Shown here: piece by piece, positions 1 to 64,000 of the stretch | Layout of the letters: each line of letters begins with the position of its first letter | Numbering within the stretch: position 1 is the first letter of the stretch | Assembly: GCA_947623685.1 (NCBI GenBank) | Contig: CANQHF010000001.1 | Span: forward strand, 19,619-83,618 | Source: an uncultured Bacilli bacterium | GTDB lineage: Bacteria; Bacillota_I; Bacilli_A; RF39; UBA660 | Length of the DNA stretch: 64,000 nt | Direction: 5' to 3' | Notes under the pieces: model-generated | Seen by the model: only the letters and a program-made list of their open reading frames with translations | What the model was told of the DNA's origin: nothing | The model's database searches: none | Program-made: the position numbers and the translations under genes

Positions 1-67
1 TATTTCCCTTTGATTTTCCTTCGTGATATATTCTGTGAGGCTTACGATATTTAGTCCTTTTTGGCAT
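1..67 (-). CDS. rplP: 50S ribosomal protein L16, N-terminal part (continues past window start)
   Basis: Reverse complement of 1-67 reads [22 protein letters not shown], an L16-like N-terminus, and stays open to the window edge. It overlaps the rpsC stop by 17 nt, and gene order matches the S10 operon. Confidence 0.55.
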
Positions 68-728
68 TAACATCTGAAGCACCCCCATTCTTTTTCTTTG
101 AAGGAAGTATCTCACCTTTATATATCCATACTTTAACACCAATCTTACCATAAGTAGTATCAGCTTCAGCGGTTGCGTAATCAATGTCTGCTCTTAAAGT
201 ATGTAAAGGTGTTGTGCCTTCGTTATATCCTTCGCTACGTGCTATTTCAGCTCCGTTTAAACGTCCGGAACATAAAGTCTTAATTCCTTTAGCTCCAGCT
301 CTCATCGTGTTTCTAATTGCTCTTTTTTGAGCCATACGATATGAACCCCTATTTTCAATTTGGCTAGCAATTGTTTTTGCTACTAATTTAGCATCCAAAT
401 CTGGGTTTTTAACTTCTAATATTGAAATTTGTACATCTTCACCAACTAATTTGTTTATTTGATTCTTTAATTTTTCGATTTCTTCTCCACCATGTCCAAT
501 TACAACACCTGGTTTTGCAGTACTGATTTTAACTTCAGTTTTTTTGTTACTTCTTTCTATTGTTACAGAAGAAACTGCTGCATTCTTTAGTTTTTTATCT
601 AAAAAACCACGAATTTTCATATCATTTTCCAATGACTTAGAGAAATCTTTACTTGGTGCATACCATTTAGCAGTCCAATCCTTGTTAATACCAAGTCTTA
701 AGCCTGCAGGATTAACTTTTTGACCCAT
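51..728 (-). CDS. rpsC: 30S ribosomal protein S3
   Basis: 225 aa with KH domain and S3 C-terminal motifs ([16 protein letters not shown]), in S10 operon context. Confidence 0.95.
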
Positions 729-745
729 TAGTTTCCCTCCTTATA

Positions 746-1078
746 TTATCTTTCTGCTACAACCACAGTAACATGACTTGTACGGTGATCATTTTTTGCA
801 ATTCTTCCTCTTGAATCAGGTACTGATCTTTTAAGCACAGGACCATCATTAACATAAGCTTCTTTAACGTACAACTTATCTTTGTCAAGATTATGATTAT
901 TTTCAGCATTTGCTACTGCTGATGTTAAAACTTTTTTAATAACGCGAGCGGCCTTCGTGTTCATATTATTTAATATGTTCATGGCTTCGTTTGCGTTTTT
1001 TCCGTTTATTAACCTCATAACTAAACGAGATTTTAAAGCGGAAATACGAACTGTCTTCGCAATTGCTTTCGCTTCCAT
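746..1078 (-). CDS. rplV: 50S ribosomal protein L22
   Basis: 110 aa matching L22 in length and sequence, at the expected position between rpsS and rpsC. Confidence 0.9.
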   Translation of the reverse strand: MEAKAIAKTVRISALKSRLVMRLINGKNANEAMNILNNMNTKAARVIKKVLTSAVANAENNHNLDKDKLYVKEAYVNDGPVLKRSVPDSRGRIAKNDHRTSHVTVVVAER

Positions 1079-1100
1079 ATTATTATCTCCCTTCTAGTTA

Positions 1101-1373
1101 TTACTTTTTATCTTTATTCTCGCCGTGTCCACCACACTTACGGGTTTGTGAAAACTCACCTAGTTTGTGTCCAACCATATCCTCGGTTACATAAACTGGT
1201 ATGAAATCCTTACCGTTATGAACCGCGAAAGTGTGACCGATAAAATCTGGAAATATTGTTGAACGGCGTGACCAAGTTTTAATTACTTCTTTTTTACCTT
1301 CTTCATTTAACTTTTGAACCTTTTTAAGTAACCTTGGAAATACATAAGGTCCTTTTTTTATACTTCTTGCCAT
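1101..1373 (-). CDS. rpsS: 30S ribosomal protein S19
   Basis: 90 aa; the [10 protein letters not shown] and [16 protein letters not shown] motifs are characteristic of S19. Confidence 0.95.
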
Positions 1374-1392
1374 TTACGTTTCTTCCTTTCCA

Positions 1393-2220
1393 TTATTTTT
1401 TACGGCTTACGATCAACTTAGTAGAAGCTTTTTTATTATTACGAGTCTTCATACCAAGAGCTGGTTTACCCCAAGGGGTCATAGGCTGTTTACGTCCTAC
1501 TGGAGCTCTTCCTTCACCACCACCATGTGGGTGATCATTAGGATTCATAACAGAACCACGTACAGTTGGGCGAATTCCCATGTGACGATTACGTCCTGCT
1601 TTACCTAAGTTTACTAATGAATAATCTTCATTACCAACTTCGCCTATTGTAGCCATACAAGTTCCAAGTATCTTTCTTGTTTCACCACTTTTTAATCTTA
1701 TTAATACATATTTATCTTCACGACCTAATATTTGTGCACTAGAACCAGCACTACGAGCTAGTTGTGCTCCTTTTTTTGGCCTTAATTCAATGTTATGAAT
1801 TACCGTACCTACCGGTATGTTCATAATAGGCATTGCATTACCTACTTTTACATCTACGTTTTGCCCACTAACAATTACGTCACCAACTTTTAAATTCTTT
1901 GGAGCGATAATATATCTTTTTTCACCATCTTTATAAAAGATTAACGCGATGTTAGCACTTCTGTTTGGATCGTATTCAATAGCAGCAACTTTACCAGTAA
2001 TATCATTTTTATCCCTTTTAAAATCAATTACACGATATTTTCTTTTTTCACCGCCACCACGATGTCTTACCGTAATACGTCCACCGTTATTACGACCTTT
2101 TTTCTTTTTTGTTTCACCAACTAAGCTTTTTTCAGGAGTCGATTTAGTTATTTCATCATTAACCAAAACACTCATTTGCCTTCTAGAAGGTGTAGTTGGT
2201 TTTAATTTTTTAACTGGCAT
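1393..2220 (-). CDS. rplB: 50S ribosomal protein L2
   Basis: 275 aa with C-terminal GGGEGR and [13 protein letters not shown], the L2 signature. Confidence 0.95.
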
Positions 2221-2238
2221 TTTTAAAATCCTCCTTTA

Positions 2239-2511
2239 TTAGCTTAAATCTAGCGTGCTACCTTCTTGTAAAGTTACAATTGCCTTTTTGTAAGCTTTAG
2301 TTGTTCCAGTATAACGCCCTACTCTTTTTTTCTTTGGTCTTACGTTTATTGTGTTAACACTTTTTACTTTAACACCAAACGCTTTTTCAACCGCTTGTCT
2401 TATTTGAACTTTGTTTGCATCTTTTGCAACTTCAAATACAACCTTTTTACCATCAGCTTGTATGTTAGCTGATTTTTCAGTAATAATTGGTGCCTTAATT
2501 ACGTCTTTCAT
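2239..2511 (-). CDS. rplW: 50S ribosomal protein L23
   Basis: 90 aa, L23-like (ITEKS...FEV), at the expected operon position. Confidence 0.9.
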
Positions 2512-3137
2512 TACTTAAGCACCTCCTCAACGTATTTTACCGCATCTTCGGTAATTATCATTTTTTCACAATACAAAACGTCGTATGTATTTAATTCATT
2601 AGCTAAAACTAATTTAACGTTTGCGATGTTTCTGGTTGCTAAGATTAAGTTTTCGGTTAATTCGGTAGTAACTATTAAAGTCTTACCAGTTGCTTTTAAC
2701 GCTTCTAAAGTCTTAATCATATCCTTTGTTTTATTAGTTGCTTGATCAAATTTTTCTATAACGATAACACCTTTTTCATTTGCTTTATAAGTTAAAGCAG
2801 ACTTAAGTGCTAATCTTCTTTCCTTTTTATTCATCTTTTTAGTGTAATTTCTATTTGGATTTGGTCCAAATACAATTCCACCACCAACAAAGTGAGGAGC
2901 TCTAATAGACCCTTGACGAGCATTACCAGTTCCTTTTTGTCTCCATGGCTTTCTTCCACCACCAGATACTTCACTACGCGTTTTTGTTGAGTGAGTACCT
3001 TGTCTTTTGTTTGCCATAAATAAATTTATGTGTTCATAAACAACTTGATCATTTGGAGTGATACCCCAAATGCTATCATCTAATTTAACGTCTTTAATTT
3101 TTTCACCTTTTAAACTTAAAAGTGCTGTCTTTGGCAT
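2511..3137 (-). CDS. rplD: 50S ribosomal protein L4
   Basis: 208 aa with the L4 motif [19 protein letters not shown]. Confidence 0.95.
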
Positions 3138-3191
3138 TTTTAAAATCCTCCTTTCATCACAAGTATTATTAATGTTTTCTTATCTTAATTA

Positions 3192-3974
3192 TTATTCAGC
3201 GTTTTCTTGTGATGTGTTTGTATCATCAGCTAAAGTCTCATCAGATGAAACCGTTTTTTCTTCAGTTTCGTTTGAAACTTTTTCTATTTCTTGCGGCTTT
3301 TCAGTAGCGTATGAAACTAATTCTACTTTATCGTTTTTAACGTCTTGTTTTTTAACCGCTGATCTGATGATAACTAAAGACTTTTTAGGACCTGGAACAT
3401 TACCCTTAATTAAGATTACGTTTTCGTCCTTTAAAACCGCAATAACTTCTAAATTTTGCATTGTTACGCTAACGTGTCCCATATGTCCTGGTAATTTCTT
3501 ACCTTTAAATACACGCATTGGTCTCATCGTACCTAATGAACCAACACCTCTGTGATATTGAGATCCATGTCCCATAGGACCCCTTGATTGGTTATAACGT
3601 TTAATTACACCTTGGAAGCCCTTTCCTTTAGAGATTCCACTTACATCAACCATTTCACCTTCTGAAAAAACCTCAACGGTTAATTCTTGACCTAGTTGAT
3701 ATTTGCTAACATCTACTCCGCGAATCTCCTTTAAGAAGCGCTTAGGAGCAGTATTAGCTTTTTGTACATGACCTTTTAATGCCTTGTTACTTAGTTTTTC
3801 TCTTTTTGTTTCGAATCCTAATTGAATTGCTTCATAACCATCAGTTTCAACGGTTTTTATTTGAGTAACAACGTTAGGTTCTACTTCAACTACGGTAACA
3901 GGAATTAGTTTTCCATCTTTTGAAAAAACTTGAGTCATGCCTAGTTTGCGACCTAAGATTCCTTTTCTTTCCAT
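3192..3974 (-). CDS. rplC: 50S ribosomal protein L3 with acidic C-terminal extension
   Basis: L3 core ([22 protein letters not shown]). Total length 260 aa against the usual ~210, because of a ~50 aa acidic Ser/Thr/Glu-rich tail. Confidence 0.9.
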
Positions 3975-3991
3975 TTTTTCCTCCTGTTTAA

Positions 3992-4294
3992 TTACTTGAT
4001 TTCGATTTCAACGCCACTTGGTAAATCAAGGTGTTGTAATGCATCAATTACTTCCTTGCTTGGCTCTACGATATCGATTAGTCTTTTATGCGTACGCATT
4101 TCAAATTGTTCACGTGAATCTTTATCCTTATGTACCGCACGTAAAATTGTGTACTTTTGAATTTCAGTTGGAAGTGGTACCGGACCAGATACCTTTCCAC
4201 CTAAACGTTTAACAGTTTCAACAATTTTGCTAGCAGCCAAATCCAAAGAACGATGTTCATATGCTTTTAATCTAATTCGAATCTTGTTTGACAT
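3992..4294 (-). CDS. rpsJ: 30S ribosomal protein S10
   Basis: 100 aa beginning [18 protein letters not shown], the S10 signature; first gene of the operon, with a GGGAGG RBS. Confidence 0.95.
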
Positions 4295-4421
4295 ACTTAA
4301 TTGTCCTCCCTTCGTCTATATCTGGTATAGACTTGCTCCGTAACGAATTACCTGATTACCATTAAGTTATAATAGCAACTTAACCGGGTGTATCAGCAAC
4401 CTCGCACATCTATGCAACTAC

Positions 4422-4452
4422 ACGCAGTAACCATTATATCAGAAGAATTCCT
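4422..4452 (-). promoter_or_regulatory. Sigma-A type promoter of the S10 operon
   Basis: Minus strand reads TTGAAA-17 nt-TATAAT (CTTGAAATAAAGGAATTCTTCTGATATAATGG), ~140 nt upstream of rpsJ. A GC-enriched structured leader follows. Confidence 0.6.
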
Positions 4453-4535
4453 TTATTTCAAGGGTTTTTTTAAAGTTTTTTTAACTTTTTTCTTCTTATA
4501 AATTTTATTAAACTTTATTTAATATATGATTAAAA

Positions 4536-4566
4536 AAACACCACTTTAAAATGGTGTTAATTTTCT
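4536..4566 (-). terminator. Rho-independent terminator after the BI-1-like gene
   Basis: Minus strand hairpin ACACCAtTTTAAAGTGGTGT followed by TTTTTTT. Confidence 0.55.
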
Positions 4567-5231
4567 TTTTGATTACCAAATAAATTAAGTAATCTTAAGA
4601 AAATATTAATAAAATCTAAATACAAATCTAATGCTGCATATATCGAAGCTTTCATAAGCTCTTTTTCGTTATCGCTATAATAATCATAAGTTCTTTTTAT
4701 CATTTGCATATCCCAAGCAGTAAGGCCTAAAAACACAACTACTGAAATAATTGAAATAAAAACATCAAACTTCGCATTTAAAACGAACATATTTATTATA
4801 GACATAACTATTACCGCAATAAGTCCAAAAAACAAAAGCCTTCCAATTCGTGACAAATCCGTTTTAGTTGCGTAACCATATAAGGCTAGCAATCCAAACA
4901 TTAAAGCTGATGATAAGAACACCACCCCAACACTTTTTATGTCATAGACTATAAAAATAGAAGAAAGGGTAAGTCCGCTTGTTATGGAATATATCAAAAA
5001 CATTATTATTGCACCAAGATAAGAAGTCTTTTTTCTTAAAAAGGAAAAAATAAAGACAACCAATAGTTCAGCTAACAATATCCATATGAAATTACCATAA
5101 ACAAACTTTAACATAAAAGCGTTTTTAGCGGTGTAATATGAAGTTATTGCGGATATAATTAATCCCACAAACATCCATAAATATACCTTACTAATAAACT
5201 TTGATAATTTATTATCTTTTTGAATAACCAT
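4557..5231 (-). CDS. Bax inhibitor-1/YccA family membrane protein
   Basis: 224 aa with 7 predicted TM segments and a charged C-terminus, typical of the BI-1 family in size and topology. Confidence 0.5.
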   Translation of the reverse strand: MVIQKDNKLSKFISKVYLWMFVGLIISAITSYYTAKNAFMLKFVYGNFIWILLAELLVVFIFSFLRKKTSYLGAIIMFLIYSITSGLTLSSIFIVYDIKSVGVVFLSSALMFGLLALYGYATKTDLSRIGRLLFFGLIAVIVMSIINMFVLNAKFDVFISIISVVVFLGLTAWDMQMIKRTYDYYSDNEKELMKASIYAALDLYLDFINIFLRLLNLFGNQKEN

Positions 5232-5299
5232 ATCGTACCTCCATAAACATTATATCATTTATATTAAATTAATAGTAGTCTAATTTAAAAAAACAAAGA

Positions 5300-6106
5300 T
5301 TAATTAGTTCTTTGTTTGGCATTATTAAATTCCAATCTTAACTTATCAGATACAGTTACGATAAATTCACTATTAGTTGGTTTAGCCCTATCATAATCAA
5401 CGCTGTGTCCAAAGATTTCTTCCATTAAATCTATGTCACCCCTATTCCAACTAACCTCAATGGCATGTCTGATCGCTCTTTCTACCCTAGATACAGTAGT
5501 GTCAAACCTGTTTGCTATTTCTGGATATAATTCTTTGGTTATTGCACCTACTATATCAGGTTTTTCATACATTAAAATTACCCCTTCTCTTATGTACTGA
5601 TATCCTTTGATATGAGATGGAACACCTAAACCATGCAAAAGCTTCGTTACTGATATTTCTAAATTATTATGATATAAATTCATTTTAGTTTTACCATCTA
5701 ACTTAAAACTTACTGCATCCATTATCTTATCTTCTAAATCTATCATATCAAATGGTTTTAGTAAAAAATGCTTTGGATTATACTTTGAAACCCTTGCAAT
5801 TGTTTCATCAGCATTAAATGATGTTCCAACGATAACTGGTTTTTCAATTGATCTTTTCTTAAGTTCTTCTAGCACGTATATGCCATCTTTTTTGGGCATA
5901 ATAAGGTCTAATAGCAAAACATCAAAATTATCTAAGTTATTTTCTATAACCCCAATTGCATCTTCCCCGTTATATGCTTCTTTAACAATTTGGATTTTAC
6001 TATGATCCTCAAAATATTCCTTAAGCATTCCAACTAAACTTTCATTATCATCTACTACTAATACTCTTATCTTTTTGTTTTCTATACTTTCTTTTTTATC
6101 TTTCAT
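5300..6106 (-). CDS. spo0A: Stage 0 sporulation response regulator Spo0A
   Basis: N-terminal receiver (VLVVDDNESL, D-box LLLDLIMP, K-box) plus the Spo0A-specific C-terminal DNA-binding domain (GYQYIREGVILMYEKPDIVGAITKELYPEIANRFDTTVSRVERAIRHAIEVSW). Confidence 0.85.
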   Translation of the reverse strand: MKDKKESIENKKIRVLVVDDNESLVGMLKEYFEDHSKIQIVKEAYNGEDAIGVIENNLDNFDVLLLDLIMPKKDGIYVLEELKKRSIEKPVIVGTSFNADETIARVSKYNPKHFLLKPFDMIDLEDKIMDAVSFKLDGKTKMNLYHNNLEISVTKLLHGLGVPSHIKGYQYIREGVILMYEKPDIVGAITKELYPEIANRFDTTVSRVERAIRHAIEVSWNRGDIDLMEEIFGHSVDYDRAKPTNSEFIVTVSDKLRLEFNNAKQRTN

Positions 6107-6208
6107 ACGCTTTCCTCCTTACAAACTAAATCAATTATATTCCTATAAATTCAATTAAATTATCACATATTGTCGAATAAAAAAAGAATGTAGTTACTAC
6201 ATCCTTAA

Positions 6209-6718
6209 TTAAGCCGCCGTACTTGTAATATCAAACTCATGATTGTTATAATGACCATTACTTAATACTTTTGAATTACCTATACCAGAGCCACTTTCAA
6301 TATTCTTTTTCATCTCTTCTAACGATAATATTTTATTATCTATTTCTGATTGGGCATTTGATAATAAAACCGTATCATCTTCATTTGATTTAGTATTAAC
6401 TTTCTCATTTATATTTAAATATTCATCAAAGACTTTATCAATTTCTTTTGATACTAAATCATCTACCCTTTGTTTAGCAGCATTAACTATTTTATTAAGT
6501 TCGCTTCTTTTAATAGTAGGAGATATAATTTTTTTAACATTTAAACTCAGCTTTATATCAAAAAGAGTATCTATCGTGCTTTTGATTACATTTATTCTTT
6601 CCTGATGAGAATTAACGCCATCTTTAGCACTAGGCCATTTTTCAAGTTTTACTGAATCCATAGACATAAAACATCCCCTTTCTATTATTTCATTTTTAGC
6701 ATAACATAATATTAACAT
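6209..6718 (-). CDS. hypothetical protein
   Basis: 169-aa ORF, hydrophilic and coiled-coil-like, no recognisable family; the true start may be the internal MSMDSVK. Confidence 0.35.
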   Translation of the reverse strand: MLILCYAKNEIIERGCFMSMDSVKLEKWPSAKDGVNSHQERINVIKSTIDTLFDIKLSLNVKKIISPTIKRSELNKIVNAAKQRVDDLVSKEIDKVFDEYLNINEKVNTKSNEDDTVLLSNAQSEIDNKILSLEEMKKNIESGSGIGNSKVLSNGHYNNHEFDITSTAA

Positions 6719-6759
6719 AAAAGAAAAGGATAAAATGTCTAATTTTATCCTTGTTTACA

Positions 6760-7458
6760 CTATTTTATACACTTTGATATGTAATCTAATTGCTTGCTAT
6801 CAACCGAAGAGTTCCCAATTAAGTAACCATCCACAACATCAGTTAAGATGTTTTCTATGTTACTTTTATTTACGCTTCCACCATATAAAAGTTTATAATT
6901 TGTTATGTTTTTTTGATCCAAAAGCTTTCTTATGTACTTAATAGAATCTTCTATTTCTTGTTTTGTTAAATTATTACCATTTCCAATTGCCCAAGATGGT
7001 TCATATGCTATTATAATTTCATCATTTAATACACCATCTATTGCACTATATAACTGCTTTTTAATAACTTCACTTTCTCTTCTTAAGTCTTTGTCCATTT
7101 TTGTTTCACCGATGCATATAATTGGTGTCATCATATTATTAATAAGTGCTTTTACCTTAAGATTAATTGCTTCGTTAGTATCTATATTTCTTCTTTCAGA
7201 ATGCCCAACAATGCAGTATCTAACGTTTAAAAGCATAAGATCATAAGCTGATATCTCTCCAGTATATGCACCCTTGTTTTCATAAAAACAGTTTTGCGCA
7301 CCTAACTTATAATCTTTAAAAACATCAAAGTTTAAATAACTAGGGCAAACGATTAAATCAACGTTTGAAAAATCAATTTCATCCATCTTTTTTTTAAGTT
7401 CTAACGCTTCATCATGGGTTAAAAACATTTTTTGATTACATACTAATATCTTTTTCAT
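6760..7458 (-). CDS. tpiA: triose-phosphate isomerase
   Basis: 232 aa with TIM motifs IVGHSERR and AYEPSWAIG(N)G. Confidence 0.85.
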   Translation of the reverse strand: MKKILVCNQKMFLTHDEALELKKKMDEIDFSNVDLIVCPSYLNFDVFKDYKLGAQNCFYENKGAYTGEISAYDLMLLNVRYCIVGHSERRNIDTNEAINLKVKALINNMMTPIICIGETKMDKDLRRESEVIKKQLYSAIDGVLNDEIIIAYEPSWAIGNGNNLTKQEIEDSIKYIRKLLDQKNITNYKLLYGGSVNKSNIENILTDVVDGYLIGNSSVDSKQLDYISKCIK

Positions 7459-8687
7459 TTTTTATCTCCACTTTTTATAAACACTTGCTTAACGTTATGA
7501 ATGGTTTTTTTAAAGACGTTTGGATCTTTATTAATTACTTTTTTATATATTTTAAGAACGCTTTTTGCATAAGCTTCTGGCGTGTATTTTAAAGCCGTTT
7601 TTTTAGCTTCATTACATATATTATTGTAAAACTTTTTATCAGAGTAAAGTTTATATATGCAATTTATAAAATCTTTTTCTTCTTCGAATAACAAACCATC
7701 TTTTTTATCGGTAATTACGTTTTCAAAACTTTCATCTTTTATTGCAACAACCGCTTTAGATGCAGCCATCGCCTCAATTACTGTTAACCCTTGGGTTTCA
7801 GTTTTAGATGCGGTTACAAAAACATCACATAAAGAATAATATTTTGGAACTTCTTGCCATGGTGCTTTACCAGCGAATAAAACCACGTTATTAAGTTTTT
7901 TTTGACTCGTTAATTTCATCAAATCTTCCAAAGCCGGACCATCACCTACGATAAGCATTTTTGCATTCGGAATTTTTTTAAGCACCTTATCAAAGTTATT
8001 AATTATAAAATCAATGCTTTTTTCCTTGGCAATTCTTCCTACGTAAAGAATTATAAAATCCCTATTTTTTAAAGATAGTTCTTTTTTTAAATCAAGAATA
8101 TCTTTTTTATCAATGTTTTCTGAATAAAATCTTTTAACATCTATTCCAGACGGAATTACGAAAACATCTCTTTTTACCTTGTATTTTTCTTTAAACAAAT
8201 CCTTGGCTTTTTCGGTAGGAACGATTAGTTCATCAATCGTTTTATCACATAAAAACAAAGTTAAATGCTCAACTAATTTTTTTGAAGCAGCATCAAAATA
8301 ACCTTTGGTTATGTAATATATATAATCTTCATACATCGTATGATATGTATGAACAAGTGGAATGTTAAATTGCTTTGATATTAACCTAGCAAAAGAACCA
8401 ATCCCAAACTCCGTATGCGTATGAATTATATCCAAATTCCATTTTTTTATTGTTTTTAACGCTCTTAAAGGATAAATACTAGTTAATCTATAATCCATTA
8501 TTCCAACTGGAATACCAGGTATTCTAAGAATGTTTTCTTCTTTTTTATAAGAAAAAGCCTCATCATTAACCGTTACAACATAAACTTCGTGTCCTAACTT
8601 TTCTAAACCTTGTTTTAGCATTAAAACACTAGTTGAAACCCCATTAATAAAAGGTGGGTACGTATCAGTAAACAATCCTATTCTCAT
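7455..8687 (-). CDS. GT4-family glycosyltransferase (glycolipid synthase-like)
   Basis: 410 aa, GT-B fold with a GT4 EX7E-like C-terminal domain (ETQGLTVIEAMA). Overlaps tpiA by 4 nt. Confidence 0.7.
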   Translation of the reverse strand: MRIGLFTDTYPPFINGVSTSVLMLKQGLEKLGHEVYVVTVNDEAFSYKKEENILRIPGIPVGIMDYRLTSIYPLRALKTIKKWNLDIIHTHTEFGIGSFARLISKQFNIPLVHTYHTMYEDYIYYITKGYFDAASKKLVEHLTLFLCDKTIDELIVPTEKAKDLFKEKYKVKRDVFVIPSGIDVKRFYSENIDKKDILDLKKELSLKNRDFIILYVGRIAKEKSIDFIINNFDKVLKKIPNAKMLIVGDGPALEDLMKLTSQKKLNNVVLFAGKAPWQEVPKYYSLCDVFVTASKTETQGLTVIEAMAASKAVVAIKDESFENVITDKKDGLLFEEEKDFINCIYKLYSDKKFYNNICNEAKKTALKYTPEAYAKSVLKIYKKVINKDPNVFKKTIHNVKQVFIKSGDKK

Positions 8688-9690
8688 CTTTTTTCGCTTC
8701 CTTTCTTAAACTTAAGGTAACAAAACCAATCATCATCGCCAAGAAGTAAGTAACAAATCTCCATAATAGCATTGCGCCAACCACAACTGATGAAGTTGCG
8801 TATCCTTTGAAAAATTGTAAAAATCCGTATTCAATGCCACCAGTTGCCCCAGGAATTGGAATTAAATTTGCAATTAGCATAACAAAAGCCGTGGATACGA
8901 AGGATTCCAAAGCGGAAACTTCATTACATCTTATGGCACTAAAGATAACAAACGGAATTAAATAAAGAAAGGTAAGATTTAAAACGTTAAAAATAATCGC
9001 CTTTAATATTGTTTTTTTATTGTTTTTTAAATCAATTCCAATCTTATAAAAATTCTCCAAGCTTTTATTAACAGCTTCTTCGGAAGTCCCTATTTTTTTT
9101 ACGATGTTAAATTTAAATACGAAGTGAACTATCTTAGTTGCTATTTTTATTCCTTGCTTTTTGGCAAGACATATAACAAGAAGCATAATTAAAACCACAA
9201 AGTTCACGATAAAACCTAAAAAAATAAGCCAGTATAAATAATGGTTTTTAACTGATATTTTAAGTATAGAATTTAAGGTGATTGCTATAAGCCCAACTAA
9301 AATCAAGGCCGTTTGGTAAGCTAAATGATCCTTTATCATCGCACTTGTTGCATCTGATATTCTTATTCCATCTTTTTTTAATAAATATATTTGAAATGGC
9401 TGACCGCCGGTTTGAAATGGTGTTATACCATTCATAAACTGACCTATTAAAGTCATCTGATAAGCTTTTTTTAAAGAGTAATTTTTTTTATGTTTTTTAA
9501 TGAAAGTTTTTAAAGATGCAGCCTTAAATAATAACGAAAGTAAAAATACTAAAATTGCCGTAAAAAATATAATTGGTTTAACGTTTTTTAATTCTTTTAT
9601 GATGCCCACAAAATCATCTTTTAATGAAAAATACAAAACCAGCACCATAGCTATAAAAAGAATCAAAAGATTTATCTTTTTGTTTTTCAT
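8665..9690 (-). CDS. Flippase-like / LPG-synthase-TM family membrane protein
   Basis: 341 aa polytopic membrane protein of the UPF0104 (lysylphosphatidylglycerol synthase TM region) type, commonly paired with glycolipid glycosyltransferases. Confidence 0.5.
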   Translation of the reverse strand: MKNKKINLLILFIAMVLVLYFSLKDDFVGIIKELKNVKPIIFFTAILVFLLSLLFKAASLKTFIKKHKKNYSLKKAYQMTLIGQFMNGITPFQTGGQPFQIYLLKKDGIRISDATSAMIKDHLAYQTALILVGLIAITLNSILKISVKNHYLYWLIFLGFIVNFVVLIMLLVICLAKKQGIKIATKIVHFVFKFNIVKKIGTSEEAVNKSLENFYKIGIDLKNNKKTILKAIIFNVLNLTFLYLIPFVIFSAIRCNEVSALESFVSTAFVMLIANLIPIPGATGGIEYGFLQFFKGYATSSVVVGAMLLWRFVTYFLAMMIGFVTLSLRKEAKKDENRIVY

Positions 9691-9698
9691 ACTAACAC

Positions 9699-10880
9699 CT
9701 ATTTATTTTCTATTGCATCAATTGCTGGTAAAGTCTTACCTTCTACGTATTCAAGAGACGCACCACCACCAGTTGAAATATGAGTAAACGAATCTTTATA
9801 TCCAAACCTAATCGCAGCAGCAGCAGAATCCCCGCCACCAATAACAACTATTTTTTTTGATTTTTTTAAAACTTCAAATATACTTTTAGTACCATACTCA
9901 AAATTACTAAATTCTGATACACCAACAGGGCCATTCATAAAAACGGTGTTACAAGAATCAATGTATTTAGAAAATATATCAACGCTTTTAGGCCCGATAT
10001 CAAGAACCATCATATTATCATCCACGTTATCTAATAAATAATAGTTAACCTTAAGATTATCCTCATACTTTGTACTTGCATAACCATCAACTGGTAAAAT
10101 GATTTTACTTGGATACTTCTTAATTAATTCTTTAGCGTGGTTAATACTTTCTTCGTCAATTAAAGACGCTTTTAAATCATAACCCTTGGCGGTTAAAAAA
10201 GTATTTGCTATTCCACCTGCTAACAAAGCATAATCGGATTTTTCAATTAGGTTGTCAATAACTTTTATCTTATCATTCATTTTAGCGCCACCTAAAATAA
10301 CAACAAATGGTCTTTTAGGATTAACTACGCAATCAAGCATCATTAGCTCTTTTTCCACCAAAAATCCAACTGCAGATGGTAAGAATTTAGCAATTCCAAC
10401 ATTTGACGCGTGCGCTCTATGGCATGTTCCAAAGGCATCGTTTATAAATATATCTCCAAGACTAGCCCAGTATCTTGCCAAGTTCTCATCATTAGAACTT
10501 TCTTTTTTAAAAGGATAGTCTTCAAACCTTGTGTTTTCAACTAAAATAACATCTTTAGGTTTCATGTTTTTAACGGCATTTTCTAGCACACTTCCGCGTG
10601 TTTCATTAACAAATTTCACTTCAAAGCCAAGCAAATTAGATAATCTTATGGCAACTGGTAAAAGCGTATTATTTTTTTTATCAGCTTCGCTTTTTATTCT
10701 TCCTAAATGAGATAGAATAATTACTTTTGCATTATTACTAATCGCCCATTTTATCGTTTGTAAACTTTGGATTATTCTATTATCATCCAAGATTTTTCCA
10801 TCTTTAATTGGAACGTTTAAATCACATCTTATTATTACCCTTTTATTATTTAAATCAAAATCTTTGATACTTTTCTTCAT
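9699..10880 (-). CDS. pgk: phosphoglycerate kinase
   Basis: 393 aa with PGK motifs (IRCDLNVP, LENTRFE, GGGDSAAA, STGGGASLE). Confidence 0.9.
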   Translation of the reverse strand: MKKSIKDFDLNNKRVIIRCDLNVPIKDGKILDDNRIIQSLQTIKWAISNNAKVIILSHLGRIKSEADKKNNTLLPVAIRLSNLLGFEVKFVNETRGSVLENAVKNMKPKDVILVENTRFEDYPFKKESSNDENLARYWASLGDIFINDAFGTCHRAHASNVGIAKFLPSAVGFLVEKELMMLDCVVNPKRPFVVILGGAKMNDKIKVIDNLIEKSDYALLAGGIANTFLTAKGYDLKASLIDEESINHAKELIKKYPSKIILPVDGYASTKYEDNLKVNYYLLDNVDDNMMVLDIGPKSVDIFSKYIDSCNTVFMNGPVGVSEFSNFEYGTKSIFEVLKKSKKIVVIGGGDSAAAAIRFGYKDSFTHISTGGGASLEYVEGKTLPAIDAIENK

Positions 10881-10926
10881 CGATAAACCTCCATATAATA
10901 ATTTATAATTAAAAGGAAATGGTATT

Positions 10927-12201
10927 TTATTTTACCGTTACACTTACTTTTGCACTTACGCCATCAGAAGCTGTTGCACTTATCGTTGCAACCCCAGGTT
11001 TAAGTGCTTTTACAACCCCATTTGAAACGCTAGCAACCGATGGATTAGAACTTTTCCAAGAAATATTTTTATTAGTTGCGTTAGTAGGAGAATAACTAAC
11101 TATTAATTTTTTTGATTCACCCTTTTTCAAAGCAAACGAATTAGGGGTTAATGTTATACTTACTAATTTAATATAATTAGATTTTACTACTACCGTTCTT
11201 GTTTTATAATTACTATTGCCGTATGAATCAGTAACAGAATAAGTTATTCGGTAAGTTCCAGCAACTTTGTTATTAACGCTTCCACTTCGGTTAACTAAAG
11301 CCGTTATATCCATTCCTTTGGCATCAAATGCTGAATATCCAGGATCAACCCAGGTTTGCCCTACGTTTATCGTTACGTAAGATTCTCCTTTTAAAATTAT
11401 GTTAGGAGGATCTGATACCTTTTTAGAAGTCGTTTTTTTCTTTGTTACGCTTTGTTTTGCAGTTGTCTGTTTAGCTTTAGTCGTTATTTCAACTTCTTTT
11501 TGAGTAGTCTTTTTAATAACCGTTACCACTCTTTTTTCTTGAGCTTTATTTCCTTTTTTATCACTAACCGTATAATAAATTGTATAAACACCTGCTTTAG
11601 ACACATCAACACTTCCAGTTATTTTTATACTTGAAGTTATATCCCCATCGATATTATCATGGGCTTTAGCGCCTTGTTCATCATATTTTTCGTTCACGTT
11701 AATTGTAATTTGCTTATCACCAATAATGGTTATCACTGGTTTTTCATCATCTTTTTCAGTCTTTTTTTTAGTGGTTACATCACTTATGTATCCCTTTGTT
11801 TCATAGCCATCACACGAAATATATGCATCATAAGTTTCAACTTGCACTTTAGATGCTAAAACGTATCCCTTACATATTTTTACAACCTTAAGTTTACTAG
11901 AATCTATCGCTCCGCCATTTTCCACCAATAATTCTTTTAAATCTATTTTAATTGGTTGATTAGTAAGTTCTATTTCTTTTTGAGATAAATAAGTAGGTGC
12001 TTCTTCTACCATACGAGATTCCAATCTTAAAAAATCTTGGGTAGTAAATTTTTCTTTTTGGTTTTTTGTTTTATTAAGTATAATGATAATTACAACTATT
12101 AAAATAATTAATCCTAACGCTAATAAAATAACCATACCTCTAGTTATTTGAAACTTTGGTTTTACTTCTTCGGTATTATAATCGTCCAATCGTATCACCA
12201 C
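10927..12201 (-). CDS. membrane-anchored surface protein with Ig-like (DUF5011/Big_2) domains
   Basis: N-terminal TM anchor, Lys/Thr-rich linker, and a C-terminal Big_2-like domain (ITLTPNSFALKKGESKKL...ATISATASDG). Confidence 0.55.
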   Translation of the reverse strand: MVIRLDDYNTEEVKPKFQITRGMVILLALGLIILIVVIIIILNKTKNQKEKFTTQDFLRLESRMVEEAPTYLSQKEIELTNQPIKIDLKELLVENGGAIDSSKLKVVKICKGYVLASKVQVETYDAYISCDGYETKGYISDVTTKKKTEKDDEKPVITIIGDKQITINVNEKYDEQGAKAHDNIDGDITSSIKITGSVDVSKAGVYTIYYTVSDKKGNKAQEKRVVTVIKKTTQKEVEITTKAKQTTAKQSVTKKKTTSKKVSDPPNIILKGESYVTINVGQTWVDPGYSAFDAKGMDITALVNRSGSVNNKVAGTYRITYSVTDSYGNSNYKTRTVVVKSNYIKLVSITLTPNSFALKKGESKKLIVSYSPTNATNKNISWKSSNPSVASVSNGVVKALKPGVATISATASDGVSAKVSVTVK

Positions 12202-12351
12202 TTTCTATCTTACTTAAACATTATAACACGTATAACACCATTTAGTAAATGAAAGAAATTTACATACTTTAAAACTTTTAATATTTATTTAATTTCTAAA
12301 TAAAAAAATTTAACAAACAAGAAGTTTATTAAATTTTTTTCTCTACTTATT

Positions 12352-13359
12352 TTATTTACTTGCAAAATACTTAGCACATCTTACCATTTGAGAAGAATAA
12401 CCCATTTCGTTATCATACCAAGCAACAACCTTAACTAACTGCTTACCATCAACTTCAACAATGTTAGTTAATAAGCCATCTACTAATGCTCCACATTCCA
12501 TACCAATTATATCACTTGATACGATTGGATCTTCCGTATATTTAATGGTTTCACTTTGATTTTGTCTAAATAATTCATTTATTTCATCTTTAGTAACGTT
12601 TTTCTTTAACTCAAGTGTTAAATCAATAACCGAGCCAGTCGTAACCGGAACTCTCATCGCCGTTCCGTCTAATTTTCCTACGAGTTCTGGAATTACAAGC
12701 CCAATTGCGCTTGCTGCTCCAGTTGACGAAGGAACGATGTTTGCTGCTGCCGCTCTACCACGTCTTTTCATATGACCTTTTTTATGAGCAACATCAAGGG
12801 TTGCTTGATCATTAGTATAAGCGTGCACGGTGGTCATAAATCCTTTTTCAACACCATAATTATCACATAAAAGTTTCATAACTGGTGCAAGACAATTAGT
12901 CGTACAACTTGCCGCACTAATTACTTTTTCATCACCAACTAAACTATTTTGATTAACGTTATAAACAATTGTTTTTAAATCCCCCGTAGCTGGAGCGGAA
13001 ATAATTACTTTTTTAGCACCAGCTTCTATATGAGCCCAAGCTTTTTGCTTGCTAGTAAAAAAACCAGTACACTCAAAAACAACGTCTATTTGTAAATTAC
13101 CCCAAGGCAAGGTGCTTGGATCCTGCTCGCTATAAATTCTTATTTTCTTACCATTTATTATTATGTTTTCATCATCATTTGTTATCTCATCCGTTTTATA
13201 CCTTCTATGAGACGTATCATATTTAAGCAAATAAGCTAATTGGGCAGAATCCGTTAAATCATTTATTGCAACAACATCAAACGATGGATCTTCTTGCATT
13301 ATCCTAAAAACTAGCCTACCAATTCTACCAAAACCATTAATTGCAACTCTAATTGCCAT
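12352..13359 (-). CDS. gap: glyceraldehyde-3-phosphate dehydrogenase
   Basis: 335 aa with NGFGRIGR Rossmann motif and [10 protein letters not shown] catalytic motif. Confidence 0.9.
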
Positions 13360-13390
13360 ATAATCACTCTCCTATTATATATTGTACCAT

Positions 13391-15049
13391 TTATAAATCT
13401 TTAAAACAACTTTCTCCGATAAACTCCCTTATAATAGAATCCTTAGGAACATCATCACTTGGAATACCTAAAATCATTCTAAAAATATTTATTAATCTTA
13501 TTGCTTCTTCATAGTTTTCGTCATCTTCTAAAACGGAAAACAAAAGTGGTTCTGCATAAGTTTTCAAAACTCCAAGCTCATAAACCAAAGTAGTGTTAAA
13601 TATTGCATCCGCTTCGTTCATATAAGGAAGAATCATCTCTTCTTCGGTTTTTCTTACCTTTTTCCACCTTTTTAATGTATCAGATGCTGATGAAGCCCTT
13701 GTTTTACTATCCCTTACAATTCTTCTTAATAATCTATTATCGGTTGACTTAAAGAAATTATGATTATCAATGTTTAAAGGTGTTAAAGGGCAAATAAACA
13801 ATTTGAACTTATTTTTTTCTGGAATCATTTCCGTTAACTTCTCATTAAAAGCATGAATGCCTTCGATAACCAAAATACTTTTATCTTCCATTCTAACCTT
13901 ATTTTTTTCATTAAGCTCTTGCTTTCCATCAACAAAATTAAACCTAGGAAGAACAACTTCATTACCATTTAAAAGTTCAGATACCTTTTTATTAAATAAA
14001 TTCGTATCAAAGGCTTCAATCTTTTCTATTTCTGGATTGCCATTTTCATCTAATACCCTATCTTTCATATCAGTATAAAAATCATCTACTGATATTGTAA
14101 TTGGATCAAAACCCTTACTTTTTAAATATAAAGATAATTTTTTTGAAACTGTTGTTTTACCCGAAGACGAAGGCCCCGTTATAAGAACCATTTTAATATC
14201 TTTGTTTTTTGTTATTTTATCTACGATGCTAAATAAATTATTATTTGAAATGGTTTCTGATATTCTTATTACTTCATCATACGCACCATTTGAAATACTT
14301 TTATTTAACTCTACCGATGTGTTTATCTTAATATTTTCTAAAAACTTTGACTGGTAATCAACTTGGGATAATAATTCTTCATTTTTTTGATAATTTAATT
14401 TTTCATCTTCTAAAAAAGTAAGTGGCGGGATTAAAATAACTTTATTTTCTTTTATATACTTAAGATTAAATTTATTTATATATTTAGTATTACATGGTAA
14501 AACTCCATAAAAATAATCTAAAGTATCATCTAATTTATATAAACTTATGTTTGAATTACTAATAAACCTTAAAGACTCGGCCTTATCAATTTGATTAACC
14601 CTTGCAAAATAATCAATCGCATCTAATCTAGAAACCATTATTTTAGTAATTGGCAAAGCATCTATAGAAAGCTCTCTTATTCTTATTTTTATTTTTTCAA
14701 CCGTTACTTCCGATATTAAGTTATTTGTTAAAATCTCACAATAAATACCTTTATCAACATAATACATTAATTTTACATCAGCATTTAATACGTCCTTTAC
14801 GGCTTTTATGAAAACAAAAAACAAGCCCCTGATATATGTTTTTTTTCCAAAACGTGAACTAACGGTAAAAAAATCAACGTCAGAGTTTTTATTAACTTTA
14901 GTATCCAAACCAACTAATCTGTTATTTAACGTTGCCACGATTATTTCATCTTTATATTCACTTTTAAAATCCTTTGAAACATCTAAAAGGCATACCCCTT
15001 TTTCATATTCATATTGTTTATCTTTATATTTAATTTTAATAGTATCCAT
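13391..15049 (-). CDS. TGS-domain/uridine kinase-family fusion protein (nucleoside kinase-like)
   Basis: N-terminal TGS-like domain and a central P-loop (ITGPSSSGKTT) of the uridine kinase/PRK family; 552 aa. Confidence 0.55.
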   Translation of the reverse strand: MDTIKIKYKDKQYEYEKGVCLLDVSKDFKSEYKDEIIVATLNNRLVGLDTKVNKNSDVDFFTVSSRFGKKTYIRGLFFVFIKAVKDVLNADVKLMYYVDKGIYCEILTNNLISEVTVEKIKIRIRELSIDALPITKIMVSRLDAIDYFARVNQIDKAESLRFISNSNISLYKLDDTLDYFYGVLPCNTKYINKFNLKYIKENKVILIPPLTFLEDEKLNYQKNEELLSQVDYQSKFLENIKINTSVELNKSISNGAYDEVIRISETISNNNLFSIVDKITKNKDIKMVLITGPSSSGKTTVSKKLSLYLKSKGFDPITISVDDFYTDMKDRVLDENGNPEIEKIEAFDTNLFNKKVSELLNGNEVVLPRFNFVDGKQELNEKNKVRMEDKSILVIEGIHAFNEKLTEMIPEKNKFKLFICPLTPLNIDNHNFFKSTDNRLLRRIVRDSKTRASSASDTLKRWKKVRKTEEEMILPYMNEADAIFNTTLVYELGVLKTYAEPLLFSVLEDDENYEEAIRLINIFRMILGIPSDDVPKDSIIREFIGESCFKDL

Positions 15050-15154
15050 AGCATCACCTTTTATTCTAATAATATTCTATCAAAAATGAAGAAAAAAGTC
15101 ACAATATTTTAATAATAAATACAAATATACTATACATAATATTATTGAGGTGAG

Positions 15155-15730
15155 TTGAAAATGAATTTAATACCATATGTTATTGAAAAAACTTATAATG
15201 GTGAACGTTCTTATGACATATATTCAAGATTACTTAAAGATAGAATAATTTTTATTGGTGGGCAAATAGATGATGAACTTGCTAACACCATAATAAGTGA
15301 GCTTTTATTTTTAGATTCAAAATCAAACGATGAAATAAGTATTTATATAAATAGTCCAGGTGGTAGCATAACATCAGGTATGGCCATATATGACACTATG
15401 AACTACGTAAAAAGTCCAATATCAACAATATGTGTTGGAATGGCAGCATCAATGGCATCGTTACTTTTAGCAAGCGGAGATAAAGGAAAAAGATACATTC
15501 TACCCAATAGCGAAGTAATGATTCACCAACCATTAGGAGGAGTAAATGGTCAAGCAACCGAAATAAAAATAGTCGCAGATAGAATTCTTTACTTAAGAGA
15601 AAAACTAAATAAAATACTTTCAGAAAAAACAAATCAAGATATTAAAAAAATAGAAATAGACACCGAAAGAGACCATTATCTAAACGCTAAAGAAGCTTTA
15701 GAATATGGATTAGTTGATAAAATATTATAA
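15155..15730 (+). CDS. clpP: ATP-dependent Clp protease proteolytic subunit
   Basis: 191 aa with the ClpP catalytic triad context ([14 protein letters not shown]). Confidence 0.95.
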
Positions 15731-15745
15731 ATTTTACATAAAAAA

Positions 15746-15795
15746 ATTGATATGAAACTATTTTAAAATAATAGTTAAATCATATCAATTTTTTG
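15746..15795. terminator. Bidirectional rho-independent terminator (clpP / family gene 15852-16514)
   Basis: Long hairpin ATTGATATG...CATATCAAT with a palindromic loop, then TTTTTT; it sits between convergent genes. Confidence 0.55.
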
Positions 15796-15851
15796 CATAT
15801 ATAACGATTGTATTTTATTATAAATTATATTTTTTATTCATATATGTAATA

Positions 15852-16514
15852 CTATGAATCAGTTGTACTATACGTCAATGTTATATCTCCAAATGATACG
15901 TCGAAGTCGCCGTCTGCAAGTGGAGGATTATCAAGGTGACGTGCATAAGCCGTCCATACATAAATTTTTTCTGATGCTCCTTTTGCTAATGGATGATTAG
16001 TTACAGTTTTCGTGCTTCCTACACTATATAAAGGATTATTACTTGTTACATCATCACCTAAACTTATGGTTAATGCTATCTTTTTACAAACTTCATCTAC
16101 TAAAGTTTGTGATGTGCCTTGTTTTGCAGTACATGTTTTTTTACCAAACTCAATTTTCTTTAAATATGCTACGTAACTTCCTTCATTTCTTACGTAAAAT
16201 GTATATGAAGCAGAAGAATCTGGCTTTTTAAACGTTACTTTTATTCCAGTTATTTGTGGATGTAATGGATCAGTATTATTTATCGTTGCGGGTGTTGCAG
16301 TAGCATTAAGACTTCCTGGCGTAATAGTATTAGTTTGAAGGCTATCTTTTGAACTTGAAAACAAAACTTTAAAGTTTGATGGATCTGGGGTTACCGTTGC
16401 TCCTTGTTTTATTATTAGGTTATTAGAAAATACTGAAAATCCTATTGATAAGCTTACTACCACTGCAAGTAAACATAGTATTATTATAACTTTGTTATTA
16501 TTTCTCTTGTGCAT
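15852..16514 (-). CDS. Secreted protein, phase-variable paralog family (dispersed copy)
   Basis: 220 aa. N-terminus K-rich + hydrophobic + SIGFSVFSNNL...TVTPDPSNFKVLFSSS, and C-terminus DGDFDVSFGDITLTYSTTDS, both shared with 40722-43079. Preceded by the poly-G promoter module. Confidence 0.75.
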   Translation of the reverse strand: MHKRNNNKVIIILCLLAVVVSLSIGFSVFSNNLIIKQGATVTPDPSNFKVLFSSSKDSLQTNTITPGSLNATATPATINNTDPLHPQITGIKVTFKKPDSSASYTFYVRNEGSYVAYLKKIEFGKKTCTAKQGTSQTLVDEVCKKIALTISLGDDVTSNNPLYSVGSTKTVTNHPLAKGASEKIYVWTAYARHLDNPPLADGDFDVSFGDITLTYSTTDS

Positions 16515-16539
16515 AACATCATCTTTCTTTCATTTCCTA

Positions 16540-16596
16540 TGTTTATAATATCATATACCCCCCCCCGGTCAAGTTTTTGAAACAATTGTGGAAAAC
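16540..16596 (-). promoter_or_regulatory. Family promoter module with G9 tract in the -35/-10 spacer
   Basis: Minus strand reads GTTTTCCACAATTGTTTCAAAAAC-TTGACC-G9-TATATGA-TATTATAAAC; C tract at 16558-16566. Confidence 0.6.
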
Positions 16597-17123
16597 TATT
16601 TTTTCTTATCTATAAATGTTTTTGTACAATCAAATAAAAATAGAAAGCTTAACAAAATCGTTACCCAAATAGGTATTTTTTTAATTAATCCTTCTAATAA
16701 AGGATTGACCACATAAATAAAAATAACACTTACAACTCCCCATACCAAAGTCATTTCTAAAGATATGTAATGACCTATGTGAAACTTTTGTGATGAATAA
16801 TCCCAAAATACTTCACCAAATATCTTTTCAATTAATACACCACCTAAAGCTTCTAATGTAGATAATACTATTGAAACAACAAAAAACATTATAATTGTTT
16901 CCAAAAATCTATGCATATGCAAATTTTTAAATAAATATTTTGACACAAATAAAATCGTTACGGCACCTATTCCATAAACCGGTGTCCACCAACCATATAA
17001 AAAGCCACTTTTAAAACCATTTTTAGTTATTAAAGCGGTTATTGTTTCTAATAAATGGCCAATTATTGAATATATAAAAAAACAATTTACATAATACATA
17101 ACATCACCATAAATATTATGCAT
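16596..17123 (-). CDS. hypothetical polytopic membrane protein
   Basis: 175 aa with 4-5 predicted TM helices, no confident family; the start may be an internal Met. Confidence 0.35.
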   Translation of the reverse strand: MHNIYGDVMYYVNCFFIYSIIGHLLETITALITKNGFKSGFLYGWWTPVYGIGAVTILFVSKYLFKNLHMHRFLETIIMFFVVSIVLSTLEALGGVLIEKIFGEVFWDYSSQKFHIGHYISLEMTLVWGVVSVIFIYVVNPLLEGLIKKIPIWVTILLSFLFLFDCTKTFIDKKK

Positions 17124-17148
17124 TATTAAATTGTTTTTTATTCTGTTT

Positions 17149-18558
17149 TTATTTTATTTTCCAAGTCGTTGTTTCTTTAGTATCCATTATTTCAACGTTC
17201 ATTTTTAACAATTCATCTCTTATTTTATCAGCTGTTTCATAATCTTTATTTAACTTCGCAATTTTTCTTTTTTCTATTTTATCCATAATAATTTTTGATA
17301 ATTCATCATCAACCATCTCATCATCTTGTTTTAATAAATCAAGCGACAAAACCTTATCAAATGAATTTATTAAAGCAAGTTTTGTTGAATCATTTAATTG
17401 TTCATCTTTTATCACATCATATAAAACAGTTAAAGCGCTTGATGTGTTCATATCATCATTTATACTTGAAATAAATTTTTCATTATATAAATCATATTTT
17501 TCTTTAGAAACTTCCTTTTCATCTTTATTTAACTTGGAAATCTTTTGTTTTAATTTTTTATATGTTTGTTCTATGTTATCTAGATTTTCAAAAGTAAAAA
17601 TAAGTTGCTTACGATAATGTGATTGTAAACACATTAAACGATATGATAAAGGATTATAACCTTTTTCTTCTAAAGTAGAAAGCGTTAAAAAGTCCCCGTT
17701 ACTTTTACTCATCTTTCCGTTTTTATCATTTAAATGTTCACAATGTACCCAATAGTTACACCATTTATGACCTAAATAACTTTCGGATTGAGCAATTTCA
17801 TTGGTATGATGTGGAAATATATTATCAACCCCACCACAATGGATATCTAAATACTCTCCGCAATGCTTCATACTAATGCAAGAACACTCAATATGCCATC
17901 CAGGATATCCTAATCCCCAAGGTGATTCCCATTTTAATTCTTGATCAGAAAACTTTGATTTTGTAAACCATAAAACAAAGTCTGCTTGATTACGTTTATT
18001 ATCATCATTTTCTACTCCTTGGCGAGCTCCAACAACCATTTCATCTTCTTTATGATTTGTTAAAACGTAATAATCATTTAATTTTGTTGTATCAAAATAA
18101 ACATTTCCACCAGATACATACGCAAAACCCTTTGATAATAAACCTTCGATTAACTTAATATACTCTGGTATTAAATTAGTTGCAGGTTCAATTGTTTCTG
18201 GCTTTTTAATATTTAGTTTTTCACAATCTTTAAAAAAGGCATCAGTATAAAACTTGGCAATATCAAGAACCGTTTTATGTTGTTTTTCGGCACTTTTTAC
18301 CATCTTATCATCGCCACTATCAGAATCACTAGATAAATGTCCTACGTCAGTTATGTTCATAACTCTATTTACTTCATAACCATTATAAAGTAAAGTTTTT
18401 TCTAAAATATCTTCCATTATGTAACTTCTTAAATTACCAATGTGTGCATAATGATAAACCGTTGGCCCGCAAGTATACATATTAACAAAGCCTTTTTTGT
18501 TAGGTACAAATTCTTCAACCTTTTTAGTAAGCGTATTATATATTTTCATAATATACAC
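17149..18558 (-). CDS. cysS: cysteine--tRNA ligase
   Basis: 469 aa class I aaRS with HIGN(LRSY) HIGH-type motif, KMSKS, and the zinc-binding Cys/His of CysRS. Confidence 0.9.
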   Translation of the reverse strand: MYIMKIYNTLTKKVEEFVPNKKGFVNMYTCGPTVYHYAHIGNLRSYIMEDILEKTLLYNGYEVNRVMNITDVGHLSSDSDSGDDKMVKSAEKQHKTVLDIAKFYTDAFFKDCEKLNIKKPETIEPATNLIPEYIKLIEGLLSKGFAYVSGGNVYFDTTKLNDYYVLTNHKEDEMVVGARQGVENDDNKRNQADFVLWFTKSKFSDQELKWESPWGLGYPGWHIECSCISMKHCGEYLDIHCGGVDNIFPHHTNEIAQSESYLGHKWCNYWVHCEHLNDKNGKMSKSNGDFLTLSTLEEKGYNPLSYRLMCLQSHYRKQLIFTFENLDNIEQTYKKLKQKISKLNKDEKEVSKEKYDLYNEKFISSINDDMNTSSALTVLYDVIKDEQLNDSTKLALINSFDKVLSLDLLKQDDEMVDDELSKIIMDKIEKRKIAKLNKDYETADKIRDELLKMNVEIMDTKETTTWKIK

Positions 18559-18629
18559 TTTCCTTTCTTATTAAATAATAATCAATATAAGTATATTATA
18601 CAATAAATAAAAAAAGAAAAAAAGTGGTA

Positions 18630-20900
18630 TCAATTAACAACATCACTTAATTTTTCTTTATTAATTACAACGGATTTTTTATACGATATTAAAGCATCTA
18701 TTATTTGATTTTCAATATCCTTTTCCATTTGCTTAATTACGTTTTCAAAATCATTACTAGTTCTTGCTTTATCCAAAACCATATTTTTATAATCTTTAGT
18801 TACTTTAACATTTATATTAGGATATGTTTTTATTATAGTATCTAACTTATTTAATATTATTTTATTTTTATCATCATCATTTATTTCCTTTAATTTTACT
18901 TTTAATAAAACACTATCAAGAAATTGTTTAGGTAAAAATGATAAATCTAATTTTCGGTTACTTTCAAATCCAACTGGATTATTTTCATTTTTTATCGTGG
19001 AAGTAAAGATGATAAAAGTATTTGTAAAATCTATTTTTTTACCACTTGCATCTTCTATTATTCCCGTTTTTAATATCCTTAAAAATAAGTTTTGCACTTC
19101 TTTAGATGCCATCTCAAAATTATCAACTAAAATCGCCGCCGACGGATTGGTTCTTATCTTTTCAAAAACGTGATTTTTATTATCATAACCTATGTATCCA
19201 GCGGTAGTACCAATTAATTTTGTTATAGTATGATACTCTTTATATTCAGATAAATCTATTTTTATAATATTTGACTTATCCGTAACTTCATTTAAAAAAG
19301 TAGTTGCAAGCAAAGTCTTTCCAGAAGATGAAGGACCCGTAATTAAAATGCTATATACTTTTTTATTTTTAGACAACTCTTTTCTTTTTAAAAAATCAAC
19401 CATGTTTTTTATTACTTCATCTTGACCAATTATAGTACTATTTAATTTCTTTTTTAGTTGTTCATAAAACTTTTTTCTTTCATCACTAATTCCCATTATT
19501 TTTATATTACCTTTGTTTTTAATAACTTCTAAAATATCATCTTTAGTTACTTCTTTAGTTCCCATAGTTATTTTATCTAATTCATTTAATAACTCATTTT
19601 CATTATATTTTAGTTCATACGCTTTTTTAAAATCACCTTGCGTTATAGCCTTAATTTTATCCTTTTTAATTATTTCTATTTCTTTTTTAATCCGATTATA
19701 ATTCTTTTCTTCTATACTTTCCATAATTGATACTTTAGCACAAACTTCATCTAAAACATCAATTGATCTATCTGGTTCAAACCTATTTATTAAATATTTT
19801 TCTGATAGTGATACAATGCTATTAATTAACTCATCACTTATTTTAATATTATGATATTTTTCATATAATGGTTTAATTTCATTTAATATTTTTATAACGT
19901 TTTTCTTACTAGGTTCTTCAATAATAACATTTTGAAATCTTCTTGATAAAGCGGTATCAGGCTCAATATATTTTTTATATTCATCCATCGTTGTTGCCCC
20001 TATTACTCTTATTGCACCCCTTGCTAAAGCAGGTTTAAAAATATTAGAAGCATCAATTGCACCTTCTGCACCACCTGCACCTACCATGGTATGTATTTCA
20101 TCAATAAACAAAATAATATCTTTGTTTTCTTCAAGTTCTTTTATTAAAGTTTTCATCTTTTCTTCAAACTCACCACGGTATTTTGTTCCAGAAACAAGTG
20201 AAAAAATATTTAAAGAAATTATTCTCTTACCCTTTAAAAACCTTGGGCACTTACCACTTGCTATCATATTTGCAATACCTTCTACAATTGCCGTTTTTCC
20301 AACTCCTGCTGGACCAATTAAAATTGGATTATTCTTTTTTCTTCTTAACAATATTTCAATTGTTTTTTCTATTTCTAAATCTCTTGCTATAACTGGATCT
20401 AGTTTCTTTTCTTTCGCTTGTTTTGTTAAATCAGATCCTATTTCTTCTAATAATAGTTTTTTCTTATGATTTACCTTTGATGTTCCTTTTTTCTTTAGAT
20501 CATAATATAATTTATCAACGTTAACATTAAGAGCATTTAAAATACTATATGCAACACCGTTTTCTTCATCCAATATAGAAATAATAATTATCTCCGGATT
20601 TATAATCTTATTATTTTCTTCTCTGGCTTGTATAACAGCATTTTCCAACACTCTTTTAAAAAGTGGTGTATATAAAACAAAATCACTTCTTTTACTTCCT
20701 ACACCAACCAAGCTAATTAACTTTTCCTTAAATCTATCGTAAGTTATTTTATGTTTTTTAAATATTTCCTTTAGTCTGCTATCTTTAAGCACTGATAAAA
20801 AAAGATGTTCACTACCAACATAAGGATGTTTTAACTCATCTTTTTCTCTTTCGGCTTGCTTTAAAATATGTCTTGTTTCTTCACTAAAATTAACAAACAT
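18630..20900 (-). CDS. Clp-family AAA+ ATPase (ClpC/ClpE-like)
   Basis: 756 aa with an N-terminal Clp_N repeat and two nucleotide-binding domains (GPAGVGKTAI and GPSSSGKT Walker A). Confidence 0.7.
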   Translation of the reverse strand: MFVNFSEETRHILKQAEREKDELKHPYVGSEHLFLSVLKDSRLKEIFKKHKITYDRFKEKLISLVGVGSKRSDFVLYTPLFKRVLENAVIQAREENNKIINPEIIIISILDEENGVAYSILNALNVNVDKLYYDLKKKGTSKVNHKKKLLLEEIGSDLTKQAKEKKLDPVIARDLEIEKTIEILLRRKKNNPILIGPAGVGKTAIVEGIANMIASGKCPRFLKGKRIISLNIFSLVSGTKYRGEFEEKMKTLIKELEENKDIILFIDEIHTMVGAGGAEGAIDASNIFKPALARGAIRVIGATTMDEYKKYIEPDTALSRRFQNVIIEEPSKKNVIKILNEIKPLYEKYHNIKISDELINSIVSLSEKYLINRFEPDRSIDVLDEVCAKVSIMESIEEKNYNRIKKEIEIIKKDKIKAITQGDFKKAYELKYNENELLNELDKITMGTKEVTKDDILEVIKNKGNIKIMGISDERKKFYEQLKKKLNSTIIGQDEVIKNMVDFLKRKELSKNKKVYSILITGPSSSGKTLLATTFLNEVTDKSNIIKIDLSEYKEYHTITKLIGTTAGYIGYDNKNHVFEKIRTNPSAAILVDNFEMASKEVQNLFLRILKTGIIEDASGKKIDFTNTFIIFTSTIKNENNPVGFESNRKLDLSFLPKQFLDSVLLKVKLKEINDDDKNKIILNKLDTIIKTYPNINVKVTKDYKNMVLDKARTSNDFENVIKQMEKDIENQIIDALISYKKSVVINKEKLSDVVN

Positions 20901-21033
20901 AAGTAACCCCTTTCTTTAATATCCTATGTTTGTTATGGTATTAATATTTGAATTTGATACAAAAAAATATATAACTTTAATAAAAATATTTATTAAAACA
21001 ACCAAATAAAAAGAATCACAAATTTGTGATTTT

Positions 21034-22683
21034 TTAATCTATTTTATAAGGATTATTAATAGATCCATCTCCATATGTATAAGTTACATCATTTTTTAAT
21101 GATACACTTGGGTTAACACTAGCAGTTTCTTTTAGACGTTTAGAGTCAAATTTACCATTATTAATAACATATCTATAGAACTCATTATTGATATTTTCTT
21201 CAGCAAGTTTCATAGTAAATAACCACATTGGATTACCAGACGTATAAGGTAAATACGATGATGTTGGAGACAAATTAGCACTTATTCCTGCAAGCATCGC
21301 CTCATCTGATGTTAATAATGCTACCGGGTAAGTAATTTTTAGTGTTACTAAATCTGAATTCCACTCGCCGGCAAGACTATACATGGTAATAGGAGCAGTG
21401 CCATATCCTAAATATGGTTTACCATTACTAATCCTAGTATCAGCAGATTGTGAATCAGGATCATAAATAAATTCATTCCATATGGTATCTTCTAATTTAA
21501 GAGTGTATTTTGTCATATTTTGTGAATACCAATTATCTATATAGTTATGTATATCCAAAAAAGGTGTGGAAAAACCATTAAGCATTTCACCACCATAAAA
21601 ATTAGCATCCTCATCTTTATCATATTCAGTATTTCCAATACTTGATATGGCCGAGCATACTCCATTTACTGGTTTCCCACTATAAACTATTTTTATTCCG
21701 CCAGTATCAGTTGTTCTTACTATCTTCCAGCAAAAGTTTGCAAATAATACATTATTATTTAACGTGTTATCTCCCCTATAATAATATATTGGATATTTAT
21801 CACTACTTGTTGATGAAAATTTGTACTTTCCTTGTCCATTAGTACTAGATGATGGTTTTGTAAAATCTATTTTACTATCAGATGTTGCACCATCTTTTAT
21901 GGTAGCATAAAGACTTTTAGGTTTTAATCCCTCAATTACCAAATCACCAGTTACATTTTGGATGGTAAATTGACCATTTTGATATGTATATTGACTACTT
22001 GTTAATGCTTTACCACCTTGCGTTATATTAAATACCGTATAACCAGTACCTATATCTATATTTAATGTATCTTCATCTAATATCTCTGTTGGTAAATTTG
22101 TGAAGGATGCTGATGTTATATTTTTATAAGTTATCTTATGATATGTTCTAAAATCAAATCCTAGATTAAAAGTATAATCTTTTGTCGCTGTAGCAGCATT
22201 ATATTTACCATCTTTATATTTTATTACTATGTCAATTGTTCTTTTAGCGCCCATAGTACATTTTATAGTGCTTAAATTATCACATATTTTAGATTTTTCT
22301 GGAAAAATTGTTGCATATGTTAAATCAGCTGGTAAGACTTCTGCTATATATTTAAAAATGCCAACTTCTACATTTCCTATATTAGTTATTTCTACCTTAT
22401 ATGTTACGGTTGAGTTTGCATTTGGAAGTCTTACGCTTCCGCTTATGTTAGATACGTTATAATCTTCCCAGTTTGATATACCACCATTATTACCTTGTGC
22501 AGTAACATTTGTTACCCTAACATCTTTTTCTACTCTTACTACCGCTTTAATATCTTTCACGTTTAGTTTAGTATTAAATGCTGAATAACCCACGGATATT
22601 AGTAAAGTCATTATTACCATTACGCTTGCTATTATACTTGGCACTTGCAATCTTTTTTGTTTTTTCAACAGAATCATCTCCAC
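21034..22683 (-). CDS. Large secreted protein sharing the family signal peptide and promoter module
   Basis: 549 aa with N-terminus ...LLISVGYSAFNTKLNVK (TasA/SipW-cognate-like) and a Thr/Asn/Gly-rich beta-type ectodomain. The ORF track starts at GTG 22683; in-frame ATG 22677 or TTG 22668 may be the real start. Poly-G promoter module upstream. Confidence 0.7.
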   Translation of the reverse strand: MEMILLKKQKRLQVPSIIASVMVIMTLLISVGYSAFNTKLNVKDIKAVVRVEKDVRVTNVTAQGNNGGISNWEDYNVSNISGSVRLPNANSTVTYKVEITNIGNVEVGIFKYIAEVLPADLTYATIFPEKSKICDNLSTIKCTMGAKRTIDIVIKYKDGKYNAATATKDYTFNLGFDFRTYHKITYKNITSASFTNLPTEILDEDTLNIDIGTGYTVFNITQGGKALTSSQYTYQNGQFTIQNVTGDLVIEGLKPKSLYATIKDGATSDSKIDFTKPSSSTNGQGKYKFSSTSSDKYPIYYYRGDNTLNNNVLFANFCWKIVRTTDTGGIKIVYSGKPVNGVCSAISSIGNTEYDKDEDANFYGGEMLNGFSTPFLDIHNYIDNWYSQNMTKYTLKLEDTIWNEFIYDPDSQSADTRISNGKPYLGYGTAPITMYSLAGEWNSDLVTLKITYPVALLTSDEAMLAGISANLSPTSSYLPYTSGNPMWLFTMKLAEENINNEFYRYVINNGKFDSKRLKETASVNPSVSLKNDVTYTYGDGSINNPYKID

Positions 22684-22699
22684 AATTTTTCAATTTCCT

Positions 22700-22760
22700 A
22701 TGTTAATAATATCACTAACCCCCCCCCGGTCAAGTTTTTTAAAAAATTGTGGAAAACAAA
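22700..22760 (-). promoter_or_regulatory. Family promoter module with G9 tract (C tract 22719-22727)
   Basis: Minus strand reads ...TTGACC-G9-TTAGTGA-TATTATTAAC; the upstream block is slightly diverged (TTTTTTAAAAAA). Confidence 0.55.
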
Positions 22761-22805
22761 TGAAAAGTTGTTTACATATATTTTTTATTATTGTATAATT
22801 TATTT

Positions 22806-22897
22806 AGTGAGAGCAACCTACTAGGTTAGTTTGCTTTCCAAAAAGATTTGGAAAGATACACTTACCCATTTGGGTAAGTGTATCTTTTATTTTTTAC
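22806..22897 (+). ncRNA. Candidate small RNA (possible type I antitoxin)
   Basis: Plus-strand promoter TTTACA(22771-22776)-17 nt-TATAAT(22794-22799). No ORF follows. The transcript ends in a 13-bp perfect hairpin (22855-22884) plus a T-rich tract. It is convergent with a small hydrophobic peptide ORF. Confidence 0.3.
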
Positions 22898-22973
22898 ATA
22901 TTAGTAATACCAAGACGCAAAAAAGTAAAATGATTATTACTTTAAGAAATATTATTTCTTTTTTCATAAGCAT
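22887..22973 (-). CDS. Small hydrophobic peptide (28 aa), candidate type I toxin
   Basis: Reads MLMKKEIIFLKVIIILLFCVLVLLICKK with an AAGAGGGGTGGTG RBS. Below the 60-aa ORF-track cutoff; single TM helix with a lysine-rich C-terminus. Confidence 0.3.
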   Translation of the reverse strand: MLMKKEIIFLKVIIILLFCVLVLLICKK

Positions 22974-23080
22974 CACCACCCCTCTTTTTAAAGGAAAAGT
23001 GGAAAGATAAACCAACCCAATATAAGTTGCCCTCATATTAATATTTAGCCATAACTTTTAAAATCCCCCTAAGTTTTTGA

Positions 23081-23260
23081 AAAAAAATTAAAAAAATATG
23101 CTTTTTTTCTCATTGTTTTAATTTATTATTTATGAATCAGTTGTACTATACGTTAAAGTTATATCGCCAAACATAACATCATCTTTCTTTTATTTACTAT
23201 GTTTATAATATCCCCATACCGGTAGTTTTTTGAAAAATTGTAGAAAACAAAAAACCATAT
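23081..23260 (-). pseudogene. Deletion remnant of a family gene (3' end fused to 5' UTR + degenerate promoter module)
   Basis: 23131-23172 equals the last ~41 nt of the family ORF (..ITLTYSTTDS*), joined directly at a 7-nt microhomology (GATGTTA) to family 5'UTR sequence. The promoter module is degenerate (CCCCATACC; GGTAG for GGTCAAG). The family 3' flank is conserved at 23081-23130. Confidence 0.6.
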
Positions 23261-23301
23261 GAGTTTTATCATATGGTCTTTTTTAATTAAGTCTTTAGAT
23301 T

Positions 23302-24987
23302 TTATACAAGGGCGAATATTATTATTGAAGTAATTATAATAACTACTAACAATGCTAATAATACTTTCCAAATGTATTTAAACCATTTTCCATAAGGAAT
23401 ATCTAGGTAATATAAACCAATTACTAATCCAACTGATGTTGGTGCTATTAACATTACTAGATTATAAATACTTTGCATTATGAATGCTATTACTCCGTAA
23501 TAATCAGTATTAGAAATAGCTGTTGTAAATACTGGGCTTAAAGTTGATACAAAGTAATAGAAATCACCGGTTAACACACTACCAACCAATGATGCAATGG
23601 TTGCGGTTGCTATGTTAAATCCTTTAGACCAAGATAATATCCAATTTGTAATGGTTATATTAATACCAGTTGTTACCATTATTACTAATACAATACTTAT
23701 AAGCATTGCGGTAATTGCTACTGGTAAAACCTTCTTAATTCCAGCTGTTTCAGTTGCAACAAAATCATTAAATTTGATTTTAGATGCTACTGCTATTATA
23801 GCAGTAACTATGAATACAAATATTGAAACATCTGACATTGCCCATGATCCATAAGCATTAATTACACCAGTTGTTGTTCCAAGTGATGCATTTTGTGCTA
23901 CAGGTGCTCCAATTATGTTACTAAATATTGCATAATTACCAATCTTAAGAGTTCCTAACCAAGTATTAAAATCAGTAAATGCGGTAAATTTAGCAAATAG
24001 TGATTCCCAAGGAATAATTGAACCAACTACAAATAATATAAATATTACTAAACTTGTTTTAAATAATACGCAAGTTCTTCTTTCACTATTAACTGGAATT
24101 TTACCTTCTTTATCACTTTTTTCAGTTAATACCGTTATGAATTCTGCAATTGATAAAATAGTTGGAATAAATGTCCAGCAAAATAAAACAGATAATATAC
24201 CAGCTTTTATTTTACCAGCATAAAACTTATTTATACCAATAGTACCAAATAAAATTGTTAAAATAGCATATACAACTTTATTAACTTTTTTATCATTAGT
24301 TTTTGTATTAACTTTTTTTACTGCGTCTTTCTTTTCTTCTTTCTTTGTTACCTTAGATGCTTTTTTATCTGTTTTAGCTTGTTTTACAGCTTTAGCCTTT
24401 CTTGGTGCAACAAAGAATATTAATATTGCTAATGCTATAACCAAAACAATTACTTTAACTAATAGTAACGTATTTAACTCTAGTTTAAGAGCATTAAATA
24501 AAGTGTTATTATAAATTCCACACATTGAACCAACAATAGATGCAATTATCGTTGATGATAAGATTACTTTTTTATCTATTTGTAGTTCTTTCATAACTTT
24601 ATATACGAAAGGAATAAATAAAAGTAAAATCATTGCATCACTTACAACACAAGCTAAAACACCAAAGATAATAATTGTAATTGCAACTAAAAGTCCTTTT
24701 TTATTTTCAAATAATTTAGCAGTTTTTTTAATAAAATTATTATAAACATCTAATTTAGATAAAATAGCATATAAACATGCAGTTGCTATTAAAAATACTA
24801 CTATTTGATTAAAATAAGATATAGAAATACTTAAGTTAGAAAGTAACGACCATATTCCTACAGCAGAAATGGTATCTGCGTTTACGTTTCCACTATAATC
24901 AACGTAAGAGCCAGGTACAAATAAAGTAAGTAACCAAGCTACAAACACGGTTATTGCTAAAACCTTAAATAAATTATATTTTTTCAT
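23302..24987 (-). CDS. YfcC-like polytopic transporter-family membrane protein with inserted TM2 domain
   Basis: 561 aa with ~12 TM helices. A central K-rich linker is followed by a TM2-domain-like segment (ILFGTIGINKFYAGKIKAGILSVLF). Confidence 0.4.
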   Translation of the reverse strand: MKKYNLFKVLAITVFVAWLLTLFVPGSYVDYSGNVNADTISAVGIWSLLSNLSISISYFNQIVVFLIATACLYAILSKLDVYNNFIKKTAKLFENKKGLLVAITIIIFGVLACVVSDAMILLLFIPFVYKVMKELQIDKKVILSSTIIASIVGSMCGIYNNTLFNALKLELNTLLLVKVIVLVIALAILIFFVAPRKAKAVKQAKTDKKASKVTKKEEKKDAVKKVNTKTNDKKVNKVVYAILTILFGTIGINKFYAGKIKAGILSVLFCWTFIPTILSIAEFITVLTEKSDKEGKIPVNSERRTCVLFKTSLVIFILFVVGSIIPWESLFAKFTAFTDFNTWLGTLKIGNYAIFSNIIGAPVAQNASLGTTTGVINAYGSWAMSDVSIFVFIVTAIIAVASKIKFNDFVATETAGIKKVLPVAITAMLISIVLVIMVTTGINITITNWILSWSKGFNIATATIASLVGSVLTGDFYYFVSTLSPVFTTAISNTDYYGVIAFIMQSIYNLVMLIAPTSVGLVIGLYYLDIPYGKWFKYIWKVLLALLVVIIITSIIIFALV

Positions 24988-25059
24988 TTTTCCTCCTTAT
25001 TTATATTTAGTTAAAATTAAAGTATTTGCACCACATACCTAACTTTACCTACACTTTAA

Positions 25060-26046
25060 TTATAACATATTTTTGGTTAAATTTTCCATATATTCACTCA
25101 TTATATTAATAAATTCTTCTTTTGTTTTTATTTCATATAATTTCTTTTTAACGCTAATAGCATTTGGCAAACCCTTAAGATACCATGCTCCGTGGGTTCT
25201 CATCTCAAGAACTGCTACTTTTTCATCTTTTATCTTTAAAAGGTAAGAAAAATGTTTTAAACAAGTTTTTATTTTTTCAGATGGCAACTGATCTTTTAGT
25301 ATTTCATTTGTTTTTAAATACGTAACGATTTGTTTTATAAGATAAGGATTACCTAAACAACCCCTTCCTATCATAACAGCATCACATCCCGTTTGATCAA
25401 TCATTTGTTTTGCATCTTTAACACTTAGTATATCCCCATTTCCAATTACTGGTATTTTAACGTTTTCTTTAACTTCCTTTATTATATTCCAGTCGGAATG
25501 TCCCGAATACCCTTGGCTGCGTGTTCTAGGATGAACAGTAATAGCATCAGCTCCCGCCTTTTCAATTATTTTTGCAACAGCAACGGCATTTATACTATTT
25601 TTATCCCATCCACTACGAATCTTAACCGTTACTGGAACACTAACGGCTTTCTTTACGGCCTTTACTATTTCATAAATTTTTTCTGGGTTTTTTAACAACG
25701 CTGCTCCGGCCTGTGATTTTATTGCAATTTTAGGAACAGGACATCCCATATTTATATCTATTATGTCTGGATGCATCGTTTGTTCAACTATAACAGCCGC
25801 TTTTACAAAACTATCTTTATCACTTCCGAATATTTGCTGCGCAATTGGTCTTTCTTCTTCAGTCATATATAACATATTCTTGGTCTTTTCATTATCATAA
25901 ACAAGTGCTTTATCGCTTACCATTTCAGCAAATAAAAGACCACATCCCATTTCTTTTACTATTTTTCTAAACGCACTGTTACACACTCCAGCCATTGGTG
26001 CTAAACAAACATTTTCTTCTATTTTTACATTACCTATTTTAAACAC
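25060..26046 (-). CDS. dusB: tRNA-dihydrouridine synthase
   Basis: 328 aa TIM-barrel FMN enzyme; motifs LAPMAGV, DINMGCP and the catalytic Cys context. Confidence 0.85.
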   Translation of the reverse strand: MFKIGNVKIEENVCLAPMAGVCNSAFRKIVKEMGCGLLFAEMVSDKALVYDNEKTKNMLYMTEEERPIAQQIFGSDKDSFVKAAVIVEQTMHPDIIDINMGCPVPKIAIKSQAGAALLKNPEKIYEIVKAVKKAVSVPVTVKIRSGWDKNSINAVAVAKIIEKAGADAITVHPRTRSQGYSGHSDWNIIKEVKENVKIPVIGNGDILSVKDAKQMIDQTGCDAVMIGRGCLGNPYLIKQIVTYLKTNEILKDQLPSEKIKTCLKHFSYLLKIKDEKVAVLEMRTHGAWYLKGLPNAISVKKKLYEIKTKEEFINIMSEYMENLTKNML

Positions 26047-26105
26047 GTCATCACTTCCAAACTAAAATAATTATATAATAAAAAGAAACTTTTTTATAGT
26101 TTCTT

Positions 26106-26321
26106 TTAATTTTCCCTTCTAGGATTTTTAGCAAAAGAATATCCTTTAAAATTTTTCTTTACTTTAGAATCAACGTATTTTGGATAGCTTTTACTTTTCT
26201 TTTGTTCGATTTCTTTAATTAGATCAACTAAATCTACTAATTTAGTATTTTGTTGTTTTTCATGATTACTACTATTCATTATACTAATTTTTCCTTTCTT
26301 GTGCTTGTTATTATAACACAA
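26106..26321 (-). CDS. hypothetical small basic protein
   Basis: 71-aa Lys-rich ORF; likely starts at the internal MNSS (26279). Confidence 0.3.
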   Translation of the reverse strand: MCYNNKHKKGKISIMNSSNHEKQQNTKLVDLVDLIKEIEQKKSKSYPKYVDSKVKKNFKGYSFAKNPRREN

Positions 26322-26343
26322 AAATAAAGAAAGTAAACAAAAA

Positions 26344-27585
26344 TTATCTTTTTGATCTTATAAATTTAAGTATTTTCATACCAAAATTAAATAAAGTATA
26401 CCAAAATTTACTTATTACTAAATCATATTCTCCAACTAACTCTAGTACGTTTGGATTAAATTTTGATTTGAAGGTAGAAAGATGGTCTTCTAACGATCCG
26501 TCAACACCACCTAAGTCACAATAATCACAACCATTATCTAAAGCATAGCATAATCTATAAAACATAAGACCATTTGTTATTTTAAGTGATGGTAGTATTT
26601 TTGTGTTAGTTCCAGCATACAAGAAAGAAGCTGTTTTTATACCATTTTTACACGTGGGCATCATAACTATTGTTGCTCCCGCTAACGGCTTTGAACCAAA
26701 TTCCTTTTTTACTTCCATAGCTTCTTTTAATTGTTTTTGGCAAAATTCCTTTTTATCTTCATTTTCTTTCATATCATCTTTTAAGAATTTAATATATTCA
26801 TCTACGTTTATTCTTGCAAAAAACAAAACGGCGTTATCAGGAAAACACTCCATAACCTTTTTAAAATAATTTTCGTTTCTTAAAGCAATGTGCTGCCTTT
26901 GTTCAGTACAGTGAAGAACACTTACTAAATCCTTAACGTCTTTAGGATCAGTTGAATAACTAAATTCTACTCCCCTTTGTTCTTGATATGTTCCTATGTA
27001 ATTTCTAGTGTTTTTAGGAAAAGTTCTTCTTAATTTTTCTTTATCATAAAAATTACCATCTTTATCTTTTAAAGAAATTGCCATTGTATATCTTGGCTGA
27101 ATATATGCGTTTACTTCTTTTTTATATCCACCATGTTTAAAATGCATATCTTCCAAGCATTTAACTATGTCTTTAGTGTTGCTAGTAAAACTTCTTTTTA
27201 TTTCTATTCCCTTTTGTTTTTTTATGTTTTGAATATTATCTTCACTAAAACAAATAAAAGGATCTATCTTAATATCTATTGCACCATTTTTTTTAGCATA
27301 ACTTTTAAGATTCTCAATAAAGAAAGTAAGTAATTTCTTATCTTTATAATCAATTACAAATCCTCTTGGAACATAAAATAATTTTTTTCCAAAAAATAGA
27401 TTTCTTTTTAAAATCATTGCCGTACAAACTAATTTATCATCATCATAAACCCCAACAAAATCATGTTGCCAAGATGATTTAACTTTTGCCCAGCTAGTGG
27501 TTTGCATAAAAGATGTTGATGGATAATTTTTAACAAACTCATCAAACTCTTTACTTTCTATATTTGTTTTAAATTGATATTTCAT
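26344..27585 (-). CDS. FemAB-family peptidoglycan interpeptide bridge aminoacyltransferase
   Basis: 413 aa; size and N-terminal region (TSFMQTTSWAKVK) typical of Fem/FmhB-family proteins. Confidence 0.6.
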   Translation of the reverse strand: MKYQFKTNIESKEFDEFVKNYPSTSFMQTTSWAKVKSSWQHDFVGVYDDDKLVCTAMILKRNLFFGKKLFYVPRGFVIDYKDKKLLTFFIENLKSYAKKNGAIDIKIDPFICFSEDNIQNIKKQKGIEIKRSFTSNTKDIVKCLEDMHFKHGGYKKEVNAYIQPRYTMAISLKDKDGNFYDKEKLRRTFPKNTRNYIGTYQEQRGVEFSYSTDPKDVKDLVSVLHCTEQRQHIALRNENYFKKVMECFPDNAVLFFARINVDEYIKFLKDDMKENEDKKEFCQKQLKEAMEVKKEFGSKPLAGATIVMMPTCKNGIKTASFLYAGTNTKILPSLKITNGLMFYRLCYALDNGCDYCDLGGVDGSLEDHLSTFKSKFNPNVLELVGEYDLVISKFWYTLFNFGMKILKFIRSKR

Positions 27586-27597
27586 ATTATCAGTCCT

Positions 27598-28164
27598 TTA
27601 ATCAGTTATTATTTCTACTATACTGCCATTTTCAATTAAAAAAGCATTTGCATCATCAGTATCCAAATGAACTTCAGACACATAGTTATCTTTTATTCTT
27701 ACGTACACATCATTTAGTATTCCACTTTTTTTGCCTTTTACTAATACGGAAACAAACTTTTTGTCTTTAAGTCCTAATTCTAAAGCTTCTTTAGTTGATA
27801 CGTGTAAATGTCTTGCAGCAATAATTGCAGCGTTTTTAGTTATTTTTGATTTTGGCCCAATTATCGTTATTTTTGCAGCGCCAGTTAAATCTCCAGAACA
27901 TCTTACCGGGGGATTAATTCCTAATTTATAAGCATCCGTTTTTGAAATTTCAACTTGGGTTTTATCTCTTAAAGGCCCTACAATTCTTGCTTTTAGAGTT
28001 TCTTTATTTGGACCTTCTAAAACAACTAAAGAAGTAGATGCATACTCACCCTTTTGTGATAAATCATTTTTTTTAGTTAACTTATAATCATCTCCAAACA
28101 AAGTTTTTAAATCTTCATAATTAAGATGAACGTGTCTTGCACTAACACCAACTTTTACTTTCAT
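27598..28164 (-). CDS. pduL: Phosphate propanoyltransferase PduL-like
   Basis: 188 aa with duplicated GVSARHVHL... / ARHLHVS PduL repeats. Confidence 0.6.
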   Translation of the reverse strand: MKVKVGVSARHVHLNYEDLKTLFGDDYKLTKKNDLSQKGEYASTSLVVLEGPNKETLKARIVGPLRDKTQVEISKTDAYKLGINPPVRCSGDLTGAAKITIIGPKSKITKNAAIIAARHLHVSTKEALELGLKDKKFVSVLVKGKKSGILNDVYVRIKDNYVSEVHLDTDDANAFLIENGSIVEIITD

Positions 28165-28251
28165 AGCTTATCTCCTACTTTTAATTATAACATGTATAAA
28201 TATTTTTATTCAATCATATATTTAAATGAATTATAAAAAAGGAGATTATAT

Positions 28252-28668
28252 ATGAACACAAATTATTATTCAAATCCTACTTATCCAAACTTAAATACAA
28301 GTGGAATTCAAATGAGTGCAATGGGGGGTGTTGCATCAAGTCCTAGCCAGTCAACTAGTAACGCAAGTAATAATAACCTAGCCGTTATGCAGGCGACTAA
28401 TAATATGCTTGAAATAGAACAGTCATACATTGAAAACATATTAAGACTTAATAAGGGAAAACTAGCAACTTTTTATATGTCTTTTCCAGATTCAGTAGAT
28501 TGGAGAGATAAAACATTTACCGGAATAATAGAAGCAGCCGGAAGAGATCACATAATCATAAGTGATCCTAAAACCGGAAGATGGTACTTACTTCTTATGA
28601 TTTATTTAGACTACGTCGATTTTGATGAGAAGATAAATTATAGTCCAGAGTATTATCCAAATAACTAA
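28252..28668 (+). CDS. gerQ: Spore coat protein GerQ-like
   Basis: 138 aa with a Ser/Asn/Gln-rich N-terminus and a conserved C-terminal block EQSYIENILRLNKGK...TGIIEAAGRDHIIISD, resembling GerQ/YwdL. Confidence 0.45.
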   Translation: MNTNYYSNPTYPNLNTSGIQMSAMGGVASSPSQSTSNASNNNLAVMQATNNMLEIEQSYIENILRLNKGKLATFYMSFPDSVDWRDKTFTGIIEAAGRDHIIISDPKTGRWYLLLMIYLDYVDFDEKINYSPEYYPNN

Positions 28669-28729
28669 CTAAATCTTGTAAATATTATCTACTTTTGTTA
28701 TAATTTAAATTAGAATAGAGGTAGATAAA

Positions 28730-29263
28730 ATGATCATCATATTAATTATTTTAGTACTTGCCATAATATTATTTATTTATAGTATTTGCCATGATAAAAT
28801 TAGCTTTTTAACAATAAAATTATCTAACATAGAAGAAAAAATAAAAAGTACGTTAATTAAAAGAAAAGAATTAATTAAGGATTCTGAAAAAATAATAAAA
28901 GACATAGTAAAAACAGAAAAAGAAATATATAGTGGTTTATCTAATTTAAATGATGAAAAAATTAACATGATGGAATTAGATAGAAAACTATTAGTATATA
29001 TAAGTGAATTTCATCTTATAAAAGATAAATATCAAAAATTACAAAAAAACGAAGATTTTCAAAAGATTGCTTTTAATATTTTAGAAACAGAAGACTTACT
29101 TAATGCTTATAAAAATTATTATAATGATAACGCTCTTAAATATAATAAACTTATTAAAAAGTTTCCAATTATTATCGTCACTCTAATAAAAAGAAGAAAA
29201 GAAAAACTATTCTTTGATGAAAAAAATATAAATGATTTAGATTATAATGATTTTAAATATTAA
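28730..29263 (+). CDS. lemA: LemA family protein
   Basis: 177 aa with an N-terminal TM helix, then a LemA-like domain (NAYKNYYNDNALKYNKLIKKFPIIIVT). Confidence 0.6.
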   Translation: MIIILIILVLAIILFIYSICHDKISFLTIKLSNIEEKIKSTLIKRKELIKDSEKIIKDIVKTEKEIYSGLSNLNDEKINMMELDRKLLVYISEFHLIKDKYQKLQKNEDFQKIAFNILETEDLLNAYKNYYNDNALKYNKLIKKFPIIIVTLIKRRKEKLFFDEKNINDLDYNDFKY

Positions 29264-29269
29264 AGGAGA

Positions 29270-29929
29270 TTAAAAACTAATCTCCTTTTTATTATGTTCT
29301 TTTAAATATTTATTTGTTTTAGAAAATGGCTTACTTCCAAAGAAACCATTATAAGCTGATAAAGGTGAAGGATGTGCTGACTCTATTATGTAATGACTAG
29401 GATTAGTTATAATTCTTTTCTTATCTCTCGCTTGCCTTCCCCATAAAATAAAGACAACGTTATCTAATTTATCATTTATTTGTTTTATTACATAATCAGT
29501 AAATATTTCCCATCCAATATCCTTATGTGAATTAGCCTTATCTTTTTCTACGGTTAATACTGTGTTAAGTAAAAACACTCCTTGTTTAGCCCAGTCTGAT
29601 AAATCAGTATCAGTTCTTTTTATTTTTAAGTCATCATATAACTCTTTAAATATGTTATTTAAAGAAGGTGGTGTTCTAACTCCCCTTCTTACTGAAAACG
29701 AAAGCCCCATCGCTTCTTTTTCGCCATGATAAGGGTCTTGTCCTAAAATAACTACTTTAATATCATTAAAATCAGTTAATTTAAACGCATTAAATAAATC
29801 TTGAGCAGGTGGATATATTGTTTTGGAAAGTCTTTCTTCTTTAATAAAATCTTTAATATATTTAAAATAACTCTTTTGCATTTCATCTTGCAATATCAAA
29901 TCCCAATTATTATGAAACAAGGTTAGCAC
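29270..29929 (-). CDS. ung: uracil-DNA glycosylase
   Basis: 219 aa with the family-1 UDG motifs GQDPYHG and HPSPLSA. Confidence 0.9.
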   Translation of the reverse strand: MLTLFHNNWDLILQDEMQKSYFKYIKDFIKEERLSKTIYPPAQDLFNAFKLTDFNDIKVVILGQDPYHGEKEAMGLSFSVRRGVRTPPSLNNIFKELYDDLKIKRTDTDLSDWAKQGVFLLNTVLTVEKDKANSHKDIGWEIFTDYVIKQINDKLDNVVFILWGRQARDKKRIITNPSHYIIESAHPSPLSAYNGFFGSKPFSKTNKYLKEHNKKEISF

Positions 29930-30157
29930 CTCCTAATAAGTTAATTCTAACTTCCTTTGGTTTTATTATAGCAAATGTATTAAAAATAATAAACAAAAAA
30001 GCTATTTAAAGCTAAACTCCTTGAAATAGTGCAATATCGCTTTCTTTTTTGTAAAACCCCTATTATTTTATATAGCATTTAGATTTTTCTAAAATAAAAG
30101 ATTGATTTGACAAAATATAATCTATAGATATAATAATGCAAAAAGGAGTTTAAAACT

Positions 30158-30898
30158 ATGGATACTATAAATCAAAAAGAAATATTAGATAAAATAAAGC
30201 AGGAAATATGTAGAATTCATCCTATCTTAAGTCCTAGAAAAAATGATGAAAGAAAAGAAATTTCTGTAATGGAAATATATTTTAATTTCGGAGCAACATA
30301 TGATAATACACCCTTTACTTTTATTGGTTTTTTAGATGGAGATGAACACCATAAAAGTACAACCTCCACTTATTATAAATTAGATGAATATATTAATTTA
30401 GAAATGGTTGATCAACTTATTTCTTATTTAATTAGCCAATACCCATATATAAGCGATTTTTCCATTTTTCCACAGTTTTTTTCTTTAAATTTTGCGTATC
30501 CTTGTGAAATGGAAAATCAAGAAGGAATCAGTTGTGATAAAATTATATTAAATTTTACTACACGTACTAAAGAATTTACACCAATATTAAATCAATATTT
30601 ATCAAATATTTTAGTACAATTTACAAATGAATTATCGCGAACTTCAACTTTTCAATATAAATATGCTGAATACTGTAATAATTTGCAAAGAAATATTTTA
30701 AATTCATTAAATGAAAAAGAAATAGAGCAAATGATTGAAATATTACCAATTGAAATGAAAAAAGAATTATTGCAAAAACTTCCAAGTCAATATTTTTTGC
30801 AATTTTATCAAGAACATTATAATAAGGAAGAAGAAGCACTATCAAAACAATTAATTAATAATAAGACACAGCCACCTTTTAAACTACCAAAATCTTAA
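30158..30898 (+). CDS. hypothetical protein
   Basis: 246-aa ORF with good RBS (AAAGGAG); no recognisable family. Confidence 0.4.
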   Translation: MDTINQKEILDKIKQEICRIHPILSPRKNDERKEISVMEIYFNFGATYDNTPFTFIGFLDGDEHHKSTTSTYYKLDEYINLEMVDQLISYLISQYPYISDFSIFPQFFSLNFAYPCEMENQEGISCDKIILNFTTRTKEFTPILNQYLSNILVQFTNELSRTSTFQYKYAEYCNNLQRNILNSLNEKEIEQMIEILPIEMKKELLQKLPSQYFLQFYQEHYNKEEEALSKQLINNKTQPPFKLPKS

Positions 30899-30967
30899 AA
30901 GATATAAAACAAAGTAAAAAATACTTAAATAAAACTAGAAGCAAGTAAAATAATAACAGCTTTTTAA

Positions 30968-30998
30968 GGAACGCAAATAGCGTTTCTTTTTTCTTTGT
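30968..30998 (+). terminator. Candidate rho-independent terminator
   Basis: GGAACGCaaatAGCGTTTC hairpin followed by TTTTTTCTTT. Confidence 0.4.
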
Positions 30999-31171
30999 TA
31001 ATAAATAATTATAAAAGTTATTCACCTAAAAACAAGCACCATAATTATAAAAATTATAGGTGTGTAATTTTTCATAATAAATATTATTTAGAGTTTTACT
31101 TTACTTACATTTTTTTATTAGCTATAAATAATAAAATGAATAATGCTCAAAATATACCATATTATAATAAT

Positions 31172-31224
31172 ATACCGATGACGGTATAAAATATATTGAC
31201 AGATACTACCGATGTCGGTATAAT
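31172..31224 (+). promoter_or_regulatory. fic promoter with two palindromic operator-like sites
   Basis: -35 TTGACA (31196-31201), 17-nt spacer, -10 TATAAT (31219-31224). Palindromes ATACCGATGACGGTAT (31172-31187) and TACCGATGTCGGTA (31207-31220) lie upstream of and inside the spacer. Confidence 0.5.
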
Positions 31225-31242
31225 GTAAATAGAGGTGTAATT

Positions 31243-32169
31243 ATGGAATTTATGACTACAAAAGAAGCTGTAAAAAAATGGAATATTAGTGAAAGAAGAA
31301 TAAGACAATTATTACAAGACGGAAGAATTGATGGTGCAATTAAAGTAGATAATAATTGGAATATTCCTATTAATGCTAATAAACCTGCCGATAAAAGAAG
31401 TATTAAATTTGATAATACTAAATTTAAATTTGAATTACCTGATAATTATTTTGATGAAGTCGATAAATTAAATAAGAAATTAAGTTCTAAAAGACCTATA
31501 CCAAAAGAAACACTAAAATCTTTAAAAGAATCTATTAATTTAGAATGGACTTATAATAGCAATGGCATAGAAGGAAATACGTTAACTTTAAGAGAAACAC
31601 AAGTTGTTTTAGAAGGTATTACAGTTGGTGGTAAATCTTTAAAAGAACATTTAGAAGCTATTAATCATGAACAAGCAATATTATTTTTGGATGATCTTAT
31701 TAAAGATAAAAAGCCAATTACTGAATCCAATATTAAAAATATTCATCAATTAGTATTAAAAGAAATTGATGATAAGAATGCTGGTAAATATAGAGATGAG
31801 AATGTAAAAATAAAAGGTGCCACACATATTCCACCAGATTATTTAATTGTTCCAGAATTAATGAAAAAATTAATTATTAACTATGATGATTGGAAAAAAT
31901 ACCATCCAATAATAAGAGCTTCCTTATTACACGGAGAATTAGTTAAAATTCATCCATTTGTTGATGGTAACGGAAGAACTTCAAGATTAGTTATGAATCT
32001 ATCTTTAATGAATAGTGGATATCTTCCAGTAATCATAAAAAAAGAAAAAAGATTAGAATACTATAATGCATTAGATAAGGCACATACTACTGGAGATTAT
32101 ACTGATTTTGTCAAATTAGTTAATGAATTAGAAATTGAAATGTTAAATAAATATTTAGAATTATTATAA
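31243..32169 (+). CDS. fic: Fic family protein with N-terminal HTH
   Basis: Fic motif HPFVDGNGRTSR; N-terminal excisionase/MerR-like HTH (TTKEAVKKWNISERRIRQLLQDGRI). Confidence 0.8.
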   Translation: MEFMTTKEAVKKWNISERRIRQLLQDGRIDGAIKVDNNWNIPINANKPADKRSIKFDNTKFKFELPDNYFDEVDKLNKKLSSKRPIPKETLKSLKESINLEWTYNSNGIEGNTLTLRETQVVLEGITVGGKSLKEHLEAINHEQAILFLDDLIKDKKPITESNIKNIHQLVLKEIDDKNAGKYRDENVKIKGATHIPPDYLIVPELMKKLIINYDDWKKYHPIIRASLLHGELVKIHPFVDGNGRTSRLVMNLSLMNSGYLPVIIKKEKRLEYYNALDKAHTTGDYTDFVKLVNELEIEMLNKYLELL

Positions 32170-32190
32170 AAAAATAACAAACAAAAAGAG

Positions 32191-32637
32191 CTATTTATGA
32201 TAGCTTTCATTATTTATTATTTTAAATGAACGATATATTTGTTCTAATAAAATTATCCTAAACAATTGATGTGGAAAAGTTAAATCAGAAAATGATATAG
32301 AGCAATTTGCTCTTTTTATAACTTCTTCTGATAATCCGTATGAACCACCTATTACGAAAGTAATATTATTAGAAATATTATGGTTAATAAAACTTGATAA
32401 CTCTCTTGAATCTAGCTTTTTACCATTTATTTGTAAAGCAACAACATAATCTTTATCTAAAATTTTAGAAAGAATATTTTTACCTTCTTCGTTAATTGTC
32501 TTTACTAAATCATAATTATAATCTGGTAGTTCTATTATTTCTAATTTAGTGTACTTGGATATTCTTTTTTCATATTCTTTTATTGCTTCCATAAAGTACT
32601 TTTCTTTAACTTTTCCAACACATATTATTTTTATCAT
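32191..32637 (-). CDS. rlmH: 23S rRNA (pseudouridine1915-N3)-methyltransferase RlmH
   Basis: SPOUT fold; MIKIICVGKVKEKY... matches RlmH, with the start placed at that Met rather than the upstream ORF-track start. Confidence 0.8.
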   Translation of the reverse strand: MIKIICVGKVKEKYFMEAIKEYEKRISKYTKLEIIELPDYNYDLVKTINEEGKNILSKILDKDYVVALQINGKKLDSRELSSFINHNISNNITFVIGGSYGLSEEVIKRANCSISFSDLTFPHQLFRIILLEQIYRSFKIINNESYHK

Positions 32638-33404
32638 ACTTCTATCCAATCCGTTCTTTGTTTTTGCTTTGCAATTATTATGTTTTCTACGCTTTTATTT
32701 TCTTTTTTTAAAGTATCATTTAAGGTATTCAAAGCTTTTTCGTATGTATTATTATCATCACTTAAGTGTGCTAAAACAATGGTTTTAGTTTTATTTCCAA
32801 TTAACTTACTAAGATAATACGACGCATCAGTATTAGATAAATGTCCTTTATCACTTAAAATTCTCTTTTTTAAATGAAACGGATATTTTCCATCCATAAG
32901 CATCTTTACGTCATGATTACTTTCTATTATATATAAATTGCGATTTTTTAATTTTTCAAAATACCTATTGTTTAAGTATCCCGTATCGGTTATATAAACC
33001 ATTGACTTATCATCGTTTTTTATTATAAAGCCAACCGTACCAGAAACATCGTGTGATAATTTTATTACTTCTATACTTAAATCATCAATTTTGAATTCTG
33101 AATCATCATAAACAACATAATCAAAATCATCAACGTATTCTTTTAATAAACCTAATATTGTTTTATTAACATATAATTTAGGATGATAATCTTTTAAAAA
33201 TACCTTAAGTCCTTGAACGTGATCAATGTGGGTGTGTGTTATTAAAATAGCTTTTATTTCTTTTGGATCCACTTTTAACTCATCTAATTTTTCTAACACA
33301 TAAGACCTAGTAACACCAAGATCAATTAAAATCTTGGTGTTATTAGTTTGAATTAAACTACAATTTCCCCTACTACCACTTGATAATACTACTGTTTTCA
33401 TCAT
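32634..33404 (-). CDS. MBL-fold metallo-hydrolase (YycJ/WalJ-like)
   Basis: HTHIDH metallo-beta-lactamase motif; 256 aa. Confidence 0.75.
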   Translation of the reverse strand: MMKTVVLSSGSRGNCSLIQTNNTKILIDLGVTRSYVLEKLDELKVDPKEIKAILITHTHIDHVQGLKVFLKDYHPKLYVNKTILGLLKEYVDDFDYVVYDDSEFKIDDLSIEVIKLSHDVSGTVGFIIKNDDKSMVYITDTGYLNNRYFEKLKNRNLYIIESNHDVKMLMDGKYPFHLKKRILSDKGHLSNTDASYYLSKLIGNKTKTIVLAHLSDDNNTYEKALNTLNDTLKKENKSVENIIIAKQKQRTDWIEV

Positions 33405-34876
33405 CTGTATAAAATCATTGGATCCATTGGAATACCATTTCTATATGGTAAACCGTTTTTATATAAGCCAAAGTGCAAGTGAGTACCAGTTGCAAATCCA
33501 GTATGTCCCATCGTTCCAATTTGTTGCGCTTTTTGAACCGTTTGTCCAACGGATACTAATCTTGAACTCATATGAGCATATAAAGTGTAATAACCATTAC
33601 CATGATCAATCGTTACATGGTTACCTAAACTTCCTTTGTTTTGAGATGTTACTACCGTACCTGATCCTGCAGCAAATATTGGAGAACCTTCACCACTACC
33701 AGCAATGTCTAATGCTTCGTGGATTTTACCCCAACGATAACCAAAGTAACTTGAAATATAATATTTAGAAATAGTAGGCCATACCCAAGATCCCGTCATA
33801 ATTGCTGGAGTTCCACCACCAGAATAAACTTTAGTACCAACTTTTACCACCTTATCAATGGAAGGCGTTAAAGTTTCAGAATTCAAAGTAACTGCGTTAT
33901 TTATTTCGCCATTTACCTTTTTAATTTTCATAGTAAGTCTATTAAGACCATTTTGACCTTCAGTTATAACTTTTTCAGTTCCATACATCATCGTTGGATC
34001 TTCTTCAGTTACCGTGTTATATTGACTTTCTTGATCAACTACGCTATGAGTTTCAACAACAACGTCCACTATAGGATTTATTAATCCTACCTTAACTTGC
34101 TGACCTACTGATAATAAATTATTAGCACTAGTAAACTCTGGATTAACAATTAAAAACTCTTCGGTTGCAAGTTTATTATTATAAGCAATAGAATCTATGG
34201 TATCTCCTTCTTGAACGGTGTAATATTGATCTTCTTTTAATTCACCAAACATCAAATATTTAGTAAGTGTTTTTTCATCAGTAAATATATCTTCATCAGT
34301 TGATATATAGCTATGTTTTATGGTAATGTTTTGATCAACGTATATATCTTCTATTAAATCACCAGTTTCCTTAATTTCTGGTTGTGTATCATTTTCATAA
34401 TTTAAAACATCTTCCTTTGGTACGAAAGCGTTTACAACTGATTTAATTGCTTTATCAAAGATATCCTTATTAAGAACATTTAATATGATATCATCTTCCC
34501 CTTCGGTATTAGATTTAATTGTTATTTTATATCCTTCAACGGTAAAAGGCTTTTCTTTTGTTATAATATTATTAATTTGTTTTGCCGTTAAAACATTCTT
34601 TTCATAAGTTACGCACTTTTGAATATCAACACCCGTTGGAACATAAACTTTGTCAACGCCATATTTTTCTTTTATTTCTTTTTGTTCTTCATTGATGTAA
34701 TCTTCCAATTTTTGTTTATCCTTTACGTTTCCAACAACTTTTCCATCAAGATATACTTTATATACTTGTTTAGGACTAAGCTCGTACCTATCCGCAAAAT
34801 TAACAAACATAACAATTAAGAAAGAAACTATGCATGCAAAAACATATATTAACCCCGTTTTTATTACTTTCATCAT
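33401..34876 (-). CDS. M23 family metallopeptidase, membrane-anchored
   Basis: C-terminal LytM/M23 motifs (HxxxD ... GHTGFATGTHLHFG) and an N-terminal TM helix; 491 aa. Confidence 0.75.
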   Translation of the reverse strand: MMKVIKTGLIYVFACIVSFLIVMFVNFADRYELSPKQVYKVYLDGKVVGNVKDKQKLEDYINEEQKEIKEKYGVDKVYVPTGVDIQKCVTYEKNVLTAKQINNIITKEKPFTVEGYKITIKSNTEGEDDIILNVLNKDIFDKAIKSVVNAFVPKEDVLNYENDTQPEIKETGDLIEDIYVDQNITIKHSYISTDEDIFTDEKTLTKYLMFGELKEDQYYTVQEGDTIDSIAYNNKLATEEFLIVNPEFTSANNLLSVGQQVKVGLINPIVDVVVETHSVVDQESQYNTVTEEDPTMMYGTEKVITEGQNGLNRLTMKIKKVNGEINNAVTLNSETLTPSIDKVVKVGTKVYSGGGTPAIMTGSWVWPTISKYYISSYFGYRWGKIHEALDIAGSGEGSPIFAAGSGTVVTSQNKGSLGNHVTIDHGNGYYTLYAHMSSRLVSVGQTVQKAQQIGTMGHTGFATGTHLHFGLYKNGLPYRNGIPMDPMILYR

Positions 34877-34878
34877 AA

Positions 34879-36228
34879 TTATTCACCACTTTCCCTTTTA
34901 AAATTAACAAAGGTAGATGTATCTTTTTTAAATAATAACTCAATCGTAGTTGTTGGTCCACTTCTGTTTTTTCCTATAATGAACTCAGTTATACTAGCAT
35001 TATCATCTCTTCTTGCTTCTTTATTATAATAATCATCTCTATATAAGAATGATACAATGTCGGCATCTTGCTCAATAGAACCTGATTCCCTTAAATCACT
35101 CATTATTGGTCTTTTATCTTCCCTTGATTCAACAGCACGTGATAATTGTGCTAAAGCAATTACGGGAACACCTAACTCAAGAGCCATAGTTTTTAAACTA
35201 CGAGATATTTCTGATACTTCTTGCTGTCTATTTAAAGCAGATGATGAGCCTGATACAAGTTGCAAATAATCTATTACAACCAAACCAAGTTTTTTATCCG
35301 AACTTGCAAGTCTTCTACATTTGCTTCTTATTTCCCCAATTGTTATACCAGGAGTATCATCTAAATAAAGGTTAGCATCTGATAATTGACTAATAGCTTC
35401 ATTTAATCTTTTCCAATCATTATGTTCCAATCTTCCGTTACGCATCTTACTACCATTTATTTGCCCTAAAGATTGTAAGATTCTGTTTGCTAGTTGCTCT
35501 GCACTCATTTCTAAATTAAACAAAGCAACCGCTTTTTCACTATGCATTGCTGCATAAGTTGCTAAATTAAGAGCAAAAGATGTTTTTCCCATTGAAGGAC
35601 GAGCTGCAACTATTATTAACTGACTTGGCTGAAGCCCTGCTGTTAATTTATCAAAATCAAAAAATCCGGTCGCAAGACCAGTAATTTCTGATCCTTGTTC
35701 TGCTAATTTTTGTAAATTAGCTTGCTCTTTATAGGCAACATCTTGAATTCTTTGAAATTCAGTTGTCTTTCTCATGTTTCCAATTCTAAGCATTTTCATC
35801 TCGGCATTATCAAGTACTTTATATATTGAATCTTCTGATGAATATACTTCATTGGCTATTTCAGTTGCGGTTTCAATTATTTTTCTACCAACCATTTTTT
35901 CCTTAACGATATTTATGTAATACTCAACGTTTGAAGCACTTGGTACCGAATCTATTATCTCTGATAAATATTCAACATTACCAACTTGACTTAGTATTTT
36001 TTTATCAGCTAATTTATTGGTAACAATCGTTAAATCAATTGGTTTTGAATCATCATTTAACTCTTGTAACGTTTGAAATATTTTAGCGTTTGCTTCATTA
36101 TTAAAATGTTCAGGAGATAACTCATCACAAATTTTTTGTAAAGCAACACCTGATAAAAAGGCAGAGCCTAACACTGCTTTTTCAGCTTCTAATGATTCTG
36201 GTATTTTTCTTTCCGCCATTTTTATCAC
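34879..36228 (-). CDS. dnaB: replicative DNA helicase
   Basis: 449 aa with Walker A GKTSFALN, Walker B VIDYLQL, and DnaB N-terminal domain motifs. Confidence 0.9.
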   Translation of the reverse strand: MIKMAERKIPESLEAEKAVLGSAFLSGVALQKICDELSPEHFNNEANAKIFQTLQELNDDSKPIDLTIVTNKLADKKILSQVGNVEYLSEIIDSVPSASNVEYYINIVKEKMVGRKIIETATEIANEVYSSEDSIYKVLDNAEMKMLRIGNMRKTTEFQRIQDVAYKEQANLQKLAEQGSEITGLATGFFDFDKLTAGLQPSQLIIVAARPSMGKTSFALNLATYAAMHSEKAVALFNLEMSAEQLANRILQSLGQINGSKMRNGRLEHNDWKRLNEAISQLSDANLYLDDTPGITIGEIRSKCRRLASSDKKLGLVVIDYLQLVSGSSSALNRQQEVSEISRSLKTMALELGVPVIALAQLSRAVESREDKRPIMSDLRESGSIEQDADIVSFLYRDDYYNKEARRDDNASITEFIIGKNRSGPTTTIELLFKKDTSTFVNFKRESGE

Positions 36229-36233
36229 TTCCT

Positions 36234-36674
36234 TTATTTAATTACGTTAACAGTTACTTTTGCTTGAACTTTTTTATGTAAATTTATTTTTACTTCATGA
36301 TATCCTAAAGAACTAATTGGACTATCTAAAATTATTTTTTTCTTATCTATTTTATATCCTTGCTTTTCTAATTCACTTGCAATTTGCTTTGTTGATATAG
36401 TTCCAAATACTTGATCTTTAGCACCTGTTTTAACTTTAAAAGTTATAAGAGTATCTTTTAGATGCGTCTTTATTAATTCACACTCTTTTATTAAAGACGC
36501 TTCTTTATCTTGTTTTTGCTTATTACTAATATCTAATATTTCTTTACTTCTTTTGGTATACAAAACTGCATATCCGTTTTTTATTAAAAAGTTTTGTGCA
36601 TAACCATCTTTAACTTCCTTTATGTCTCCTGATTTGCCTTGACCTTTAACATCTTTTATAAAAATTACCTTCAT
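36234..36674 (-). CDS. rplI: 50S ribosomal protein L9
   Basis: MKVIFIKDVKGQGKSGDIKEVKDGYAQNFL is a canonical L9 start; the ORF-track start further upstream is probably spurious. Confidence 0.85.
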   Translation of the reverse strand: MKVIFIKDVKGQGKSGDIKEVKDGYAQNFLIKNGYAVLYTKRSKEILDISNKQKQDKEASLIKECELIKTHLKDTLITFKVKTGAKDQVFGTISTKQIASELEKQGYKIDKKKIILDSPISSLGYHEVKINLHKKVQAKVTVNVIK

Positions 36675-36775
36675 AATTAGCCCCACCTTTCTAATTAATC
36701 TTGCATGAATATTATAACACACATATTAATTATTTAAAAGAAAAGAAAGCACAATAATTTTATGCCTTCTTTTAA

Positions 36776-36991
36776 CTATTTTGTAAATGGAAGTAAAGCT
36801 ATCATTCTAGCTCTTTTAATTTGTTGTGCAATGTGTCTTTGGTGTTTAGCACAAGCTCCCGTTACCCTTCTTGGTAATATTTTACCTTTTTCATTTATAT
36901 ATTTTTTTAAGATTTCAGGATCTTTATAATCTACGTCTTTACCAGCACACATTTGACAAACTTTCTTTTTCTTTCTAAAAAACTCTGCCAT
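36776..36991 (-). CDS. rpsR: 30S ribosomal protein S18
   Basis: 71 aa with the S18 motif [12 protein letters not shown]...ARMIALLP. Confidence 0.9.
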
Positions 36992-37015
36992 TTGTATTCC
37001 TCCTTTTTTAAATTA

Positions 37016-37486
37016 TTAAAAAGCTATATCATCGTCACTTATTTCTATACTACTACCAAAATCCGCGAAAACATCATCAGAAACGTTTGTTTCCTTTGGT
37101 GCTTCATCAGTTTGAAAATCAGCTGGAGATACTTCATTAGTGTTATCTTCATTTTGCACACCAGAAGAATTTCTAGTATCTAAAAACTGAACACGATCTG
37201 CAACAACTTCGGTTACATAAACACGTTTACCATCTTTATCTTCGTAGTTTCTGGTTTGAATTCTTCCATCAACGGCTACCAAAGAACCTTTCCCAACGTA
37301 TTTTTTTATGTTTTCTGCTTGCTTTTGAAAGGCAACAATATTAATAAAATCAGTTTCTCTTTGACCTTGATTATTAGTGTATTGTCTATCAATTGCTATA
37401 GAAAAATTTACTATCGCAGCATTACTTGATGAATATCTTAACTCCGGATCCCTTGTTAGTCTTCCGATTAAAAACGCTTTATTCAT
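37016..37486 (-). CDS. ssb: single-stranded DNA-binding protein
   Basis: OB-fold N-terminus (MNKAFLIGRLTRDPELRY) and acidic C-terminal tail DDDIAF. Confidence 0.9.
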   Translation of the reverse strand: MNKAFLIGRLTRDPELRYSSSNAAIVNFSIAIDRQYTNNQGQRETDFINIVAFQKQAENIKKYVGKGSLVAVDGRIQTRNYEDKDGKRVYVTEVVADRVQFLDTRNSSGVQNEDNTNEVSPADFQTDEAPKETNVSDDVFADFGSSIEISDDDIAF

Positions 37487-37505
37487 TTTACTTTCCTTTC
37501 AATTA

Positions 37506-37790
37506 CTAATCTTCTTTAACGATTAAATGACGAATAACATCTTCATTTATTAAAGCTAAACGATCAAATTCATTGATTGCTTTAGCATCATTTGCTTCTA
37601 AATTAATTAGATAATAATAACCGGTTTTATGACCGTTTATTTCATATGCTAACTCTTTTTGACCTAAATCTTTTGAAGATGTAACCTTAGCACCATTATC
37701 TTCCAAAACTTTTTCAAAACCTTTGGCAACTTCCTTTACTTTTTCTTCTTCAAGGTTAGGTCTTACAATGAACATAATTTCATATTTCAT
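37506..37790 (-). CDS. rpsF: 30S ribosomal protein S6
   Basis: 94 aa beginning MKYEIMFIVRP, characteristic of S6. Confidence 0.9.
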   Translation of the reverse strand: MKYEIMFIVRPNLEEEKVKEVAKGFEKVLEDNGAKVTSSKDLGQKELAYEINGHKTGYYYLINLEANDAKAINEFDRLALINEDVIRHLIVKED

Positions 37791-37875
37791 TTTATCTATC
37801 CTCCTCTTTTGGTCTTATCGGTCTTTCATCCTGTGAAAGACAAGAGAGTAAAATCCATTACTCGCTTTGTATTAT
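37791..37875 (-). promoter_or_regulatory. rpsF leader with stem-loop (possible S6:S18 autoregulatory element) and -10 box
   Basis: Minus strand has TTGTTATAATAC, then leader hairpin GTCTTTCAcaggaTGAAAGAC immediately upstream of the rpsF RBS. Confidence 0.35.
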
Positions 37876-37879
37876 AACA

Positions 37880-37912
37880 AAAAAGAAGATTAATGTAAAC
37901 CTTCTTTTAAAA
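37880..37912 (-). terminator. Rho-independent terminator downstream of ychF
   Basis: Minus strand hairpin AAGAAGGTTtacattaATCTTCTT followed by TTTTTG. Confidence 0.5.
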
Positions 37913-38090
37913 CATATTCAAATTAATAATTTATAATGCCTATTACTTATTTTTTTTAGTAACTTCATTTACTTTGCTATCGGCGAACTGTTTTGTTTGT
38001 TTAAATAAATCTAAATCAGTAGCTTCATCCATTAATTTACTTGTAGCTTTTTCATCCTTTACTTGTGATATTTTATTTATATTCTTTTTA

Positions 38091-39188
38091 TTAATTATTA
38101 AATCTAAATAAACAAACGTCTCCGTCTTGCATTACATATTCTTTTCCTTCACTTCTAAGTTTACCCGCTTCTTTTGCACCTTTTTCTCCGTTATATTTTT
38201 CATAATCTTCAAAAGATATTACTTCTGCTCTTATAAAACCTTTTTCAAAATCACTGTGGATAATTCCGGCACAAGCTGGAGCTTTCATACCTTTTTTAAA
38301 AGTCCAAGCTCTTACTTCCTTTTCTCCAGCAGTAAAATATGTTTGAAGTCCAAGCAAAGAATACGATGCTTTAATTAATTTGTCTAATCCACTTTCTTCT
38401 ATTCCTAGACCTTTTAAAAATTCTTCTTTTTCTTCATCATCAAAACCGCTTAATTCTTCTTCTACTTTTGCACATAAAGTAATTACTTCTGCATTATCTT
38501 TTTTAGCATAATCTTTTACTTGTTTTACATAATCATTATCTTTGCCAATTTCATCTTCTTTAATATTAGCAACGTATATAACTGGTTTTAAAGTAAGTAA
38601 ATTAAAAGCTTTTATTATTTTTAACTCATCTTTATCATATTCAAGTTTTCTTAAAGGAATGTTTTCTTCTAAAGCTTTTTTTATTCTTTTTAATAATTCT
38701 ACTTCTTTTAAAGCATCTTTATCCTTGGTTGATATAGCTTTTTTTTCTATTTTACCAAGTCTATTATCAATTACTTCTAAATCACAAAAGATAAACTCAA
38801 CATCAATTATTTCTATATCACGTAGTGGGTTTGGTGCTCCTTCAACATGGGTTATGTTTGAATCATCAAAACATCTTATAACTTCAACTATTGCATCAAC
38901 GTCTTTAATATGTGATAAAAATTTATTACCTAATCCTTCTCCTTTTGATGCACCTTTAACTAAACCTGCAATATCAGTAAATTCAAAAGTAGTTGGTACT
39001 AAACTTTTTGGCTTAATAAGATTATTTAAAAAATCCAATCTTCTATCTGGCACCGTTACCATTCCAACGTTAGGTTCGATGGTTGCAAAAGGATAGTTAG
39101 CTGCTAAAATATTTTTTTTAGTAATCGCGTTAAATAAAGTTGATTTGCCTACGTTTGGTAGTCCTACAATACCTGCTGTAAGTGGCAT
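38091..39188 (-). CDS. ychF: ribosome-binding ATPase YchF
   Basis: 365 aa Obg-family GTPase with G1 GLPNVGKST and the TGS C-terminal domain. Confidence 0.9.
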   Translation of the reverse strand: MPLTAGIVGLPNVGKSTLFNAITKKNILAANYPFATIEPNVGMVTVPDRRLDFLNNLIKPKSLVPTTFEFTDIAGLVKGASKGEGLGNKFLSHIKDVDAIVEVIRCFDDSNITHVEGAPNPLRDIEIIDVEFIFCDLEVIDNRLGKIEKKAISTKDKDALKEVELLKRIKKALEENIPLRKLEYDKDELKIIKAFNLLTLKPVIYVANIKEDEIGKDNDYVKQVKDYAKKDNAEVITLCAKVEEELSGFDDEEKEEFLKGLGIEESGLDKLIKASYSLLGLQTYFTAGEKEVRAWTFKKGMKAPACAGIIHSDFEKGFIRAEVISFEDYEKYNGEKGAKEAGKLRSEGKEYVMQDGDVCLFRFNN

Positions 39189-39241
39189 ATAATCACTTCC
39201 TTCTTTTGTATTATAACATAGTTTAAAAAAACAATGAATGC

Positions 39242-39631
39242 TTATTTCATTGTTTTTTTATTATCATTTAAATCAATTTGGTTTAAAATTTCAATATTAT
39301 AATTTAATCCGCGTTTTTCTTCGCCACTAACATATACCGCATCAAGCTCTTCTAAACTAAAACTTTTTTGTCTATCTTCCTTTTGTGTGTTTATATTTTT
39401 AAATAACTTACCAAGTGGTACGTCTATTTTTGAATTATTTTTTTCATCTTTAAAAATAAGTCTTGAGTCATTAAATATATAATTACTTTTTCCTATTTGC
39501 TTTCGTGATATAATTTGATAATAATCAAATATGCCAACAAGCATGTCAAAATCACTTGCACCACCATAAAACAAAAGTAATTTTATATTATTATTTGTAA
39601 ATAAATCTTCTATTTGCCTAGTTGTTATCAT
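39242..39631 (-). CDS. hypothetical protein
   Basis: 129-aa ORF, no family recognised. Confidence 0.35.
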   Translation of the reverse strand: MITTRQIEDLFTNNNIKLLLFYGGASDFDMLVGIFDYYQIISRKQIGKSNYIFNDSRLIFKDEKNNSKIDVPLGKLFKNINTQKEDRQKSFSLEELDAVYVSGEEKRGLNYNIEILNQIDLNDNKKTMK

Positions 39632-39684
39632 TTCACCACATCCGAAATATATATTATATCAAATGATAAAAACAATCAAGAAAA

Positions 39685-40587
39685 TTAAGATGCTTTTTTC
39701 TTTTCCCAAGGAGCTTTTTTTCTTAATTGTGATCCATTATAACCTATTTCATCTTCTTGTTTATTAGAACTTATACCATCGTAATTTATAACATCTTCAT
39801 TTATTTTTAAGTTTCTTAGTTGATATTCTTGATCTTGGTTTTTTACTACCGCACTTATTTCATCTTTTGTTGGATCATTTGGCACGCATAGAATAACTAT
39901 ATTCTCATCTGGTGCAACAAAAACGTTTTTAGATAACCTTAATATTACTTGATCAACCGGTGTTTGCATTAATCTTTTTTTATCTTCTTCACTTTTTGCA
40001 AGCATATTTATAATTGATGATATAAGACCATAAACGCATTGTTTTTCTTTGTAAGAAAGTTTTGAAAATTCACCTCTTTTTGCTAAATCAGTAACGTTTT
40101 TAACCTTTATTTCAATTCTTTGTTTTTCGATTGAATTTTCATATACATCAACTGAATTTACGAATCCATTAACACTAACTAACCCATTTTCATCCTTTGC
40201 GGCTTCAAATAATTCTTTAGCTGTTTTACCAGAATGATTTTCAACTATTTTAATCTCATCGGTTGGATATGGATAATGTATTTTAATATATCTTTTAGTT
40301 TTTGACTCATTTTCAAATTCATCAACGTTATCTAAAGTTATTTTATTTTCTTGTGGTAATTTTTCATTATTTAAATTCAATTTATTTTCAATTTCTTCTT
40401 TAGTAAGCCTTTTAATTTCTTCAAAAATTTCTTTAACGTTTCTTTTATCATTTAAATATATATCACATAATTTTTGTTTATCAACATCAGAAACATTTTT
40501 ATTAAGGCAAACTTCATCTACAGCTAAAGCAATTGACTTTTTCTTAAATTCATTAGTATCATTTGTAACATTTATATTATTTTCCAT
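39685..40587 (-). CDS. hypothetical acidic protein
   Basis: 300 aa, hydrophilic, no signal peptide, no family recognised; immediately downstream (in transcription direction) of the tandem family array. Confidence 0.4.
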   Translation of the reverse strand: MENNINVTNDTNEFKKKSIALAVDEVCLNKNVSDVDKQKLCDIYLNDKRNVKEIFEEIKRLTKEEIENKLNLNNEKLPQENKITLDNVDEFENESKTKRYIKIHYPYPTDEIKIVENHSGKTAKELFEAAKDENGLVSVNGFVNSVDVYENSIEKQRIEIKVKNVTDLAKRGEFSKLSYKEKQCVYGLISSIINMLAKSEEDKKRLMQTPVDQVILRLSKNVFVAPDENIVILCVPNDPTKDEISAVVKNQDQEYQLRNLKINEDVINYDGISSNKQEDEIGYNGSQLRKKAPWEKKKAS

Positions 40588-40669
40588 TTATAACCACCTT
40601 CTATTATAATTATATATATTTACCATTTCTATTCAATTTTTATATACTATATATGTAAATTAAAAAGTA

Positions 40670-40705
40670 AAAAAAGATTAACATTTAAATTTTGTTAATC
40701 TTTTA
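40670..40705 (-). terminator. Rho-independent terminator ending the tandem family array
   Basis: Perfect 11-bp inverted repeat AAAGATTAACA...TGTTAATCTTT followed by TTTTTTT on the minus strand. Confidence 0.55.
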
Positions 40706-40721
40706 TCTTATATCTATATTA

Positions 40722-41417
40722 TTATGAATCAGTTGTACTATACGTTAATGTTATATCGCCAAACGTAACATCAAAGTCTCCGTCAGCGAATACATTATTA
40801 TTATTATTTTTATAAAAAATAGAAATAATAATATATTTAAAAGTTTCTTTTTCTAAAGGATGTTCTGTTATATTATCTCGTGTAGTTTTTAAACCTTCTA
40901 TATTCCACGCACTAAGGGAAACGTCATTACCATCATAATGTATTTCAATTATTATACCTTCACAGACTTTATCTACTAAATCTTGTGATGTACCTTCTTT
41001 GGCAATACATTTTTTATCTCCAAATTCTATTTTCTTTAAATATGCTGTATACTTTCCTTGGTTTGTAACATAAAACCCCCAATTAACAAGATCATCTGGA
41101 TTTGTAAGCGTTGCTTTTAATCCAGTTATTTTTGGATGCAATGAATCACTATTATCTATTGTTGCAGGAAATCCCAATGCAGTACCTTTAATAACACGAT
41201 AATTAAGATCTCCAGCTACCACACTATCTTTTGAACTTGAAAACAAAATCTTAAAGTCTGATGGATCTGGTGTTACTGTTGCAGTTGAATTAATATCTAG
41301 ATTTTTAGAAAATGCTGAAAATCCTATTGATAAGCCTATTACTCCAATCATAAGTACCATGATTATTATTATTTTAGAGTTTTTATTATATCTTTTTCTT
41401 GTTCTTTTACTATTCAT
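40722..41417 (-). CDS. Secreted protein, phase-variable paralog family (array member 3)
   Basis: 231 aa with N-terminus MNSKRTRKRYNKNSKIIIIMVLMIGVIGLSIGFSAFSKNLDINSTATVTPDPSDFKILFSSS, conserved central KYTAYLKKIEFGDKKCIAKEGTSQDLVDKVCEGI, and C-terminus DGDFDVTFGDITLTYSTTDS. Confidence 0.8.
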   Translation of the reverse strand: MNSKRTRKRYNKNSKIIIIMVLMIGVIGLSIGFSAFSKNLDINSTATVTPDPSDFKILFSSSKDSVVAGDLNYRVIKGTALGFPATIDNSDSLHPKITGLKATLTNPDDLVNWGFYVTNQGKYTAYLKKIEFGDKKCIAKEGTSQDLVDKVCEGIIIEIHYDGNDVSLSAWNIEGLKTTRDNITEHPLEKETFKYIIISIFYKNNNNNVFADGDFDVTFGDITLTYSTTDS

Positions 41418-41439
41418 TTTTTCCCACCTTGTTTCAATT

Positions 41440-41500
41440 TACTATGTTTATAATATCACTTACCCCCCCCCGGTCAAGTTTTTGAAACAATTGTGGAAAA
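41440..41500 (-). promoter_or_regulatory. Family promoter module with G9 tract (C tract 41463-41471)
   Basis: Minus strand reads GTTTTCCACAATTGTTTCAAAAAC-TTGACC-G9-TAAGTGA-TATTATAAAC...AAGGTGGGAAAAAATG. Confidence 0.6.
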
Positions 41501-41600
41501 CAAATTATAGATTTGTAAAATAATTTAACTTAGTAATTGCAAAATAAATTATTCAAAAAATATGCTTTCTTTTGCATATTCCATTGTTTTAATTTATTAT

Positions 41601-42269
41601 TTACGAATCAGTTGTACTATATGTCAAAGTCAAATCACCAAACTCTACATCAAAGTCGCCGTCTGCAAGTGTCGCTTTAGAAGAGTAGTCAATCTGAATA
41701 GCAACATGTTTAAAAGTCCCTTTTTCTAAAGGATGATCTGTTATATTATCTTTTGTAGTAGTTAAACCAAGTATATTCCAACTACCAGCGTCATCATCAT
41801 AATATATTCGAAGTTCTATACCTTCACAAGCTTTATTAACTAGGTCTTGTGATGTTCCGTCTTTTGCAGTACATTTTTTCTCTCCAAACTCTATTTTCTT
41901 TAAATATGCTGTGTATTTCCCTTGGTTTGTAACATAAAACCACCATTCAGCAGCTTTACCTGAACCAGTAAACGTTGCTTTTAAATTACTAATAGTCGGG
42001 TGTGCCGGATCACTATTATTTATTGTTGCAGCTGTTCCTTGCACATATAATGGGTTAATAGGATTAGTTTCAACTGTCGTGTTTGAACTTGAAAATAATA
42101 CCTTAAAGTCTGATGGATCTGGTGTTACTGTTGCAGTTGAATTAATATCTAGATTTTTAGAAAATGCTGCAAAACCAATTGATAAGCCTATTACTCCAAT
42201 AGTAAGTACAATGATTATTATTATTTTAGAGTTTTTATTATATCTTTTTCTTGTTCTTTTACTATTCAT
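41601..42269 (-). CDS. Secreted protein, phase-variable paralog family (array member 2)
   Basis: 222 aa with the same N-terminal 60 aa and C-terminal DGDFDVEFGDLTLTYSTTDS; the central region is divergent. Confidence 0.8.
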   Translation of the reverse strand: MNSKRTRKRYNKNSKIIIIIVLTIGVIGLSIGFAAFSKNLDINSTATVTPDPSDFKVLFSSSNTTVETNPINPLYVQGTAATINNSDPAHPTISNLKATFTGSGKAAEWWFYVTNQGKYTAYLKKIEFGEKKCTAKDGTSQDLVNKACEGIELRIYYDDDAGSWNILGLTTTKDNITDHPLEKGTFKHVAIQIDYSSKATLADGDFDVEFGDLTLTYSTTDS

Positions 42270-42284
42270 TTTTCCACCTTGTTT

Positions 42285-42350
42285 TAATTCCTATGTTTAT
42301 AATATCACTAACCCCCCCGGTCAAGTTTTTTCAAAAATGGGTGGAAAACA
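42285..42350 (-). promoter_or_regulatory. Family promoter module with G7 tract (C tract 42312-42318) and diverged upstream block
   Basis: Minus strand reads ...CACCCATTTTTGAAAAAAC-TTGACC-G7-TTAGTGA-TATTATAAAC. Spacer is 2 nt shorter than in the other copies. Confidence 0.6.
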
Positions 42351-42401
42351 AATTGAAAAAAATATGTTTTTTTTGTATGTTTTATTACTTTAATTTATTA
42401 T

Positions 42402-43079
42402 TTACGAATCAGTTGTACTATACGTTAAGGTTATATCTCCAAACTCTACATCAAAGTCTCCATCTGTAACAGGAGCATTAGCATTATAAATACCAATAGC
42501 AATCCGTTTAAAAGTGCCTTTTTCTAAAGGATGATTTGTTATATTTTCTTTTGTAGTAGTTAAATTAGGTATATCCCAACTACCAGTGCTACGATCATAA
42601 TATATTTGAAGGTTCATATATTCACAAGCTTTATCAACTAAAGCTTGTGATGTTCCTTCTTTGGCAATGCATTTTTTAGTTCCAAAATCTATTTTCTTTA
42701 AATATGCTGTATATTTTCCTTGATTGGTTACAAAAAATTCCCATTCAACCATTTGGTTTGATTTAGTAAACGTTGCCTTTATGCCTGTTATTTTTGGATG
42801 CAATGGATCTTTATTATCTATTGTTGCAGTAGTTCCTGTCGCATTAGCACTTTTAAGACTAACACCAATAGGATTAGTTGCAACAGTTGTTTCTGAACTT
42901 GAAAACAAAATTTTAAAGTCTGATGGATCTGGTGTTACTGTTGCAGTAGAATTAATATCTAAATTTTTAGAAAATGCTGAAAATCCTATTGATAATCCTA
43001 TTACTCCAAATGTAAGTACCATGATTATTATTATTTTAGTGTTTTTATTATATCTTTTTCTTGTTCTTTTACTGTTCAT
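42402..43079 (-). CDS. Secreted protein, phase-variable paralog family (array member 1)
   Basis: 225 aa with the same N-terminal signal region and C-terminus DGDFDVEFGDITLTYSTTDS. Confidence 0.8.
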   Translation of the reverse strand: MNSKRTRKRYNKNTKIIIIMVLTFGVIGLSIGFSAFSKNLDINSTATVTPDPSDFKILFSSSETTVATNPIGVSLKSANATGTTATIDNKDPLHPKITGIKATFTKSNQMVEWEFFVTNQGKYTAYLKKIDFGTKKCIAKEGTSQALVDKACEYMNLQIYYDRSTGSWDIPNLTTTKENITNHPLEKGTFKRIAIGIYNANAPVTDGDFDVEFGDITLTYSTTDS

Positions 43080-43104
43080 TTTTTTCCACCTTGTTTTAAT
43101 TTCC

Positions 43105-43170
43105 TATGTTTATAATATCACTAACCCCCCCCCGGTCAAGTTTTTGAAACAATTGTGGAAAACAAATTAA
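43105..43170 (-). promoter_or_regulatory. Family promoter module with G9 tract (C tract 43125-43133)
   Basis: Minus strand reads GTTTTCCACAATTGTTTCAAAAAC-TTGACC-G9-TTAGTGA-TATTATAAAC. Confidence 0.6.
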
Positions 43171-43202
43171 AAAGATTAACGTTTTAATTTTACGTTAACC
43201 TT

Positions 43203-44744
43203 TTATATTGTAGGATAAATTCCCGGGCCAATAGGAAGTCCTATTATGTACCAACATATTATCATAAGAAGCCAAATGAAAGTTATTCCTATAAAATATG
43301 GGAAAATTAATTTATAACAACGTCTAATGCTAAAGTCATTTTTATTTTTAGTAAATACTTCAATAAATCCAATAAAAATAACAAAGTAAGAGAATAGCGG
43401 GGTTATAACATTTGTTATTGAATCTCCAGCTCTAAATACTAATTGAGCAAATTCAGGAGATATATTAGCTTGCATAACTACTGGCATTATATTAGGTGCC
43501 ATAATTGCCCATTTAGCAATTGAACCAGGAAGTAATATGTTACATATCATTGAAAATAAGAAAATTATTAATATCAATGGAATAAATGAAAATTTAGATG
43601 CAGAAATAAAATTTGATAATATTCCAGTTATTACAACTCCGATGTTAGTTTGAGTAACATATGCATTAAGTTGAGCTGCAAAAAAGATTAATACAAAGAT
43701 ACCGCCTAAACTTTTTAAGTAATCGGTTGAAAAATTAACCATATCTCTAATCTTTTTTATCGTTCCTGTTACAACACCAAACACAAATGCTTGTAATGCT
43801 AAAACAAATGATAAAATACCAACCATATTAGTCATTAGAAGTGAATCAGAAGAAAATAACATCTTTGAGTATTCATCTTGTGATTTATCTAATAATAATC
43901 CTAAAAAACCATTACCATTCGCTGGAATAAGCATTAATATAATTGGAATTAAGCAAATGATGGTGGTTATTAAAGCTGCTATTAAACCTTTCTTTTCTTT
44001 TGCTTCTTCAACAACGAATTCTTCTTCATCTTCTAATTGATTTCTACCTAGTTTTCTTACAACTATCTTTTCAGTTATCAAAGTGCATATTGCTGCGATT
44101 AATACCGCTGCAATTATTATAAATATTAAGTTACTAGATTGGGATACTAAATAATCAGAATCTAGCAATTTAGCACTTGCTTCTGTGTAGCTAGTTAAAT
44201 TATAATCAAGTGATGTTATGAATAAACCTGCTCCGTGTCCTGCTGCCGTCGAAGCAAAACCTAATGCAAGGCCACCAAGTGGGTTACGATTCATAGCCAT
44301 GAATAAAACCGCTCCTATTGGTAGTAATAAAACGTATCCAACATTACTATCTAAACTTGCGATTATACATACTATGGAATAAAGAAATACTAAAATAAAT
44401 TTAGGTATTTTTTTATTTAGTTTTCCACATAAAGTTTTTAAATATCCTGATTTTAAAGCTATACCAAATGATATCGCTGCAATTAAAAGTGATGCAAATG
44501 GTACGAACTCTATCAAATTATTATACGCTGAAGTAATTATGAATTTAATTCCATCCAAACTTAGAAGTGAATTTACCGCAACGGTACTTGATTCAACTTC
44601 CCCAGCAATGGTTGTTAATTTATCATAAGTTGCTTGTAAATTTAAAGCATTTGCTATACCACTTATTACAATTACTAGCAACAACATATAGATAAAAAAC
44701 ATTACTGGATGAGATGATTTTTTAAATTTTTTTGGATTAATCAT
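43203..44744 (-). CDS. AbgT-family transporter (putative p-aminobenzoyl-glutamate transporter)
   Basis: 513 aa polytopic membrane protein; size and hairpin-loop-like Gly-rich segments are consistent with AbgT/MtrF. Confidence 0.5.
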   Translation of the reverse strand: MINPKKFKKSSHPVMFFIYMLLLVIVISGIANALNLQATYDKLTTIAGEVESSTVAVNSLLSLDGIKFIITSAYNNLIEFVPFASLLIAAISFGIALKSGYLKTLCGKLNKKIPKFILVFLYSIVCIIASLDSNVGYVLLLPIGAVLFMAMNRNPLGGLALGFASTAAGHGAGLFITSLDYNLTSYTEASAKLLDSDYLVSQSSNLIFIIIAAVLIAAICTLITEKIVVRKLGRNQLEDEEEFVVEEAKEKKGLIAALITTIICLIPIILMLIPANGNGFLGLLLDKSQDEYSKMLFSSDSLLMTNMVGILSFVLALQAFVFGVVTGTIKKIRDMVNFSTDYLKSLGGIFVLIFFAAQLNAYVTQTNIGVVITGILSNFISASKFSFIPLILIIFLFSMICNILLPGSIAKWAIMAPNIMPVVMQANISPEFAQLVFRAGDSITNVITPLFSYFVIFIGFIEVFTKNKNDFSIRRCYKLIFPYFIGITFIWLLMIICWYIIGLPIGPGIYPTI

Positions 44745-44935
44745 TTTATTTCCTCCGTCAACACCTTTTTTATTTTTTTATTAAACTCTACCCTTGGTAG
44801 CATTATGGTTCTATTGCAATTAGTACAAAGAATTTTAATATCAACGCCAACTCTTATAACCTTAAATTTATCACATCCGCAAGGATGTTTTTTTTTCATT
44901 TGAACAATTGAATTTAATTCGTAATTATTTTTCAT
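44741..44935 (-). CDS. DUF951 family small protein
   Basis: 64 aa with two CxxC pairs (HPCGCDKF...CTNCNR); this family is typically found near ychF/parB in Firmicutes. Confidence 0.6.
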   Translation of the reverse strand: MKNNYELNSIVQMKKKHPCGCDKFKVIRVGVDIKILCTNCNRTIMLPRVEFNKKIKKVLTEEIK

Positions 44936-45731
44936 TATGAACCTCTATTTGCGGATAAGGAATTTTTATACCGTTTTTATCTAAGGCGTTTTTAAATTCC
45001 TTTCTCATCTTTCTTTCCACTTCAAAATGTTGAGCTGGCTTACATTTACCCACAATTCTAAATACTACTTGGGAATCTTGTAATTCTTGAACCCCTAAAA
45101 CTTGTGGTTCTTCAGTTAAAAGTGGTATTTTTTCGGTTAATGTAGCTGCTGCTATTTGCAATACTTTTTCCACCTTATCTAATTTTGATTCATAGCTAAC
45201 GGCAACATCAACAACCGCCAAGGTTTTATCTAAACTATAATTTATAACTTCTGATATATTCCTATTAGATATTATTTTAATTTCACCAGTATATGCTTGT
45301 AATCTTGTTGATTTTAATCCTACCGAAATAACCGTTCCCATAAATTCATTGATTTTAACTAAATCTCCAACGGCAAACCAATTCTCAAACAAAATGGATG
45401 TGCCCACCAAAATATCTTTTAGAATGTCTTGAAACGCAAGACCAATTACTAAACTTACAACTCCAAGTCCAGTTATTAAAGCAGCGGTATTAATACCAAA
45501 ATTACTTAATAGTGCTAATAGAGCAATGCACCATATTGCATATTTTACTATGTTAGATAAAAAGCTATTTATCGTACTTAATTTTCTTGAATCAAATTTG
45601 TGATGCTTTTTATTTGGGTTAAATGCACCATTTATCAATAACTTCAAAAATCGCTCAACCAAAAAGGCAACGATAATAATTATTACTGACATATATATTT
45701 CTTTTGCAATACAAATACCAAATATTTTCAT
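44925..45731 (-). CDS. MscS-family mechanosensitive channel
   Basis: 268 aa with 3 TM helices plus the conserved beta domain (AVGDLVKINEFMGTVISVGLKSTRL). Confidence 0.75.
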   Translation of the reverse strand: MKIFGICIAKEIYMSVIIIIVAFLVERFLKLLINGAFNPNKKHHKFDSRKLSTINSFLSNIVKYAIWCIALLALLSNFGINTAALITGLGVVSLVIGLAFQDILKDILVGTSILFENWFAVGDLVKINEFMGTVISVGLKSTRLQAYTGEIKIISNRNISEVINYSLDKTLAVVDVAVSYESKLDKVEKVLQIAAATLTEKIPLLTEEPQVLGVQELQDSQVVFRIVGKCKPAQHFEVERKMRKEFKNALDKNGIKIPYPQIEVHNEK

Positions 45732-45740
45732 AAATAACCC

Positions 45741-46628
45741 CTATTCTACTTCGATGTCTAAAATTTCCAAAATACGATTTAGATCTTCTTTCGTTGCAAA
45801 CGAAATCTTTATTTTATTTCCAGAAATAGATACTTTAGTACCTAATTTATCAATTAACACTTTTTCTACATATTTATATTCATCTTTGTTTCTTTGTTTT
45901 TTTAATTGTACGCTTCTTTTATAACTACTAGATTCAGTAAGATGTTCTAAATCCCTTACACTTAATTTTTCATTAACAATTTTTTCTGCTAAAGTTTCTA
46001 TTTGATCATAACTTTCTAATTTACTCAAAATTCTTGCGTGTCCCATACTAATTTTATTATATAAAACCATATCTTGAACCGAGATAGGAAGTCTTAAAAG
46101 ACCTAGCATATTAGTAATATGACTCCTTGATTTACCAAGTTTTTTAGCAAGTTCATCTTGGGTTAATTTAAGTGATTCAATAATTGATTTATAAGCTTTA
46201 GCTTCTTCAATGGCCGATAGGTTTTCTCTTTGTAAGTTTTCAAGTAATGCTATTTGCATCATCTCGTCATCTGAAAAATCTCTTATGATTGCTGGAATCT
46301 TGTTAATTCCTGCGATCATACATGCTTTAACCCTTCTTTCACCAGCAATAATGTTATAACCTTTTATAGTCTTTTTAACGATTATTGGTTGAAACACGCC
46401 GTGTTCTTTAATTGAATTTGCTAATTCATTTAATGCATTCTCATCAAAAACCTTTCTTGGCTGATAAGGGTTACTCATAAGTTCATTTATTGGAAGTTCA
46501 ACAATCTCATCCTTTGGAGTTTGCTGTATTATTTTTTCTTCGACTTGGTCAAAATCAAGCACTTCAGAATTAAATAGTTGTTCTAAGCCCATTCCAAGAG
46601 CTCTTCTTTTACTCGTTTCTTCTTTCAT
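45741..46628 (-). CDS. parB: ParB/Spo0J chromosome partitioning protein
   Basis: ParB N-terminal motif (IIAGERRVKA), HTH, 295 aa; downstream of parA. Confidence 0.85.
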   Translation of the reverse strand: MKEETSKRRALGMGLEQLFNSEVLDFDQVEEKIIQQTPKDEIVELPINELMSNPYQPRKVFDENALNELANSIKEHGVFQPIIVKKTIKGYNIIAGERRVKACMIAGINKIPAIIRDFSDDEMMQIALLENLQRENLSAIEEAKAYKSIIESLKLTQDELAKKLGKSRSHITNMLGLLRLPISVQDMVLYNKISMGHARILSKLESYDQIETLAEKIVNEKLSVRDLEHLTESSSYKRSVQLKKQRNKDEYKYVEKVLIDKLGTKVSISGNKIKISFATKEDLNRILEILDIEVE

Positions 46629-47403
46629 CAGCTATAATTACCTCCTTTGCTAAATTAAGGTACGCCTCTGTCCCACGACTCATAGGATCATAAGCAACAA
46701 TTGGTTTACCATGACTTGGTGCTTCAGTTAATCTTATTAATCTTGGAATCAAGGTATTATATACTCTTTCTTTAAAAAATCCCCTTATTTCTTCAACAAC
46801 TTCCAATCCTAAATTCGTTCTAGAATCAAGCATTGTAAGTAGAACTCCTTCTATTTCTAGGGTTGGATTTAACTTTCGCTGCGCAAGCATAATTGAGTTT
46901 AATAATTGCATTATTCCTTCTAGTGCAAAAAACTCACACTGAACTGGAATTAAAACCGAATTAGCCGCGGTAAGGGCATTTGTTGTTAAAAGCCCAAGTG
47001 ATGGTGGGCAATCTATTATTATAAAATCATAATTATTCTTTATTTGATCAAGTGCTTTTTTTAATTGCATATTTTTTTGAAAAGTTGGATCTTGTTTTGA
47101 TTTTTCAATTAATTCTATATCAGCTCCTGCTAAATTTATCGTTGCTGGAATAATGCTTAAATTTTTAAAATTAGTTTTAATTATAGCTTCTAAAGGCGTG
47201 CACCTAGATAATAATAAATCATATATACTTTTTTCTACGTCACCTTTATTAATTCCAACTCCAGTTGAGGCATTGCCTTGAGGATCTAAATCAACTAACA
47301 AAACCTTTTTATTTTGAACTCCTAGTGAAGCTGCTAAATTAATGCTGGTTGTTGTTTTTCCAACGCCGCCTTTTTGATTCACTAACGCAATTATTCTTCC
47401 CAT
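46609..47403 (-). CDS. parA: ParA/Soj chromosome partitioning ATPase
   Basis: Deviant Walker A KGGVGKTTT; 264 aa. Confidence 0.9.
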   Translation of the reverse strand: MGRIIALVNQKGGVGKTTTSINLAASLGVQNKKVLLVDLDPQGNASTGVGINKGDVEKSIYDLLLSRCTPLEAIIKTNFKNLSIIPATINLAGADIELIEKSKQDPTFQKNMQLKKALDQIKNNYDFIIIDCPPSLGLLTTNALTAANSVLIPVQCEFFALEGIMQLLNSIMLAQRKLNPTLEIEGVLLTMLDSRTNLGLEVVEEIRGFFKERVYNTLIPRLIRLTEAPSHGKPIVAYDPMSRGTEAYLNLAKEVIIADERRNE

Positions 47404-47478
47404 GGCTTCACTTCCTTTTTCTATTTTACTAACAATACCATTCTATCAAAAAAAAGGTATTTTTTAAAGTCTTTCTTA

Positions 47479-48408
47479 TCATTTTTGATTTCTTATTAAA
47501 TCAGCAAACTCTTTTATCTTTCTAAAACGGTGATTTAAACAAGACTTACTTACGTTTATACCACTTTCTAATGTTATTATTTTACTTAATTCTAGTAAAG
47601 ATGCTTCTGGATATCTTATTCTATACGAAGCACTTTCTTTCAACTTTTCATCAAGTAAATCAAACATATCACTTTCTTTTATAAAATTAATTTCAGAAAT
47701 AAGTTTATTGGACGTTGCCATTGTTTTTTCAACATTAGCTTGTTCACAATTATTAAGACGGTTAGTCATGTTTACCTTTTCCCTATAAACTCTTATTTCC
47801 TCGTAATACATAACTCCGTTATACGCTCTTATAAGTCTTAAAAAATCACTTATTTTTTCAGCTTCCTTAACATATATCATATAACCCTTTTTACGATGTA
47901 ATATTTTGCTGTTTAACCCAATTTCATTTAATAGATTATTTAAAAAATTAGCATATTTAGTGTCGTTTATTAAAAACTCTAAATGATATCTAGAAGTTTT
48001 AGGATCATTTAAACTACCAGATACCATAAAAACTCCCCTTAAGTATGCTCTTTTTAACTCTTCATCTGATAACAATGATTCGCTTGGAATCCTAAGTAAT
48101 TCGTTTTTCTCATTAATGATTCCTAAATCCCTTAAAACTTTTAAAGTATCTTTTTTTAATTCTAATACATATATTTCGTTTTTCTTAAAATTATAATTTT
48201 TTCTTAAGGATATATTTAAATTAATATCGTATAAGATTTTAAAAAGTCCAAATATTCTATTCGCAACAAATTTGTTTTCGGTTTGAATCTTAATGTTATA
48301 TATTTTTATTTCTGCGGCCGTTCTAATTATTCCTGATAATTCCGATAAATATTCAGCTCTAGTACATTCTATGGTACTAATTTCTTTTTTTATTTTACTA
48401 GAAAATGT
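47479..48408 (-). CDS. whiA: DNA-binding protein WhiA
   Basis: MTFSSKIKKEIS... start; AYLRGVFMVSGSLNDPKTSRYHLE and KGYMIYVKEAEKISDFL match WhiA LAGLIDADG-like blocks; C-terminal HTH (LNHRFRKI). Confidence 0.85.
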   Translation of the reverse strand, partial: TFSSKIKKEISTIECTRAEYLSELSGIIRTAAEIKIYNIKIQTENKFVANRIFGLFKILYDINLNISLRKNYNFKKNEIYVLELKKDTLKVLRDLGIINEKNELLRIPSESLLSDEELKRAYLRGVFMVSGSLNDPKTSRYHLEFLINDTKYANFLNNLLNEIGLNSKILHRKKGYMIYVKEAEKISDFLRLIRAYNGVMYYEEIRVYREKVNMTNRLNNCEQANVEKTMATSNKLISEINFIKESDMFDLLDEKLKESASYRIRYPEASLLELSKIITLESGINVSKSCLNHRFRKIKEFADLIRNQK

Positions 48409-48552
48409 CATGTTATCACATCCTATTAACAAATTATATCAAATAATGCTTTCTTTTTCAACATATCCAGGTGTTTTTTTGAATGTCATAAAGGAAAAAA
48501 CATTTACATATATAATAAACTATGGTAGAATAAAAACCCAAGGAGGTTTTAT

Positions 48553-48984
48553 ATGTCTTATTTTTATGATATGAATGAATCCAGACTAACAAAAGAAGAA
48601 TTAATTAAAAAAGCTAAAAAAATAGAGCTACAGAAAAACTTAAACGATTTAAAAAAAGATATCTTTGCTGACAAATTTTATTCTATCTTAATTGGAATCA
48701 GTTGTGGCATTATACCTATTACTTATTTTTCTGATGAAAAATTAATTAATTTAGGTAATATACAACCAATTAAAGAATTAATATTTACTTTAGGCGTGCC
48801 AGCAGCAATTGCCATTATATCTTATTTGGTAATTTCACCAGATATTGAAAATAAAAAAATTAAAAAAAATCAAATAGAAAATGAAATAAAAGAAATAATA
48901 GAAAACGAAGAGTTTACTTCTTATTCTGATAGCGACGAAATAAAAGAAGTTAAAACATCTTCAATTAATGAAATAAAAAGATAA
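48553..48984 (+). CDS. hypothetical membrane protein
   Basis: 143 aa with two TM helices; RBS AAGGAGG. Confidence 0.4.
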   Translation: MSYFYDMNESRLTKEELIKKAKKIELQKNLNDLKKDIFADKFYSILIGISCGIIPITYFSDEKLINLGNIQPIKELIFTLGVPAAIAIISYLVISPDIENKKIKKNQIENEIKEIIENEEFTSYSDSDEIKEVKTSSINEIKR

Positions 48985-48992
48985 AAACAAAT

Positions 48993-49907
48993 TTAGATAT
49001 GATTTGTTTTTATCTTTTTTATTATGTTAGTTGCAGCTATTGCACCTTCACTTGTTGCAGTTACAACCTGATATAAACTTTTACTTATTGCATCCCCGCA
49101 AGCATATATGTTATTAACGTTAGTTTGCATATTATTATCTACTATTATTCCCATGTTATCAGTTTTAATCATTAATTCTTCATAATAAGCATTATTTGCT
49201 TCTTGACCTATGCAAACAAATACTGCATCAACTTTTAACTCTGAATCATCATCTAATATGATTTTTTGTAAAACATTACTTTTACCAATAACTTTTTTTA
49301 CTTTAGCATCATAAATAATCTGAACATTTTTCTTTTTTAAAACATCATCTTGCTCTTTTTTATCCGCTCTTAAAACAGAAGAGCGATTAATTACATATAC
49401 CTTATTTGCAATATCACTCATATATAAAGCTGATTCCATAGCAGAATTACCGCCACCTATTATTGCAACATCTTTTTTTCTATATAAAGACCCATCGCAT
49501 ACCGTGCAATATGATATTCCTTTACCTTCATACTTACTAGCATTTATGGCATCTAACTTTCTTGGTATTCTGCCACTTGCTATTAAAATAAAATTAGCTA
49601 TATATGTTCTTTTATTTGTAATTACTAAATACAAATCATCTTGCTTTTCTATTTTTATTACTTCTTCTTTTTTGAAATCAATTTTTAAATCTTCTATTTG
49701 GCTATACATTCTAAAAGCAAGGGTTGTTCCATCCTTATCAATATAACCAGGATAATTTTCTATTTTGTGAGTTATGTTTAAGGTGCCACCTGGGGCATCT
49801 TTTTCTAATATTAAAGGGCTTATTCCAGCTCTTTTTAAATATATTGCAGCACACATACCACCAGGGCCTGATCCTATTATTACAACATCATATTTATTTG
49901 TTTTCAT
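48993..49907 (-). CDS. trxB: thioredoxin-disulfide reductase-like flavoprotein
   Basis: FAD motif GSGPGG, redox CxxC (CTVCDG), NAD(P) motif GGGNSA; 304 aa. Confidence 0.75.
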   Translation of the reverse strand: MKTNKYDVVIIGSGPGGMCAAIYLKRAGISPLILEKDAPGGTLNITHKIENYPGYIDKDGTTLAFRMYSQIEDLKIDFKKEEVIKIEKQDDLYLVITNKRTYIANFILIASGRIPRKLDAINASKYEGKGISYCTVCDGSLYRKKDVAIIGGGNSAMESALYMSDIANKVYVINRSSVLRADKKEQDDVLKKKNVQIIYDAKVKKVIGKSNVLQKIILDDDSELKVDAVFVCIGQEANNAYYEELMIKTDNMGIIVDNNMQTNVNNIYACGDAISKSLYQVVTATSEGAIAATNIIKKIKTNHI

Positions 49908-50697
49908 TTTTACTCCTTTTTTCGTGATAATTTTGACATTTTAATCTTGTTATAATAAACATTATAATTCCAATCACAATCATAATTAATGAGATAACTT
50001 GAGCCATCTTTAAATTACCAAGCATCAAACTATCAGTTCTTAAAGATTCAACAAAGAACCTTACTATTCCATACCATATCAAGTATAAAGCAGTGGTGTT
50101 ACCTAATTTTGTTTTCTTCGTTTTTCTAAAGAAAAATAAAATTAAAAATCCAATAACACAAAAAAATGATTCATATAAAAACGTCGGGTGATAATAATTG
50201 CCATTTATGTACATACCATTAATGATAAATTTAGGAATATGCAGGCTTTGTAAAAAAGATTTACTTACTATCCCACCGTGAGCTTCAGCATTAAAAAAGT
50301 TACCCCATCTACCAATCGCTTGCGCCAAAATAACTCCTGGCGTTGCTATATCGGTCATTCTTAAAACATTTACGTTATTCTTTTTACAATATATGATTAA
50401 GGTTATAATACCAGCGATTATTCCACCATGAATAGCAAGGCCACCATTCCATACCTTTATTATTTCTGATGGATACATTAAATAATAATCCAAATTAAAT
50501 AAAACATAATATATTCTAGCGCCTAAAAGTCCAAAAATAACACACCAAAATATTAAATTTAAAACAAAATCTATTGATATATTAAATTTCTTTGACTCTT
50601 TACATATTAATATACTTGCTATAATAATACCAGTTAAAATACAAATTGAATACCAAGTAACCGAAAAAGGTCCAATACTCATTGCAATCTTATTCAT
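49894..50697 (-). CDS. lgt: prolipoprotein diacylglyceryl transferase
   Basis: 267 aa with the Lgt signature GRWGNFFN(AE). Confidence 0.9.
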   Translation of the reverse strand: MNKIAMSIGPFSVTWYSICILTGIIIASILICKESKKFNISIDFVLNLIFWCVIFGLLGARIYYVLFNLDYYLMYPSEIIKVWNGGLAIHGGIIAGIITLIIYCKKNNVNVLRMTDIATPGVILAQAIGRWGNFFNAEAHGGIVSKSFLQSLHIPKFIINGMYINGNYYHPTFLYESFFCVIGFLILFFFRKTKKTKLGNTTALYLIWYGIVRFFVESLRTDSLMLGNLKMAQVISLIMIVIGIIMFIITRLKCQNYHEKRSKNENK

Positions 50698-50698
50698 A

Positions 50699-51139
50699 TT
50701 ATTTTTTACACCTTTCTATTAGTGGTTTTATTATTAAGTTTTCCATAAAAACATTCATCACACTTATAAAAATAGATACTATTATTGGTGAGAAAAAACC
50801 GGTTAAATAAAAATGTTTTCCCAAAATAAAATCAACTAATAATAATATGATAACATTGATAACAAAATAAAACAAACCTAAAGACATACCTATTAATGGT
50901 AACGATATGGTTACTAAAAATGGTTTTATTGTTTTATTTAATACGTATATAATAATTGCCGCTAAAAAACCATATATAAAATTTTCAACATATAAAGATC
51001 TAAATAAATTTGATGTAATTAGCAAAATAATTGCATAACCAAACATATATATAAGCCATTCTAAAAACAAGTTAAGACGATATTCTATTTCCTTATTATT
51101 AATCTTTTTTTTATTTTCATCTACAATTATTACTTTCAT
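50699..51139 (-). CDS. DUF360/phage-holin-4-like membrane protein
   Basis: 146 aa with 3-4 TM helices, of the YvlD type. Confidence 0.3.
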   Translation of the reverse strand: MKVIIVDENKKKINNKEIEYRLNLFLEWLIYMFGYAIILLITSNLFRSLYVENFIYGFLAAIIIYVLNKTIKPFLVTISLPLIGMSLGLFYFVINVIILLLVDFILGKHFYLTGFFSPIIVSIFISVMNVFMENLIIKPLIERCKK

Positions 51140-51246
51140 TATATCACCAAATTAATTATATCATAACAAGAGCAATTTAAATGAAAGTTTTTGTCTATTT
51201 TAAGTAAGTTTATAGAAGCACTTTGCACTTTTATATGACTTAAAAA

Positions 51247-51771
51247 TTAGATAACATCATCATGATCATCCAGCTTAGTTTTCATAATAATTTTATTTAT
51301 CTTAAAGCCCATTTTTTCATAAAGTTTAATTGCTTTTAAATTATCCTTACAAGCCTTTACCTCTAAGTAACTTATATTATTATTTTTTGACCAGTTTTTA
51401 AAACCATCTATAAGTAATTGGGCCACACCATTATTTCTAAATTCTTCTTCCACATATAAAGCATCTAGAACGCCTACTTTTTTTATTGTAGAATCCCCGT
51501 TATTTTGAATATATCCATAAATATAACCCGCTAGTTTTTCATTACTCTTTGCGATTAGAAGACATACATCTTTATTATCAAAAAAATTTTCATAAAAAGA
51601 TTTTACAATATAATTTTCATTTACGTTCGCATCATACTTTTTTTCATCTTTTATTAACTTTGTTAATAAATCATTAGCGGCCAAAGCCAATTTATAATCT
51701 GCCTTAATTATATCTATACTCATATTTATCTCCTTACCCAAATTATATATTTTAAATAAAACATTTGTCAA
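51247..51771 (-). CDS. GNAT family N-acetyltransferase
   Basis: Acetyl-CoA binding motif (V)GVLDALYVEEEFRNNGVAQLL; the start is probably the internal MSIDI. Confidence 0.7.
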   Translation of the reverse strand: MTNVLFKIYNLGKEINMSIDIIKADYKLALAANDLLTKLIKDEKKYDANVNENYIVKSFYENFFDNKDVCLLIAKSNEKLAGYIYGYIQNNGDSTIKKVGVLDALYVEEEFRNNGVAQLLIDGFKNWSKNNNISYLEVKACKDNLKAIKLYEKMGFKINKIIMKTKLDDHDDVI

Positions 51772-51799
51772 TTATTATCTTACAAAACAGGTATATTAT

Positions 51800-52219
51800 C
51801 TACTTATCTAGCATCTGTTCTACACCAAGACAATAAGCAAACCTTATCAATGTTTCTTTCTTTTTAATGTAGTAATAGCCCAAAGAAAAGCCTAAATTAT
51901 TTGCAATAAATCTATCGTCATATCCATTTTCTTTATCAAGATATGTCCAATATATTATTTTTCTTTCATCAGTAGTAAGTTTATTAAAAGAAAATCTAAC
52001 GTAGTTAATAAATTCTATTCTCTTTTTTCTTTCCACCGGATCAATTTTTACATATTGATTATCAGAATCACCATAGTTAAGTTCATCTAACAAAAAATTT
52101 TCTTTTATATTTGACGTAGAGCTATTATCCACTGATAGACTATAATAAATATATTTATTAATTATTTCTTCTACGTTTTTCTTTGTTTTTGACCACGAAA
52201 TATTTATTGGTTCTACCAT
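51800..52219 (-). CDS. ArpU-like (sigma region-4-like) putative transcriptional regulator
   Basis: 139 aa; C-terminal LTTDERKIIYWTYLDKE resembles the ArpU/phage late-regulator family. Confidence 0.3.
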   Translation of the reverse strand: MVEPINISWSKTKKNVEEIINKYIYYSLSVDNSSTSNIKENFLLDELNYGDSDNQYVKIDPVERKKRIEFINYVRFSFNKLTTDERKIIYWTYLDKENGYDDRFIANNLGFSLGYYYIKKKETLIRFAYCLGVEQMLDK

Positions 52220-52370
52220 TATAACAGCTCCTTTCTTAATTATTTTATCATTTCCAAAGTTATAAAAGTTAATTAAAAAACAATGAATAAATCATAAAAA
52301 AATAAAGTAAAGATTATTTTTATCTCTACTTTATTATTATCCATAACTTTTAAAAATCCCCTTTATTTTA

Positions 52371-55184
52371 TTATTTTAATATTTTTTTTAAATATTCTCC
52401 CGTGTATGATTCCTTACATTTAGCAACTTCTTCTGGGGTGCCACAGCAAACAATATTACCACCATCATCTCCGCCTTCTGGTCCTAAATCAATTATGTAA
52501 TCAGCAACTTTTATTACATCTAAATTATGTTCTATTACGATTACCGTATCACCATTATCAACGATTCTGTTTAAAATAACCAATAATTTTTTTATATCAT
52601 CACTATGTAAACCAGTCGTTGGTTCATCTAAGATAAACACACTTTTTCCAGTTGGCTTTTTTTGTAATTCTTTGGCTAATTTAACTCGTGATGCTTCTCC
52701 ACCCGATAAAGTTGGAGCACTTTGACCTAGTTTTATATAACCAAGTCCAACATCCATTAAAACCTTTAATTTTCTTTTTATGTTAGGCTGATTTTCAAAA
52801 AAGTTATAAGCTTCCTCCACTCTCATTTGAAGCACATCATAAATTGTTTTGTCCTTATATTTTACTTCTAACGTTTCTTTATTAAACCTTGTTCCACCGC
52901 ATACTTCACAAGGAACATATACATCTGGCAAAAAGTTCATCGATATTCTTTTAACACCATCACCAAAACATGCCTCACATCTTCCACCTTTTACGTTAAA
53001 AGAAAATCTTCCTTTTTCATAACCACGTATTTTAGCTTCTTTCGTATTTGCATAAACACATCTTATATCGTCAAATACGCCAACGTAAGTAGCTGGATTA
53101 CTTCTAGGCGTTCTTCCGATTGGATCTTGAGTTATATCTATTACTTTATCAACGTTTTCTATTCCTTTTATGCTTTTATGTTTACCTGGAATAACTCTTG
53201 AATTATAAACGTTTAAAGCTAAAGCTTTATACAAGATTTCATTTATTAAACTACTTTTACCAGAACCTGATACACCTGTTACTAATATTAATTTGCCTAA
53301 AGGAAATTTAACGTTTATGTTTTTTAAATTATTTTCTTTAGCGCCCTTTATTTCAATATATTTTCCATTACCTTTCCTACGTTTTTTTGGAACTTCTATT
53401 TTCTTTCTTCCACTTAAATAATCGCCGGTTAAACTATTTTTATTTTTCATTACGTCTTCTGGCGTTCCACAAGCGACAATTTCACCGCCATGATCACCAG
53501 CACCTGGGCCAACGTCCACCAAATAATCAGCTTGCATCATCGTATCAGTATCATGTTCTACAACTATTAAGGTGTTACCTAAATCTCTCATTTTTAACAA
53601 TGAATCAATTAATCTTTGATTATCTCTTTGATGAAGACCAATTGATGGTTCATCTAAAACGTATAAAACCCCGGTTAAATTTGAGCCTATTTGAGTTGCA
53701 AGTCTTATTCTTTGAGCTTCTCCGCCCGATAAAGTTCCTGCACTACGTGAAAGCGTTAAATACCCTAAACCAACGTTATGTAAAAACTCTAATCTTGATT
53801 TTATTTCCTTAATTAATAATCTTGCTATTTCTTCTTTTTCTTTACTTAATTTTAGTTTATCGAAAAAATCATATAATTTATCTATGTTCATATCAGTTAA
53901 ATCAATTATGTTTTTATTTTTTATTTTAACTGATAACACGTTTTCCTTTAATCTTTTTCCGTTGCATGTTGGGCAGGTAAGTTCCACCATATATTTTCCA
54001 AGCCATTCTCTTATGAACTCACTATTGGTTTCAAAATATCTTCTTTCTAAATTATTTAAAACTCCTTCATATGGTTCATAACTATTCATTTGGTTTCCAC
54101 TTCTGGTTTTAAACTTGAACTCTATAGGTTCTTTTGTTCCGCGAAGAATAATATCCAATTCATCTTTAGTTAAATCCTTCATTTTTTTATTCATATCAAT
54201 TTTATATTTATCACATACTATTTCTAGTTTTTTTATGTAAATATTTTGGTCATCCATTCCAGAAAGTGGTTCTATTCCGCCCCTTATTAAAGTTTTTTCT
54301 TTATCAGGAATAATTAAAGCTTCACTTATCTTTTGTTTAAAACCTAATCCTTTGCAATCTGAACATGCCCCATATGGTGCGTTAAAACTAAAGATTCTTG
54401 GCTCTAATTCTTCCAATGAAAAGTCACAATGTGGGCAAGCAAAAGACTCACTCATAACGATTTCTTGTCTGCCAGGTATTTCCACTACCACTTTACCCTT
54501 TGATAACTTACAAGCAAGTTCAATTGCTTCATAAATCCTACTTTTTGATTCATTCTTTTTTATAACTCTATCAATTACTACTAAAATATTATGTTTTTTA
54601 TTTTTATCTAAATTTATTTCATCACTTAAATCTTTTGCTTCGCCATCTATTTTAACTCTTACATATCCATCTTTTCTTAATGAGTCAAGTAATTCTTTAA
54701 ATGTGCCTTTTTGACCATAAATAACTGGTGATGAAATAATCAATTTAGTACCATCTTCTTCACCCATTATTTGATTAGTCATCTCTTCTATTGATTGACT
54801 TGTTATTGGAATGTTATGGTTAGGACAATATGGCACTCCAATACGTGCAAACAAAAGTCTTAAATAATCATATATTTCGGTTACGGTACCAACGGTTGAC
54901 CTTGGATTATTATTAGTTGTTTTTTGATCAATTGAAATAGATGGAGAAAGTCCTTCTATCGAATCAACGTCAGGTTTTGATGTTCCACCTAAAAATTGCC
55001 TTGCATAAGCAGATAAACTTTCTACGTATCTCCTTTGTCCTTCAGCGTATATTGTATCAAAAGCAAGACTTGATTTACCTGATCCCGAAACCCCAGTCAT
55101 AACGGTTAATTTGTTTTTAGGAATTTCTATGTTAACGTTTTTTAAATTATTTTCTCTTGCACCTTTTACTATTATTTTATTCAT
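52371..55184 (-). CDS. uvrA: excinuclease ABC subunit A
   Basis: Two ABC ATPase modules (GVSGSGKSSL twice), zinc fingers. The start is placed at MNKIIVKGARENNLKN, not the longer ORF-track start. Confidence 0.9.
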   Translation of the reverse strand: MNKIIVKGARENNLKNVNIEIPKNKLTVMTGVSGSGKSSLAFDTIYAEGQRRYVESLSAYARQFLGGTSKPDVDSIEGLSPSISIDQKTTNNNPRSTVGTVTEIYDYLRLLFARIGVPYCPNHNIPITSQSIEEMTNQIMGEEDGTKLIISSPVIYGQKGTFKELLDSLRKDGYVRVKIDGEAKDLSDEINLDKNKKHNILVVIDRVIKKNESKSRIYEAIELACKLSKGKVVVEIPGRQEIVMSESFACPHCDFSLEELEPRIFSFNAPYGACSDCKGLGFKQKISEALIIPDKEKTLIRGGIEPLSGMDDQNIYIKKLEIVCDKYKIDMNKKMKDLTKDELDIILRGTKEPIEFKFKTRSGNQMNSYEPYEGVLNNLERRYFETNSEFIREWLGKYMVELTCPTCNGKRLKENVLSVKIKNKNIIDLTDMNIDKLYDFFDKLKLSKEKEEIARLLIKEIKSRLEFLHNVGLGYLTLSRSAGTLSGGEAQRIRLATQIGSNLTGVLYVLDEPSIGLHQRDNQRLIDSLLKMRDLGNTLIVVEHDTDTMMQADYLVDVGPGAGDHGGEIVACGTPEDVMKNKNSLTGDYLSGRKKIEVPKKRRKGNGKYIEIKGAKENNLKNINVKFPLGKLILVTGVSGSGKSSLINEILYKALALNVYNSRVIPGKHKSIKGIENVDKVIDITQDPIGRTPRSNPATYVGVFDDIRCVYANTKEAKIRGYEKGRFSFNVKGGRCEACFGDGVKRISMNFLPDVYVPCEVCGGTRFNKETLEVKYKDKTIYDVLQMRVEEAYNFFENQPNIKRKLKVLMDVGLGYIKLGQSAPTLSGGEASRVKLAKELQKKPTGKSVFILDEPTTGLHSDDIKKLLVILNRIVDNGDTVIVIEHNLDVIKVADYIIDLGPEGGDDGGNIVCCGTPEEVAKCKESYTGEYLKKILK

Positions 55185-55707
55185 AATTACCACCTTTTTT
55201 CTTAACAAAAACATTTTCTTTAACTTTTTGATAATAATCAAGATATTGTAAATCAAATTCGCGATTAGTTTCCATTAATTTTTTTTCAAAGCGTTCAATT
55301 TCATCACCATTAAGCTTGGTTGTTGAAATATATTTTTTAAAACGATTGTTTGTTAAATTAAGCCCGTATTTTATTATTTCTTCACGCGTTAGCACTCTTA
55401 ATATTTCTATTGTTTGAAAGGCATATTTTTCATAGTCGTAGTATTCGTCATATTTATAATCAAATAACCCGCTTCCCCTTGCAAGGCAAACATCAAAACA
55501 TTCTTCTTCACAGAAATAACGAAAGGTATCTTCCATATTTTCACACATATGAAAGCCATTACCATTATTTCCTGCAATAATTGGCCCAGTAGTTGAATAA
55601 ACCTTACCTACTTCAAAGACTTTACCATAGTTATTGATTAATCCTTTATTAAAACTCTTATATCCTACTAACATATATTTCACCTTTTCTAATATTAATT
55701 CTAACAT
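55177..55707 (-). CDS. hypothetical protein between uvrB and uvrA
   Basis: 176-aa ORF, Cys/Tyr-rich, no family recognised; its stop overlaps the uvrA start. Confidence 0.4.
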   Translation of the reverse strand: MLELILEKVKYMLVGYKSFNKGLINNYGKVFEVGKVYSTTGPIIAGNNGNGFHMCENMEDTFRYFCEEECFDVCLARGSGLFDYKYDEYYDYEKYAFQTIEILRVLTREEIIKYGLNLTNNRFKKYISTTKLNGDEIERFEKKLMETNREFDLQYLDYYQKVKENVFVKKKGGNYE

Positions 55708-55773
55708 AAAATTTCTTTGTTTTATATTTTATCACATAATTTAAAAAAAGGTTATGTAAATTATAACCATTTT

Positions 55774-57723
55774 TTAATTAACTTTCATTTCAAATATTAT
55801 ATCTCGAAGTTCCATAGCTCGCTCAAAGTCTAATTCTTTAGCAGCCTTATTCATTTCTTCTTCTAACTCTTTAAGAAGCTTATCATTATGAATTTCATCT
55901 TTAGTACGTTTCTTCTTTTTATTTTCATCGTCTGAAATACTTACAACATCCATAATCTTTTTCTTAATAGTTTGCGGAACAATTCCGTTTTTTTGGTTGT
56001 ATTCAATTTGAATATCGCGTCTTCTTTTTGTTTCTTCTATTGCCATTTTCATTGAATCGCTTACTATATCACCGTACATAATTACCTTACCACTTGCGTT
56101 TCTGGCACATCTTCCTATCGTTTGAATTAAACTTCGATAACTTCTTAAAAAGCCTTGTTTATCAGCATCTAATATAGCAACTAAACTTACTTCCGGAATA
56201 TCAAGACCTTCTCTTAAAAGATTTATACCCACTAAAACATCATATTTTCCTTGTCTTAAATCATGAATTATTTTAAGTCTTTCTAAAGTTTTTACCTCAC
56301 TATGAAGATAAGCCACCTTAATGTTTATGTTTTTTAAATAAGAAGTAAGTTCTTCTGCCATTCTAATCGTTAAGGTTGTAACAAGCGTTCTATCGTTTTT
56401 TTCAATTTGTTTTTGAATTTCTTCTATTAAATCATCAATTTGATTATTTGATTTTTTTACCTCAATTAAAGGATCTAAAAGGCCAGTTGGTCTTATTATC
56501 TGCTCGGTTACCTTATTATTTACTTTTTCTAATTCTTCATCTCCTGGAGTTGCTGATAAGTATATCACTTGATTTATTTTACTTTCAAATTCTTCGTACT
56601 TAAGCGGTCTATTATCCAAGGCACTAGGAAGTCTAAAACCATAATCAACAAGCATTTGTTTTCTATTTCTATCACCGTTATACATAGCTTTTACTTGTGG
56701 TAATGTAACGTGAGACTCATCTACTACCAATAAAAAATCTTTTGGAAAAAAGTCAATTAAGCAAGTAGGCGTTGCACCAGCTGGTTTTAATGCCAAGTGT
56801 CTTGAATAATTTTCTACTCCAGAGCAAAAGCCAGTTTCTTCAAGCATTTCTATATCATGTTTACACCTTTCACCCAGGCGTTCAGCTTCTAATAATTTAC
56901 CTTTTTCGTTAAAATATTTTAATCTATCATCTAATTCTTGCTTTATGTTAACGATTGCTTTTTTTAATTTCTCTTCACTTGTTACAAAGTGAGAAGCTGG
57001 CATAATTGATATGAACTTTCGATTATTTATAACTGCGCCTGTTAAAACGTCGAATTCACAAATTCTATCTATTTCATCACCAAATAATTCAATTCTAATC
57101 CCATGAGCTTTTTCATAAGCAGGAATTATTTCTATAACGTCCCCTTTAGCTCTAAAAGTTCCCCTTACTAAATCCACGTTATTTCTTTCGTACATCATAT
57201 CAACTAATTTTGATAATACATCATTCCTTTTTATTTCTTGTCCTACTGATAAAGTAAGCATATGATTTTCATATTCTTCTTTATCACCAATACCATATAT
57301 ACAAGAAACCGATGCAACAACTATTACGTCTTTATAATTAATTAAAGAAGAGGTTGCAAAATGTCTTAACTCATCTATTTCATCATTTATTGATGAATCT
57401 TTTTCTATGTAAGTATCACTTGATGGTACGTACGCTTCTGGTTGATAGTAATCGTAATAAGAAACAAAATAGCATACGTGGTTGTTTGGAAATAACTCTT
57501 TTAACTCTGAGTAAAGTTGTCCTGCAAGGGTTTTGTTATGTGCAAGTACAAGCGTTGGTTTATTAACTTCTTTAATTACGTTTGCTATTGTAAAAGTTTT
57601 ACCAGTTCCTGTTGCACCTAGTAAAACCTGATATTTTTTACCATCTTTAATTCCATCAGAAAGCTCTTTTATGGCCTTGGGCTGATCTCCTGATGGTTTA
57701 AAATTTGAGACTAAATCAAACAT
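55774..57723 (-). CDS. uvrB: excinuclease ABC subunit B
   Basis: 649 aa helicase-like protein with Walker A GATGTGKT, the beta-hairpin region, and a UVR domain at the C-terminus. Confidence 0.95.
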
Positions 57724-57810
57724 AAGAACCTCCTTTGTAAATATATTCTAGCATTTATTATATTCAAAAACAAGGAATAAAAAAAGAAAATACTTAATAG
57801 TATCTTCTTA

Positions 57811-58992
57811 TTACCTATTATAGTAACTTGCACCCTTAGCAGGGAAAGTTATAACGTTTCTTGGATTAAACGTATGTGATTCAAAACTTGCGGAATCTCC
57901 ATAATAAAGGAAATAATCACTTCTATATTTTCCGGTTGCAAGTCCTAAATGAAGGTGTGCACCATAACATTGTCCCGTACAACCAGATGCTGCTATTACG
58001 GTGTCCTTTGTTACTGTTTGACCCTTTGAAACCTTAATTTTTGATAAATGACAATATAATGATGAGTAGTAATTTCCATTAACATAATGCCATAAAACAA
58101 CAGAATAACCACAAATTGTACCAGTATGCCCTACCACTCCAGGCGCTACTGCATAAACTGGTGTTCCGGTTGGCATTGCTATATCTATGGCAAAGTGTTT
58201 ATTAAATGCACCATTTAAAGTTCTATTTCCAAACTCACTTGATATTCTACCAGTAGTTGTTGGTCTAAAAAAGGTTGTTCCTGGTGGCAAGTAACCATTT
58301 CCATATTTTCTTGCGTAACAAGCATCAATTGATTCGTTTGAACTACATCCCATTTTTTTGTATTCATTTATTTCTTTTTTCATTTCATTAATGTTATTTT
58401 GTTCTGATATACCATCTTTATCTAGTTCACTTTTCTTTCTATTTAAAACTGCTAGCTGGGTATCTAATTCAGACTTTAATGAAGATAACTCCGTCTTTTT
58501 TTTCTCTAATTCTTTTTTTATCTTTTCATTTTCTTCAATCATATCGTTCATTTGCCTAATTGTTTTTTTATTATATGAAGAAATTTGTTCAGTTATTGAT
58601 AAACGATATATTAAATCAGTTAAACTTTCTGCTCCCATTACGTATTCTAACATCGCAGAGCCTGATGAAGATATTTGATAATATCTCATTAAATCTTTTA
58701 TTTCCTCGTTTTTCTTTTTAATGTCTTTTTCAAGTTGCTCACTTTCTTTGGTTTTAGCATCAATATCAGAATTGATTTTTTCTATATCAACTTTTATCGT
58801 ATTTATTTTTTTGGTAGTTTCGTTTATATCCTGGTTATTGGCAGCTTTTTTTACGTTGGTATCATTTAATTTTTTTTCTGCGGCTTCTAATTCTTTTTCC
58901 AATTGAGCGATGGTTTTTGCATTAATTGTAGTAAAAGGAATTATGAACACCACAAGTGTTAATGCAAAGCATTTTAGTATCTTTTTTATCAT
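57811..58992 (-). CDS. Coiled-coil M23 peptidase (EnvC/PcsB-type FtsEX partner)
   Basis: Signal peptide, ~200 aa coiled coil, and a C-terminal M23/LytM domain (HFAIDIA...GAHLHLG). Confidence 0.75.
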   Translation of the reverse strand: MIKKILKCFALTLVVFIIPFTTINAKTIAQLEKELEAAEKKLNDTNVKKAANNQDINETTKKINTIKVDIEKINSDIDAKTKESEQLEKDIKKKNEEIKDLMRYYQISSSGSAMLEYVMGAESLTDLIYRLSITEQISSYNKKTIRQMNDMIEENEKIKKELEKKKTELSSLKSELDTQLAVLNRKKSELDKDGISEQNNINEMKKEINEYKKMGCSSNESIDACYARKYGNGYLPPGTTFFRPTTTGRISSEFGNRTLNGAFNKHFAIDIAMPTGTPVYAVAPGVVGHTGTICGYSVVLWHYVNGNYYSSLYCHLSKIKVSKGQTVTKDTVIAASGCTGQCYGAHLHLGLATGKYRSDYFLYYGDSASFESHTFNPRNVITFPAKGASYYNR

Positions 58993-59888
58993 ATTTTTAA
59001 ATATTTCCTTACTGCTCTATAACTACCAAACATACCTACTATTACTCCTAGCCCTAATAAAACAAGAGAAACTATATAAATAAATGGCTCAGCAGAAACT
59101 AACTTAATAAACGGTGAAAGGAATTGACCATTAAAATTTTTATACAATTCAGAATATCCATAAAGGGTTACTGCTATTGGAATAATTGATCCTAAAAATC
59201 CTAAACAAAAGCCTTCAACAACGAATGGTTGTTTAATAGAAAAGTTAGAAGCACCAACTAATCTCATTATTTCTATTTCCGTTTTTCTTGAGAAAATAGT
59301 TATTTTTATCGTGTTTGTAATTAAAAATAAAGTTACAAATACAAGTGCTATCATCGCAATAATCATTGCTTTTTCTAAAACTTTAAAAACGGATAATAAA
59401 CTTTCTACCATTCCTTGTCCATATTTAACATCTTTTACCAAATCCATTTTTTTGATTTGGGTTGCCGTATTAGATATTTTTTCTGAATCTTTAACCTTAA
59501 CTAACAAAGTATCATATAAAGGATTGTTTTCATCTGACCAACTATCTATTATACTTGATAAAGAATCAGATGTGCCTTTCATTTCTTGTGCTATTTCTTT
59601 TTTTGTTTGATATTCTATCGTATCTACGTTGCCAATCGTTTTAATACTTGATTTTAATTCTTCAATTTGTGATTTCGTAGCGGCGTTATCAATGAATGTT
59701 ATGATTGTAAAATCTTCTTTTATTAATTTCGTCATGTTTTCTACGTTACAAGATACAACAAGGGCAATTGCAACAATTAAAAGAGTAATTGTTATACAAG
59801 AAATTGATGCAATTGATAAACTTAAGTTTCTTCCAACACTTTTAAATCCATCACGAATGTTTCTTGTAATAATTCTAATTATTTTCAT
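58989..59888 (-). CDS. ftsX: cell division permease FtsX
   Basis: 4 TM helices plus an extracellular domain; start at MKIIRII; adjacent to ftsE. Confidence 0.8.
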   Translation of the reverse strand: MKIIRIITRNIRDGFKSVGRNLSLSIASISCITITLLIVAIALVVSCNVENMTKLIKEDFTIITFIDNAATKSQIEELKSSIKTIGNVDTIEYQTKKEIAQEMKGTSDSLSSIIDSWSDENNPLYDTLLVKVKDSEKISNTATQIKKMDLVKDVKYGQGMVESLLSVFKVLEKAMIIAMIALVFVTLFLITNTIKITIFSRKTEIEIMRLVGASNFSIKQPFVVEGFCLGFLGSIIPIAVTLYGYSELYKNFNGQFLSPFIKLVSAEPFIYIVSLVLLGLGVIVGMFGSYRAVRKYLKI

Positions 59889-60573
59889 AATGAACATAAC
59901 TTCCTTTCTCATAATCTTGAATTAGCTTACCATTTTCCAAAAGAATAACTCTTTTTTTCATTTTATCAACCATTTCTCTATCATGAGTTGCCATTACAAT
60001 TGTAGTACCTAAATCATTAATTTTTTCAATTACCTTCATAACTTCCAAACTAGTATCTGGATCCAAGTTACCAGTTGGTTCATCACAAATAAGAAGTTTT
60101 GGTGAATTAACAATTGCCCTTGCAATTGCAACTCGCTGCTGCTCTCCACCTGATAATTGATCCGGGTAGCTTTTTACTTTTGATTTTAATCCTACTAAAT
60201 CCAAGGCTTTCAAAACTTTCCTTTTTATTTCATCAGTAGGTAATCCATAAATTTCTAGGGCAAACGCAACGTTTTCATAAACCGTAAGTTTAGGGAGTAA
60301 TTTATAATCTTGGAAGACAATTCCAATTTTTCTTCTTAATTTATAAACCTTACTATTTTTTACTTTAGCAACGTTTATACCACCAAGATAAATTTCTCCT
60401 TTAGTTGGTCTTTCTTCTCGATAAAGCATCTTAATAAGCGTTGATTTACCTGATCCTGATGCACCAATTACAAATACAAATTCACCTTTTTTTATATCAA
60501 GATTCATATCATAAACCGCGTTAACACCATTTTTGTATGTTTTTTCTACGTTTCTAAACTTAATAAACTCCAT
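59875..60573 (-). CDS. ftsE: cell division ATP-binding protein FtsE
   Basis: ABC ATPase with Walker A GASGSGKST, signature LSGGEQQR, Walker B LLICDEPT; start at MEFIKF. Confidence 0.9.
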   Translation of the reverse strand: MEFIKFRNVEKTYKNGVNAVYDMNLDIKKGEFVFVIGASGSGKSTLIKMLYREERPTKGEIYLGGINVAKVKNSKVYKLRRKIGIVFQDYKLLPKLTVYENVAFALEIYGLPTDEIKRKVLKALDLVGLKSKVKSYPDQLSGGEQQRVAIARAIVNSPKLLICDEPTGNLDPDTSLEVMKVIEKINDLGTTIVMATHDREMVDKMKKRVILLENGKLIQDYEKGSYVHYENN

Positions 60574-61477
60574 AAATACCACTTCCTTTACCGTTATAAG
60601 TTCCTTTTGTTTGATATGCATCCGTTACCAAAACAACCGCTTGATTATCTATTTGGGAAACTCCTTCACTAACTTTAAAATATTCACTTGTTGGGACAAC
60701 ACACATTATTAATTGGTCTTTTTTGTTCGTATAACCACCACGTGTTTCAATAAGGGTTATTCCAAGCTTTAATTCATTTAATAAGTAATCAATTATTTCA
60801 TCATCTTTATCAGTTGTTATATAAACCGCCTTATTTTGTGATATTCCAAGCATTACTTTATCAATCATAATGTTTATTATATATAATATTATAATAGCAT
60901 ATAATACCTTCGTCCATCCAAAGAAAAAACCACCTACTATCGTAATTACACCATCAGTTAAAATAACCGCTGTTCCCATTGATATTTTTAAATACTTTGA
61001 TACGATTTGATTTAATATATCTGTTCCGCCAGTTGTAAATCCACTTTTAAAAATAATGCCTGCAGCTAATCCTACTATTACACCGCCTATTATCGCTACT
61101 AATAAAAGATTGCTGTTATCTATTTTTATATAATTACCAATATTAGTAGTTAAGCTAACCATAAAAGGAAACAACAATGACCCTACAACTGAACCAAAGG
61201 TTTTTTTCTTTCCCAAAAATATAAAACTAAGAATTAGGAAAAAAAGATTTAATATTAATATCATTACCGATGGATCTATTATATTTTGAGTAATTATTGA
61301 AATACCACTTGCACCACCATATACAATTTTATTCTTGAAGAAAAATAAATTATAAGCAATAGCATACATCAAGGTTCCTATAATAAGAAATATATATCTT
61401 CTTAAAAGATGCGCTTTTTCTACCATTTTTAATACTTCTGTTGTTTTTTTTCTTCTAAATCTTTTAAATATATTCAT
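60560..61477 (-). CDS. YitT family membrane protein (DUF161/DUF2179)
   Basis: 305 aa with 5-6 TM helices plus a C-terminal DUF2179-like soluble domain. Confidence 0.65.
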   Translation of the reverse strand: MNIFKRFRRKKTTEVLKMVEKAHLLRRYIFLIIGTLMYAIAYNLFFFKNKIVYGGASGISIITQNIIDPSVMILILNLFFLILSFIFLGKKKTFGSVVGSLLFPFMVSLTTNIGNYIKIDNSNLLLVAIIGGVIVGLAAGIIFKSGFTTGGTDILNQIVSKYLKISMGTAVILTDGVITIVGGFFFGWTKVLYAIIILYIINIMIDKVMLGISQNKAVYITTDKDDEIIDYLLNELKLGITLIETRGGYTNKKDQLIMCVVPTSEYFKVSEGVSQIDNQAVVLVTDAYQTKGTYNGKGSGIYGVY

Positions 61478-61478
61478 A

Positions 61479-62571
61479 TTATTTTTCTCCTTTTAAACTA
61501 CTTTCTATAAATGCATCTAAATCTCCATCTAATACTTTATTTACGTTTGATGTCTCATAACCAGTTCGATGATCCTTAATAAGTGAATAAGGATGAAGAA
61601 CATAGCTTCTTATTTGTGATCCAAATTCTATTGAGTTATGATCACTTTTTATATTATCTATTTTATTTTGTTTTTCTTTTAGTTTTATTTGATATAATTT
61701 ACTTTTTAATACTTTAATTGCTGTTTCTTTATTTTTGATTTGGCTTCTTTCGTTTTGACATGTTACCACAATATTAGTTGGTATATGAGTAACTCTTACG
61801 GCTGAATCCGTGGTATTAACACCTTGCCCCCCAGGTCCGCTACTTCTATATACATCTACTTTTATATCTGAATCTTTTATTTCTATATCAATGTTATCAT
61901 CAAATTCTGGTATAACGTCAACGGCCGCAAAAGAAGTATGCCTTCTATTATTTGAATCAAAAGGTGATAACCTTACTAGTCGGTGAACCCCTTTTTCATT
62001 TTTTAAATATCCATATGAAAATGGCCCTTTAACTAAATAAACAATACTTTTTATGCCAGTTTCTTCTCCTTGCTGAACATCTAATACTTGGTATTCATAA
62101 CCTTTTTTAGCAAAATATTTAGTGTACATCCTATTTAACATTGATGCCCAATCACAACTTTCAGTACCACCTGCGCCAGCATGAATTTCAAATATTACGT
62201 TGTTGTTATCAAATTCACCATTTAAATAAGTAATGGTTTCTTGATCTTTTATTTTGTTTGAAATTTCAAAAAATAGGTTTTCAAATTCTTTTTTAATGGC
62301 ATCATCTATTTCTTCTTCTTTAAACTCATTATATTGCTTAAGAACATCTATATTATTTTTTAATTCTATTATTGGATTTATTATTTCCTTTAAATTGTTT
62401 ATTTTTTTTGTTAAATTTTCAATGTTTGATGATGAAATCCAAGCATCAGAAGATGAAAGTTTAGTTTCTAATTTTTTTAATTCTTCCTTTTTTGATGAAA
62501 CGTCAAAGACAACTCCATATTTTATCAAGTTTGTTTTCTAATATTTGTATTTCTTTACTAGTAATTTCCAT
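61479..62571 (-). CDS. prfB: peptide chain release factor 2, with programmed +1 frameshift
   Basis: SPF and GGQ motifs in the main ORF. The first 22 codons (MEITSKEIQILENKLDKIWSCL), starting at ATG 62571, end at the canonical CTT TGA C shift site (62508-62502), with an upstream GGAG and an AGGTGA RBS. Confidence 0.85.
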
Positions 62572-62805
62572 ATAATCACCTATTGTTAATTATAACATAT
62601 TATTTGTATTATTAAAATGAAAATAAAAAAAAAGAAATGGCATTATTTACCATATAATTTAAAAAGTAATTAAAAATTTTTTCTTAAATAAATATATAAA
62701 GACGAATATTTACTCCTTTTAATGAAACTATATCGCCATCTATAGCCACAATTCGAAAGAACGCATTATTTTGGAATAGGAATTACGAGTTACATAATCC
62801 CCAAT

Positions 62806-62845
62806 ACGAAAAAGCATAAAATCACATCACGTAATTTTATGCTTT
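62806..62845 (-). terminator. Rho-independent terminator (downstream of peptidase gene)
   Basis: 14-bp stem AAAAAGCATAAAAT...ATTTTATGCTTTTT with flanking T/A tracts. Confidence 0.5.
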
Positions 62846-62875
62846 TTAACTATATTTATGTAAGATAAACTTACC

Positions 62876-64000
62876 TTAATCATTATTAGTTTGAATATCA
62901 AAATCGTAGGTCTGATGAACATCATTTGAGAAAATATCACCTATAAAATCATTCGTAGATGTTTTAAGTGCAAAATACAAATCTTCTCTTACTTGTGAAC
63001 TATTTGGATAATTTCGTGCTTCTGAAACATATCGAGTACACCAATAATTATTTTTTAGGCATTTGTCTTCTCCTCCAGCACCTTGGAAAAGACTATCGAC
63101 TTTTTCTTGCATCACTGTCGCATCTTTAACTAAAGCATCGTAAAACTTTTGAGCGTATTCATCAATATTGATGTATTTAAGATGTTCAAGTTTTTCTTTT
63201 GTTAAAGCAAAACGATTCTTTTTATATGCGTCCATCGAATCATATCCGGTAATCTTTTTAAGTGCCATCGAATCAGACTTAAAGTTGTTGACTCCGTTTT
63301 TAGTAATATTATCTTTATTACTTGCGTACTCAATAAATCCTTCGTCATAACCAGCATAGCCTAACATTTCGTAAGATATCCACTTTAATGAATAAGAATC
63401 AGGTCTACCATTTGGGTTCCAAGGTTGATACCAGTGAATATTAGCAATACCTTCACCACCATATAAATTGTCTCCACGAGAACCAACTTCATATAGTCCA
63501 GGTACCATCGTTATTCGATTTTCAATCAAATCATCAATATCATTTAATTTCATTGCTGACCATTCTTCTGCAGTTAATTGTTTATATTGTGTTACCAAAC
63601 GAGCTAGATAAAATTCTGTTGTATCTTTATATTTTTCTTCATCTGGATAATTTGCTTGGAAACCTAAGACTGCTTTTTGTTCATTTGTTAATTTCATGAA
63701 AGCTTGAGCTTCGATATAATCCATTACATAAAGCGTTTCAAATACTTTACTATAGAAATCTTTAATTTCTTTTTTACTATTAATTCTTTCAGGAGTCATG
63801 TTCGAAGCCACACGTTGATCACTATTATATTTTACCGTTAAATTCATAACGATATCGCGAGGTCCAAATTGTTGCATTAAGAATCCTTCGCAATAGTCTT
63901 CTCCACCAGAGTTAAATCTTCGACCATAATTTTCTAAGAACAATCTTGCATCAAAGTAATGGGCAGTTTCATGTGACCAAGTCATGAAGGTTGGATGTCC
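62876..64000 (-). CDS. HExxH zinc metallopeptidase-like protein (N-terminus beyond window)
   Basis: HETAH motif near the visible N-terminus with downstream Glu residues; the reading frame is open to the window edge, so the protein is longer than the 369 aa shown. Confidence 0.5.
   Translation of the reverse strand, partial: GHPTFMTWSHETAHYFDARLFLENYGRRFNSGGEDYCEGFLMQQFGPRDIVMNLTVKYNSDQRVASNMTPERINSKKEIKDFYSKVFETLYVMDYIEAQAFMKLTNEQKAVLGFQANYPDEEKYKDTTEFYLARLVTQYKQLTAEEWSAMKLNDIDDLIENRITMVPGLYEVGSRGDNLYGGEGIANIHWYQPWNPNGRPDSYSLKWISYEMLGYAGYDEGFIEYASNKDNITKNGVNNFKSDSMALKKITGYDSMDAYKKNRFALTKEKLEHLKYINIDEYAQKFYDALVKDATVMQEKVDSLFQGAGGEDKCLKNNYWCTRYVSEARNYPNSSQVREDLYFALKTSTNDFIGDIFSNDVHQTYDFDIQTNND

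Follow-up and report, generated by a model that had tools for sequence, protein, structure and literature searches.

A Candidate Slippage-Switched Poly-G Promoter Module in Front of a Large, Putatively Exported Protein of RF39-Like Bacilli

The gene considered here encodes a protein of 549 aa and lies in a 64-kb stretch of DNA (hereafter, the window). Like four genes for small paralogous proteins of the same window, it is preceded by a ~90-nt module in which a run of G separates putative -35 and -10 elements. The explanation that we regard as on balance probable is that of a slippage-switched promoter driving an exported, adhesin-like member of a protein family of RF39-like Bacilli.

According to this explanation, uncultured, low-GC gut Bacilli of the RF39 type would possess a family of exported beta-sandwich proteins, of which the 549-aa gene encodes the large member, and this gene would be transcribed from its own family-typical promoter of the sigma-A type (TTGACC, a 16-nt spacer of which nine nucleotides are G, and TG-n-TATTAT). 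Slipped-strand gain or loss of G would alter the distance between the -35 and the -10, and the altered spacing would raise, lower or silence the transcription of each gene independently, so that cells would differ in the surface proteins that they make. Export would proceed via an N-terminal signal ending in [S/A]-x-G-[Y/F]-[S/A]-A-[F/L], probably cut by a dedicated signal peptidase of the SipW (archaeal) type. The 549-aa protein would most likely be an adhesin, in which the beta-sandwich of the family is joined to a lectin-like binding domain, and a possible role for it is that of minor or tip subunit in a donor-strand filament of the TasA/Tafi type, with a shaft built from the small paralogs.

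A Putative Promoter Module Shared by Five Genes

The preliminary description of this DNA had correctly identified the open reading frame, the signal motif and the C-terminal NPYKID, all on the minus strand, as well as the upstream series TTGACC-G9-TTAGTGA-TATTAT, which is present at 22733..22706 with its conserved block 5' of it. The gene and its surroundings comprise the following features.

21000..21031, minus strand: terminator-like hairpin AATCACA-AATT-TGTGATT with a T-run, directly 3' of the stop codon (read from the sequence)
21034..22683, minus strand: open reading frame of 549 aa (direct sequence reading)
22678..22681, minus strand: Shine-Dalgarno (SD) motif GGAG, 9 nt 5' of the TTG at 22668 (read from the sequence)
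22706..22714, minus strand: extended -10, TG-A-TATTAT, with the hexamer TATTAT at 22711-22706
22718-22712, minus strand: TTAGTGA between the G9 and the -10
22719..22727, minus strand: G9 homopolymer within the -35/-10 spacer (16 nt)
22728..22733, minus strand: -35 hexamer TTGACC (upstream alignment and consensus scan)
22734..22762, minus strand: conserved upstream block TTTGTTTTCCACAATT..AAAAAAC
22748-22756, minus strand: DnaA-box-like TTTTCCACA inside the conserved upstream block
23130..23255, minus strand: decayed module copy and 14-codon relic of a small paralog (MFGDITLTYSTTDS*), directly 5' of the 549-aa gene

The translated open reading frame begins with MEMILLKKQKRLQVPSIIASVMVIMTLLISVGYSAFNTKLNVKD... 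and ends in ...NPYKID. In the upstream alignment, its GGAG lines up with the GGTGG of the small paralogs. Of the two possible start codons, the GTG at 22683 fits this SD motif (22681-78) less well than the TTG at 22668; the large protein therefore probably starts at the TTG and would then measure 544 aa. At the other end, an AT-rich hairpin with a T-run follows the stop codon and the gene therefore looks monocistronic; a terminator scan made no call at this AT-rich hairpin (21000..21031). The consensus scan gives the promoter of the 549-aa gene a score of 10/12, with a spacer of 16 nt and a TG extended -10; the G9 between its -35 and -10 lies above the minimum of ~7 nt for promoter-spacer phase variation of the Vlp/PorA/Opc type. 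From these elements, we infer promoter activity.

The other four module copies of the window each precede a small paralog.

16545..16601, minus strand: G9 at 16558-16566, in front of the 220-aa paralog (15852..16514)
41450..41506, minus strand: G9 at 41463-41471, in front of the 231-aa paralog (40722..41417)
42299..42353, minus strand: G7 at 42312-42318 (spacer 14 nt), in front of the 222-aa paralog (41601..42269)
43112..43168, minus strand: G9 at 43125-43133, in front of the 225-aa paralog (42402..43079)

Alignment of the five regions reveals a common order, namely TTTGTTTTCCACAATT, AAAAACTTGACC, the G-run, TGATATTAT and AACATAGGAAAT. Runs of G8 or longer are found at four sites of the window (8 overlapping matches vs 0.18 expected by chance), and all G/C runs of at least 7 nt in the 64 kb (GC ~28%) fall inside the five modules. 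When the 549-aa gene is compared with the small genes, 27/30 nucleotides are identical 5' of the -35 and 46/51 from the -35 to about +15; the DNA on both sides of the module shows 57-61% identity, which corresponds to the background, and the likeness ends at the SD. The ~90-nt module is a discrete, sharply bounded island, about 90% identical among the five genes. It was not found in the viral contigs of IMG/VR, and an Rfam search of the whole window gave no match.

The Module in Related Genomes

An exact-pattern scan of species-representative genomes identified nine loci in eight MAGs, which come from chicken, human, rabbit, mouse and other samples. One of them is Candidatus Aphodocola, assigned by GTDB to the order RF39 (PMC8035907). 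A metagenome scan added 15 true module loci, including some from human-gut metagenomes; one more match (L023) was dropped as a GC-rich false positive. Across species, the TTWTCCACA box, the A-run, the -35, the G-run, the extended -10 and AACAT[AG] are kept, and such conservation requires either selection or ongoing gene conversion.

This bears on the idea that the module is a functionless leftover of a recent duplication, the large gene being a small paralog fused to a foreign C-terminal domain. The homology of the N-terminal domains (see below) and the small-paralog relics directly 5' of the 549-aa gene agree with such an origin. However, the proteins are ~19% identical and their coding DNA is at background, yet the ~90-nt module is about 90% identical; moreover, the module has been kept between species sampled from chicken, human, rabbit and mouse. 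That the module is a functionless leftover of this kind is, in our view, very improbable.

Elsewhere, the genes found 3' of the module are mostly members of the family, both small and large. Large homologs with a module are those of L034/P0003, of the ends of L033 and L030, and of L015, where the module fronts an 805-aa LRR protein belonging to the family. The module also precedes an LRR protein with a C-terminal anchor, a protein with a Sec signal, and small cytoplasmic or membrane proteins. Finally, in relatives it stands directly before three sigma-70-family proteins of 615-742 aa, which carry sigma-70 regions 1.2, 2, 3 and 4. The genes 5' of these encode enolase (L002), DnaJ (L005) and an HD-domain protein (L008); in no case is the preceding gene dnaG.

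The latter arrangement raises the possibility that the unusually long sigma-70-family protein recognizes the module as its cognate promoter, within an autoregulated regulon of which the G-tract of the sigma gene would be the master switch. The adjacency itself, the position of the three genes away from dnaG and the conservation of the module past the two hexamers point in this direction. It should, however, be noted that the hexamers are of the canonical sigma-A type, so that no special sigma factor is needed, and that the window contains no such sigma gene. A cognate sigma factor of this kind appears decidedly unlikely; it is compatible with the slippage-switched promoter, not exclusive of it.

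The promoter is a lineage-wide unit serving different genes. The module had been proposed to act as a portable cassette for expression and secretion. As far as the promoter is concerned, this proposal is borne out, since non-homologous genes are fronted in related genomes; it fails for the signal peptide, since DNA similarity stops at the SD. The signal peptide is outside the DNA cassette, and the shared signal reflects an old common ancestry of the whole N-terminal domain. As to the 'coordinated' regulon also envisaged, nothing indicates it, since every gene has its own tract.

Length of the G-Tract

Being a simple sequence repeat, a run of nine G is intrinsically prone to slippage. By analogy with porA, expression from the module would be high with a spacing of 17 nt, intermediate with 16 nt and low with 15 nt or less. 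The length of the porA poly-G or opc poly-C tract reportedly sets the spacer and, with it, the level of expression.

Among module copies, -35/-10 spacers span 14 to 17 nt. In the window, tract lengths differ between paralogs, with G7 and a 14-nt spacer at the 222-aa paralog and G9 at the other modules. Across species, the G-run ranges from 8 to 10, adjacent bases compensating. Length polymorphism at one orthologous promoter was seen in the human-gut relative only, where L019 (G8), L004 (G9) and L022 (G10) otherwise share identical DNA over ~160 nt on the 5' side and ~100 nt on the 3' side; these are short metagenome contigs, in which homopolymer assembly errors are possible. Many modules sit at contig ends, which can likewise be counted in favor of variation.

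The tract of the 549-aa gene is G9 in 4/4 assemblies recovered, including the window, L001 and L029, and shows no length difference; likewise, the other modules of the window have the same tract lengths in L011 and L012. This same-species comparison is one of consensus assemblies (about 8x coverage) rather than reads, in which minority lengths would not show. Clade-wide, 17/18 module copies have G9, and a subclass of the same clade combines G9 with one extra C, giving a 17-nt spacer. Such uniformity exceeds that of most contingency loci and deserves attention. Because the 549-aa tract is always G9, as are 17/18 copies of the clade, we can only infer that the 549-aa gene is phase variable. Its earlier portrayal as 'stochastically switching' is favored by the variation of the tract in the human-gut relative and by the G7 paralog of the window, and disfavored by the constant G9 of its own tract. 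In addition, a promoter with an extended -10 may be less dependent on spacing.

The module could instead be a fixed, conserved promoter or operator, in which the G-run would be a selected structural or protein-binding element and not a switch, regulation being of a classical kind, for instance through a factor recognizing the TTWTCCACA box. Besides the prevalence of G9 in the clade and its constancy in the assemblies of the 549-aa locus, this would account for the retention of G9 even where an extra C makes a 17-nt spacer, for the fixed distance of the TTWTCCACA box across species, and for the presence of the module before sigma-70-family genes, where ON/OFF control seems risky. It is at odds with the G8, G9 and G10 of the contigs L019, L004 and L022, which do not differ elsewhere in the DNA compared, with the G7 paralog, with the range of 8 to 10 across species and with the slippage-prone nature of G9; furthermore, we know of no other role for a run of G placed in a promoter spacer. 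A fixed element of this type thus seems unlikely, though it deserves to be kept in mind, and the slippage-switched promoter is the reading that we retain. Among the papers searched, none was found to connect phase variation with RF39 or with these proteins.

The N-Terminal Domain and the Small-Paralog Family

The AF2 monomer model of the 549-aa protein (pLDDT 78.9) consists of a helix and three domains.

Residues 14-41: hydrophobic helix ending in S-V-G-Y-S-A-F (AlphaFold model and sequence)
Conserved post-signal segment: YSAFNTKLNVKDIKAVV / FSAFSKNLDINSTATV
Residues ~55-187: beta-sandwich homologous to the small paralogs (AlphaFold model)
Residues ~188-253: small beta domain (AlphaFold model)
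Residues ~255-549: C-terminal domain, probably DUF6273-like (AlphaFold model and homologs)

A beta-sandwich, which the preliminary description had envisaged as an outcome of structural prediction, is thus found in the model at residues 55-187. Comparison of the small family (A3) with the large one (A4) by hhalign gives a Prob of 96% and an E-value of 4.3e-9 over 139 columns; the alignment covers residues 10-165 in the small paralogs and 10-160 in the large protein. The small and large families are joined by an intermediate group (P0097, P0117, P0052, P0057; hhalign, 98.2% and 97.5%); in hmmsearch, the HMM of this group matches residues 7-178 of the 549-aa protein with an E-value of 7.8e-11 and a small paralog with an E-value of 2e-10. 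Identity between the small paralogs and the large protein in the shared domain is only about 19%. The N-terminal similarity, as seen by hhalign and hmmsearch over the beta-sandwich, goes far beyond generic signal-peptide composition. The statement that the body of the large protein is unrelated to the small paralogs has to be restricted to the C-terminal ~300 residues, which are extra, the first ~170 residues being homologous.

The profile of the small family comprises 2,933 cluster representatives, and the motif [S/A]-x-G-[Y/F]-[S/A]-A-[F/L]-x-x-x-L-x-[I/V] is kept throughout the family. In many representatives, the domain occupies residues 1-215 and is followed by unrelated extensions, such as BspA-type LRRs. 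Because so many representatives bear varied C-terminal extensions, the architecture of 'family N-domain plus cargo' is widespread, with the 549-aa protein as one instance. There are 1,021 detectable homologs of this protein, the nearest of which (P0002 to P0005) have the first ~60 residues identical and a divergent C-terminal half. P0002, P0004 and the 220-aa paralog were not located on contigs. Searches of Pfam and NCBIfam with all five proteins of the window returned nothing significant, PDB sequence profile searches gave no match, and Foldseek comparison of both predicted monomer models with the PDB gave no match below 1e-3.

The C-Terminal Domain

The C-terminal domain is probably DUF6273-like and lectin-like, as the model and the homologs suggest. 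The 549-aa protein itself stays below the Pfam gathering score of DUF6273 (PF19789), to which it has no match; the homologs P0029, P0077 and P0085 reach 26-30 bits (cutoff 23.5), at profile positions ~125-171 only. The domain shares with DUF6273 the terminal motif GVRPxxSLK...GDGSxxxPY, whereas the Pfam match of the homologs is confined to the last ~45 profile positions and the protein of the window is sub-threshold. When the BFVD viral models were searched with Foldseek, DUF6273 proteins were matched with a prob of 0.99-1.0, a TM of up to 0.55 of the target and an E-value of about 3e-3. DUF6273 of phage receptor-binding proteins and DGR targets was described as C-type-lectin-like (PMC10743442), and DUF6273 is the N-terminal domain of the gut IgA protease ThomasA (PMC12402451). 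In other bacteria, the C-terminal domain is attached to pilin N_methyl, camelysin or VWA N-termini. We read it here as a putative ligand-binding head, and adhesion would be its function.

Gene Context in Relatives

The gene order in L035/L036 (P0007) is small paralog, archaeal-type signal peptidase I protein, DUF5305 and large homolog; L033 (P0006) has the same operon order with two small paralogs. In both cases, the peptidase protein measures 375-376 aa, has SipW as its best named relative, carries a polytopic N-terminal extension of ~245 aa, and matches TIGR02228 with its C-terminus (80 bits vs a cutoff of 51.85). In L033, the operon is followed by an IS1595 transposase gene and then by a module and gene start of the 549 type, and the intergenic ~400 nt ahead of this gene are 94% identical to positions 23086-22686 of the window. 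L030 contains two intact small paralogs at the site where the window has the decayed module and the relic. The 549-type gene therefore adjoins the SipW/DUF5305 operon in L033 and small paralogs in L030. L031 has ten small paralogs in tandem. Genes for a SipW-type peptidase and DUF5305 are absent from the 64-kb window.

The archaeal Tafi donor-strand pili are formed with a signal peptidase, DUF5305 and subunits of ~150-200 aa; in structure, the Tafi pilins are relatives of bacterial TasA, and the way in which Tafi pili assemble is similar to that of TasA fibres (PMC11821415, PMC12337348). By analogy, the context in relatives suggests a TasA/Tafi-like gene set, in which the large protein would have the role of a tip adhesin on a pilus. 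As in the TapA-SipW-TasA system of Bacillus subtilis and in Tafi, the relatives encode subunits beside a signal peptidase and DUF5305 (TafD, TafG), and the subunits are ~200-aa beta-sandwich proteins with a conserved segment just after the signal. Unlike in TasA and Tafi, the present system is known from genes alone, there is no detectable sequence relation, the fold match is weak, and the peptidase has its polytopic extension.

The motif GYSAFN resembles the GTWAAFND of TasA. A homology with the TasA/camelysin family (PF12389; TIGR04088) was considered and dropped: hhalign against camelysin-type N-termini gave a Prob of about 1%, and this family produced no Pfam, NCBIfam or PDB-sequence match. 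In fold, the similarity to the TasA fibre 8aur_A is weak (E 0.049, prob 0.60, rank 40), and matches to archaeal type IV pilins (8q30, 8fk7) were dropped as not significant. Because the sequence and fold tests with TasA failed or gave weak results, the filament model is drawn from context and architecture only, and TasA is kept as a functional analogy, not as a homolog. To our knowledge, phase-variable promoters have not been reported for TasA or Tafi.

Taken together, these elements can be combined into one tentative picture, which we regard as possible but not probable: the small paralogs would form the shaft and the 549-aa protein the tip adhesin of a bacterial counterpart of TasA/Tafi pili, processed by a fused polytopic SipW-type peptidase and a DUF5305 partner, and every subunit gene would be switched by a poly-G promoter of its own. 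If this were true, filament composition and binding specificity would differ from cell to cell, and the sigma-70-family gene under a poly-G module in sister species would add a stochastic master layer.

Relation to Known Phase-Variable Systems and Significance

In Mycoplasma hyorhinis, changes of a poly-A tract in the vlp promoters, and in M. mycoides changes of a TA repeat in the promoter spacer of vmm, turn expression ON or OFF (PMC10502178). The present case resembles Vlp and Vmm in that a family of surface-protein genes, each with its own transcript, has a conserved 5' region with a repeat tract in the promoter, and in that the hosts are genome-reduced relatives within the Bacilli. It differs by its tract, which is poly-G instead of poly-A (vlp) or TA (vmm) and is known from sequence alone, and by its products: Vlps are lipoproteins with repetitive C-termini, whereas those considered here are beta-sandwich proteins with a SipW-like motif, one of them with a large, putatively lectin-like domain.

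With porA and opc of Neisseria meningitidis, the module shares a G/C homopolymer between the -35 and the -10, which in Neisseria acts as a volume control. PorA and opc are, however, single genes of a Gram-negative pathogen, with no module common to a gene family or to several species. The class of mechanism is therefore already known from vlp, vmm, porA and opc. What is new here is the RF39-like lineage, the protein family and the conservation of the whole module across species, to which a coupling of the module to a SipW/DUF5305 filament system and a sigma gene can possibly be added.

The formula TTWTCCACA-N12-AAAAACTTGACC-Gn-TGATATTAT provides a handle with which this gene set can be found in any MAG, and it also permits switching to be measured straight from metagenomic reads. 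Animal guts commonly harbor RF39-like Bacilli, which have small genomes and have never been cultured, and the encounter of these bacteria with the host is nearly unstudied. A conserved, slippage-prone promoter before a large family of exported proteins would be their first candidate system of surface variation. Gut phages and an IgA protease make use of a lectin-like domain such as that predicted in the 549-aa protein, and the SipW/DUF5305 link could bring filaments of the TasA/Tafi type to the RF39-like lineage.

Conserved Box and Downstream Genes of the Promoter Module

In all copies of the poly-G promoter module, a conserved box of sequence TTTTCCACA or TTATCCACA is located ~12 nt upstream of AAAAACTTGACC. 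The TTATCCACA form corresponds to the DnaA-box consensus. Nine box matches are observed in the window, against 2.3 expected, and four of these nine lie inside modules. Example copies are found at:

window 22748-22756
window 16587-16595
window 41492-41500
window 43154-43162
also in L004, L005, and L010, three loci from other assemblies

In three other species, the module stands immediately 5' of a gene of the sigma-70 family (615-742 aa), whose product contains regions 1.2, 2, 3, and 4 followed by a long C-terminal extension:

L002:4349-6489, sigma-70-family gene
L005:3075-4985 (-), sigma-70-family gene
L008:3357-5643 (-), sigma-70-family gene, module spacer of 14 nt

In none of the three is this gene directly preceded by dnaG.

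Gene Clusters in Relatives and in the Window

Homologs of the 549-aa protein and small paralogs also occur in clusters:

L033:2753-6599 and L035:672-4965, three-gene operon with small paralogs upstream
L031:7724-15682, ten small paralogs of 213-232 aa arranged in tandem in one relative, an array containing seven G9 promoter modules

The operon of L033 and L035 encodes, in this order, a 375-aa polytopic protein with a C-terminal archaeal/SipW-type signal peptidase I domain, a DUF5305 protein, and a large protein homologous to the 549-aa one. In the window, the three-paralog cluster is adjoined by ParB, DUF951, and YchF-type genes (45741-46628 and surroundings). GC skew is uniformly negative across the window, and this region is probably near the replication origin.

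Relics and a Divergent Promoter Beside the 549-aa Gene

The region upstream of the 549-aa gene contains the following elements:

23130-23255 (-), decayed module copy, with TTGACC and G-run broken, and small-paralog remnant
~23040-23090 (-), possible second module, CAAAAACTTA-GGGGG-ATTTTAAAAG, further decayed
22887-22973 (-), hydrophobic 28-codon ORF (MLMKKEIIFLKVIIILLFCVLVLLICKK) with a good SD, downstream of the possible second module
within 22771-22888 (+), divergent near-consensus promoter TTTACA-17-TATAAT (11/12), directed away from the 549-aa gene
22851-22888 (+), strong terminator hairpin, ~50 nt beyond the divergent promoter

In the first element, an ATG is joined in frame to the final 13 small-paralog codons (MFGDITLTYSTTDS, then stop); it is a relic left by deletion, and the relative L030 has two intact small paralogs at the matching position. 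The stretch holding the possible second module and the 28-codon ORF is 94% conserved in L033. The segment 22771-22888 (+) could produce a small transcript of ~80 nt with two extra hairpins, for which Rfam gave no match.

Sequence Variation Among Copies

Many contigs stop inside a module or at most ~250 nt from one (L003, L004, L010, L017, L018, L020, L022, L025, L029, L030, L033, and L034), consistent with assembly breaks at a repeated, possibly length-heterogeneous element. The 225-aa paralog has an A-run between its SD (GGTGG) and its ATG (43080-43090 (-)) that differs by 2 nt from that of two other assemblies, L011 and L012 (AAAAAA versus AAAA); neither the protein nor the G9 tract differs. 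This A-run is a second length-variable homopolymer, located within the translation-initiation region. At the 549-aa locus, the 10-nt segment that separates the box from the -35 element (22734-22747 (-)) exists in three versions, ttttttaaaaaa, ttgtttcaaaaa, and tttttgaaaaaa, when the window is compared with L001 and L029, two further assemblies that cover this locus. Each version has a match in some other module copy. The four amino-acid differences in P0332, a homolog of the 549-aa protein, are clustered (residues 114-127) and agree with the paralog P0002. Taken together, these sequence matches suggest gene conversion among the copies.

Follow-up and report, generated by a model that had tools for sequence, protein, structure and literature searches.

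The locus and the gene family

The window is the whole stretch of DNA that we analysed, 64,000 nucleotides with 28.6% GC from an uncultured gut member of the class Bacilli (about 29% GC). The nearest relatives of this host in the genome databases are Candidatus Aphodocola and MAGs of the 'Clostridium sp. CAG:594' type, at 76% identity or less in a neighbouring transporter protein. Five genes on the minus strand of the window, f16, f22, f40, f41 and f42, have one type of promoter in common. Four of them are paralogues of 220-231 aa that all have a hydrophobic segment at the N-terminus (..GLSIGFSAFS..) and an unvarying C-terminal sequence, ..ADGDFDV(E/T)FGDITLTYSTTDS. The intact copy f16 (15852-16514, with its promoter to 16600) encodes 220 aa and has a promoter with a run of nine Gs. 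The other three, f40 (40722-41417; 231 aa; G9), f41 (41601-42269; 222 aa; G7) and f42 (42402-43079; 225 aa; G9), form the tandem array f42-f41-f40 (40722..43170), in which each gene has a promoter of its own. The fifth gene, f22 (21034-22683, with its promoter to 22760), encodes a 549-aa secreted protein that is not a paralogue of the family, and its promoter (22706-22733) is of the family type, TTGACC-G9-TTAGTGA-TATTAT.

We found 133 homologues of the family, none of them annotated, more than 20 of which appear to be from the host species. Family members stand solo or in arrays with no more than five members, among them tandem arrays in which three to five cassettes follow one another, and the C-terminal motif is conserved across 85 family proteins. 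Pfam has no match to any of the five family proteins, and a search of the family proteins against NCBIfam returns nothing relevant at E values up to 1. The AlphaFold2 model of a family protein (pLDDT 87.8) has one long N-terminal (TM) helix and a beta-sandwich, for which Foldseek reports weak matches to carbohydrate-binding modules, to Bd1399 and to the TasA fibre, with TM-scores of at most 0.29. On this model, the family is predicted to consist of secreted or membrane-anchored beta-sandwich proteins of about 220 aa, of the surface type. The N-terminus of f22 carries a ..SVGYSAFNTKLNV.. segment, and homologues of f22 carry DUF6273 (PF19789), to which some add a camelysin/TasA domain (PF12389), a type IV pilin N-methylation motif (PF07963) or a VWA domain. 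This suggests that f22 and its homologues belong to a wider set of fibre or adhesin proteins with the same export signal.

A family cassette reduced to its two ends

Between f22 and the upstream 561-aa TM2/CitMHS transporter gene (tm561) lies a segment of the minus strand, 23248-23097, that aligns with the family cassettes from the upstream box to the 3' flank and has no ORF body. We call this segment the stump. Its upstream boundary is the terminator hairpin of tm561 (23249-23283, minus strand), which is outside it. Reading along the minus strand, the upstream region (23226-23248) is GTTTTCTACAATTTTTCAAAAAA where the family has GTTTTCCACAATTGTTTCAAAAAC, and it includes a decayed upstream box (23239-23247) that reads TTTTCTACA, to be compared with the TTTTCCACA that a multiple alignment shows in the family and in the wider clade. 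It is followed by a dead -35 element and a collapsed or interrupted G tract (23211-23225; CTACC and GGTATGGGGA, against TTGACC, G7-9 and T(T/A)A(G/T)TGA in the family), an intact -10 hexamer TATTAT (23205-23210), a 5'UTR (23175-23200; ATAGTAAATAAAAGAAAGATGATGTT, ..AAAGAAAGATGATGTT) of the subfamily of f16 and the copies P0134 and P0138, and a retained start codon ATG (23172-23174). Directly after the ATG, and in frame with it, comes a coding remnant (23130-23171; TTTGGCGATATAACTTTAACGTATAGTACAACTGATTCATAA, TTTGGCGAT...TCATAA) made of the last 13 codons of a family ORF and its stop; ATG and FGDITLTYSTTDS together leave a stub of 14 codons. The last part is about 33 nt of inter-cassette flank (23097-23129; ATAATAAATTAAAACAATGAGAAAAAAAGCATA, ATAATAAATTAAAACAATG..GCATA), as found after f41 and f42, in which the left arm of a small hairpin present after f41 is gone. 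The T-rich sequence at 23080-23096 is common to the copies of another repeated module, and the stump's own 3' flank is therefore limited to 23097-23129.

BLAST pairs each part of the stump with an intact cassette: 52 nt with the 3' end of f40 (96%, E 3.5e-20), 56 nt with the 3' end and flank of f42 (95%, E 3e-20), 38 nt with the promoter and UTR of f16 (95%, E 5e-12) and 28 nt with the upstream box of f22 (93%, E 4e-6). Multiple alignments of promoters and of 3' ends agree with this correspondence, and the part-by-part likeness to intact cassettes is far above chance. The original prediction, made from the letters of the window, had a family 5'UTR and -10 region joined directly to the 3' end of a family ORF, with a decayed tract and -35 element next to them, and the alignments and BLAST matches bear out both statements. 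The identity of the ORF end was also correct; its coordinates were one base off.

The stump is a mosaic of best matches. In the 41 nt before the ATG, it agrees with P0134 at 37 positions and with f16 and P0138 at 36, against 29-30 for f40-f42. At the coding end, the closest copy is f40 (41/42), followed by f42 and P0134 (39/42) and f16 (38/42). Over the first 50 nt of the flank, f41 matches at 42 positions and f42 at 38. The UTR is thus f16/P0134-like, the coding end f40-like and the flank f41/f42-like, and the 3' flanks of the intact f16-subfamily genes are unrelated to that of the stump.

The promoter of the stump compared with intact family promoters

The family promoter in the window reads GTTTTCCACAA..CAAAAAC-TTGACC-G7-9-T(T/A)A(G/T)TGA-TATTAT, in which the run of seven to nine Gs is part of the spacer that separates TTGACC from the extended -10 element, TGATATTAT. 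The spacer has 16 nt in four of the intact copies of the window and 14 nt in f41. Among 11 intact promoters of the host species, spacers range from 14 to 17 nt and are mostly 16-17 nt, the upstream box TTTTCCACA is kept in all 11 (and in other species), and the longest G run is 7-9 in 10; the exception is P0134, with an interrupted CGGGGGTAGG and a run of 5. Runs of at least seven G or C occur five times in the 64-kb window, every time inside a family promoter. Such a poly-G spacer would be expected to switch expression through changes of its length by slipped-strand mispairing. No difference in G-tract length was seen between assemblies of the host species, with two or three assemblies per locus.

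Compared with the 11 intact promoters, the stump has CTACC for TTGACC, no TG, a spacer of 10 nt and at most four Gs in a row. Its G tract can be aligned as interrupted or as collapsed, and the two alignments are equally valid; under either one, the promoter is crippled by several independent lesions. The claim that an interrupted tract would lock this promoter has become moot, as the -35 hexamer and the TG are gone too and there is no ORF to express. A TTCAAA at 23229-23234 (minus strand), 18 nt upstream of TATTAT, remains as a cryptic and weak sigma-70-like match, TTCAAA-18-TATTAT, which makes the full silence of the stump probable rather than proven.

Two other promoters show related sequence changes. 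The P0134 promoter (L045:5936-5965) reads TTGACC-CGGGGGTAGG-TATATGA-TATTAT with a spacer of 17 nt, and from its sequence this copy seems to be locked in the optimal 'on' spacing, with a tract that can slip no more. Upstream of the -35 element of f22, strains of the host species differ (window 22736-22760, L001:12205-12230): the window reads CCACAATTTTTTAAAAAAC, while the assemblies L001 and L002 have the family consensus, CCACAATTGTTTCAAAAAC. The variant of the window resembles the CTACAATTTTTCAAAAAAC of the stump at the G-to-T position, and a short conversion tract from the adjoining stump is possible.

The junction

The join between the two ends of the cassette falls in an imperfect 10-nt repeat (23172-23181, minus strand) that includes the ATG. 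Homology to f16-type cassettes runs through the ATG (23172), and homology to f40 starts at 23181. The overlap reads TGATGTTATG in the stump and at the start codons of f16, P0134 and P0138, and TGATGTTACG in the ..FDVT.. codons of f40. The original prediction had placed the join in a 7-nt word, GATGTTA. A join inside a short repeat holds up; the exact word has 8 nt (TGATGTTA), it sits within a 9/10 repeat, and the two arms of the repeat are found in different paralogues. Among paralogues with readable DNA, none has both arms. Two genes that are not f16-type, f40 and gene 4 of L048, have the word TGATGTTA in their FDVT codons.

To put a probability on the repeat, we simulated random deletions of 400-750 nt in the four intact cassettes and took the best 10-nt window at each join. 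Only 0.2% of the simulated deletions have at least 9 of 10 matches at the join (P about 0.002), and 5.7% have at least 7 of 10 (P about 0.06). As a 3' arm, f40 matches the repeat at 9 of 10 positions, f41, f42, P0134 and P0138 at 7, and f16 at 4. By these alignments, a short-repeat junction would be significant with an f40-type arm, suggestive with one of the 7/10 arms and unsupported with the f16 arm.

One base of the repeat bears on the mechanism. The stump keeps the T of the ATG where the 3' arm has a C. A clean exchange inside the exact 8-mer is ruled out, since it would give ACG and the ATG is retained. For the T to be there, a mismatch must have been tolerated, the ancestral codon must have been another one, or a C must have changed to T afterwards; if neither of the first two applies, the break has a strict microhomology of 1 nt. 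An ATG is the product expected from slippage if the nascent strand kept the repeat that was copied first and was extended with one internal primer mismatch. A microhomology mechanism for the deletion is plausible but unproven. The proposal of a microhomology-mediated deletion of an entire coding region therefore stands in part: the remnant and the significance of the repeat speak for it, and the lack of a copy with both arms, the retained T and a mosaic that may span two cassettes leave its exact form uncertain.

The stump in other assemblies and in more distant relatives

An identical stump is found in three other assemblies (L001-L003) of the same species from other samples, which have four SNPs relative to the window a few hundred bases away. 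An exact look-up of the tm561 protein retrieves 9 contigs, and all of them have the same structure. Outside the species the nearest relatives are distant: a scan of GTDB genomes with tm561 gives 41 loci, none above 76% identity, and in a protein search with tm561 the range from 73% to 100% identity contains no cluster. For the majority of the distant relatives, tm561 directly adjoins clpC, at a distance of 90-170 nt, and the next relatives are without the whole 2.4-kb insert that comprises the stump, a small-ORF module and f22. Because tm561 adjoins clpC in most distant relatives, we regard the 2.4-kb insert as lineage-specific accessory DNA.

It had been proposed that related strains be compared for an intact gene at this position. 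Strains of the same species are on record and all of them carry the stump, and the nearest other genomes lack the insert; an intact allele was found neither in the same-species assemblies nor in the more distant species (at most 76% tm561 identity). A scan of metagenomes for the UTR of the stump or of the f16 type followed by ATG gave no match. The missing intact allele reflects sampling and is not evidence against a deletion. With no intact allele at the position in any relative that we examined, the deletion is deduced from paralogues alone.

Other species have different genes between tm561 and clpC. In L006 (7881-12042), the genes at the site are for LRR proteins with about 370 and 1008 aa, and in L028 (7936-9370) for two membrane proteins of about 230 aa, in each case with a poly-G promoter of the same kind. 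Going by these sequences, accessory genes for surface or membrane proteins have been inserted repeatedly between tm561 and clpC, in different species.

The neighbouring repeated module

The downstream boundary of the stump is a repeated module (22766-23096; motif TTAGGGGGATTTTAAAAGTTATG..) that is unrelated to the family. Besides the window, we find it at L045:5625-5935 and L049:4500-4830, and at all three loci the first family gene comes directly after it. Sequence identity between the copies is 82%, the changes in the hairpin compensate each other, and all have the motif TTAGGGGGATTT(T/A)AAAAGTTATGGCTAAATATTAATATGAGGG. In the window, the module includes a small hydrophobic ORF (22887-22973, minus strand; MLMKKEIIFLKVIIILLFCVLVLLICKK), a bidirectional terminator (22851-22888) with a 17-bp stem, dG of -24 kcal/mol and z of -10, and a convergent sRNA candidate on the plus strand, which has a near-consensus promoter, TTTACA-17-TATAAT (22771-22799). 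The module has no match in Pfam or Rfam, and an Rfam search over 22600-23400 returns only sub-threshold noise. Its layout is reminiscent of a type I toxin-antitoxin pair whose RNAs overlap at their 3' ends.

We considered 23026-23072 (..CAAAAACTTAGGGGGATTTT..) as a second decayed family promoter and rejected it; the same sequence heads the module at L045 and L049, and a similar motif occurs before comEA. The motif that heads the module, AGGGG(G/A)ATTT(T/C)AAAAGTTATG, is also present after a 961-aa gene of the window (52342-52362, minus strand) and directly upstream of comEA-comEC (L045:6715-6760). From this distribution, an alternative sigma factor, of the competence or sigmaH-like kind, may use the motif as its promoter.

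The most probable origin of the stump

The segment is probably the non-functional deletion remnant of one copy in a large paralogous family of surface proteins. An internal deletion would have brought an f16-type start codon next to the 13 final codons of a family ORF, at the imperfect direct repeat that has TGATGTTATG at the start and TGATGTTACG or a similar sequence in the ..FDVT.. codons, the likely route being replication slippage or microhomology-mediated end joining. Before or after this deletion, the promoter would have lost its -35 element, most of its G tract and the TG. The locus would now be silent with nothing to express, fixed in the sampled population, and a record of turnover in a contingency-gene family. 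The loss of function is supported by the promoter lesions, the mutated upstream box and the mere 14 codons that are left. The stump is a genuine pseudogene remnant, and the kind of gene loss is ordinary.

Going by the alignments, a deletion that spans two cassettes would explain the mosaic of best matches just as well. The deletion would then have run from the start codon of an f16-type gene into the C-terminal codons of a downstream f40/f41-type cassette in a former tandem array, removing at least one and a half genes, the intervening promoter and the flank. This would account for a UTR that is closest to P0134, f16 and P0138 upstream of an end closest to f40 and a flank closest to f41 and f42, in a family where the intact f16-subfamily members have unrelated 3' flanks, where arrays of three to five cassettes exist, and where the word at the junction sits in the FDVT codons of two genes that are not f16-type. 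Gene conversion within a single gene could yield the same mosaic, however, and in L048, the sole array with an f16-type gene among others, the f16-type gene is the last one and not the first. The extent of the loss cannot be measured from the stump. On balance we judge the collapse of an array to be unlikely, though it deserves to be kept in view.

Two further explanations were weighed. In one, the two ends arrived separately, for instance by the copying of a promoter module to a place just before a gene end that had been truncated earlier, and the short repeat is there by coincidence. The promoter module does head unrelated genes as well (f22 in the window, LRR, zinc-ribbon and other genes in other species), and such modules may move or be copied. 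Against this, the UTR and the ATG are of a type peculiar to a single subfamily of these proteins, and the in-frame join falls precisely on the start codon and on a 9/10 repeat (P 0.002). Two independent events with this outcome are far less parsimonious than a single one, and we regard this explanation as highly improbable. In the other, the stump is a functional element, either a gene for a 13-residue peptide (MFGDITLTYSTTDS) or a leader or insulator that acts on the downstream small-ORF module or on f22. The short ORF is intact and in frame, the -10 hexamer survives together with the cryptic TTCAAA-18-TATTAT match, and the sequence is invariant across four assemblies; but the four assemblies are of one species with almost no divergence, so their invariance is uninformative. 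The promoter has multiple lesions, sigma-70-like matches in the region are no more numerous than in shuffled sequence, the flank has no significant RNA fold and no Rfam match, and the other copies of the downstream module, in L045 and L049, have no such stub upstream. A functional role thus seems more improbable still. Finally, an assembly artefact is unlikely, and a metagenome mis-join at the repeat that collapsed a real gene is scarcely credible: although the family consists of repeats and a number of contigs are broken close to its promoters (L002 and L003 stop within this very intergenic region), the shared word of 8-10 nt falls well below the length of any assembler k-mer, and the very same join is present in SNP-distinct assemblies that were made independently, from different samples and by different pipelines (ENA SPAdes-type contigs, Logan).

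As a probable deletion remnant, the stump says less about recombination than had been claimed. The deletion had been presented as direct evidence that the family is recombinationally dynamic, and we do not retain this claim; slippage or an illegitimate event says little on recombination between family members. Another pattern is more informative. Within a subfamily, 52-56 of 57-60 synonymous codons are identical over the first 65 codons, while the figure is about 79% in mid-gene and 58-76% in the conserved C-terminus. With the near-identical promoters, this points to 5' ends that have been homogenised, most simply by gene conversion. The evidence for recombination in the family lies in these homogenised 5' ends and in the mosaic stump, not in the deletion itself.

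The stump itself is a minor and well-delimited case of gene loss in a multigene family of surface proteins, and it shows that the family not only gains cassettes but also loses them. It is of value chiefly because it points to a recurring class of promoters.

The promoter class in other gut bacteria

Among the loci that we fetched for synteny, the TTTTCCACA..TTGAC..G8-13..TATTAT module is present at six loci of other species, with TATTAT or TATAAT as the -10 hexamer (L006:7780-7830, L010:2690-2760, L015:12110-12170, L017:4030-4080, L023:10430-10492 and L028:7860-7915), and 45 public metagenome contigs (L050-L094) have the same promoter module. The genes it heads encode varied secreted or membrane proteins. 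About 25 of the 45 contigs have 23-33% GC and downstream proteins with N-termini of the form ..GYALFSxxLxIxGTAxA... Orthologous promoters with identical flanks differ in their tracts, with 10, 9, 10 and 9 Gs in L055, L058, L060 and L065, and 9 and 10 in L061 and L072, numbers for which homopolymer sequencing error is a possible source. Such differences in tract length in other gut contigs are what a hypermutable tract would give.

A second group consists of contigs with 52-53% GC, mostly of about 35 kb (L052, L053, L056, L063, L064, L073, L079, L081, L092 and L094). They read GGTTTTCCACAGGCT.GATTTGACG(T/C)G8-13TGGTGAGTTATCAT, upstream of a small basic ORF of 111-121 aa, and they may be phages or plasmids with the same arrangement of box and poly-G.

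These cases suggest the possibility, which we put forward tentatively and short of calling it probable, of an undescribed contingency-gene system. A TTTTCCACA box-TTGAC-G8-13-TATTAT promoter would drive large and fast-turnover repertoires of secreted proteins with N-termini ..G(Y/F)A(L/A)FSxxLxIxGTAxA.., maybe TasA-like, across uncultured low-GC gut Bacilli and on the 52-53% GC contigs of about 35 kb; tract slippage would be the switch, the box may be the site of a dedicated activator, and the stump would be one casualty. Our literature searches found no description of the promoter class or of the family. The literature on phase variation in the gut that we did find deals mostly with DNA inversions in Bacteroides and Akkermansia. 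If the tracts do switch expression, this would be a homopolymer-based phase variation in commensal, uncultured gut Firmicutes.

Comparison with known systems

As a deletion, the stump resembles the deletions between short direct repeats that give rise to pseudogene remnants in bacteria, attributed to slippage or illegitimate recombination: the breakpoints appear to be in a short repeat, of which one copy would have been kept, and the flanks are collinear. It departs from such cases in that the repeat is imperfect (9/10), the kept copy is the 5' one with its mismatch, and the intact form is known from paralogues alone.

As proteins, the family members recall the SipW-dependent fibre proteins of Bacillus, TasA and camelysin (Peptidase_M73), in having an N-terminal hydrophobic segment ending in ..G(F/Y)(S/A)AFS.. 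and then a beta-sandwich. The family model has a weak Foldseek match to the TasA fibre 8aur (E 4.5e-3, TM-score 0.29), and some homologues of the f22 protein carry PF12389. Searches of Pfam and NCBIfam gave no match of the family to PF12389 or to SipW-type signal models, and hhalign of the family profile with P0323, a protein that contains PF12389, gives a probability of 2%. We treat 'TasA-like' as a lead and not as a result.

As promoters, those of the family have parallels in the vlp genes of Mycoplasma hyorhinis and in porA and opc of Neisseria, where surface antigens are expressed in an on/off or graded manner through a homopolymer in the spacer between -35 and -10. In addition, the vlp genes are tandem families with gains and losses of members. 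The base of the tract differs (poly-A in vlp), as do the organisms and the proteins from those of the family described here, which is known from sequence alone.

By analogy, the closest described system appears to be the 'C-stretch' of the fim2, fim3 and fimX genes of Bordetella, including its naturally interrupted tracts. In both cases a multigene family of surface or fibre proteins (fim2, fim3, fimX and fimN in Bordetella) has one promoter per copy and a run of C or G that sets the distance to the -10 element. Copies of the Bordetella fim genes with short or interrupted tracts are silent or fixed, as for fimX with C7 and, in B. parapertussis, fim3 with C6TC3 and fim2 with C9TC8 (PMC1891110); the GGTATGGGG of the stump and the CGGGGGTAGG of P0134 are the corresponding interrupted tracts. 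The two systems differ in where the tract lies, since in Bordetella its 7-20 nt separate the site of the activator BvgA from the -10 element, and here 7-9 nt lie between the TTGACC -35 and the extended -10. They differ also in the host, a low-GC Gram-positive here, and in the proteins, which are unrelated. And whereas the silent copies of Bordetella are intact genes, the copy described here is a stump without an ORF.

Follow-up and report, generated by a model that had tools for sequence, protein, structure and literature searches.

We propose, with slightly better than even confidence, that a group of paralogous genes in an uncultured Bacilli bacterium encodes individually phase-variable subunits of a TasA-like fibre. 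The group lies in the 64-kb window (the whole stretch of 64,000 nucleotides that was analysed) and comprises three tandem genes (A, B and C), a fourth paralog (D) and a gene for a larger relative of 549 aa; each is a complete unit that has a promoter, a Shine-Dalgarno sequence, an ATG and a stop codon to itself. A homopolymer of at least 7 nt was found between the -35 and -10 hexamers at all five promoters, and the bacterium can probably express or silence each fibre variant separately. Cleavage, polymerisation and switching of the subunits are what we infer from the sequences, a predicted structure, the operons of relatives and the differences between strains.

The tandem array and its divergence

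Genes A (42402..43079, 225 aa), B (41601..42269, 222 aa) and C (40722..41417, 231 aa) lie head to tail on the minus strand, and open reading frames and alignment place them at exactly the coordinates originally predicted. The product of gene A has a basic n-region, a hydrophobic helix, a GFSAF motif, a conserved N-terminal extension and a beta-sandwich. In pairwise protein alignment (222-231 aa) the three are 69-75% identical. The N-terminal stretch of ~60 residues, described as near-identical in the original prediction, is 92-95% identical over residues 1-62, and the common internal block and C-terminus described with it are 84-89% (residues 117-153) and 90-95% (DGDFDV.FGD(I/L)TLTYSTTDS) identical, respectively. 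The stretches between these blocks had been said to differ completely, but few gaps are needed to align the two variable segments, whose identity is 40-60%, and "hypervariable" is therefore an overstatement. At the DNA level the repeat units are 70-91% identical, which rules out an origin of the array by chance. The pN/pS ratio is 0.15 in the conserved blocks as against 0.9-1.3 in the variable ones, where it is not significantly greater than 1, and dS is 0.12-0.29 over codons 1-62 as against 0.5-1.1 in the C-terminal block.

A copy of the promoter module stands before each gene and the flanks are repeated, both as predicted. A terminator-like hairpin with a T-run follows gene B (41549..41582, minus strand; -12.6 kcal/mol, z -3.3), and a repeat search identified the hairpin with a T-run after gene C (40665..40704, minus strand) as a copy of the one that follows the upstream AbgT gene (43167-43202). 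Hairpin and terminator analysis found no convincing terminator downstream of gene A, so that transcription may run on into gene B even when promoter B is off. Scanning the window against Rfam and for tRNAs gave no match and thus no leader RNA element. An origin of the array from a prophage or mobile element was considered and rejected, as its neighbours are housekeeping genes and the window has no integrase or phage families.

Further members of the family

Gene D (15852..16514, minus strand) encodes a fourth paralog of 220 aa that is ~54% identical to A-C; an exact look-up of its product returned no match. The 549-aa protein (21034..22683, minus strand) carries a signal of the family type (..LLISVGYSAFNTKLNV..), a family-related N-terminal module and a C-terminal DUF6273-like payload domain (~256-549), and its gene has the same promoter and signal as A-D. 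Several small subunit paralogs (A-D) and a larger subunit with a common N-terminal signal and module are hence found together in the window. The 549-aa protein is homologous to the large protein encoded by the fourth operon gene of relatives (E 1e-37 to 1e-42), and its C-terminal domain has 38-41% identity to domains found elsewhere behind N-termini of the camelysin/TasA (PF12389) or type IV pilin (PF07963) type. A deletion remnant of a D-like paralog (~23133..23260, minus strand) retains a variant promoter (CTACCGGTATGGGGATATTAT), a D-type leader and an ATG joined in frame with the final 13 codons (MFGDITLTYSTTDS and stop); the same variant promoter also precedes an intact paralog in L021. 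Gene D, its 549-aa relative, the remnant and the promoter poly-G tracts had all gone unmentioned in the original prediction.

The family is large (3,743 clusters at 50% identity) and was rightly described as unrecognised, A, B and C having no meaningful Pfam, NCBIfam, PHROG or PDB sequence match. Candidate matches to SecE, the PRK15306 fimbrial protein and Laminin_G_3 were discarded, being far below cutoffs and mostly over the signal helix. That the proteins are not standard pilins is borne out. TasA/camelysin and TIGR04088 HMMs had been suggested as probes; neither PF12389 (Peptidase_M73, TasA/camelysin), run against A, B and C, nor TIGR04088 (SipW-dependent-type signal peptide) gave a match at E<=1, and a family profile searched against PDB sequences did not find TasA. 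A neighbour protein in L010 matches TIGR04088 (23.6 bits vs a cutoff of 19), hhalign of the family against a TIGR04088-positive neighbour protein aligned the signal region alone with 7% probability, and the family motif GF[AS]AF resembles the GT[FW]A[AY]F of TIGR04088.

Predicted structure, processing and operon context

The AF2 model of the gene A product (pLDDT 87.6) consists of a TM helix (12-36), a low-confidence segment (37-56) and a beta-sandwich (57-221). The segment before the beta-sandwich is the most conserved in the family, yet it has a low pLDDT in the model. TasA is cleaved at A|AF, with Phe at P2', at a site that needs SipW (PMC10269814), and its donor strand is the N-terminal segment straight after cleavage (PMC9674648, PMC10269814). 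The AF of the TasA cleavage site recurs in the family motif GF(A/S)AF.

Related loci provide the operon context. In seven distinct ones, the L022-L024 MAG included, the subunit gene is followed by genes for a 375-aa membrane protein, a DUF5305 protein and the large protein. The 375-aa protein is encoded directly downstream of the subunit gene in L007-L012, L017/L018 and L022-L024; its L008 copy has an archaeal-type signal peptidase I domain (TIGR02228, 85.5 bits vs a cutoff of 51.85) and the other copies are homologous, while DUF5305 (PF17231) is matched in L008, L012, L017, L018 and L022-L024. In the literature, loci for TasA-like donor-strand fibres are made up in this way, of signal peptidase I, DUF5305 and major and minor subunits (PMC11821415; bioRxiv 10.64898/2026.01.04.697558; PMC9674648). 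The position of the relatives' subunit gene, directly upstream of an archaeal-type signal peptidase I and DUF5305, also agrees with the earlier description of the signal as SipW-cognate-like. Signal peptidase and DUF5305 genes are absent from the 64-kb window itself, and the link to the peptidase and to DUF5305 is one at the family level, drawn from relatives.

A different reading of the same features is that these are surface proteins that do not polymerise, either held by an uncleaved N-terminal signal anchor or plainly secreted, with a beta-sandwich that binds glycans or host ligands and with paralogs that differ in ligand specificity rather than in antigenicity. The long N-terminal helix of the AF2 prediction, which could be an uncleaved membrane anchor, is consistent with this, as are the weak Pfam Laminin_G_3 match of gene B and the BspA-type LRR adhesin domains at the C-terminus of longer family members. 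We consider it unlikely, because the operon is conserved and includes a dedicated peptidase of the SipW type and DUF5305, which indicates specific processing, and because the payload domain of the large subunit is common to TasA-type and pilin-type N-modules. Moreover, the segment after the predicted cleavage site, being both the most conserved and unstructured in the monomer model, is not what would be expected of a mere stalk.

On the preferred reading, that the five genes encode subunits of a TasA-like surface or matrix fibre, the precursors would be exported by Sec and cleaved at GF(A/S)|AF, probably by a signal peptidase I of the SipW type (archaeal/ER-type) that is dedicated to them and works with DUF5305 as accessory protein. 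The conserved segment AFSKNLDINSTATVTPDPSDFKILFSS at the new N-terminus would then serve as a donor strand, completing the sandwich of the subunit next in line, and the 549-aa protein would be the large subunit bearing the payload domain. The proposed interface parts (N-terminal extension, core and C-terminal strands) are kept by purifying selection, the 5' end apparently also by gene conversion, and the two remaining segments have diverged between paralogs.

Poly-G tracts in the promoters

Each of the five genes is preceded by a putative sigma-A-type promoter with a poly-G tract in its spacer, all on the minus strand. Promoter A (43112..43139) consists of TTGACC (43134-43139), G9 (43125-43133), TTAGTGA and TATTAT (43112-43117), with a TG extended -10 and a spacer of 16 nt, and promoter C (41450..41477), likewise with a 16-nt spacer, of TTGACC, G9 (41463-41471), TAAGTGA and TATTAT. 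The promoters of gene D (16545..16572; G9 at 16558-16566, then TATATGA) and of the 549-aa gene (22706..22733; G9 at 22719-22727, then TTAGTGA) have the same TTGACC and TATTAT hexamers. Promoter B (42299..42324) is built of TTGACC, G7 (42312-42318), TTAGTGA and TATTAT; with a spacer of only 14 nt it is predicted to be weak or off, and it was not called by a promoter scanner that needs a spacer of 16-18 nt.

All five G/C runs of at least 7 nt in the 64-kb window (G9, G7, G9, G9 and G9) lie inside a family promoter, between TTGACC and TGnTATTAT, and the same is true of such runs in 124 kb of close-relative loci (17/17 inside the same promoter module). The poly-G tract is kept in other species while its flanks diverge, and the promoter module with G8-G10 was found in other gut metagenomes. 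"Locked" versions with a non-repetitive 17-nt spacer also occur (L003, L020). Slipped-strand mispairing would alter the spacer, from 17 nt with G10 to 16 with G9 and 14 with G7, so that the expression of each paralog could be raised, lowered or shut off in a reversible way, independently of the others. The population would then be expected to be mixed in the fibre variants that it displays, which may serve as an antigenic and/or adhesive bet-hedge in the gut.

Differences between near-identical strains

When the window was compared over 38.5 kb with the same species, all 18 differing positions (~7 events) were found to fall in family genes or promoters (P ~3e-8), though assembly chimeras could account for part of the differences inside repeated genes. 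The promoter of gene D has G9 in the window and G10 in L016, a contig from another assembly with 99.96% identity over 17.8 kb; this is a single case of a tract-length difference at one locus, taken from assemblies and not from reads, and since these are Illumina metagenome assemblies at ~8x coverage, homopolymer error or consensus noise is possible in it. Gene D also differs from L016 in an (AAT)n repeat in the signal n-region, (AAT)2/3, and in three substitutions. The A-run that separates the Shine-Dalgarno sequence (GGTGG) of gene A from its ATG (43080..43086, minus strand) is A7 in the window and A5 in the same-species contig L001. Judged from the sequences, the A5/A7 and (AAT)2/3 differences are two further slippage events. 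Three other loci with G8 vs G9 (L043, L045 and L051) were rejected as orthologs, since they have the promoter and ~230 bp of the 5' end in common and then diverge, and were left out of the same-locus tract polymorphism.

The tract may instead be a fixed promoter element, that is, a spacer of defined length or a regulator site, with the paralogs co-expressed as major and minor subunits and with length differences that are sequencing or assembly noise. A precedent for co-expression is found in Candidatus Faecisoma merdavium, where three tandem subunit paralogs in a peptidase/DUF5305 operon with a single promoter are co-transcribed (intergenic gaps ~20 bp). The predominance of G9 in assemblies from many samples and species, and the single occurrence of a same-locus length difference, would also fit a fixed element. 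We nevertheless regard this explanation as improbable: a fixed spacer needs no homopolymer, the non-repetitive 17-nt versions evidently work, and lengths of 7, 8, 9 and 10 all occur. In addition, there is no easy other explanation for the retention of G8-G10 runs at this position only in genomes with a GC content of 23-30%, and other strain differences in the family genes are slippage events too.

Recombination between paralogs also appears to have left a trace. The L001 allele of gene B differs from that of the window at six positions in codons 20-34 and agrees with gene C at all six; over a 41-bp tract (42170-42210), which lies inside the conserved signal region, L001's gene B is identical to gene C, and this looks like gene conversion between paralogs, although it may be an assembly chimera. 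In the original prediction the array was taken for a set of antigenic-variation cassettes that vary mainly by gene conversion or unequal crossover, as in silent-cassette systems. The variable copy number (1, 2, 3 or at least 9 in related genomes) and the conversion-like tract bear out part of this proposal, and the low dS at the 5' ends, the deletion remnant and the metagenome loci that diverge after a common promoter and 5' end would fit as well. The remainder did not stand: all copies are complete transcription units rather than silent or truncated donors, there is no single expression site, and the conversion-like tract lies outside the variable segments, in the conserved signal region. Recombinase genes were not found near the array, which has weak inverted repeats only and no inversion sites. 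The hallmarks of pilE/pilS, vlsE and M. pulmonis Vsa, namely promoterless or truncated donors and recombinase inversion, are thus not seen here, and we hold variation mainly by cassettes to be quite improbable. Slippage of poly-G in the promoter spacers is the more likely mechanism of variation. The array is not identical in copy number and sequence across related genomes, and the proteins were assigned to no housekeeping family.

Relationship to known fibre and phase-variation systems

The proposed phase-variable fibre shares several traits with the products of Bacillus subtilis tapA-sipW-tasA, viz., a secreted beta-sandwich subunit of ~200 aa (here AF2-predicted), a signal peptide that ends in ..A-A-F.. 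with an aromatic residue at P2', a linked dedicated archaeal-type signal peptidase I (here at the family level) and a larger accessory subunit with common N-terminal features. Unlike TasA, the family has no PF12389 or TIGR04088 match; unlike SipW, the peptidase of the relatives has a polytopic membrane domain fused to its N-terminus and DUF5305 as its partner; and the subunit genes of the window, unlike those of B. subtilis, are dispersed, multiplied and individually promoted. TasA-superfamily fibre loci with signal peptidase I and DUF5305, archaeal and bacterial (tafi TafA-G; AbpX-like), differ in sequence family, in signal (Tat-type as against Sec-type here) and in source (extremophile archaea as against host-associated low-GC Bacilli here), whereas poly-G promoters and tandem arrays are features of the loci studied here.

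The Vlp genes of Mycoplasma hyorhinis, as treated by Yogev et al. 1991 in EMBO J, reportedly form a cluster of paralogs for surface proteins whose bodies diverge, while their 5' regions and signal peptides are highly conserved. Each promoter is said to carry poly-A between -35 and -10, giving combinatorial ON/OFF expression, and the products are said to be lipoproteins whose repetitive C-terminal regions also vary in size. The genes of the window likewise form a paralog cluster with conserved 5' regions, each with its own promoter and a homopolymer spacer, but their products are predicted to be beta-sandwiches that carry a SipW-type signal and are not lipoproteins, and the homopolymer is poly-G and not poly-A. 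The original analogy to Vlp/Vsa accordingly holds for Vlp, which poly-G promoter slippage would resemble, and fails for Vsa.

A counterpart in fibre biology is found in Bordetella fim2, fim3 and fimX, which are paralogous major fibre-subunit genes with a C/G homopolymer inside each promoter; tract length sets transcription and allows serotype switching, and interrupted "locked" tracts are known in relatives (PMC1891110). Paralogous fibre-subunit genes, homopolymer promoters and "locked" versions recur here, with a presumed effect of tract length. The Bordetella genes differ in encoding Gram-negative chaperone-usher fimbriae and in having C7-C19 between the site of an activator (BvgA) and the -10, as against G7-G10 between a TTGACC -35 and an extended -10 in front of TasA-like subunits.

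TasA-like donor-strand fibres have so far been known as biofilm matrix scaffolds under ordinary transcriptional control, and no report of phase or antigenic variation was found in the literature for TasA or TasA-like donor-strand fibres. If the present reading is true, abundant uncultured gut bacteria would display such fibres as a variable surface and would follow the population-level strategy of the Bordetella fimbriae or the Mycoplasma Vlp proteins. A large unannotated family would gain a testable function, and the few positions that differ between near-identical strains would be explained. The cleavage site, the donor strand and the tract-length-dependent expression that it predicts can be tested without culturing. 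A wider proposal, to which we give rather less than even credence, is that an uncultured low-GC gut Bacilli lineage (gut metagenomes of human, rabbit and other origin) relies on a single portable "contingency promoter", with G8-G10 as the -35/-10 spacer, to phase-vary independently a whole repertoire of SipW-processed donor-strand fibre subunits and payload-bearing large subunits. Antigenically variable fimbriae would thereby have a TasA-type counterpart in Gram-positive bacteria, and strain-level microevolution in these genomes would take place mainly at these loci.

The Gram-positive anaerobe Clostridium perfringens has a SipW-dependent polymerising matrix protein, BsaA (TIGR04090), and type IV pilus genes are implicated in its secretion (PMC11580942). 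The family has no TIGR04090 match and no evidence of isopeptide bonds, and the window has no type IV pilus genes. A resemblance to BsaA lies in the type IV pilus-type genes that adjoin the subunit genes in Ca. Faecisoma (T2SSF and a prepilin peptidase) and in L012 (a type IV pilin-like gene).

Tandem paralogs with conserved ends and variable segments

The three head-to-tail ORFs of the original prediction are present on the minus strand at exactly the claimed coordinates (gene A, 42402-43079, 225 aa; gene B, 41601-42269, 222 aa; gene C, 40722-41417, 231 aa) and share an overall pairwise identity of 69-75%. Identity among the three is 92-95% in the N-terminus (residues 1-62), 84-89% in the core (residues 117-153) and 90-95% in the C-terminus (residues 206-225), as against 40-54% in the first variable segment (residues 63-116) and 50-60% in the second (residues 154-205). 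These segment identities (84-95% versus 40-60%) bear out the predicted alternation of conserved blocks and variable segments, but the latter can still be aligned and hence, contrary to that prediction, do not differ completely. The promoter and the 3' flank both lie within the repeat unit, in agreement with their predicted repetition with each gene. A terminator-like hairpin 3' of gene C (40665-40704) is a copy of the hairpin 3' of the upstream AbgT transporter gene (43167-43202), and the array is therefore bracketed by a direct repeat. No convincing terminator was found for gene A, so gene B may be transcribed by read-through. Directly downstream of the array are two orphan ORFs of 300 aa and 129 aa (39242-40587, minus strand), which have neither a signal peptide nor a family match; at the syntenic AbgT-ychF locus, a related species (L004) lacks both.

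Searches of the window with tblastn identified a fourth paralog, gene D (15852-16514; 220 aa, ~54% identical to A-C), and a 549-aa protein (21034-22683) that shares the promoter and the type of signal (..LLISVGYSAFNTKLNV..). A D-like paralog remnant (~23133-23260, minus strand) retains a variant promoter (CTACCGGTATGGGGATATTAT), a D-type leader and an ATG that continues in frame into the final 13 codons (MFGDITLTYSTTDS*); this variant promoter, with a G6 tract, is also present ahead of an intact paralog in L021.

Sequence searches and predicted structure

No significant sequence match to A, B or C was obtained in Pfam, NCBIfam, PHROG or the PDB. Membership in the TasA/camelysin family, to whose signal the original prediction had likened that of these proteins, was not borne out, as none of the three proteins matches PF12389 (camelysin/TasA) or TIGR04088, and by sequence the array lies outside the TasA family in these HMM tests. 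The family is large all the same, with 3,743 clusters in a profile search (50% identity, E<=1e-3), among which C-terminal extensions are common, including BspA-type LRRs in some. Family-wide conservation is highest over residues 31-60 and 211-225, and two cysteines (C137 and C152) are conserved. A confident AlphaFold2 model built from 64 sequences (pLDDT 87.6) has a hydrophobic helix (residues 12-36), which could be an uncleaved anchor, a low-confidence extended segment (residues 37-56) and a β-sandwich (residues 57-221), the last being generic as evidence of fold for the family.

Operon context and probable relationship to TasA-like fibres

Three conserved genes come after the subunit gene in L007-L012, six loci that are more distant, and in one further MAG (L022-L024). 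The first encodes a ~375-aa membrane protein with an archaeal-type signal peptidase I as its C-terminal part (TIGR02228, 85.5 bits against a cutoff of 51.85 in L008, where the SipW model scores 65.8 bits, under its equivalog cutoff), the second a DUF5305 protein, and the third a larger protein (450-715 aa) with homology, over its first ~250 residues, to the 549-aa protein of the window (E 1e-37 to 1e-42). Candidatus Faecisoma merdavium, a more distant relative, has three tandem 215-aa family paralogs (65-83% identical, with ~20-bp gaps) followed by the same peptidase, DUF5305 and large-protein genes. This operon immediately follows T2SSF and prepilin-peptidase genes (L017/L018), and a type IV pilin-like gene is present upstream in L012. 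These neighbours recall the SipW-dependent protein BsaA of C. perfringens, whose secretion is reported to be type IV pilus-associated (PMC11580942). No signal peptidase, sortase or pilus machinery is present within the 64-kb window.

A signal peptidase I with a DUF5305 accessory protein and major, minor and tip subunits is described in the literature as the characteristic locus of TasA-like donor-strand fibres, both for tafi (PMC11821415) and for AbpX-like loci (bioRxiv 10.64898/2026.01.04.697558). The donor strand of TasA comprises residues 28-38, straight after SipW cleavage (PMC9674648), and the Phe at P2' of its cleavage site A|AF is the reason SipW is necessary (PMC10269814); the family motif GF(A/S)AF shares the AF of this site. 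In other bacteria, domains that share 38-41% identity (E 1e-45 to 1e-47) with the C-terminal domain of the 549-aa protein (~256-549) come after N-termini of either PF12389 (camelysin/TasA) or type IV pilins, and thus one payload occurs on three kinds of filament-subunit module. Based on the operon context in relatives and, independently, on this payload sharing, we conclude that the family probably encodes SipW-type-processed fibre subunits, for which we infer cleavage and polymerisation. By the family-level locus architecture seen in relatives, the array would fit the TasA-superfamily fibre kind.

The poly-G promoter module

Each copy is preceded, on the gene strand, by the module GTTTTCCAC...AAAAAC TTGACC (G)n TTAGTGA TATTAT AAACATAG, with its TG at the extended -10 position. 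The tract is G9 with a spacer of 16 at genes A, C and D and the 549-aa gene, and G7 with a spacer of 14 at gene B. Apart from these five tracts, the whole window contains no G/C run >=7, and in 124 kb of close-relative loci, 17 of 17 such runs fall within the module. The G9 module is also present in other species (L004, L005, L014, L015, L019, L020), while a non-repetitive 17-nt spacer replaces the G tract in L003 and in one L020 gene, suggesting a functional optimum of 17 nt. Scanning metagenomes for the pattern recovered the module with G8, G9, G10 or interrupted G5AG4 tracts on gut contigs of 23-30% GC, human-gut assemblies included (L025-L057), and four loci of one sample carry G8, G9, G10 and G9. 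It lies there upstream of family members, 549-like proteins, a protein with a TasA-type signal (L029), secreted proteins (L044, L052) and an operon with a type IV pilin-like gene (L036). Three contigs (L043, L045, L051) are 95-96% identical over the promoter and ~230 bp of 5' coding sequence and then diverge, and are thus mosaic paralogs. By their anatomy, the array promoters fit the simple-sequence contingency-locus kind.

Differences between strains and copies

Over two same-species contigs from another assembly, L001 (20.7 kb; 99.95% identity to the window) and L016 (17.8 kb; 99.96%), all differing positions (18/18) are in family genes or promoters, although mis-assembly is possible in repeated genes. 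The differences amount to ~seven events, confined to 8.4% of the sequence compared (P ~3e-8). The gene D promoter has G9 in the window versus G10 in L016, the only same-locus tract-length difference, and the tract-length evidence as a whole is drawn from low-coverage Illumina metagenome assemblies. The n-region of the gene D signal peptide has (AAT)2 versus (AAT)3 at 16503, and the signal also differs by three clustered substitutions. In gene A, the A-run between SD and ATG (43080-43086) has 7 A in the window versus 5 A, and there is one synonymous change relative to L001. Gene B differs from L001 by eight substitutions, six of which form a 41-bp tract (42170-42210); over this tract gene B of L001 matches gene C exactly, a gene-conversion-like pattern.

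Codon analysis of A, B and C is consistent with this, giving a dS of 0.12-0.29 for codons 1-62 and of 0.5-1.1 for the C-terminal block, which indicates homogenisation of the 5' end and purifying selection alone at the opposite end. The pN/pS is 0.15 in conserved blocks and 0.9-1.3, not significantly >1, in variable blocks. Copy number varies by genome, with one copy at the syntenic AbgT-ychF site of L004, two in L005 and at least nine in L020, which are 35-76% identical to each other and mostly have their own poly-G promoter.

Proposed mechanism and known systems

Slipped-strand mispairing in the poly-G spacer would alter the -35/-10 spacing, and transcription of each paralog would therefore be expected to change independently; the predicted optimum is G10, with an intermediate or on state at G9 and an off state at G7. 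Conservation of the N-terminal extension, core and C-terminal strands would allow all paralogs to work with one peptidase and one assembly interface. The remaining segments vary between paralogs, and a population of varying fibre composition would be expected. The same promoter-slippage logic operates in Mycoplasma hyorhinis vlp and meningococcal porA. Tract length is likewise coupled to transcription in Bordetella fim2/fim3/fimX (PMC1891110). The antigenic-variation cassettes of the original prediction are not supported in their silent form. The array falls outside silent-cassette and inversion systems, since all of its copies are complete transcription units and it has no accompanying recombinase. 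We found no literature report of TasA-like fibres combined with phase variation; the analysis is purely in silico and the organisms are uncultured.

Genomic surroundings

Housekeeping genes from around the replication origin (whiA, parAB, dnaB, rpsF-ssb-rpsR, ychF) make up the window (GC 25-35%), together with spo0A and gerQ. The related loci belong to rabbit, goat and mouse gut MAGs with the title "uncultured Bacilli bacterium". A 424-aa membrane-anchored surface protein (10927-12201, minus strand) with Bact_surface_Ig-like and Big_2 domains lacks a poly-G promoter, and its signal anchor is of the ordinary kind. At the window edge, a truncated ORF (62876-63985, minus strand) matches Peptidase_M26_C (E 7.6e-20), the C-terminal region of IgA1-specific metallo-endopeptidases, a hint that this bacterium copes with host IgA. 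A short plus-strand block (28000-32200; GerQ, LemA, an unknown 246-aa ORF and Fic/DOC with HTH) coincides with a local sign change of GC skew and the lowest GC of the window (0.24-0.25), and may be an inserted segment.

Follow-up and report, generated by a model that had tools for sequence, protein, structure and literature searches.

Introduction

To our knowledge, nearly all examples of phase variation driven by repeats come from pathogens in culture, such as Neisseria, Haemophilus, Campylobacter, Treponema, and Mycoplasma. Both porA and tp0126 are described in PMC7864442 as being controlled by a poly-G tract between the -35 and -10 boxes. In the same account of Neisseria meningitidis porA, the length of the tract determines the spacing of the boxes and thereby the level of transcription, with 17 nt being optimal. 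In Treponema pallidum, poly-G tracts are found in the promoters of paralogous putative surface proteins (tp0126; tprE/G/J, tprF/I, and tprL); that of tp0126 separates the -35 from the -10, activity being highest at 17 nt, and the tprL tract ranges within strains from 7 to 11 G, the vast majority being 9 (PMC7864442). Among the mycoplasmas covered in PMC10502178, Mycoplasma hyorhinis is described as having a poly-A tract in the promoter of each vlp gene, and M. mycoides Vmm as having a TA repeat in the promoter spacer (citing Citti and Wise 1995 and Persson 2002). In addition, proven phase-variable tracts of Campylobacter jejuni show a modal G9 with minor lengths, and the modal nine was ascribed to the mutational pattern and not to selection (PMC3401435).

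Here, we analyzed 64,000 nt of DNA from an uncultured Bacilli bacterium (GCA_947623685.1, contig CANQHF010000001.1, positions 19,619-83,618 of the forward strand; hereafter, the window), in which G tracts occupy the spacers of the promoters of genes for predicted exported proteins.

Results

Long G tracts in the window lie between -35 and -10 boxes

The plus strand of the window contains five C runs of at least 7, with lengths of 9, 9, 9, 7, and 9 (16558-16566, 22719-22727, 41463-41471, 42312-42318, and 43125-43133, respectively). No other G/C run of at least 7 was found in the 64 kb, and the next longest G/C runs are 6. Overlapping G/C 7-mers numbered 13 vs. 0.91 expected from shuffles, with at least 13 in none of 100 shuffles; the five tracts share a common ancestry and thus are not five independent chance events. 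The G run is the longest homopolymer in a genome with 28% G+C, and no A/T run of at least 9 was present in the 15-kb stretches compared, despite an A+T content of 72%.

Read on the minus strand, each of the five tracts is part of the arrangement TTGACC-Gn-(TTAGTGA / TAAGTGA / TATATGA)-TATTAT-(A/T)AACATAG. The tract lies directly 3' of the -35 TTGACC and is followed, after 7 nt, by the TG-extended -10 TATTAT, and the length of the tract sets the spacer: a G9 tract makes it 16 nt long, a G7 tract 14 nt. Upstream of the -35, an A/T-rich region carries a GTTTTCCAC box. The five promoter modules are located as follows:

43112..43163, minus strand: promoter module of tandem copy 1; box GTTTTCCAC 43155-43163, -35 43134-43139, G9 43125-43133, TG 43119-43120, -10 43112-43117, spacer 16 nt; scored 10/12 in a consensus scan
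42299..42349, minus strand: promoter module of tandem copy 2; box 42341-42349, -35 42319-42324, G7 42312-42318, -10 42299-42304, spacer 14 nt
41450..41501, minus strand: promoter module of tandem copy 3; box 41493-41501, -35 41472-41477, G9 41463-41471, -10 41450-41455, spacer 16 nt
22706..22757, minus strand: promoter module of the gene for a 549-aa protein; -35 22728-22733, G9 22719-22727, -10 22706-22711, spacer 16 nt
16545..16596, minus strand: promoter module of the dispersed paralogue; -35 16567-16572, G9 16558-16566, -10 16545-16550, spacer 16 nt; G10 in L185, an assembly nearly identical to the window

A preliminary description of this DNA had reported these tracts, and all of its coordinates and lengths were confirmed. 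Its placing of the tract between a near-consensus -35 and a -10, now seen to be TG-extended, was likewise correct, as was its view that tract length sets the spacer (16 nt for G9 or 14 nt for G7). The same description had assigned a tract to every family promoter, which holds in the window; elsewhere, some paralogues have no tract or an interrupted one. The ribosome-binding pattern it had proposed, AAGGTGG-N7-ATG, was recovered for the three tandem copies, but with a gap of 4-6 nt and not 7; the ribosome-binding regions of the genes at 16514 and 22683 are different.

Four paralogues with a missing or interrupted tract (L004, L179, L180_7425, and L180_9082) retain the two boxes at a spacing of exactly 17 nt. 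In distant homologues, TTGAAA-N16/17-TGnTATCAT occurs at an equal distance from the start codon. Together, these relatives support the assignment of the putative -35 and -10 boxes. An alternative -10, TATAAA (spacer 19), was ruled out by the position of TATTAT relative to TTGACC in the tract-less paralogues. A consensus scan within 40400-43400 called the two G9 promoters, each with a score of 10/12 and a TG before the -10, and missed the G7 promoter because a 14-nt spacer is outside the 16-18 nt range of the scan. Moreover, a role of the tract as a terminator or hairpin was ruled out because a complementary C run is absent nearby, and no Rfam RNA family was found anywhere in the window.

The tracts precede genes for predicted exported proteins

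The genes and the gene remnant associated with these promoters are as follows:

42402..43079, minus strand: family gene copy 1, 225 aa; predicted N-terminal membrane helix, then beta-sandwich
41601..42269, minus strand: family gene copy 2, 222 aa; intact open reading frame downstream of the G7 promoter
40722..41417, minus strand: family gene copy 3, 231 aa
15852..16514, minus strand: dispersed paralogue of the family, 220 aa
21034..22683, minus strand: 549-aa exported protein, with only the N-terminal anchor motif SVGYSAFNTKLNV in common with the family; exact start codon uncertain
23130..23248, minus strand: decayed promoter ACTACCGGTATGGGGATATTAT on a family-gene deletion remnant (M-FGDITLTYSTTDS*), like the remnant in L186

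The paralogous gene family proposed earlier was borne out, as the family is multi-copy, with a tandem triplet and dispersed copies in the window and at least nine copies in tandem in L180, and its proteins are predicted to be exported. The tract at 22719, listed there with those of the family genes, precedes the gene for the 549-aa protein, which has only the N-terminal anchor motif in common with the family. A sixth promoter copy in the window, decayed to CCGGTATGGGG, lies on the remnant at 23130-23248. In the AF2 model (pLDDT 83), an N-terminal membrane helix leads into a beta-sandwich, and among the family proteins the N-terminal helix and the C-terminus are conserved and the middle is variable. 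The family genes under putative control of the tract are thus tandem and dispersed paralogues encoding predicted exported proteins, which may be exposed at the surface.

The protein family is rare, with 70 clusters among 5.8 billion. Searches of Pfam/NCBIfam gave no match at E < 0.1 for the proteins except weak unrelated ones, Foldseek gave no significant match to the PDB for the family protein, and no lipobox cysteine was found in the signal region of the family proteins. TasA/camelysin (Peptidase_M73) and archaeal donor-strand filament subunits were considered as candidate relatives, and at the sequence level the proteins gave neither a family-model match nor a match in a profile search of PDB sequences. 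The hosts are uncultured gut Bacilli/Mycoplasmatota-like bacteria, and one of the hosts in which the wider protein family occurs is classified as Mycoplasmatota in NCBI taxonomy. Cell-wall genes are present in the host (FemAB, Mur ligases, and M23/LysM hydrolases).

Terminator-like hairpins follow two tandem genes, and inverted repeats flank four promoters

Two terminator-like structures were detected in the tandem array:

41556..41582, minus strand: terminator-like hairpin and U run after copy 2; -10.4 kcal/mol, z -3.5
40672..40704, minus strand: terminator-like hairpin and U run after copy 3; -9.9 kcal/mol, z -2.3

The hairpin after copy 1, which stands before the G7 copy 2, is degenerate, and copy 2 could therefore be transcribed from the copy 1 promoter. 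The preliminary description had taken the difference between the G7 tract and its G9 neighbors as expected for independent switching of each paralogue, but this degenerate terminator means that independence is not assured.

The upstream box is predicted to pair with the ribosome-binding site of its gene, with which it forms an inverted repeat. Of the five window promoters, four lie between the arms of an inverted repeat 11-19 nt long, with arms 44-65 nt apart, and the predicted folds of the box/ribosome-binding-site repeat reach significance at some promoters, whereas other promoters lack them. An invertible promoter (inverton) was ruled out, given that the arms are too close and that none was flipped among the tract promoters with a readable downstream flank.

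Long G runs in related loci are confined to the same promoter position

In 181.5 kb of clade MAG loci, all 28 G/C runs of at least 7 lie directly after the -35 of such a promoter. Their lengths were 24 G9, two G8, one G7, and one G10, and G/C runs exactly 6 long occurred three times. Across 22 distinct tract-bearing promoters, a single substitution was found among the G's of the tract, and the three bases 3' of it were only ~50% conserved. Depending on the flank, the spacer with G9 is 15 nt (L005), 16 nt (most), or 17 nt (C+G9 in L180; L087_3182). The tract is also retained in a second lineage (L065, L087), in which only a 22-residue N-terminal motif is common with the window family. Decayed tracts were found on two deletion pseudogenes, the remnant in the window (23130-23248) and that in L186. 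A scan of metagenome DNA with a pattern lacking the G's (GTTTTCCAC-N8-16-AAACTTGAC) proved too loose and gave chance matches, and among the matches listed only L065 and L087 were relevant. Viral contigs gave no match to AAACTTGACCGGGGGGG.

Tract length differs by one G between near-identical assemblies

The tract at 16558-66 is G9 in the window and in L184 and G10 in L185. Only one other indel was found over these 14.8 kb of 99.91% identity, and none of the 36 A/T runs of at least 7 in the same stretch changed length. Similarly, the P0024 locus has G9 in L181 and L182 and G8 in L183, which is the sole indel in 883-1035 nt. Overall, a one-G difference was found at two of six comparable loci between assemblies at least 99.8% identical, all of them consensus contigs of metagenomes at ~5-8x coverage, at which a one-base homopolymer miscall is possible.

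In the tandem array, copy 2 has G7 vs. G9 in both neighbors. The 9/7/9 pattern was found in three assemblies of the window strain (99.87% identical), and its recurrence is uninformative either way because these assemblies are essentially one strain; L001 and L002 were thus ruled out as independent evidence of tract stability, being the same strain as the window.

Discussion

Slipped-strand variation of promoter strength is the probable function of the tracts

We consider it probable that slipped-strand mispairing at the G tracts varies the strength of the promoters, in the manner of porA, tp0126, and vlp. Both the switching, including its rate, and its effect on transcription are what we infer from the sequences compared. 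Each family gene would have its own promoter of the housekeeping-sigma type, in which the G run fills the 5' part of the spacer and single G's would be gained or lost by slipped-strand mispairing in replication. Because the tract is located between both boxes, every such gain or loss would alter the spacing of the boxes as well as their relative rotation. With G10 and G9, the spacers of 17 and 16 nt would be inside the range of the tract-less relatives (16-17 nt); with G8 and G7, those of 15 and 14 nt would be outside it. A population would then mix cells with differing subsets or levels of paralogues expressed, and this variation would be heritable and reversible.

A TG-extended -10 can drive transcription despite a poor -35. 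As such a -10 lessens the dependence on the -35, control is probably graded more than all-or-none, and G7 may not necessarily be an OFF state. The phase-variation reading offered in the preliminary description is thus partly supported, by the spacer position of the tract, the multi-copy exported family, and the one-G differences, whereas the TG-extended -10 speaks against strict ON/OFF control.

Alternative explanations for the constancy of the G tract

Since 24 of the 28 tracts are exactly G9 despite spacers of 15-17 nt, tract length is not visibly tuned to spacing. Something besides spacing keeps the tract at nine, whether an attractor in the mutational process or selection acting on G9 directly. 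In a second explanation, G9 is a fixed functional promoter element under purifying selection, serving either as the site of a dedicated regulator that acts jointly with the GTTTTCCAC box or, as a rigid stretch of poly(dG)-poly(dC), to set the geometry of the promoter, and the rare G7, G8, and G10 alleles are ordinary mutations or consensus errors. The same indifference to the spacer, seen in two lineages with different proteins, argues for this explanation, as do the co-occurrence of box and tract (the box is present in 21 of 22 tract promoters and in none of four tract-less ones) and the ~95 nt promoter module, which is better conserved than the coding sequence. However, functional-looking paralogues lack the box and have a 17-nt spacer that is A/T-rich or interrupted, indicating that these promoters can function without the tract. 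Furthermore, all length changes are gains or losses of whole G's at the tract, among very few indels between near-identical strains, a modal G9 is also found in proven hypermutable tracts (PMC3401435, PMC7864442), and no candidate regulator gene was found adjoining the loci. We regard a fixed element as rather unlikely.

It is less likely still that the G run is a functionless passenger that arose by chance in the promoter cassette, spread by duplication, and was homogenized by gene conversion. The differences between the window and near-identical assemblies are all grouped at family genes, in their promoters and 5' ends, where they resemble patches copied from paralogues, and the cassette is near-identical among paralogues that share just 50-75% identity at the protein level. 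Some of these patches may nevertheless be assembly chimeras across repeats and not true conversion, and gene conversion within a genome cannot account for a pure G9 in the second lineage, where the proteins are different. Moreover, an unselected G9 should decay in a genome of such low G+C that is otherwise without homopolymers longer than 8-9 nt, and such decay is seen at the dead genes.

A sequencing or assembly artefact, such as two-color Illumina poly-G or homopolymer miscalls, is very improbable and would explain plus-or-minus-one calls at most, and not the tract, for although coverage is low, several contigs end at repeated promoter modules, and the length differences are single bases, the tract is internal to contigs at one fixed promoter position with unique flanks, it recurs in assemblies made independently by different projects (ERZ27249xxx, ERZ1026856, and NCBI MAGs), and the A/T runs in the same contigs are unchanged.

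A possible self-insulating module

Beyond slipped-strand variation of the spacer, the module might provide gut commensals with a combinatorial means of surface variation that insulates itself, a broader proposal that we put forward tentatively and hold to be doubtful. The box/-35/G9/-10 cassette and the shared N-terminal export/anchor motif may together stand before at least three unrelated protein bodies, in walled hosts that are uncultured and related to the mycoplasmas. As the box is an inverted repeat of the ribosome-binding region, read-in transcripts would fold back and stay untranslated, and each paralogue would then be expressed solely from its own mutable promoter. In the fold-back inhibition of IS10 (Davis, Simons and Kleckner 1985), transcripts entering from outside reportedly have a segment that covers the ribosome-binding site by pairing with it, which restricts translation to transcripts started at the promoter of the element itself. 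The inverted repeat described here shares with IS10 a structural resemblance in predicted folds only.

Implications for metagenome analysis

If slipped-strand variation does operate here, the same device governs a whole exported-protein family in an uncultured, rarely sampled, walled gut lineage near the mycoplasmas, and provides a functional handle on an unannotated protein family. These promoters would also mark sites where metagenome assemblies mask real population heterogeneity. For searches of MAGs, the signature would be TTGACC, then at least seven G's, then TGnTATTAT.

Comparison with known systems

As in the promoter of porA, which encodes a surface protein, a homopolymeric G tract lies between the -35 and -10 of the promoters described here; the tract of opc is poly-C. 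In contrast to porA, a single gene of a Gram-negative pathogen, a whole paralogous family and an unrelated exported protein are involved here, the -10 carries a TG extension, and the host belongs to the uncultured Bacilli/Mycoplasmatota-like commensals of the gut. The strong G9 mode of tprL in T. pallidum matches the tracts in this clade. However, most tpr tracts are located just upstream of the start site and not strictly in the spacer, the host is a spirochaete of moderate GC, and variation and reporter effects were measured there.

Among the systems compared, M. hyorhinis represents the nearest lineage. As described in PMC10502178, its vlp genes are likewise tandem paralogous surface-protein genes in separate transcription units, with a homopolymer in each promoter and a highly conserved 5' block (promoter and signal region) joined to variable bodies. 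They differ in their poly-A tract and lipoprotein products, whereas the family described here has poly-G and no lipobox cysteine, and its host has cell-wall genes. The genome of C. jejuni is also AT-rich and has its long G/C runs only in contingency genes, but most of its tracts are inside reading frames and act by frameshift, whereas all tracts found here are in promoter spacers. The mechanism is thus already known, and what would be new is its use by a paralogous exported family in an uncultured gut lineage.

Poly-G tracts lie within the promoter spacers

The preliminary description had listed five plus-strand C tracts of 9, 9, 9, 7 and 9 nt, and all were confirmed in position and length. 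They are the only G/C runs of at least 7 nt in the 64 kb window:

16558-16566, plus strand, C run of 9
22719-22727, plus strand, C run of 9
41463-41471, plus strand, C run of 9
42312-42318, plus strand, C run of 7
43125-43133, plus strand, C run of 9

Overlapping G/C 7-mers numbered 13 against 0.91 expected, a count reached in 0 of 100 shuffles. On the minus strand, each tract occurs in the order TTGACC, Gn, 7 nt (TTAGTGA, TAAGTGA or TATATGA) and TATTAT(A/T)AACATAG, with a TG two bases 5' of TATTAT forming an extended -10 box. The G9 tracts make a 16-nt spacer, the G7 tract one of 14 nt. For copies 1 and 3, whose tracts are G9, a consensus promoter scan called the promoter with a 10/12 match and TG; the G7 promoter was not called, because its 14-nt spacer lies outside the range of the scan. 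The downstream arrangement AAGGTGG-N7-ATG was only partly borne out: AAGGTGG is present in 3 of 5 genes, and the gap is 4-6 nt rather than 7. A sixth, decayed module (…ACTACCGGTATGGGGATATTAT…) lies upstream of a remnant ORF (23130-23248), in which a start codon runs straight into the final 13 codons of a family gene.

The proposed location of the tract inside the -35/-10 spacer was supported by sequence comparison with homopolymer-free promoters. The boxes are exactly 17 nt apart in a paralogue on related contig L004 (TTGACC-GGATTGTGGGTTAATGA-TATTAT), another on L179 (TTGACC-CGGGGGTAGGTATATGA-TATTAT) and two array genes on L180 (TTGACC-TAAAATTATGTAGGTGA-TAT(C/T)AT), and distant homologues show TTGAAA-N16/17-TGnTATCAT at the same distance to the ribosome-binding site. 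The presence of a tract in every family promoter thus holds for the window, but not for L004, L179 or these two L180 genes. The spacings of tract-less paralogues and homologues therefore indicate a working range of 16-17 nt, with G9 (16 nt) and G10 (17 nt) inside it and G8 (15 nt) and G7 (14 nt) outside. Interrupted 'locked' variants all have 10 nt in place of the tract and so a spacer of 17 nt, which is compatible with 17 nt as the optimum. The L180 array (6001-12651) comprises at least nine tandem family genes adjoining gyrB/gyrA and a mazEF pair; its promoters are mixed (G9, 16 nt; C+G9, 17 nt; tract-less, 17 nt), and one gene lacks its own promoter.

Proteins and genomic setting

Four of the promoters precede paralogues of 220-231 aa:

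42402-43079, minus strand, family paralogue (copy 1)
41601-42269, minus strand, family paralogue (copy 2)
40722-41417, minus strand, family paralogue (copy 3)
15852-16514, minus strand, family paralogue

In each, a basic N-terminus is followed by a hydrophobic helix ending G-F-S/A-A/V-F-S; the middle is variable but contains two conserved cysteines, and the C-terminus (ADGDFDVxFGDITLTYS) is conserved. The fifth promoter precedes a 549-aa protein (21034-22683) with only the anchor motif in common. The family was not recognised by Pfam or NCBIfam, and of 5.8 billion protein clusters just 70 belong to it. An AAT codon repeat (16495-16503) close to the 5' end of the 15852-16514 gene encodes NNN or NNNN depending on the assembly.

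The relatives are exclusively uncultured gut MAGs (rabbit, Hadza, rumen and chicken) labelled Bacilli, Tenericutes, Mollicutes or Erysipelotrichaceae, with one named host, Candidatus Faecisoma, filed under Mycoplasmatota. The window is chromosomal and carries parA/parB, dnaB, uvrAB, a ClpC-like ATPase, tRNA synthetases, FemAB and M23/LysM hydrolases, the last two among the genes indicating an organism with a cell wall. A plus-strand block at 28000-32200 in the otherwise minus-strand window, with lower G+C (0.24-0.25), reversed skew and a Fic/DOC-domain protein (31243-32169), may be an inserted island. The abgT-ychF interval (39242-40587 region) holds three family genes and two unannotated ORFs (300 and 129 aa), whereas that of a related MAG (L181 4711-4885) holds a single family gene; copy number and content therefore vary among relatives.

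Tract length differs between assemblies

In consensus contigs of 5-8x coverage, on which the length comparisons rest, the 16558-66 tract is G9 in the window and L184 and G10 in L185. Over the 14.8 kb compared (99.91% identity), this tract and the AAT repeat at ~16503 are the only two indels, and 0 of 36 A/T runs of at least 7 nt changed. At P0024, a locus in a related MAG where abgT and ychF flank a lone family gene, G9 (L181, L182) versus G8 (L183) is the sole indel in 883-1035 nt. These two length differences suggest that the tracts may be hypervariable. L001 and L002 show 9/7/9, as in the window; they are 99.87% identical to it and differ from it only at the 5' ends of copies 1 and 2, and since they represent the same strain, their lengths are not independent evidence.

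Nearly all differences between the window and L001, L002, L184 and L185 fall in family-gene promoters and 5' ends, clustering at 43074-43085, 42170-42210, 22740-22744 and 16461-16464. The patches match another paralogue, as at the start of copy 1, where A7 becomes A5 and a C becomes T. This pattern suggests either that the paralogues exchange sequence by gene conversion or that the assemblies are chimeric at the repeats. In addition, contigs break within the repeated promoter/5' module (starts of L003, L182 and L056; end of L002); short-read assemblies therefore split these loci systematically and probably undercount their copies.

The G9 tract is conserved across relatives

The close clade was gathered through exact-protein look-ups. 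A second lineage, ERZ1026856 (L065, L087), came from a DNA scan; its proteins have nothing in common with the window family beyond a 22-residue N-terminal motif. In 181.5 kb of clade loci, every G/C run of at least 7 nt immediately follows the -35 box of a promoter of this type (28 of 28; 24 G9, 2 G8, 1 G7 and 1 G10, with some redundancy among assemblies); runs of exactly 6 numbered three. Among 22 distinct promoters, the tract G's show one substitution (G8A in L065), and the three bases 3' of the tract are ~50% conserved. Long homopolymers are otherwise avoided by the genome, with no A/T run of at least 9 nt in the 15-kb stretches compared. Both decayed tracts found belong to deletion pseudogenes (window 23130-23248; L186 4660-4855). 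An uninterrupted G9 run in a genome of 28% G+C, present across lineages and lost with the dead gene, suggests that the run itself is under selection.

In both remnants the start codon is fused to the last 13-25 codons, behind a promoter with a broken G run (GGTAT(T)GGGG). In L065 (10848-11657) and L087 (2325-3947), the same promoter cassette (G8A, G9, G9) precedes a different family of 233-248 aa, with only the N-terminal motif (GYALFSQNLTINGTA) in common; promoter and export/anchor signal together therefore seem to form the conserved unit.

G9 is retained while its flanks differ, in spacers of 15 nt (L005), 16 nt (most promoters) and 17 nt (five C+G9 promoters of L180; L087_3182), indicating that tract length is not tuned to spacing. 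This constancy would fit a mutational attractor at nine, as proposed in C. jejuni, where the modal length is nine, G8 tracts mostly lengthen and G11 tracts mostly shorten (PMC3401435); T. pallidum tprL likewise has 7 to 11 G, mostly 9 (PMC7864442). The main rival reading of the same constancy is that selection acts directly on G9, as an element of binding or of structure. An inverton is unlikely, as no flipped promoter was seen among the collected promoters.

Proposed switching and insulation

In the slippage model, gain or loss of G's by slipped-strand mispairing would alter the spacing of the boxes, and this would heritably and reversibly change the transcription of each paralogue, probably in a graded manner. 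Each family gene in the window has its own promoter. The terminator hairpins 3' of copies 2 and 3 are good (z -3.5 and -2.3), and that 3' of copy 1 (42345-42401) is degenerate (CATAC…CATAT, -2.8 kcal/mol, no better than shuffles), so that read-through into the G7 copy is possible; the matching L056 site is intact (CATAC…GTATG).

Upstream of the -35 box, a conserved box (TTTGTTTTCCAC plus ~10 nt) forms an inverted repeat with the gene's own Shine-Dalgarno/start region in 4 of 5 window promoters (arms 11-19 nt, 79-93% complementary, 44-65 nt apart), thus bracketing the whole G-tract promoter:

41419-41437 / 41482-41500, window, inverted-repeat arms
22679-22693 / 22739-22753, window, inverted-repeat arms
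42270-42285 / 42333-42348, window, inverted-repeat arms
43079-43089 / 43155-43165, window, inverted-repeat arms

The repeat was also found in L057, L058, L186 and L065, and is absent at the window's 16572 promoter. Box-leader duplex energy reached z -3 to -5 in 10 of 21 tract-bearing and 0 of 4 tract-less promoters. When a hypothetical read-through RNA was folded, pairing of the box with the Shine-Dalgarno/start region was predicted in 6 of 7 cases (z -3.6 for copy 3 and -4.2 for L065; copies 1 and 2 not significant), and the 19-bp L065 stem is built from different sequence. Being upstream of the promoter, the box would be present only in transcripts reading in from outside; in these, the fold would hide the ribosome-binding site and insulate each switch. 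IS10 fold-back inhibition provides insulation in a comparable manner. We regard this modelled insulation as a lead rather than a finding; a self-insulating cassette, if real, would be of more interest than a classical switch alone.

Comparison with known repeat switches

Two of the defining features of a spacer switch, a tract inside the spacer and a downstream gene of the expected type, were found here, and hypervariability of the tract is suggested. The system is best filed as a candidate instance of this classical mechanism, in a lineage and a protein family new to it, with a predicted, reversible effect on transcription. The same promoter-spacer architecture is seen in the porA and tp0126 poly-G, Vmm TA-repeat and vlp poly-A switches (PMC7864442, PMC10502178), and in vlp, as here, every gene of the tandem family carries a tract of its own together with a conserved 5' block (PMC10502178).
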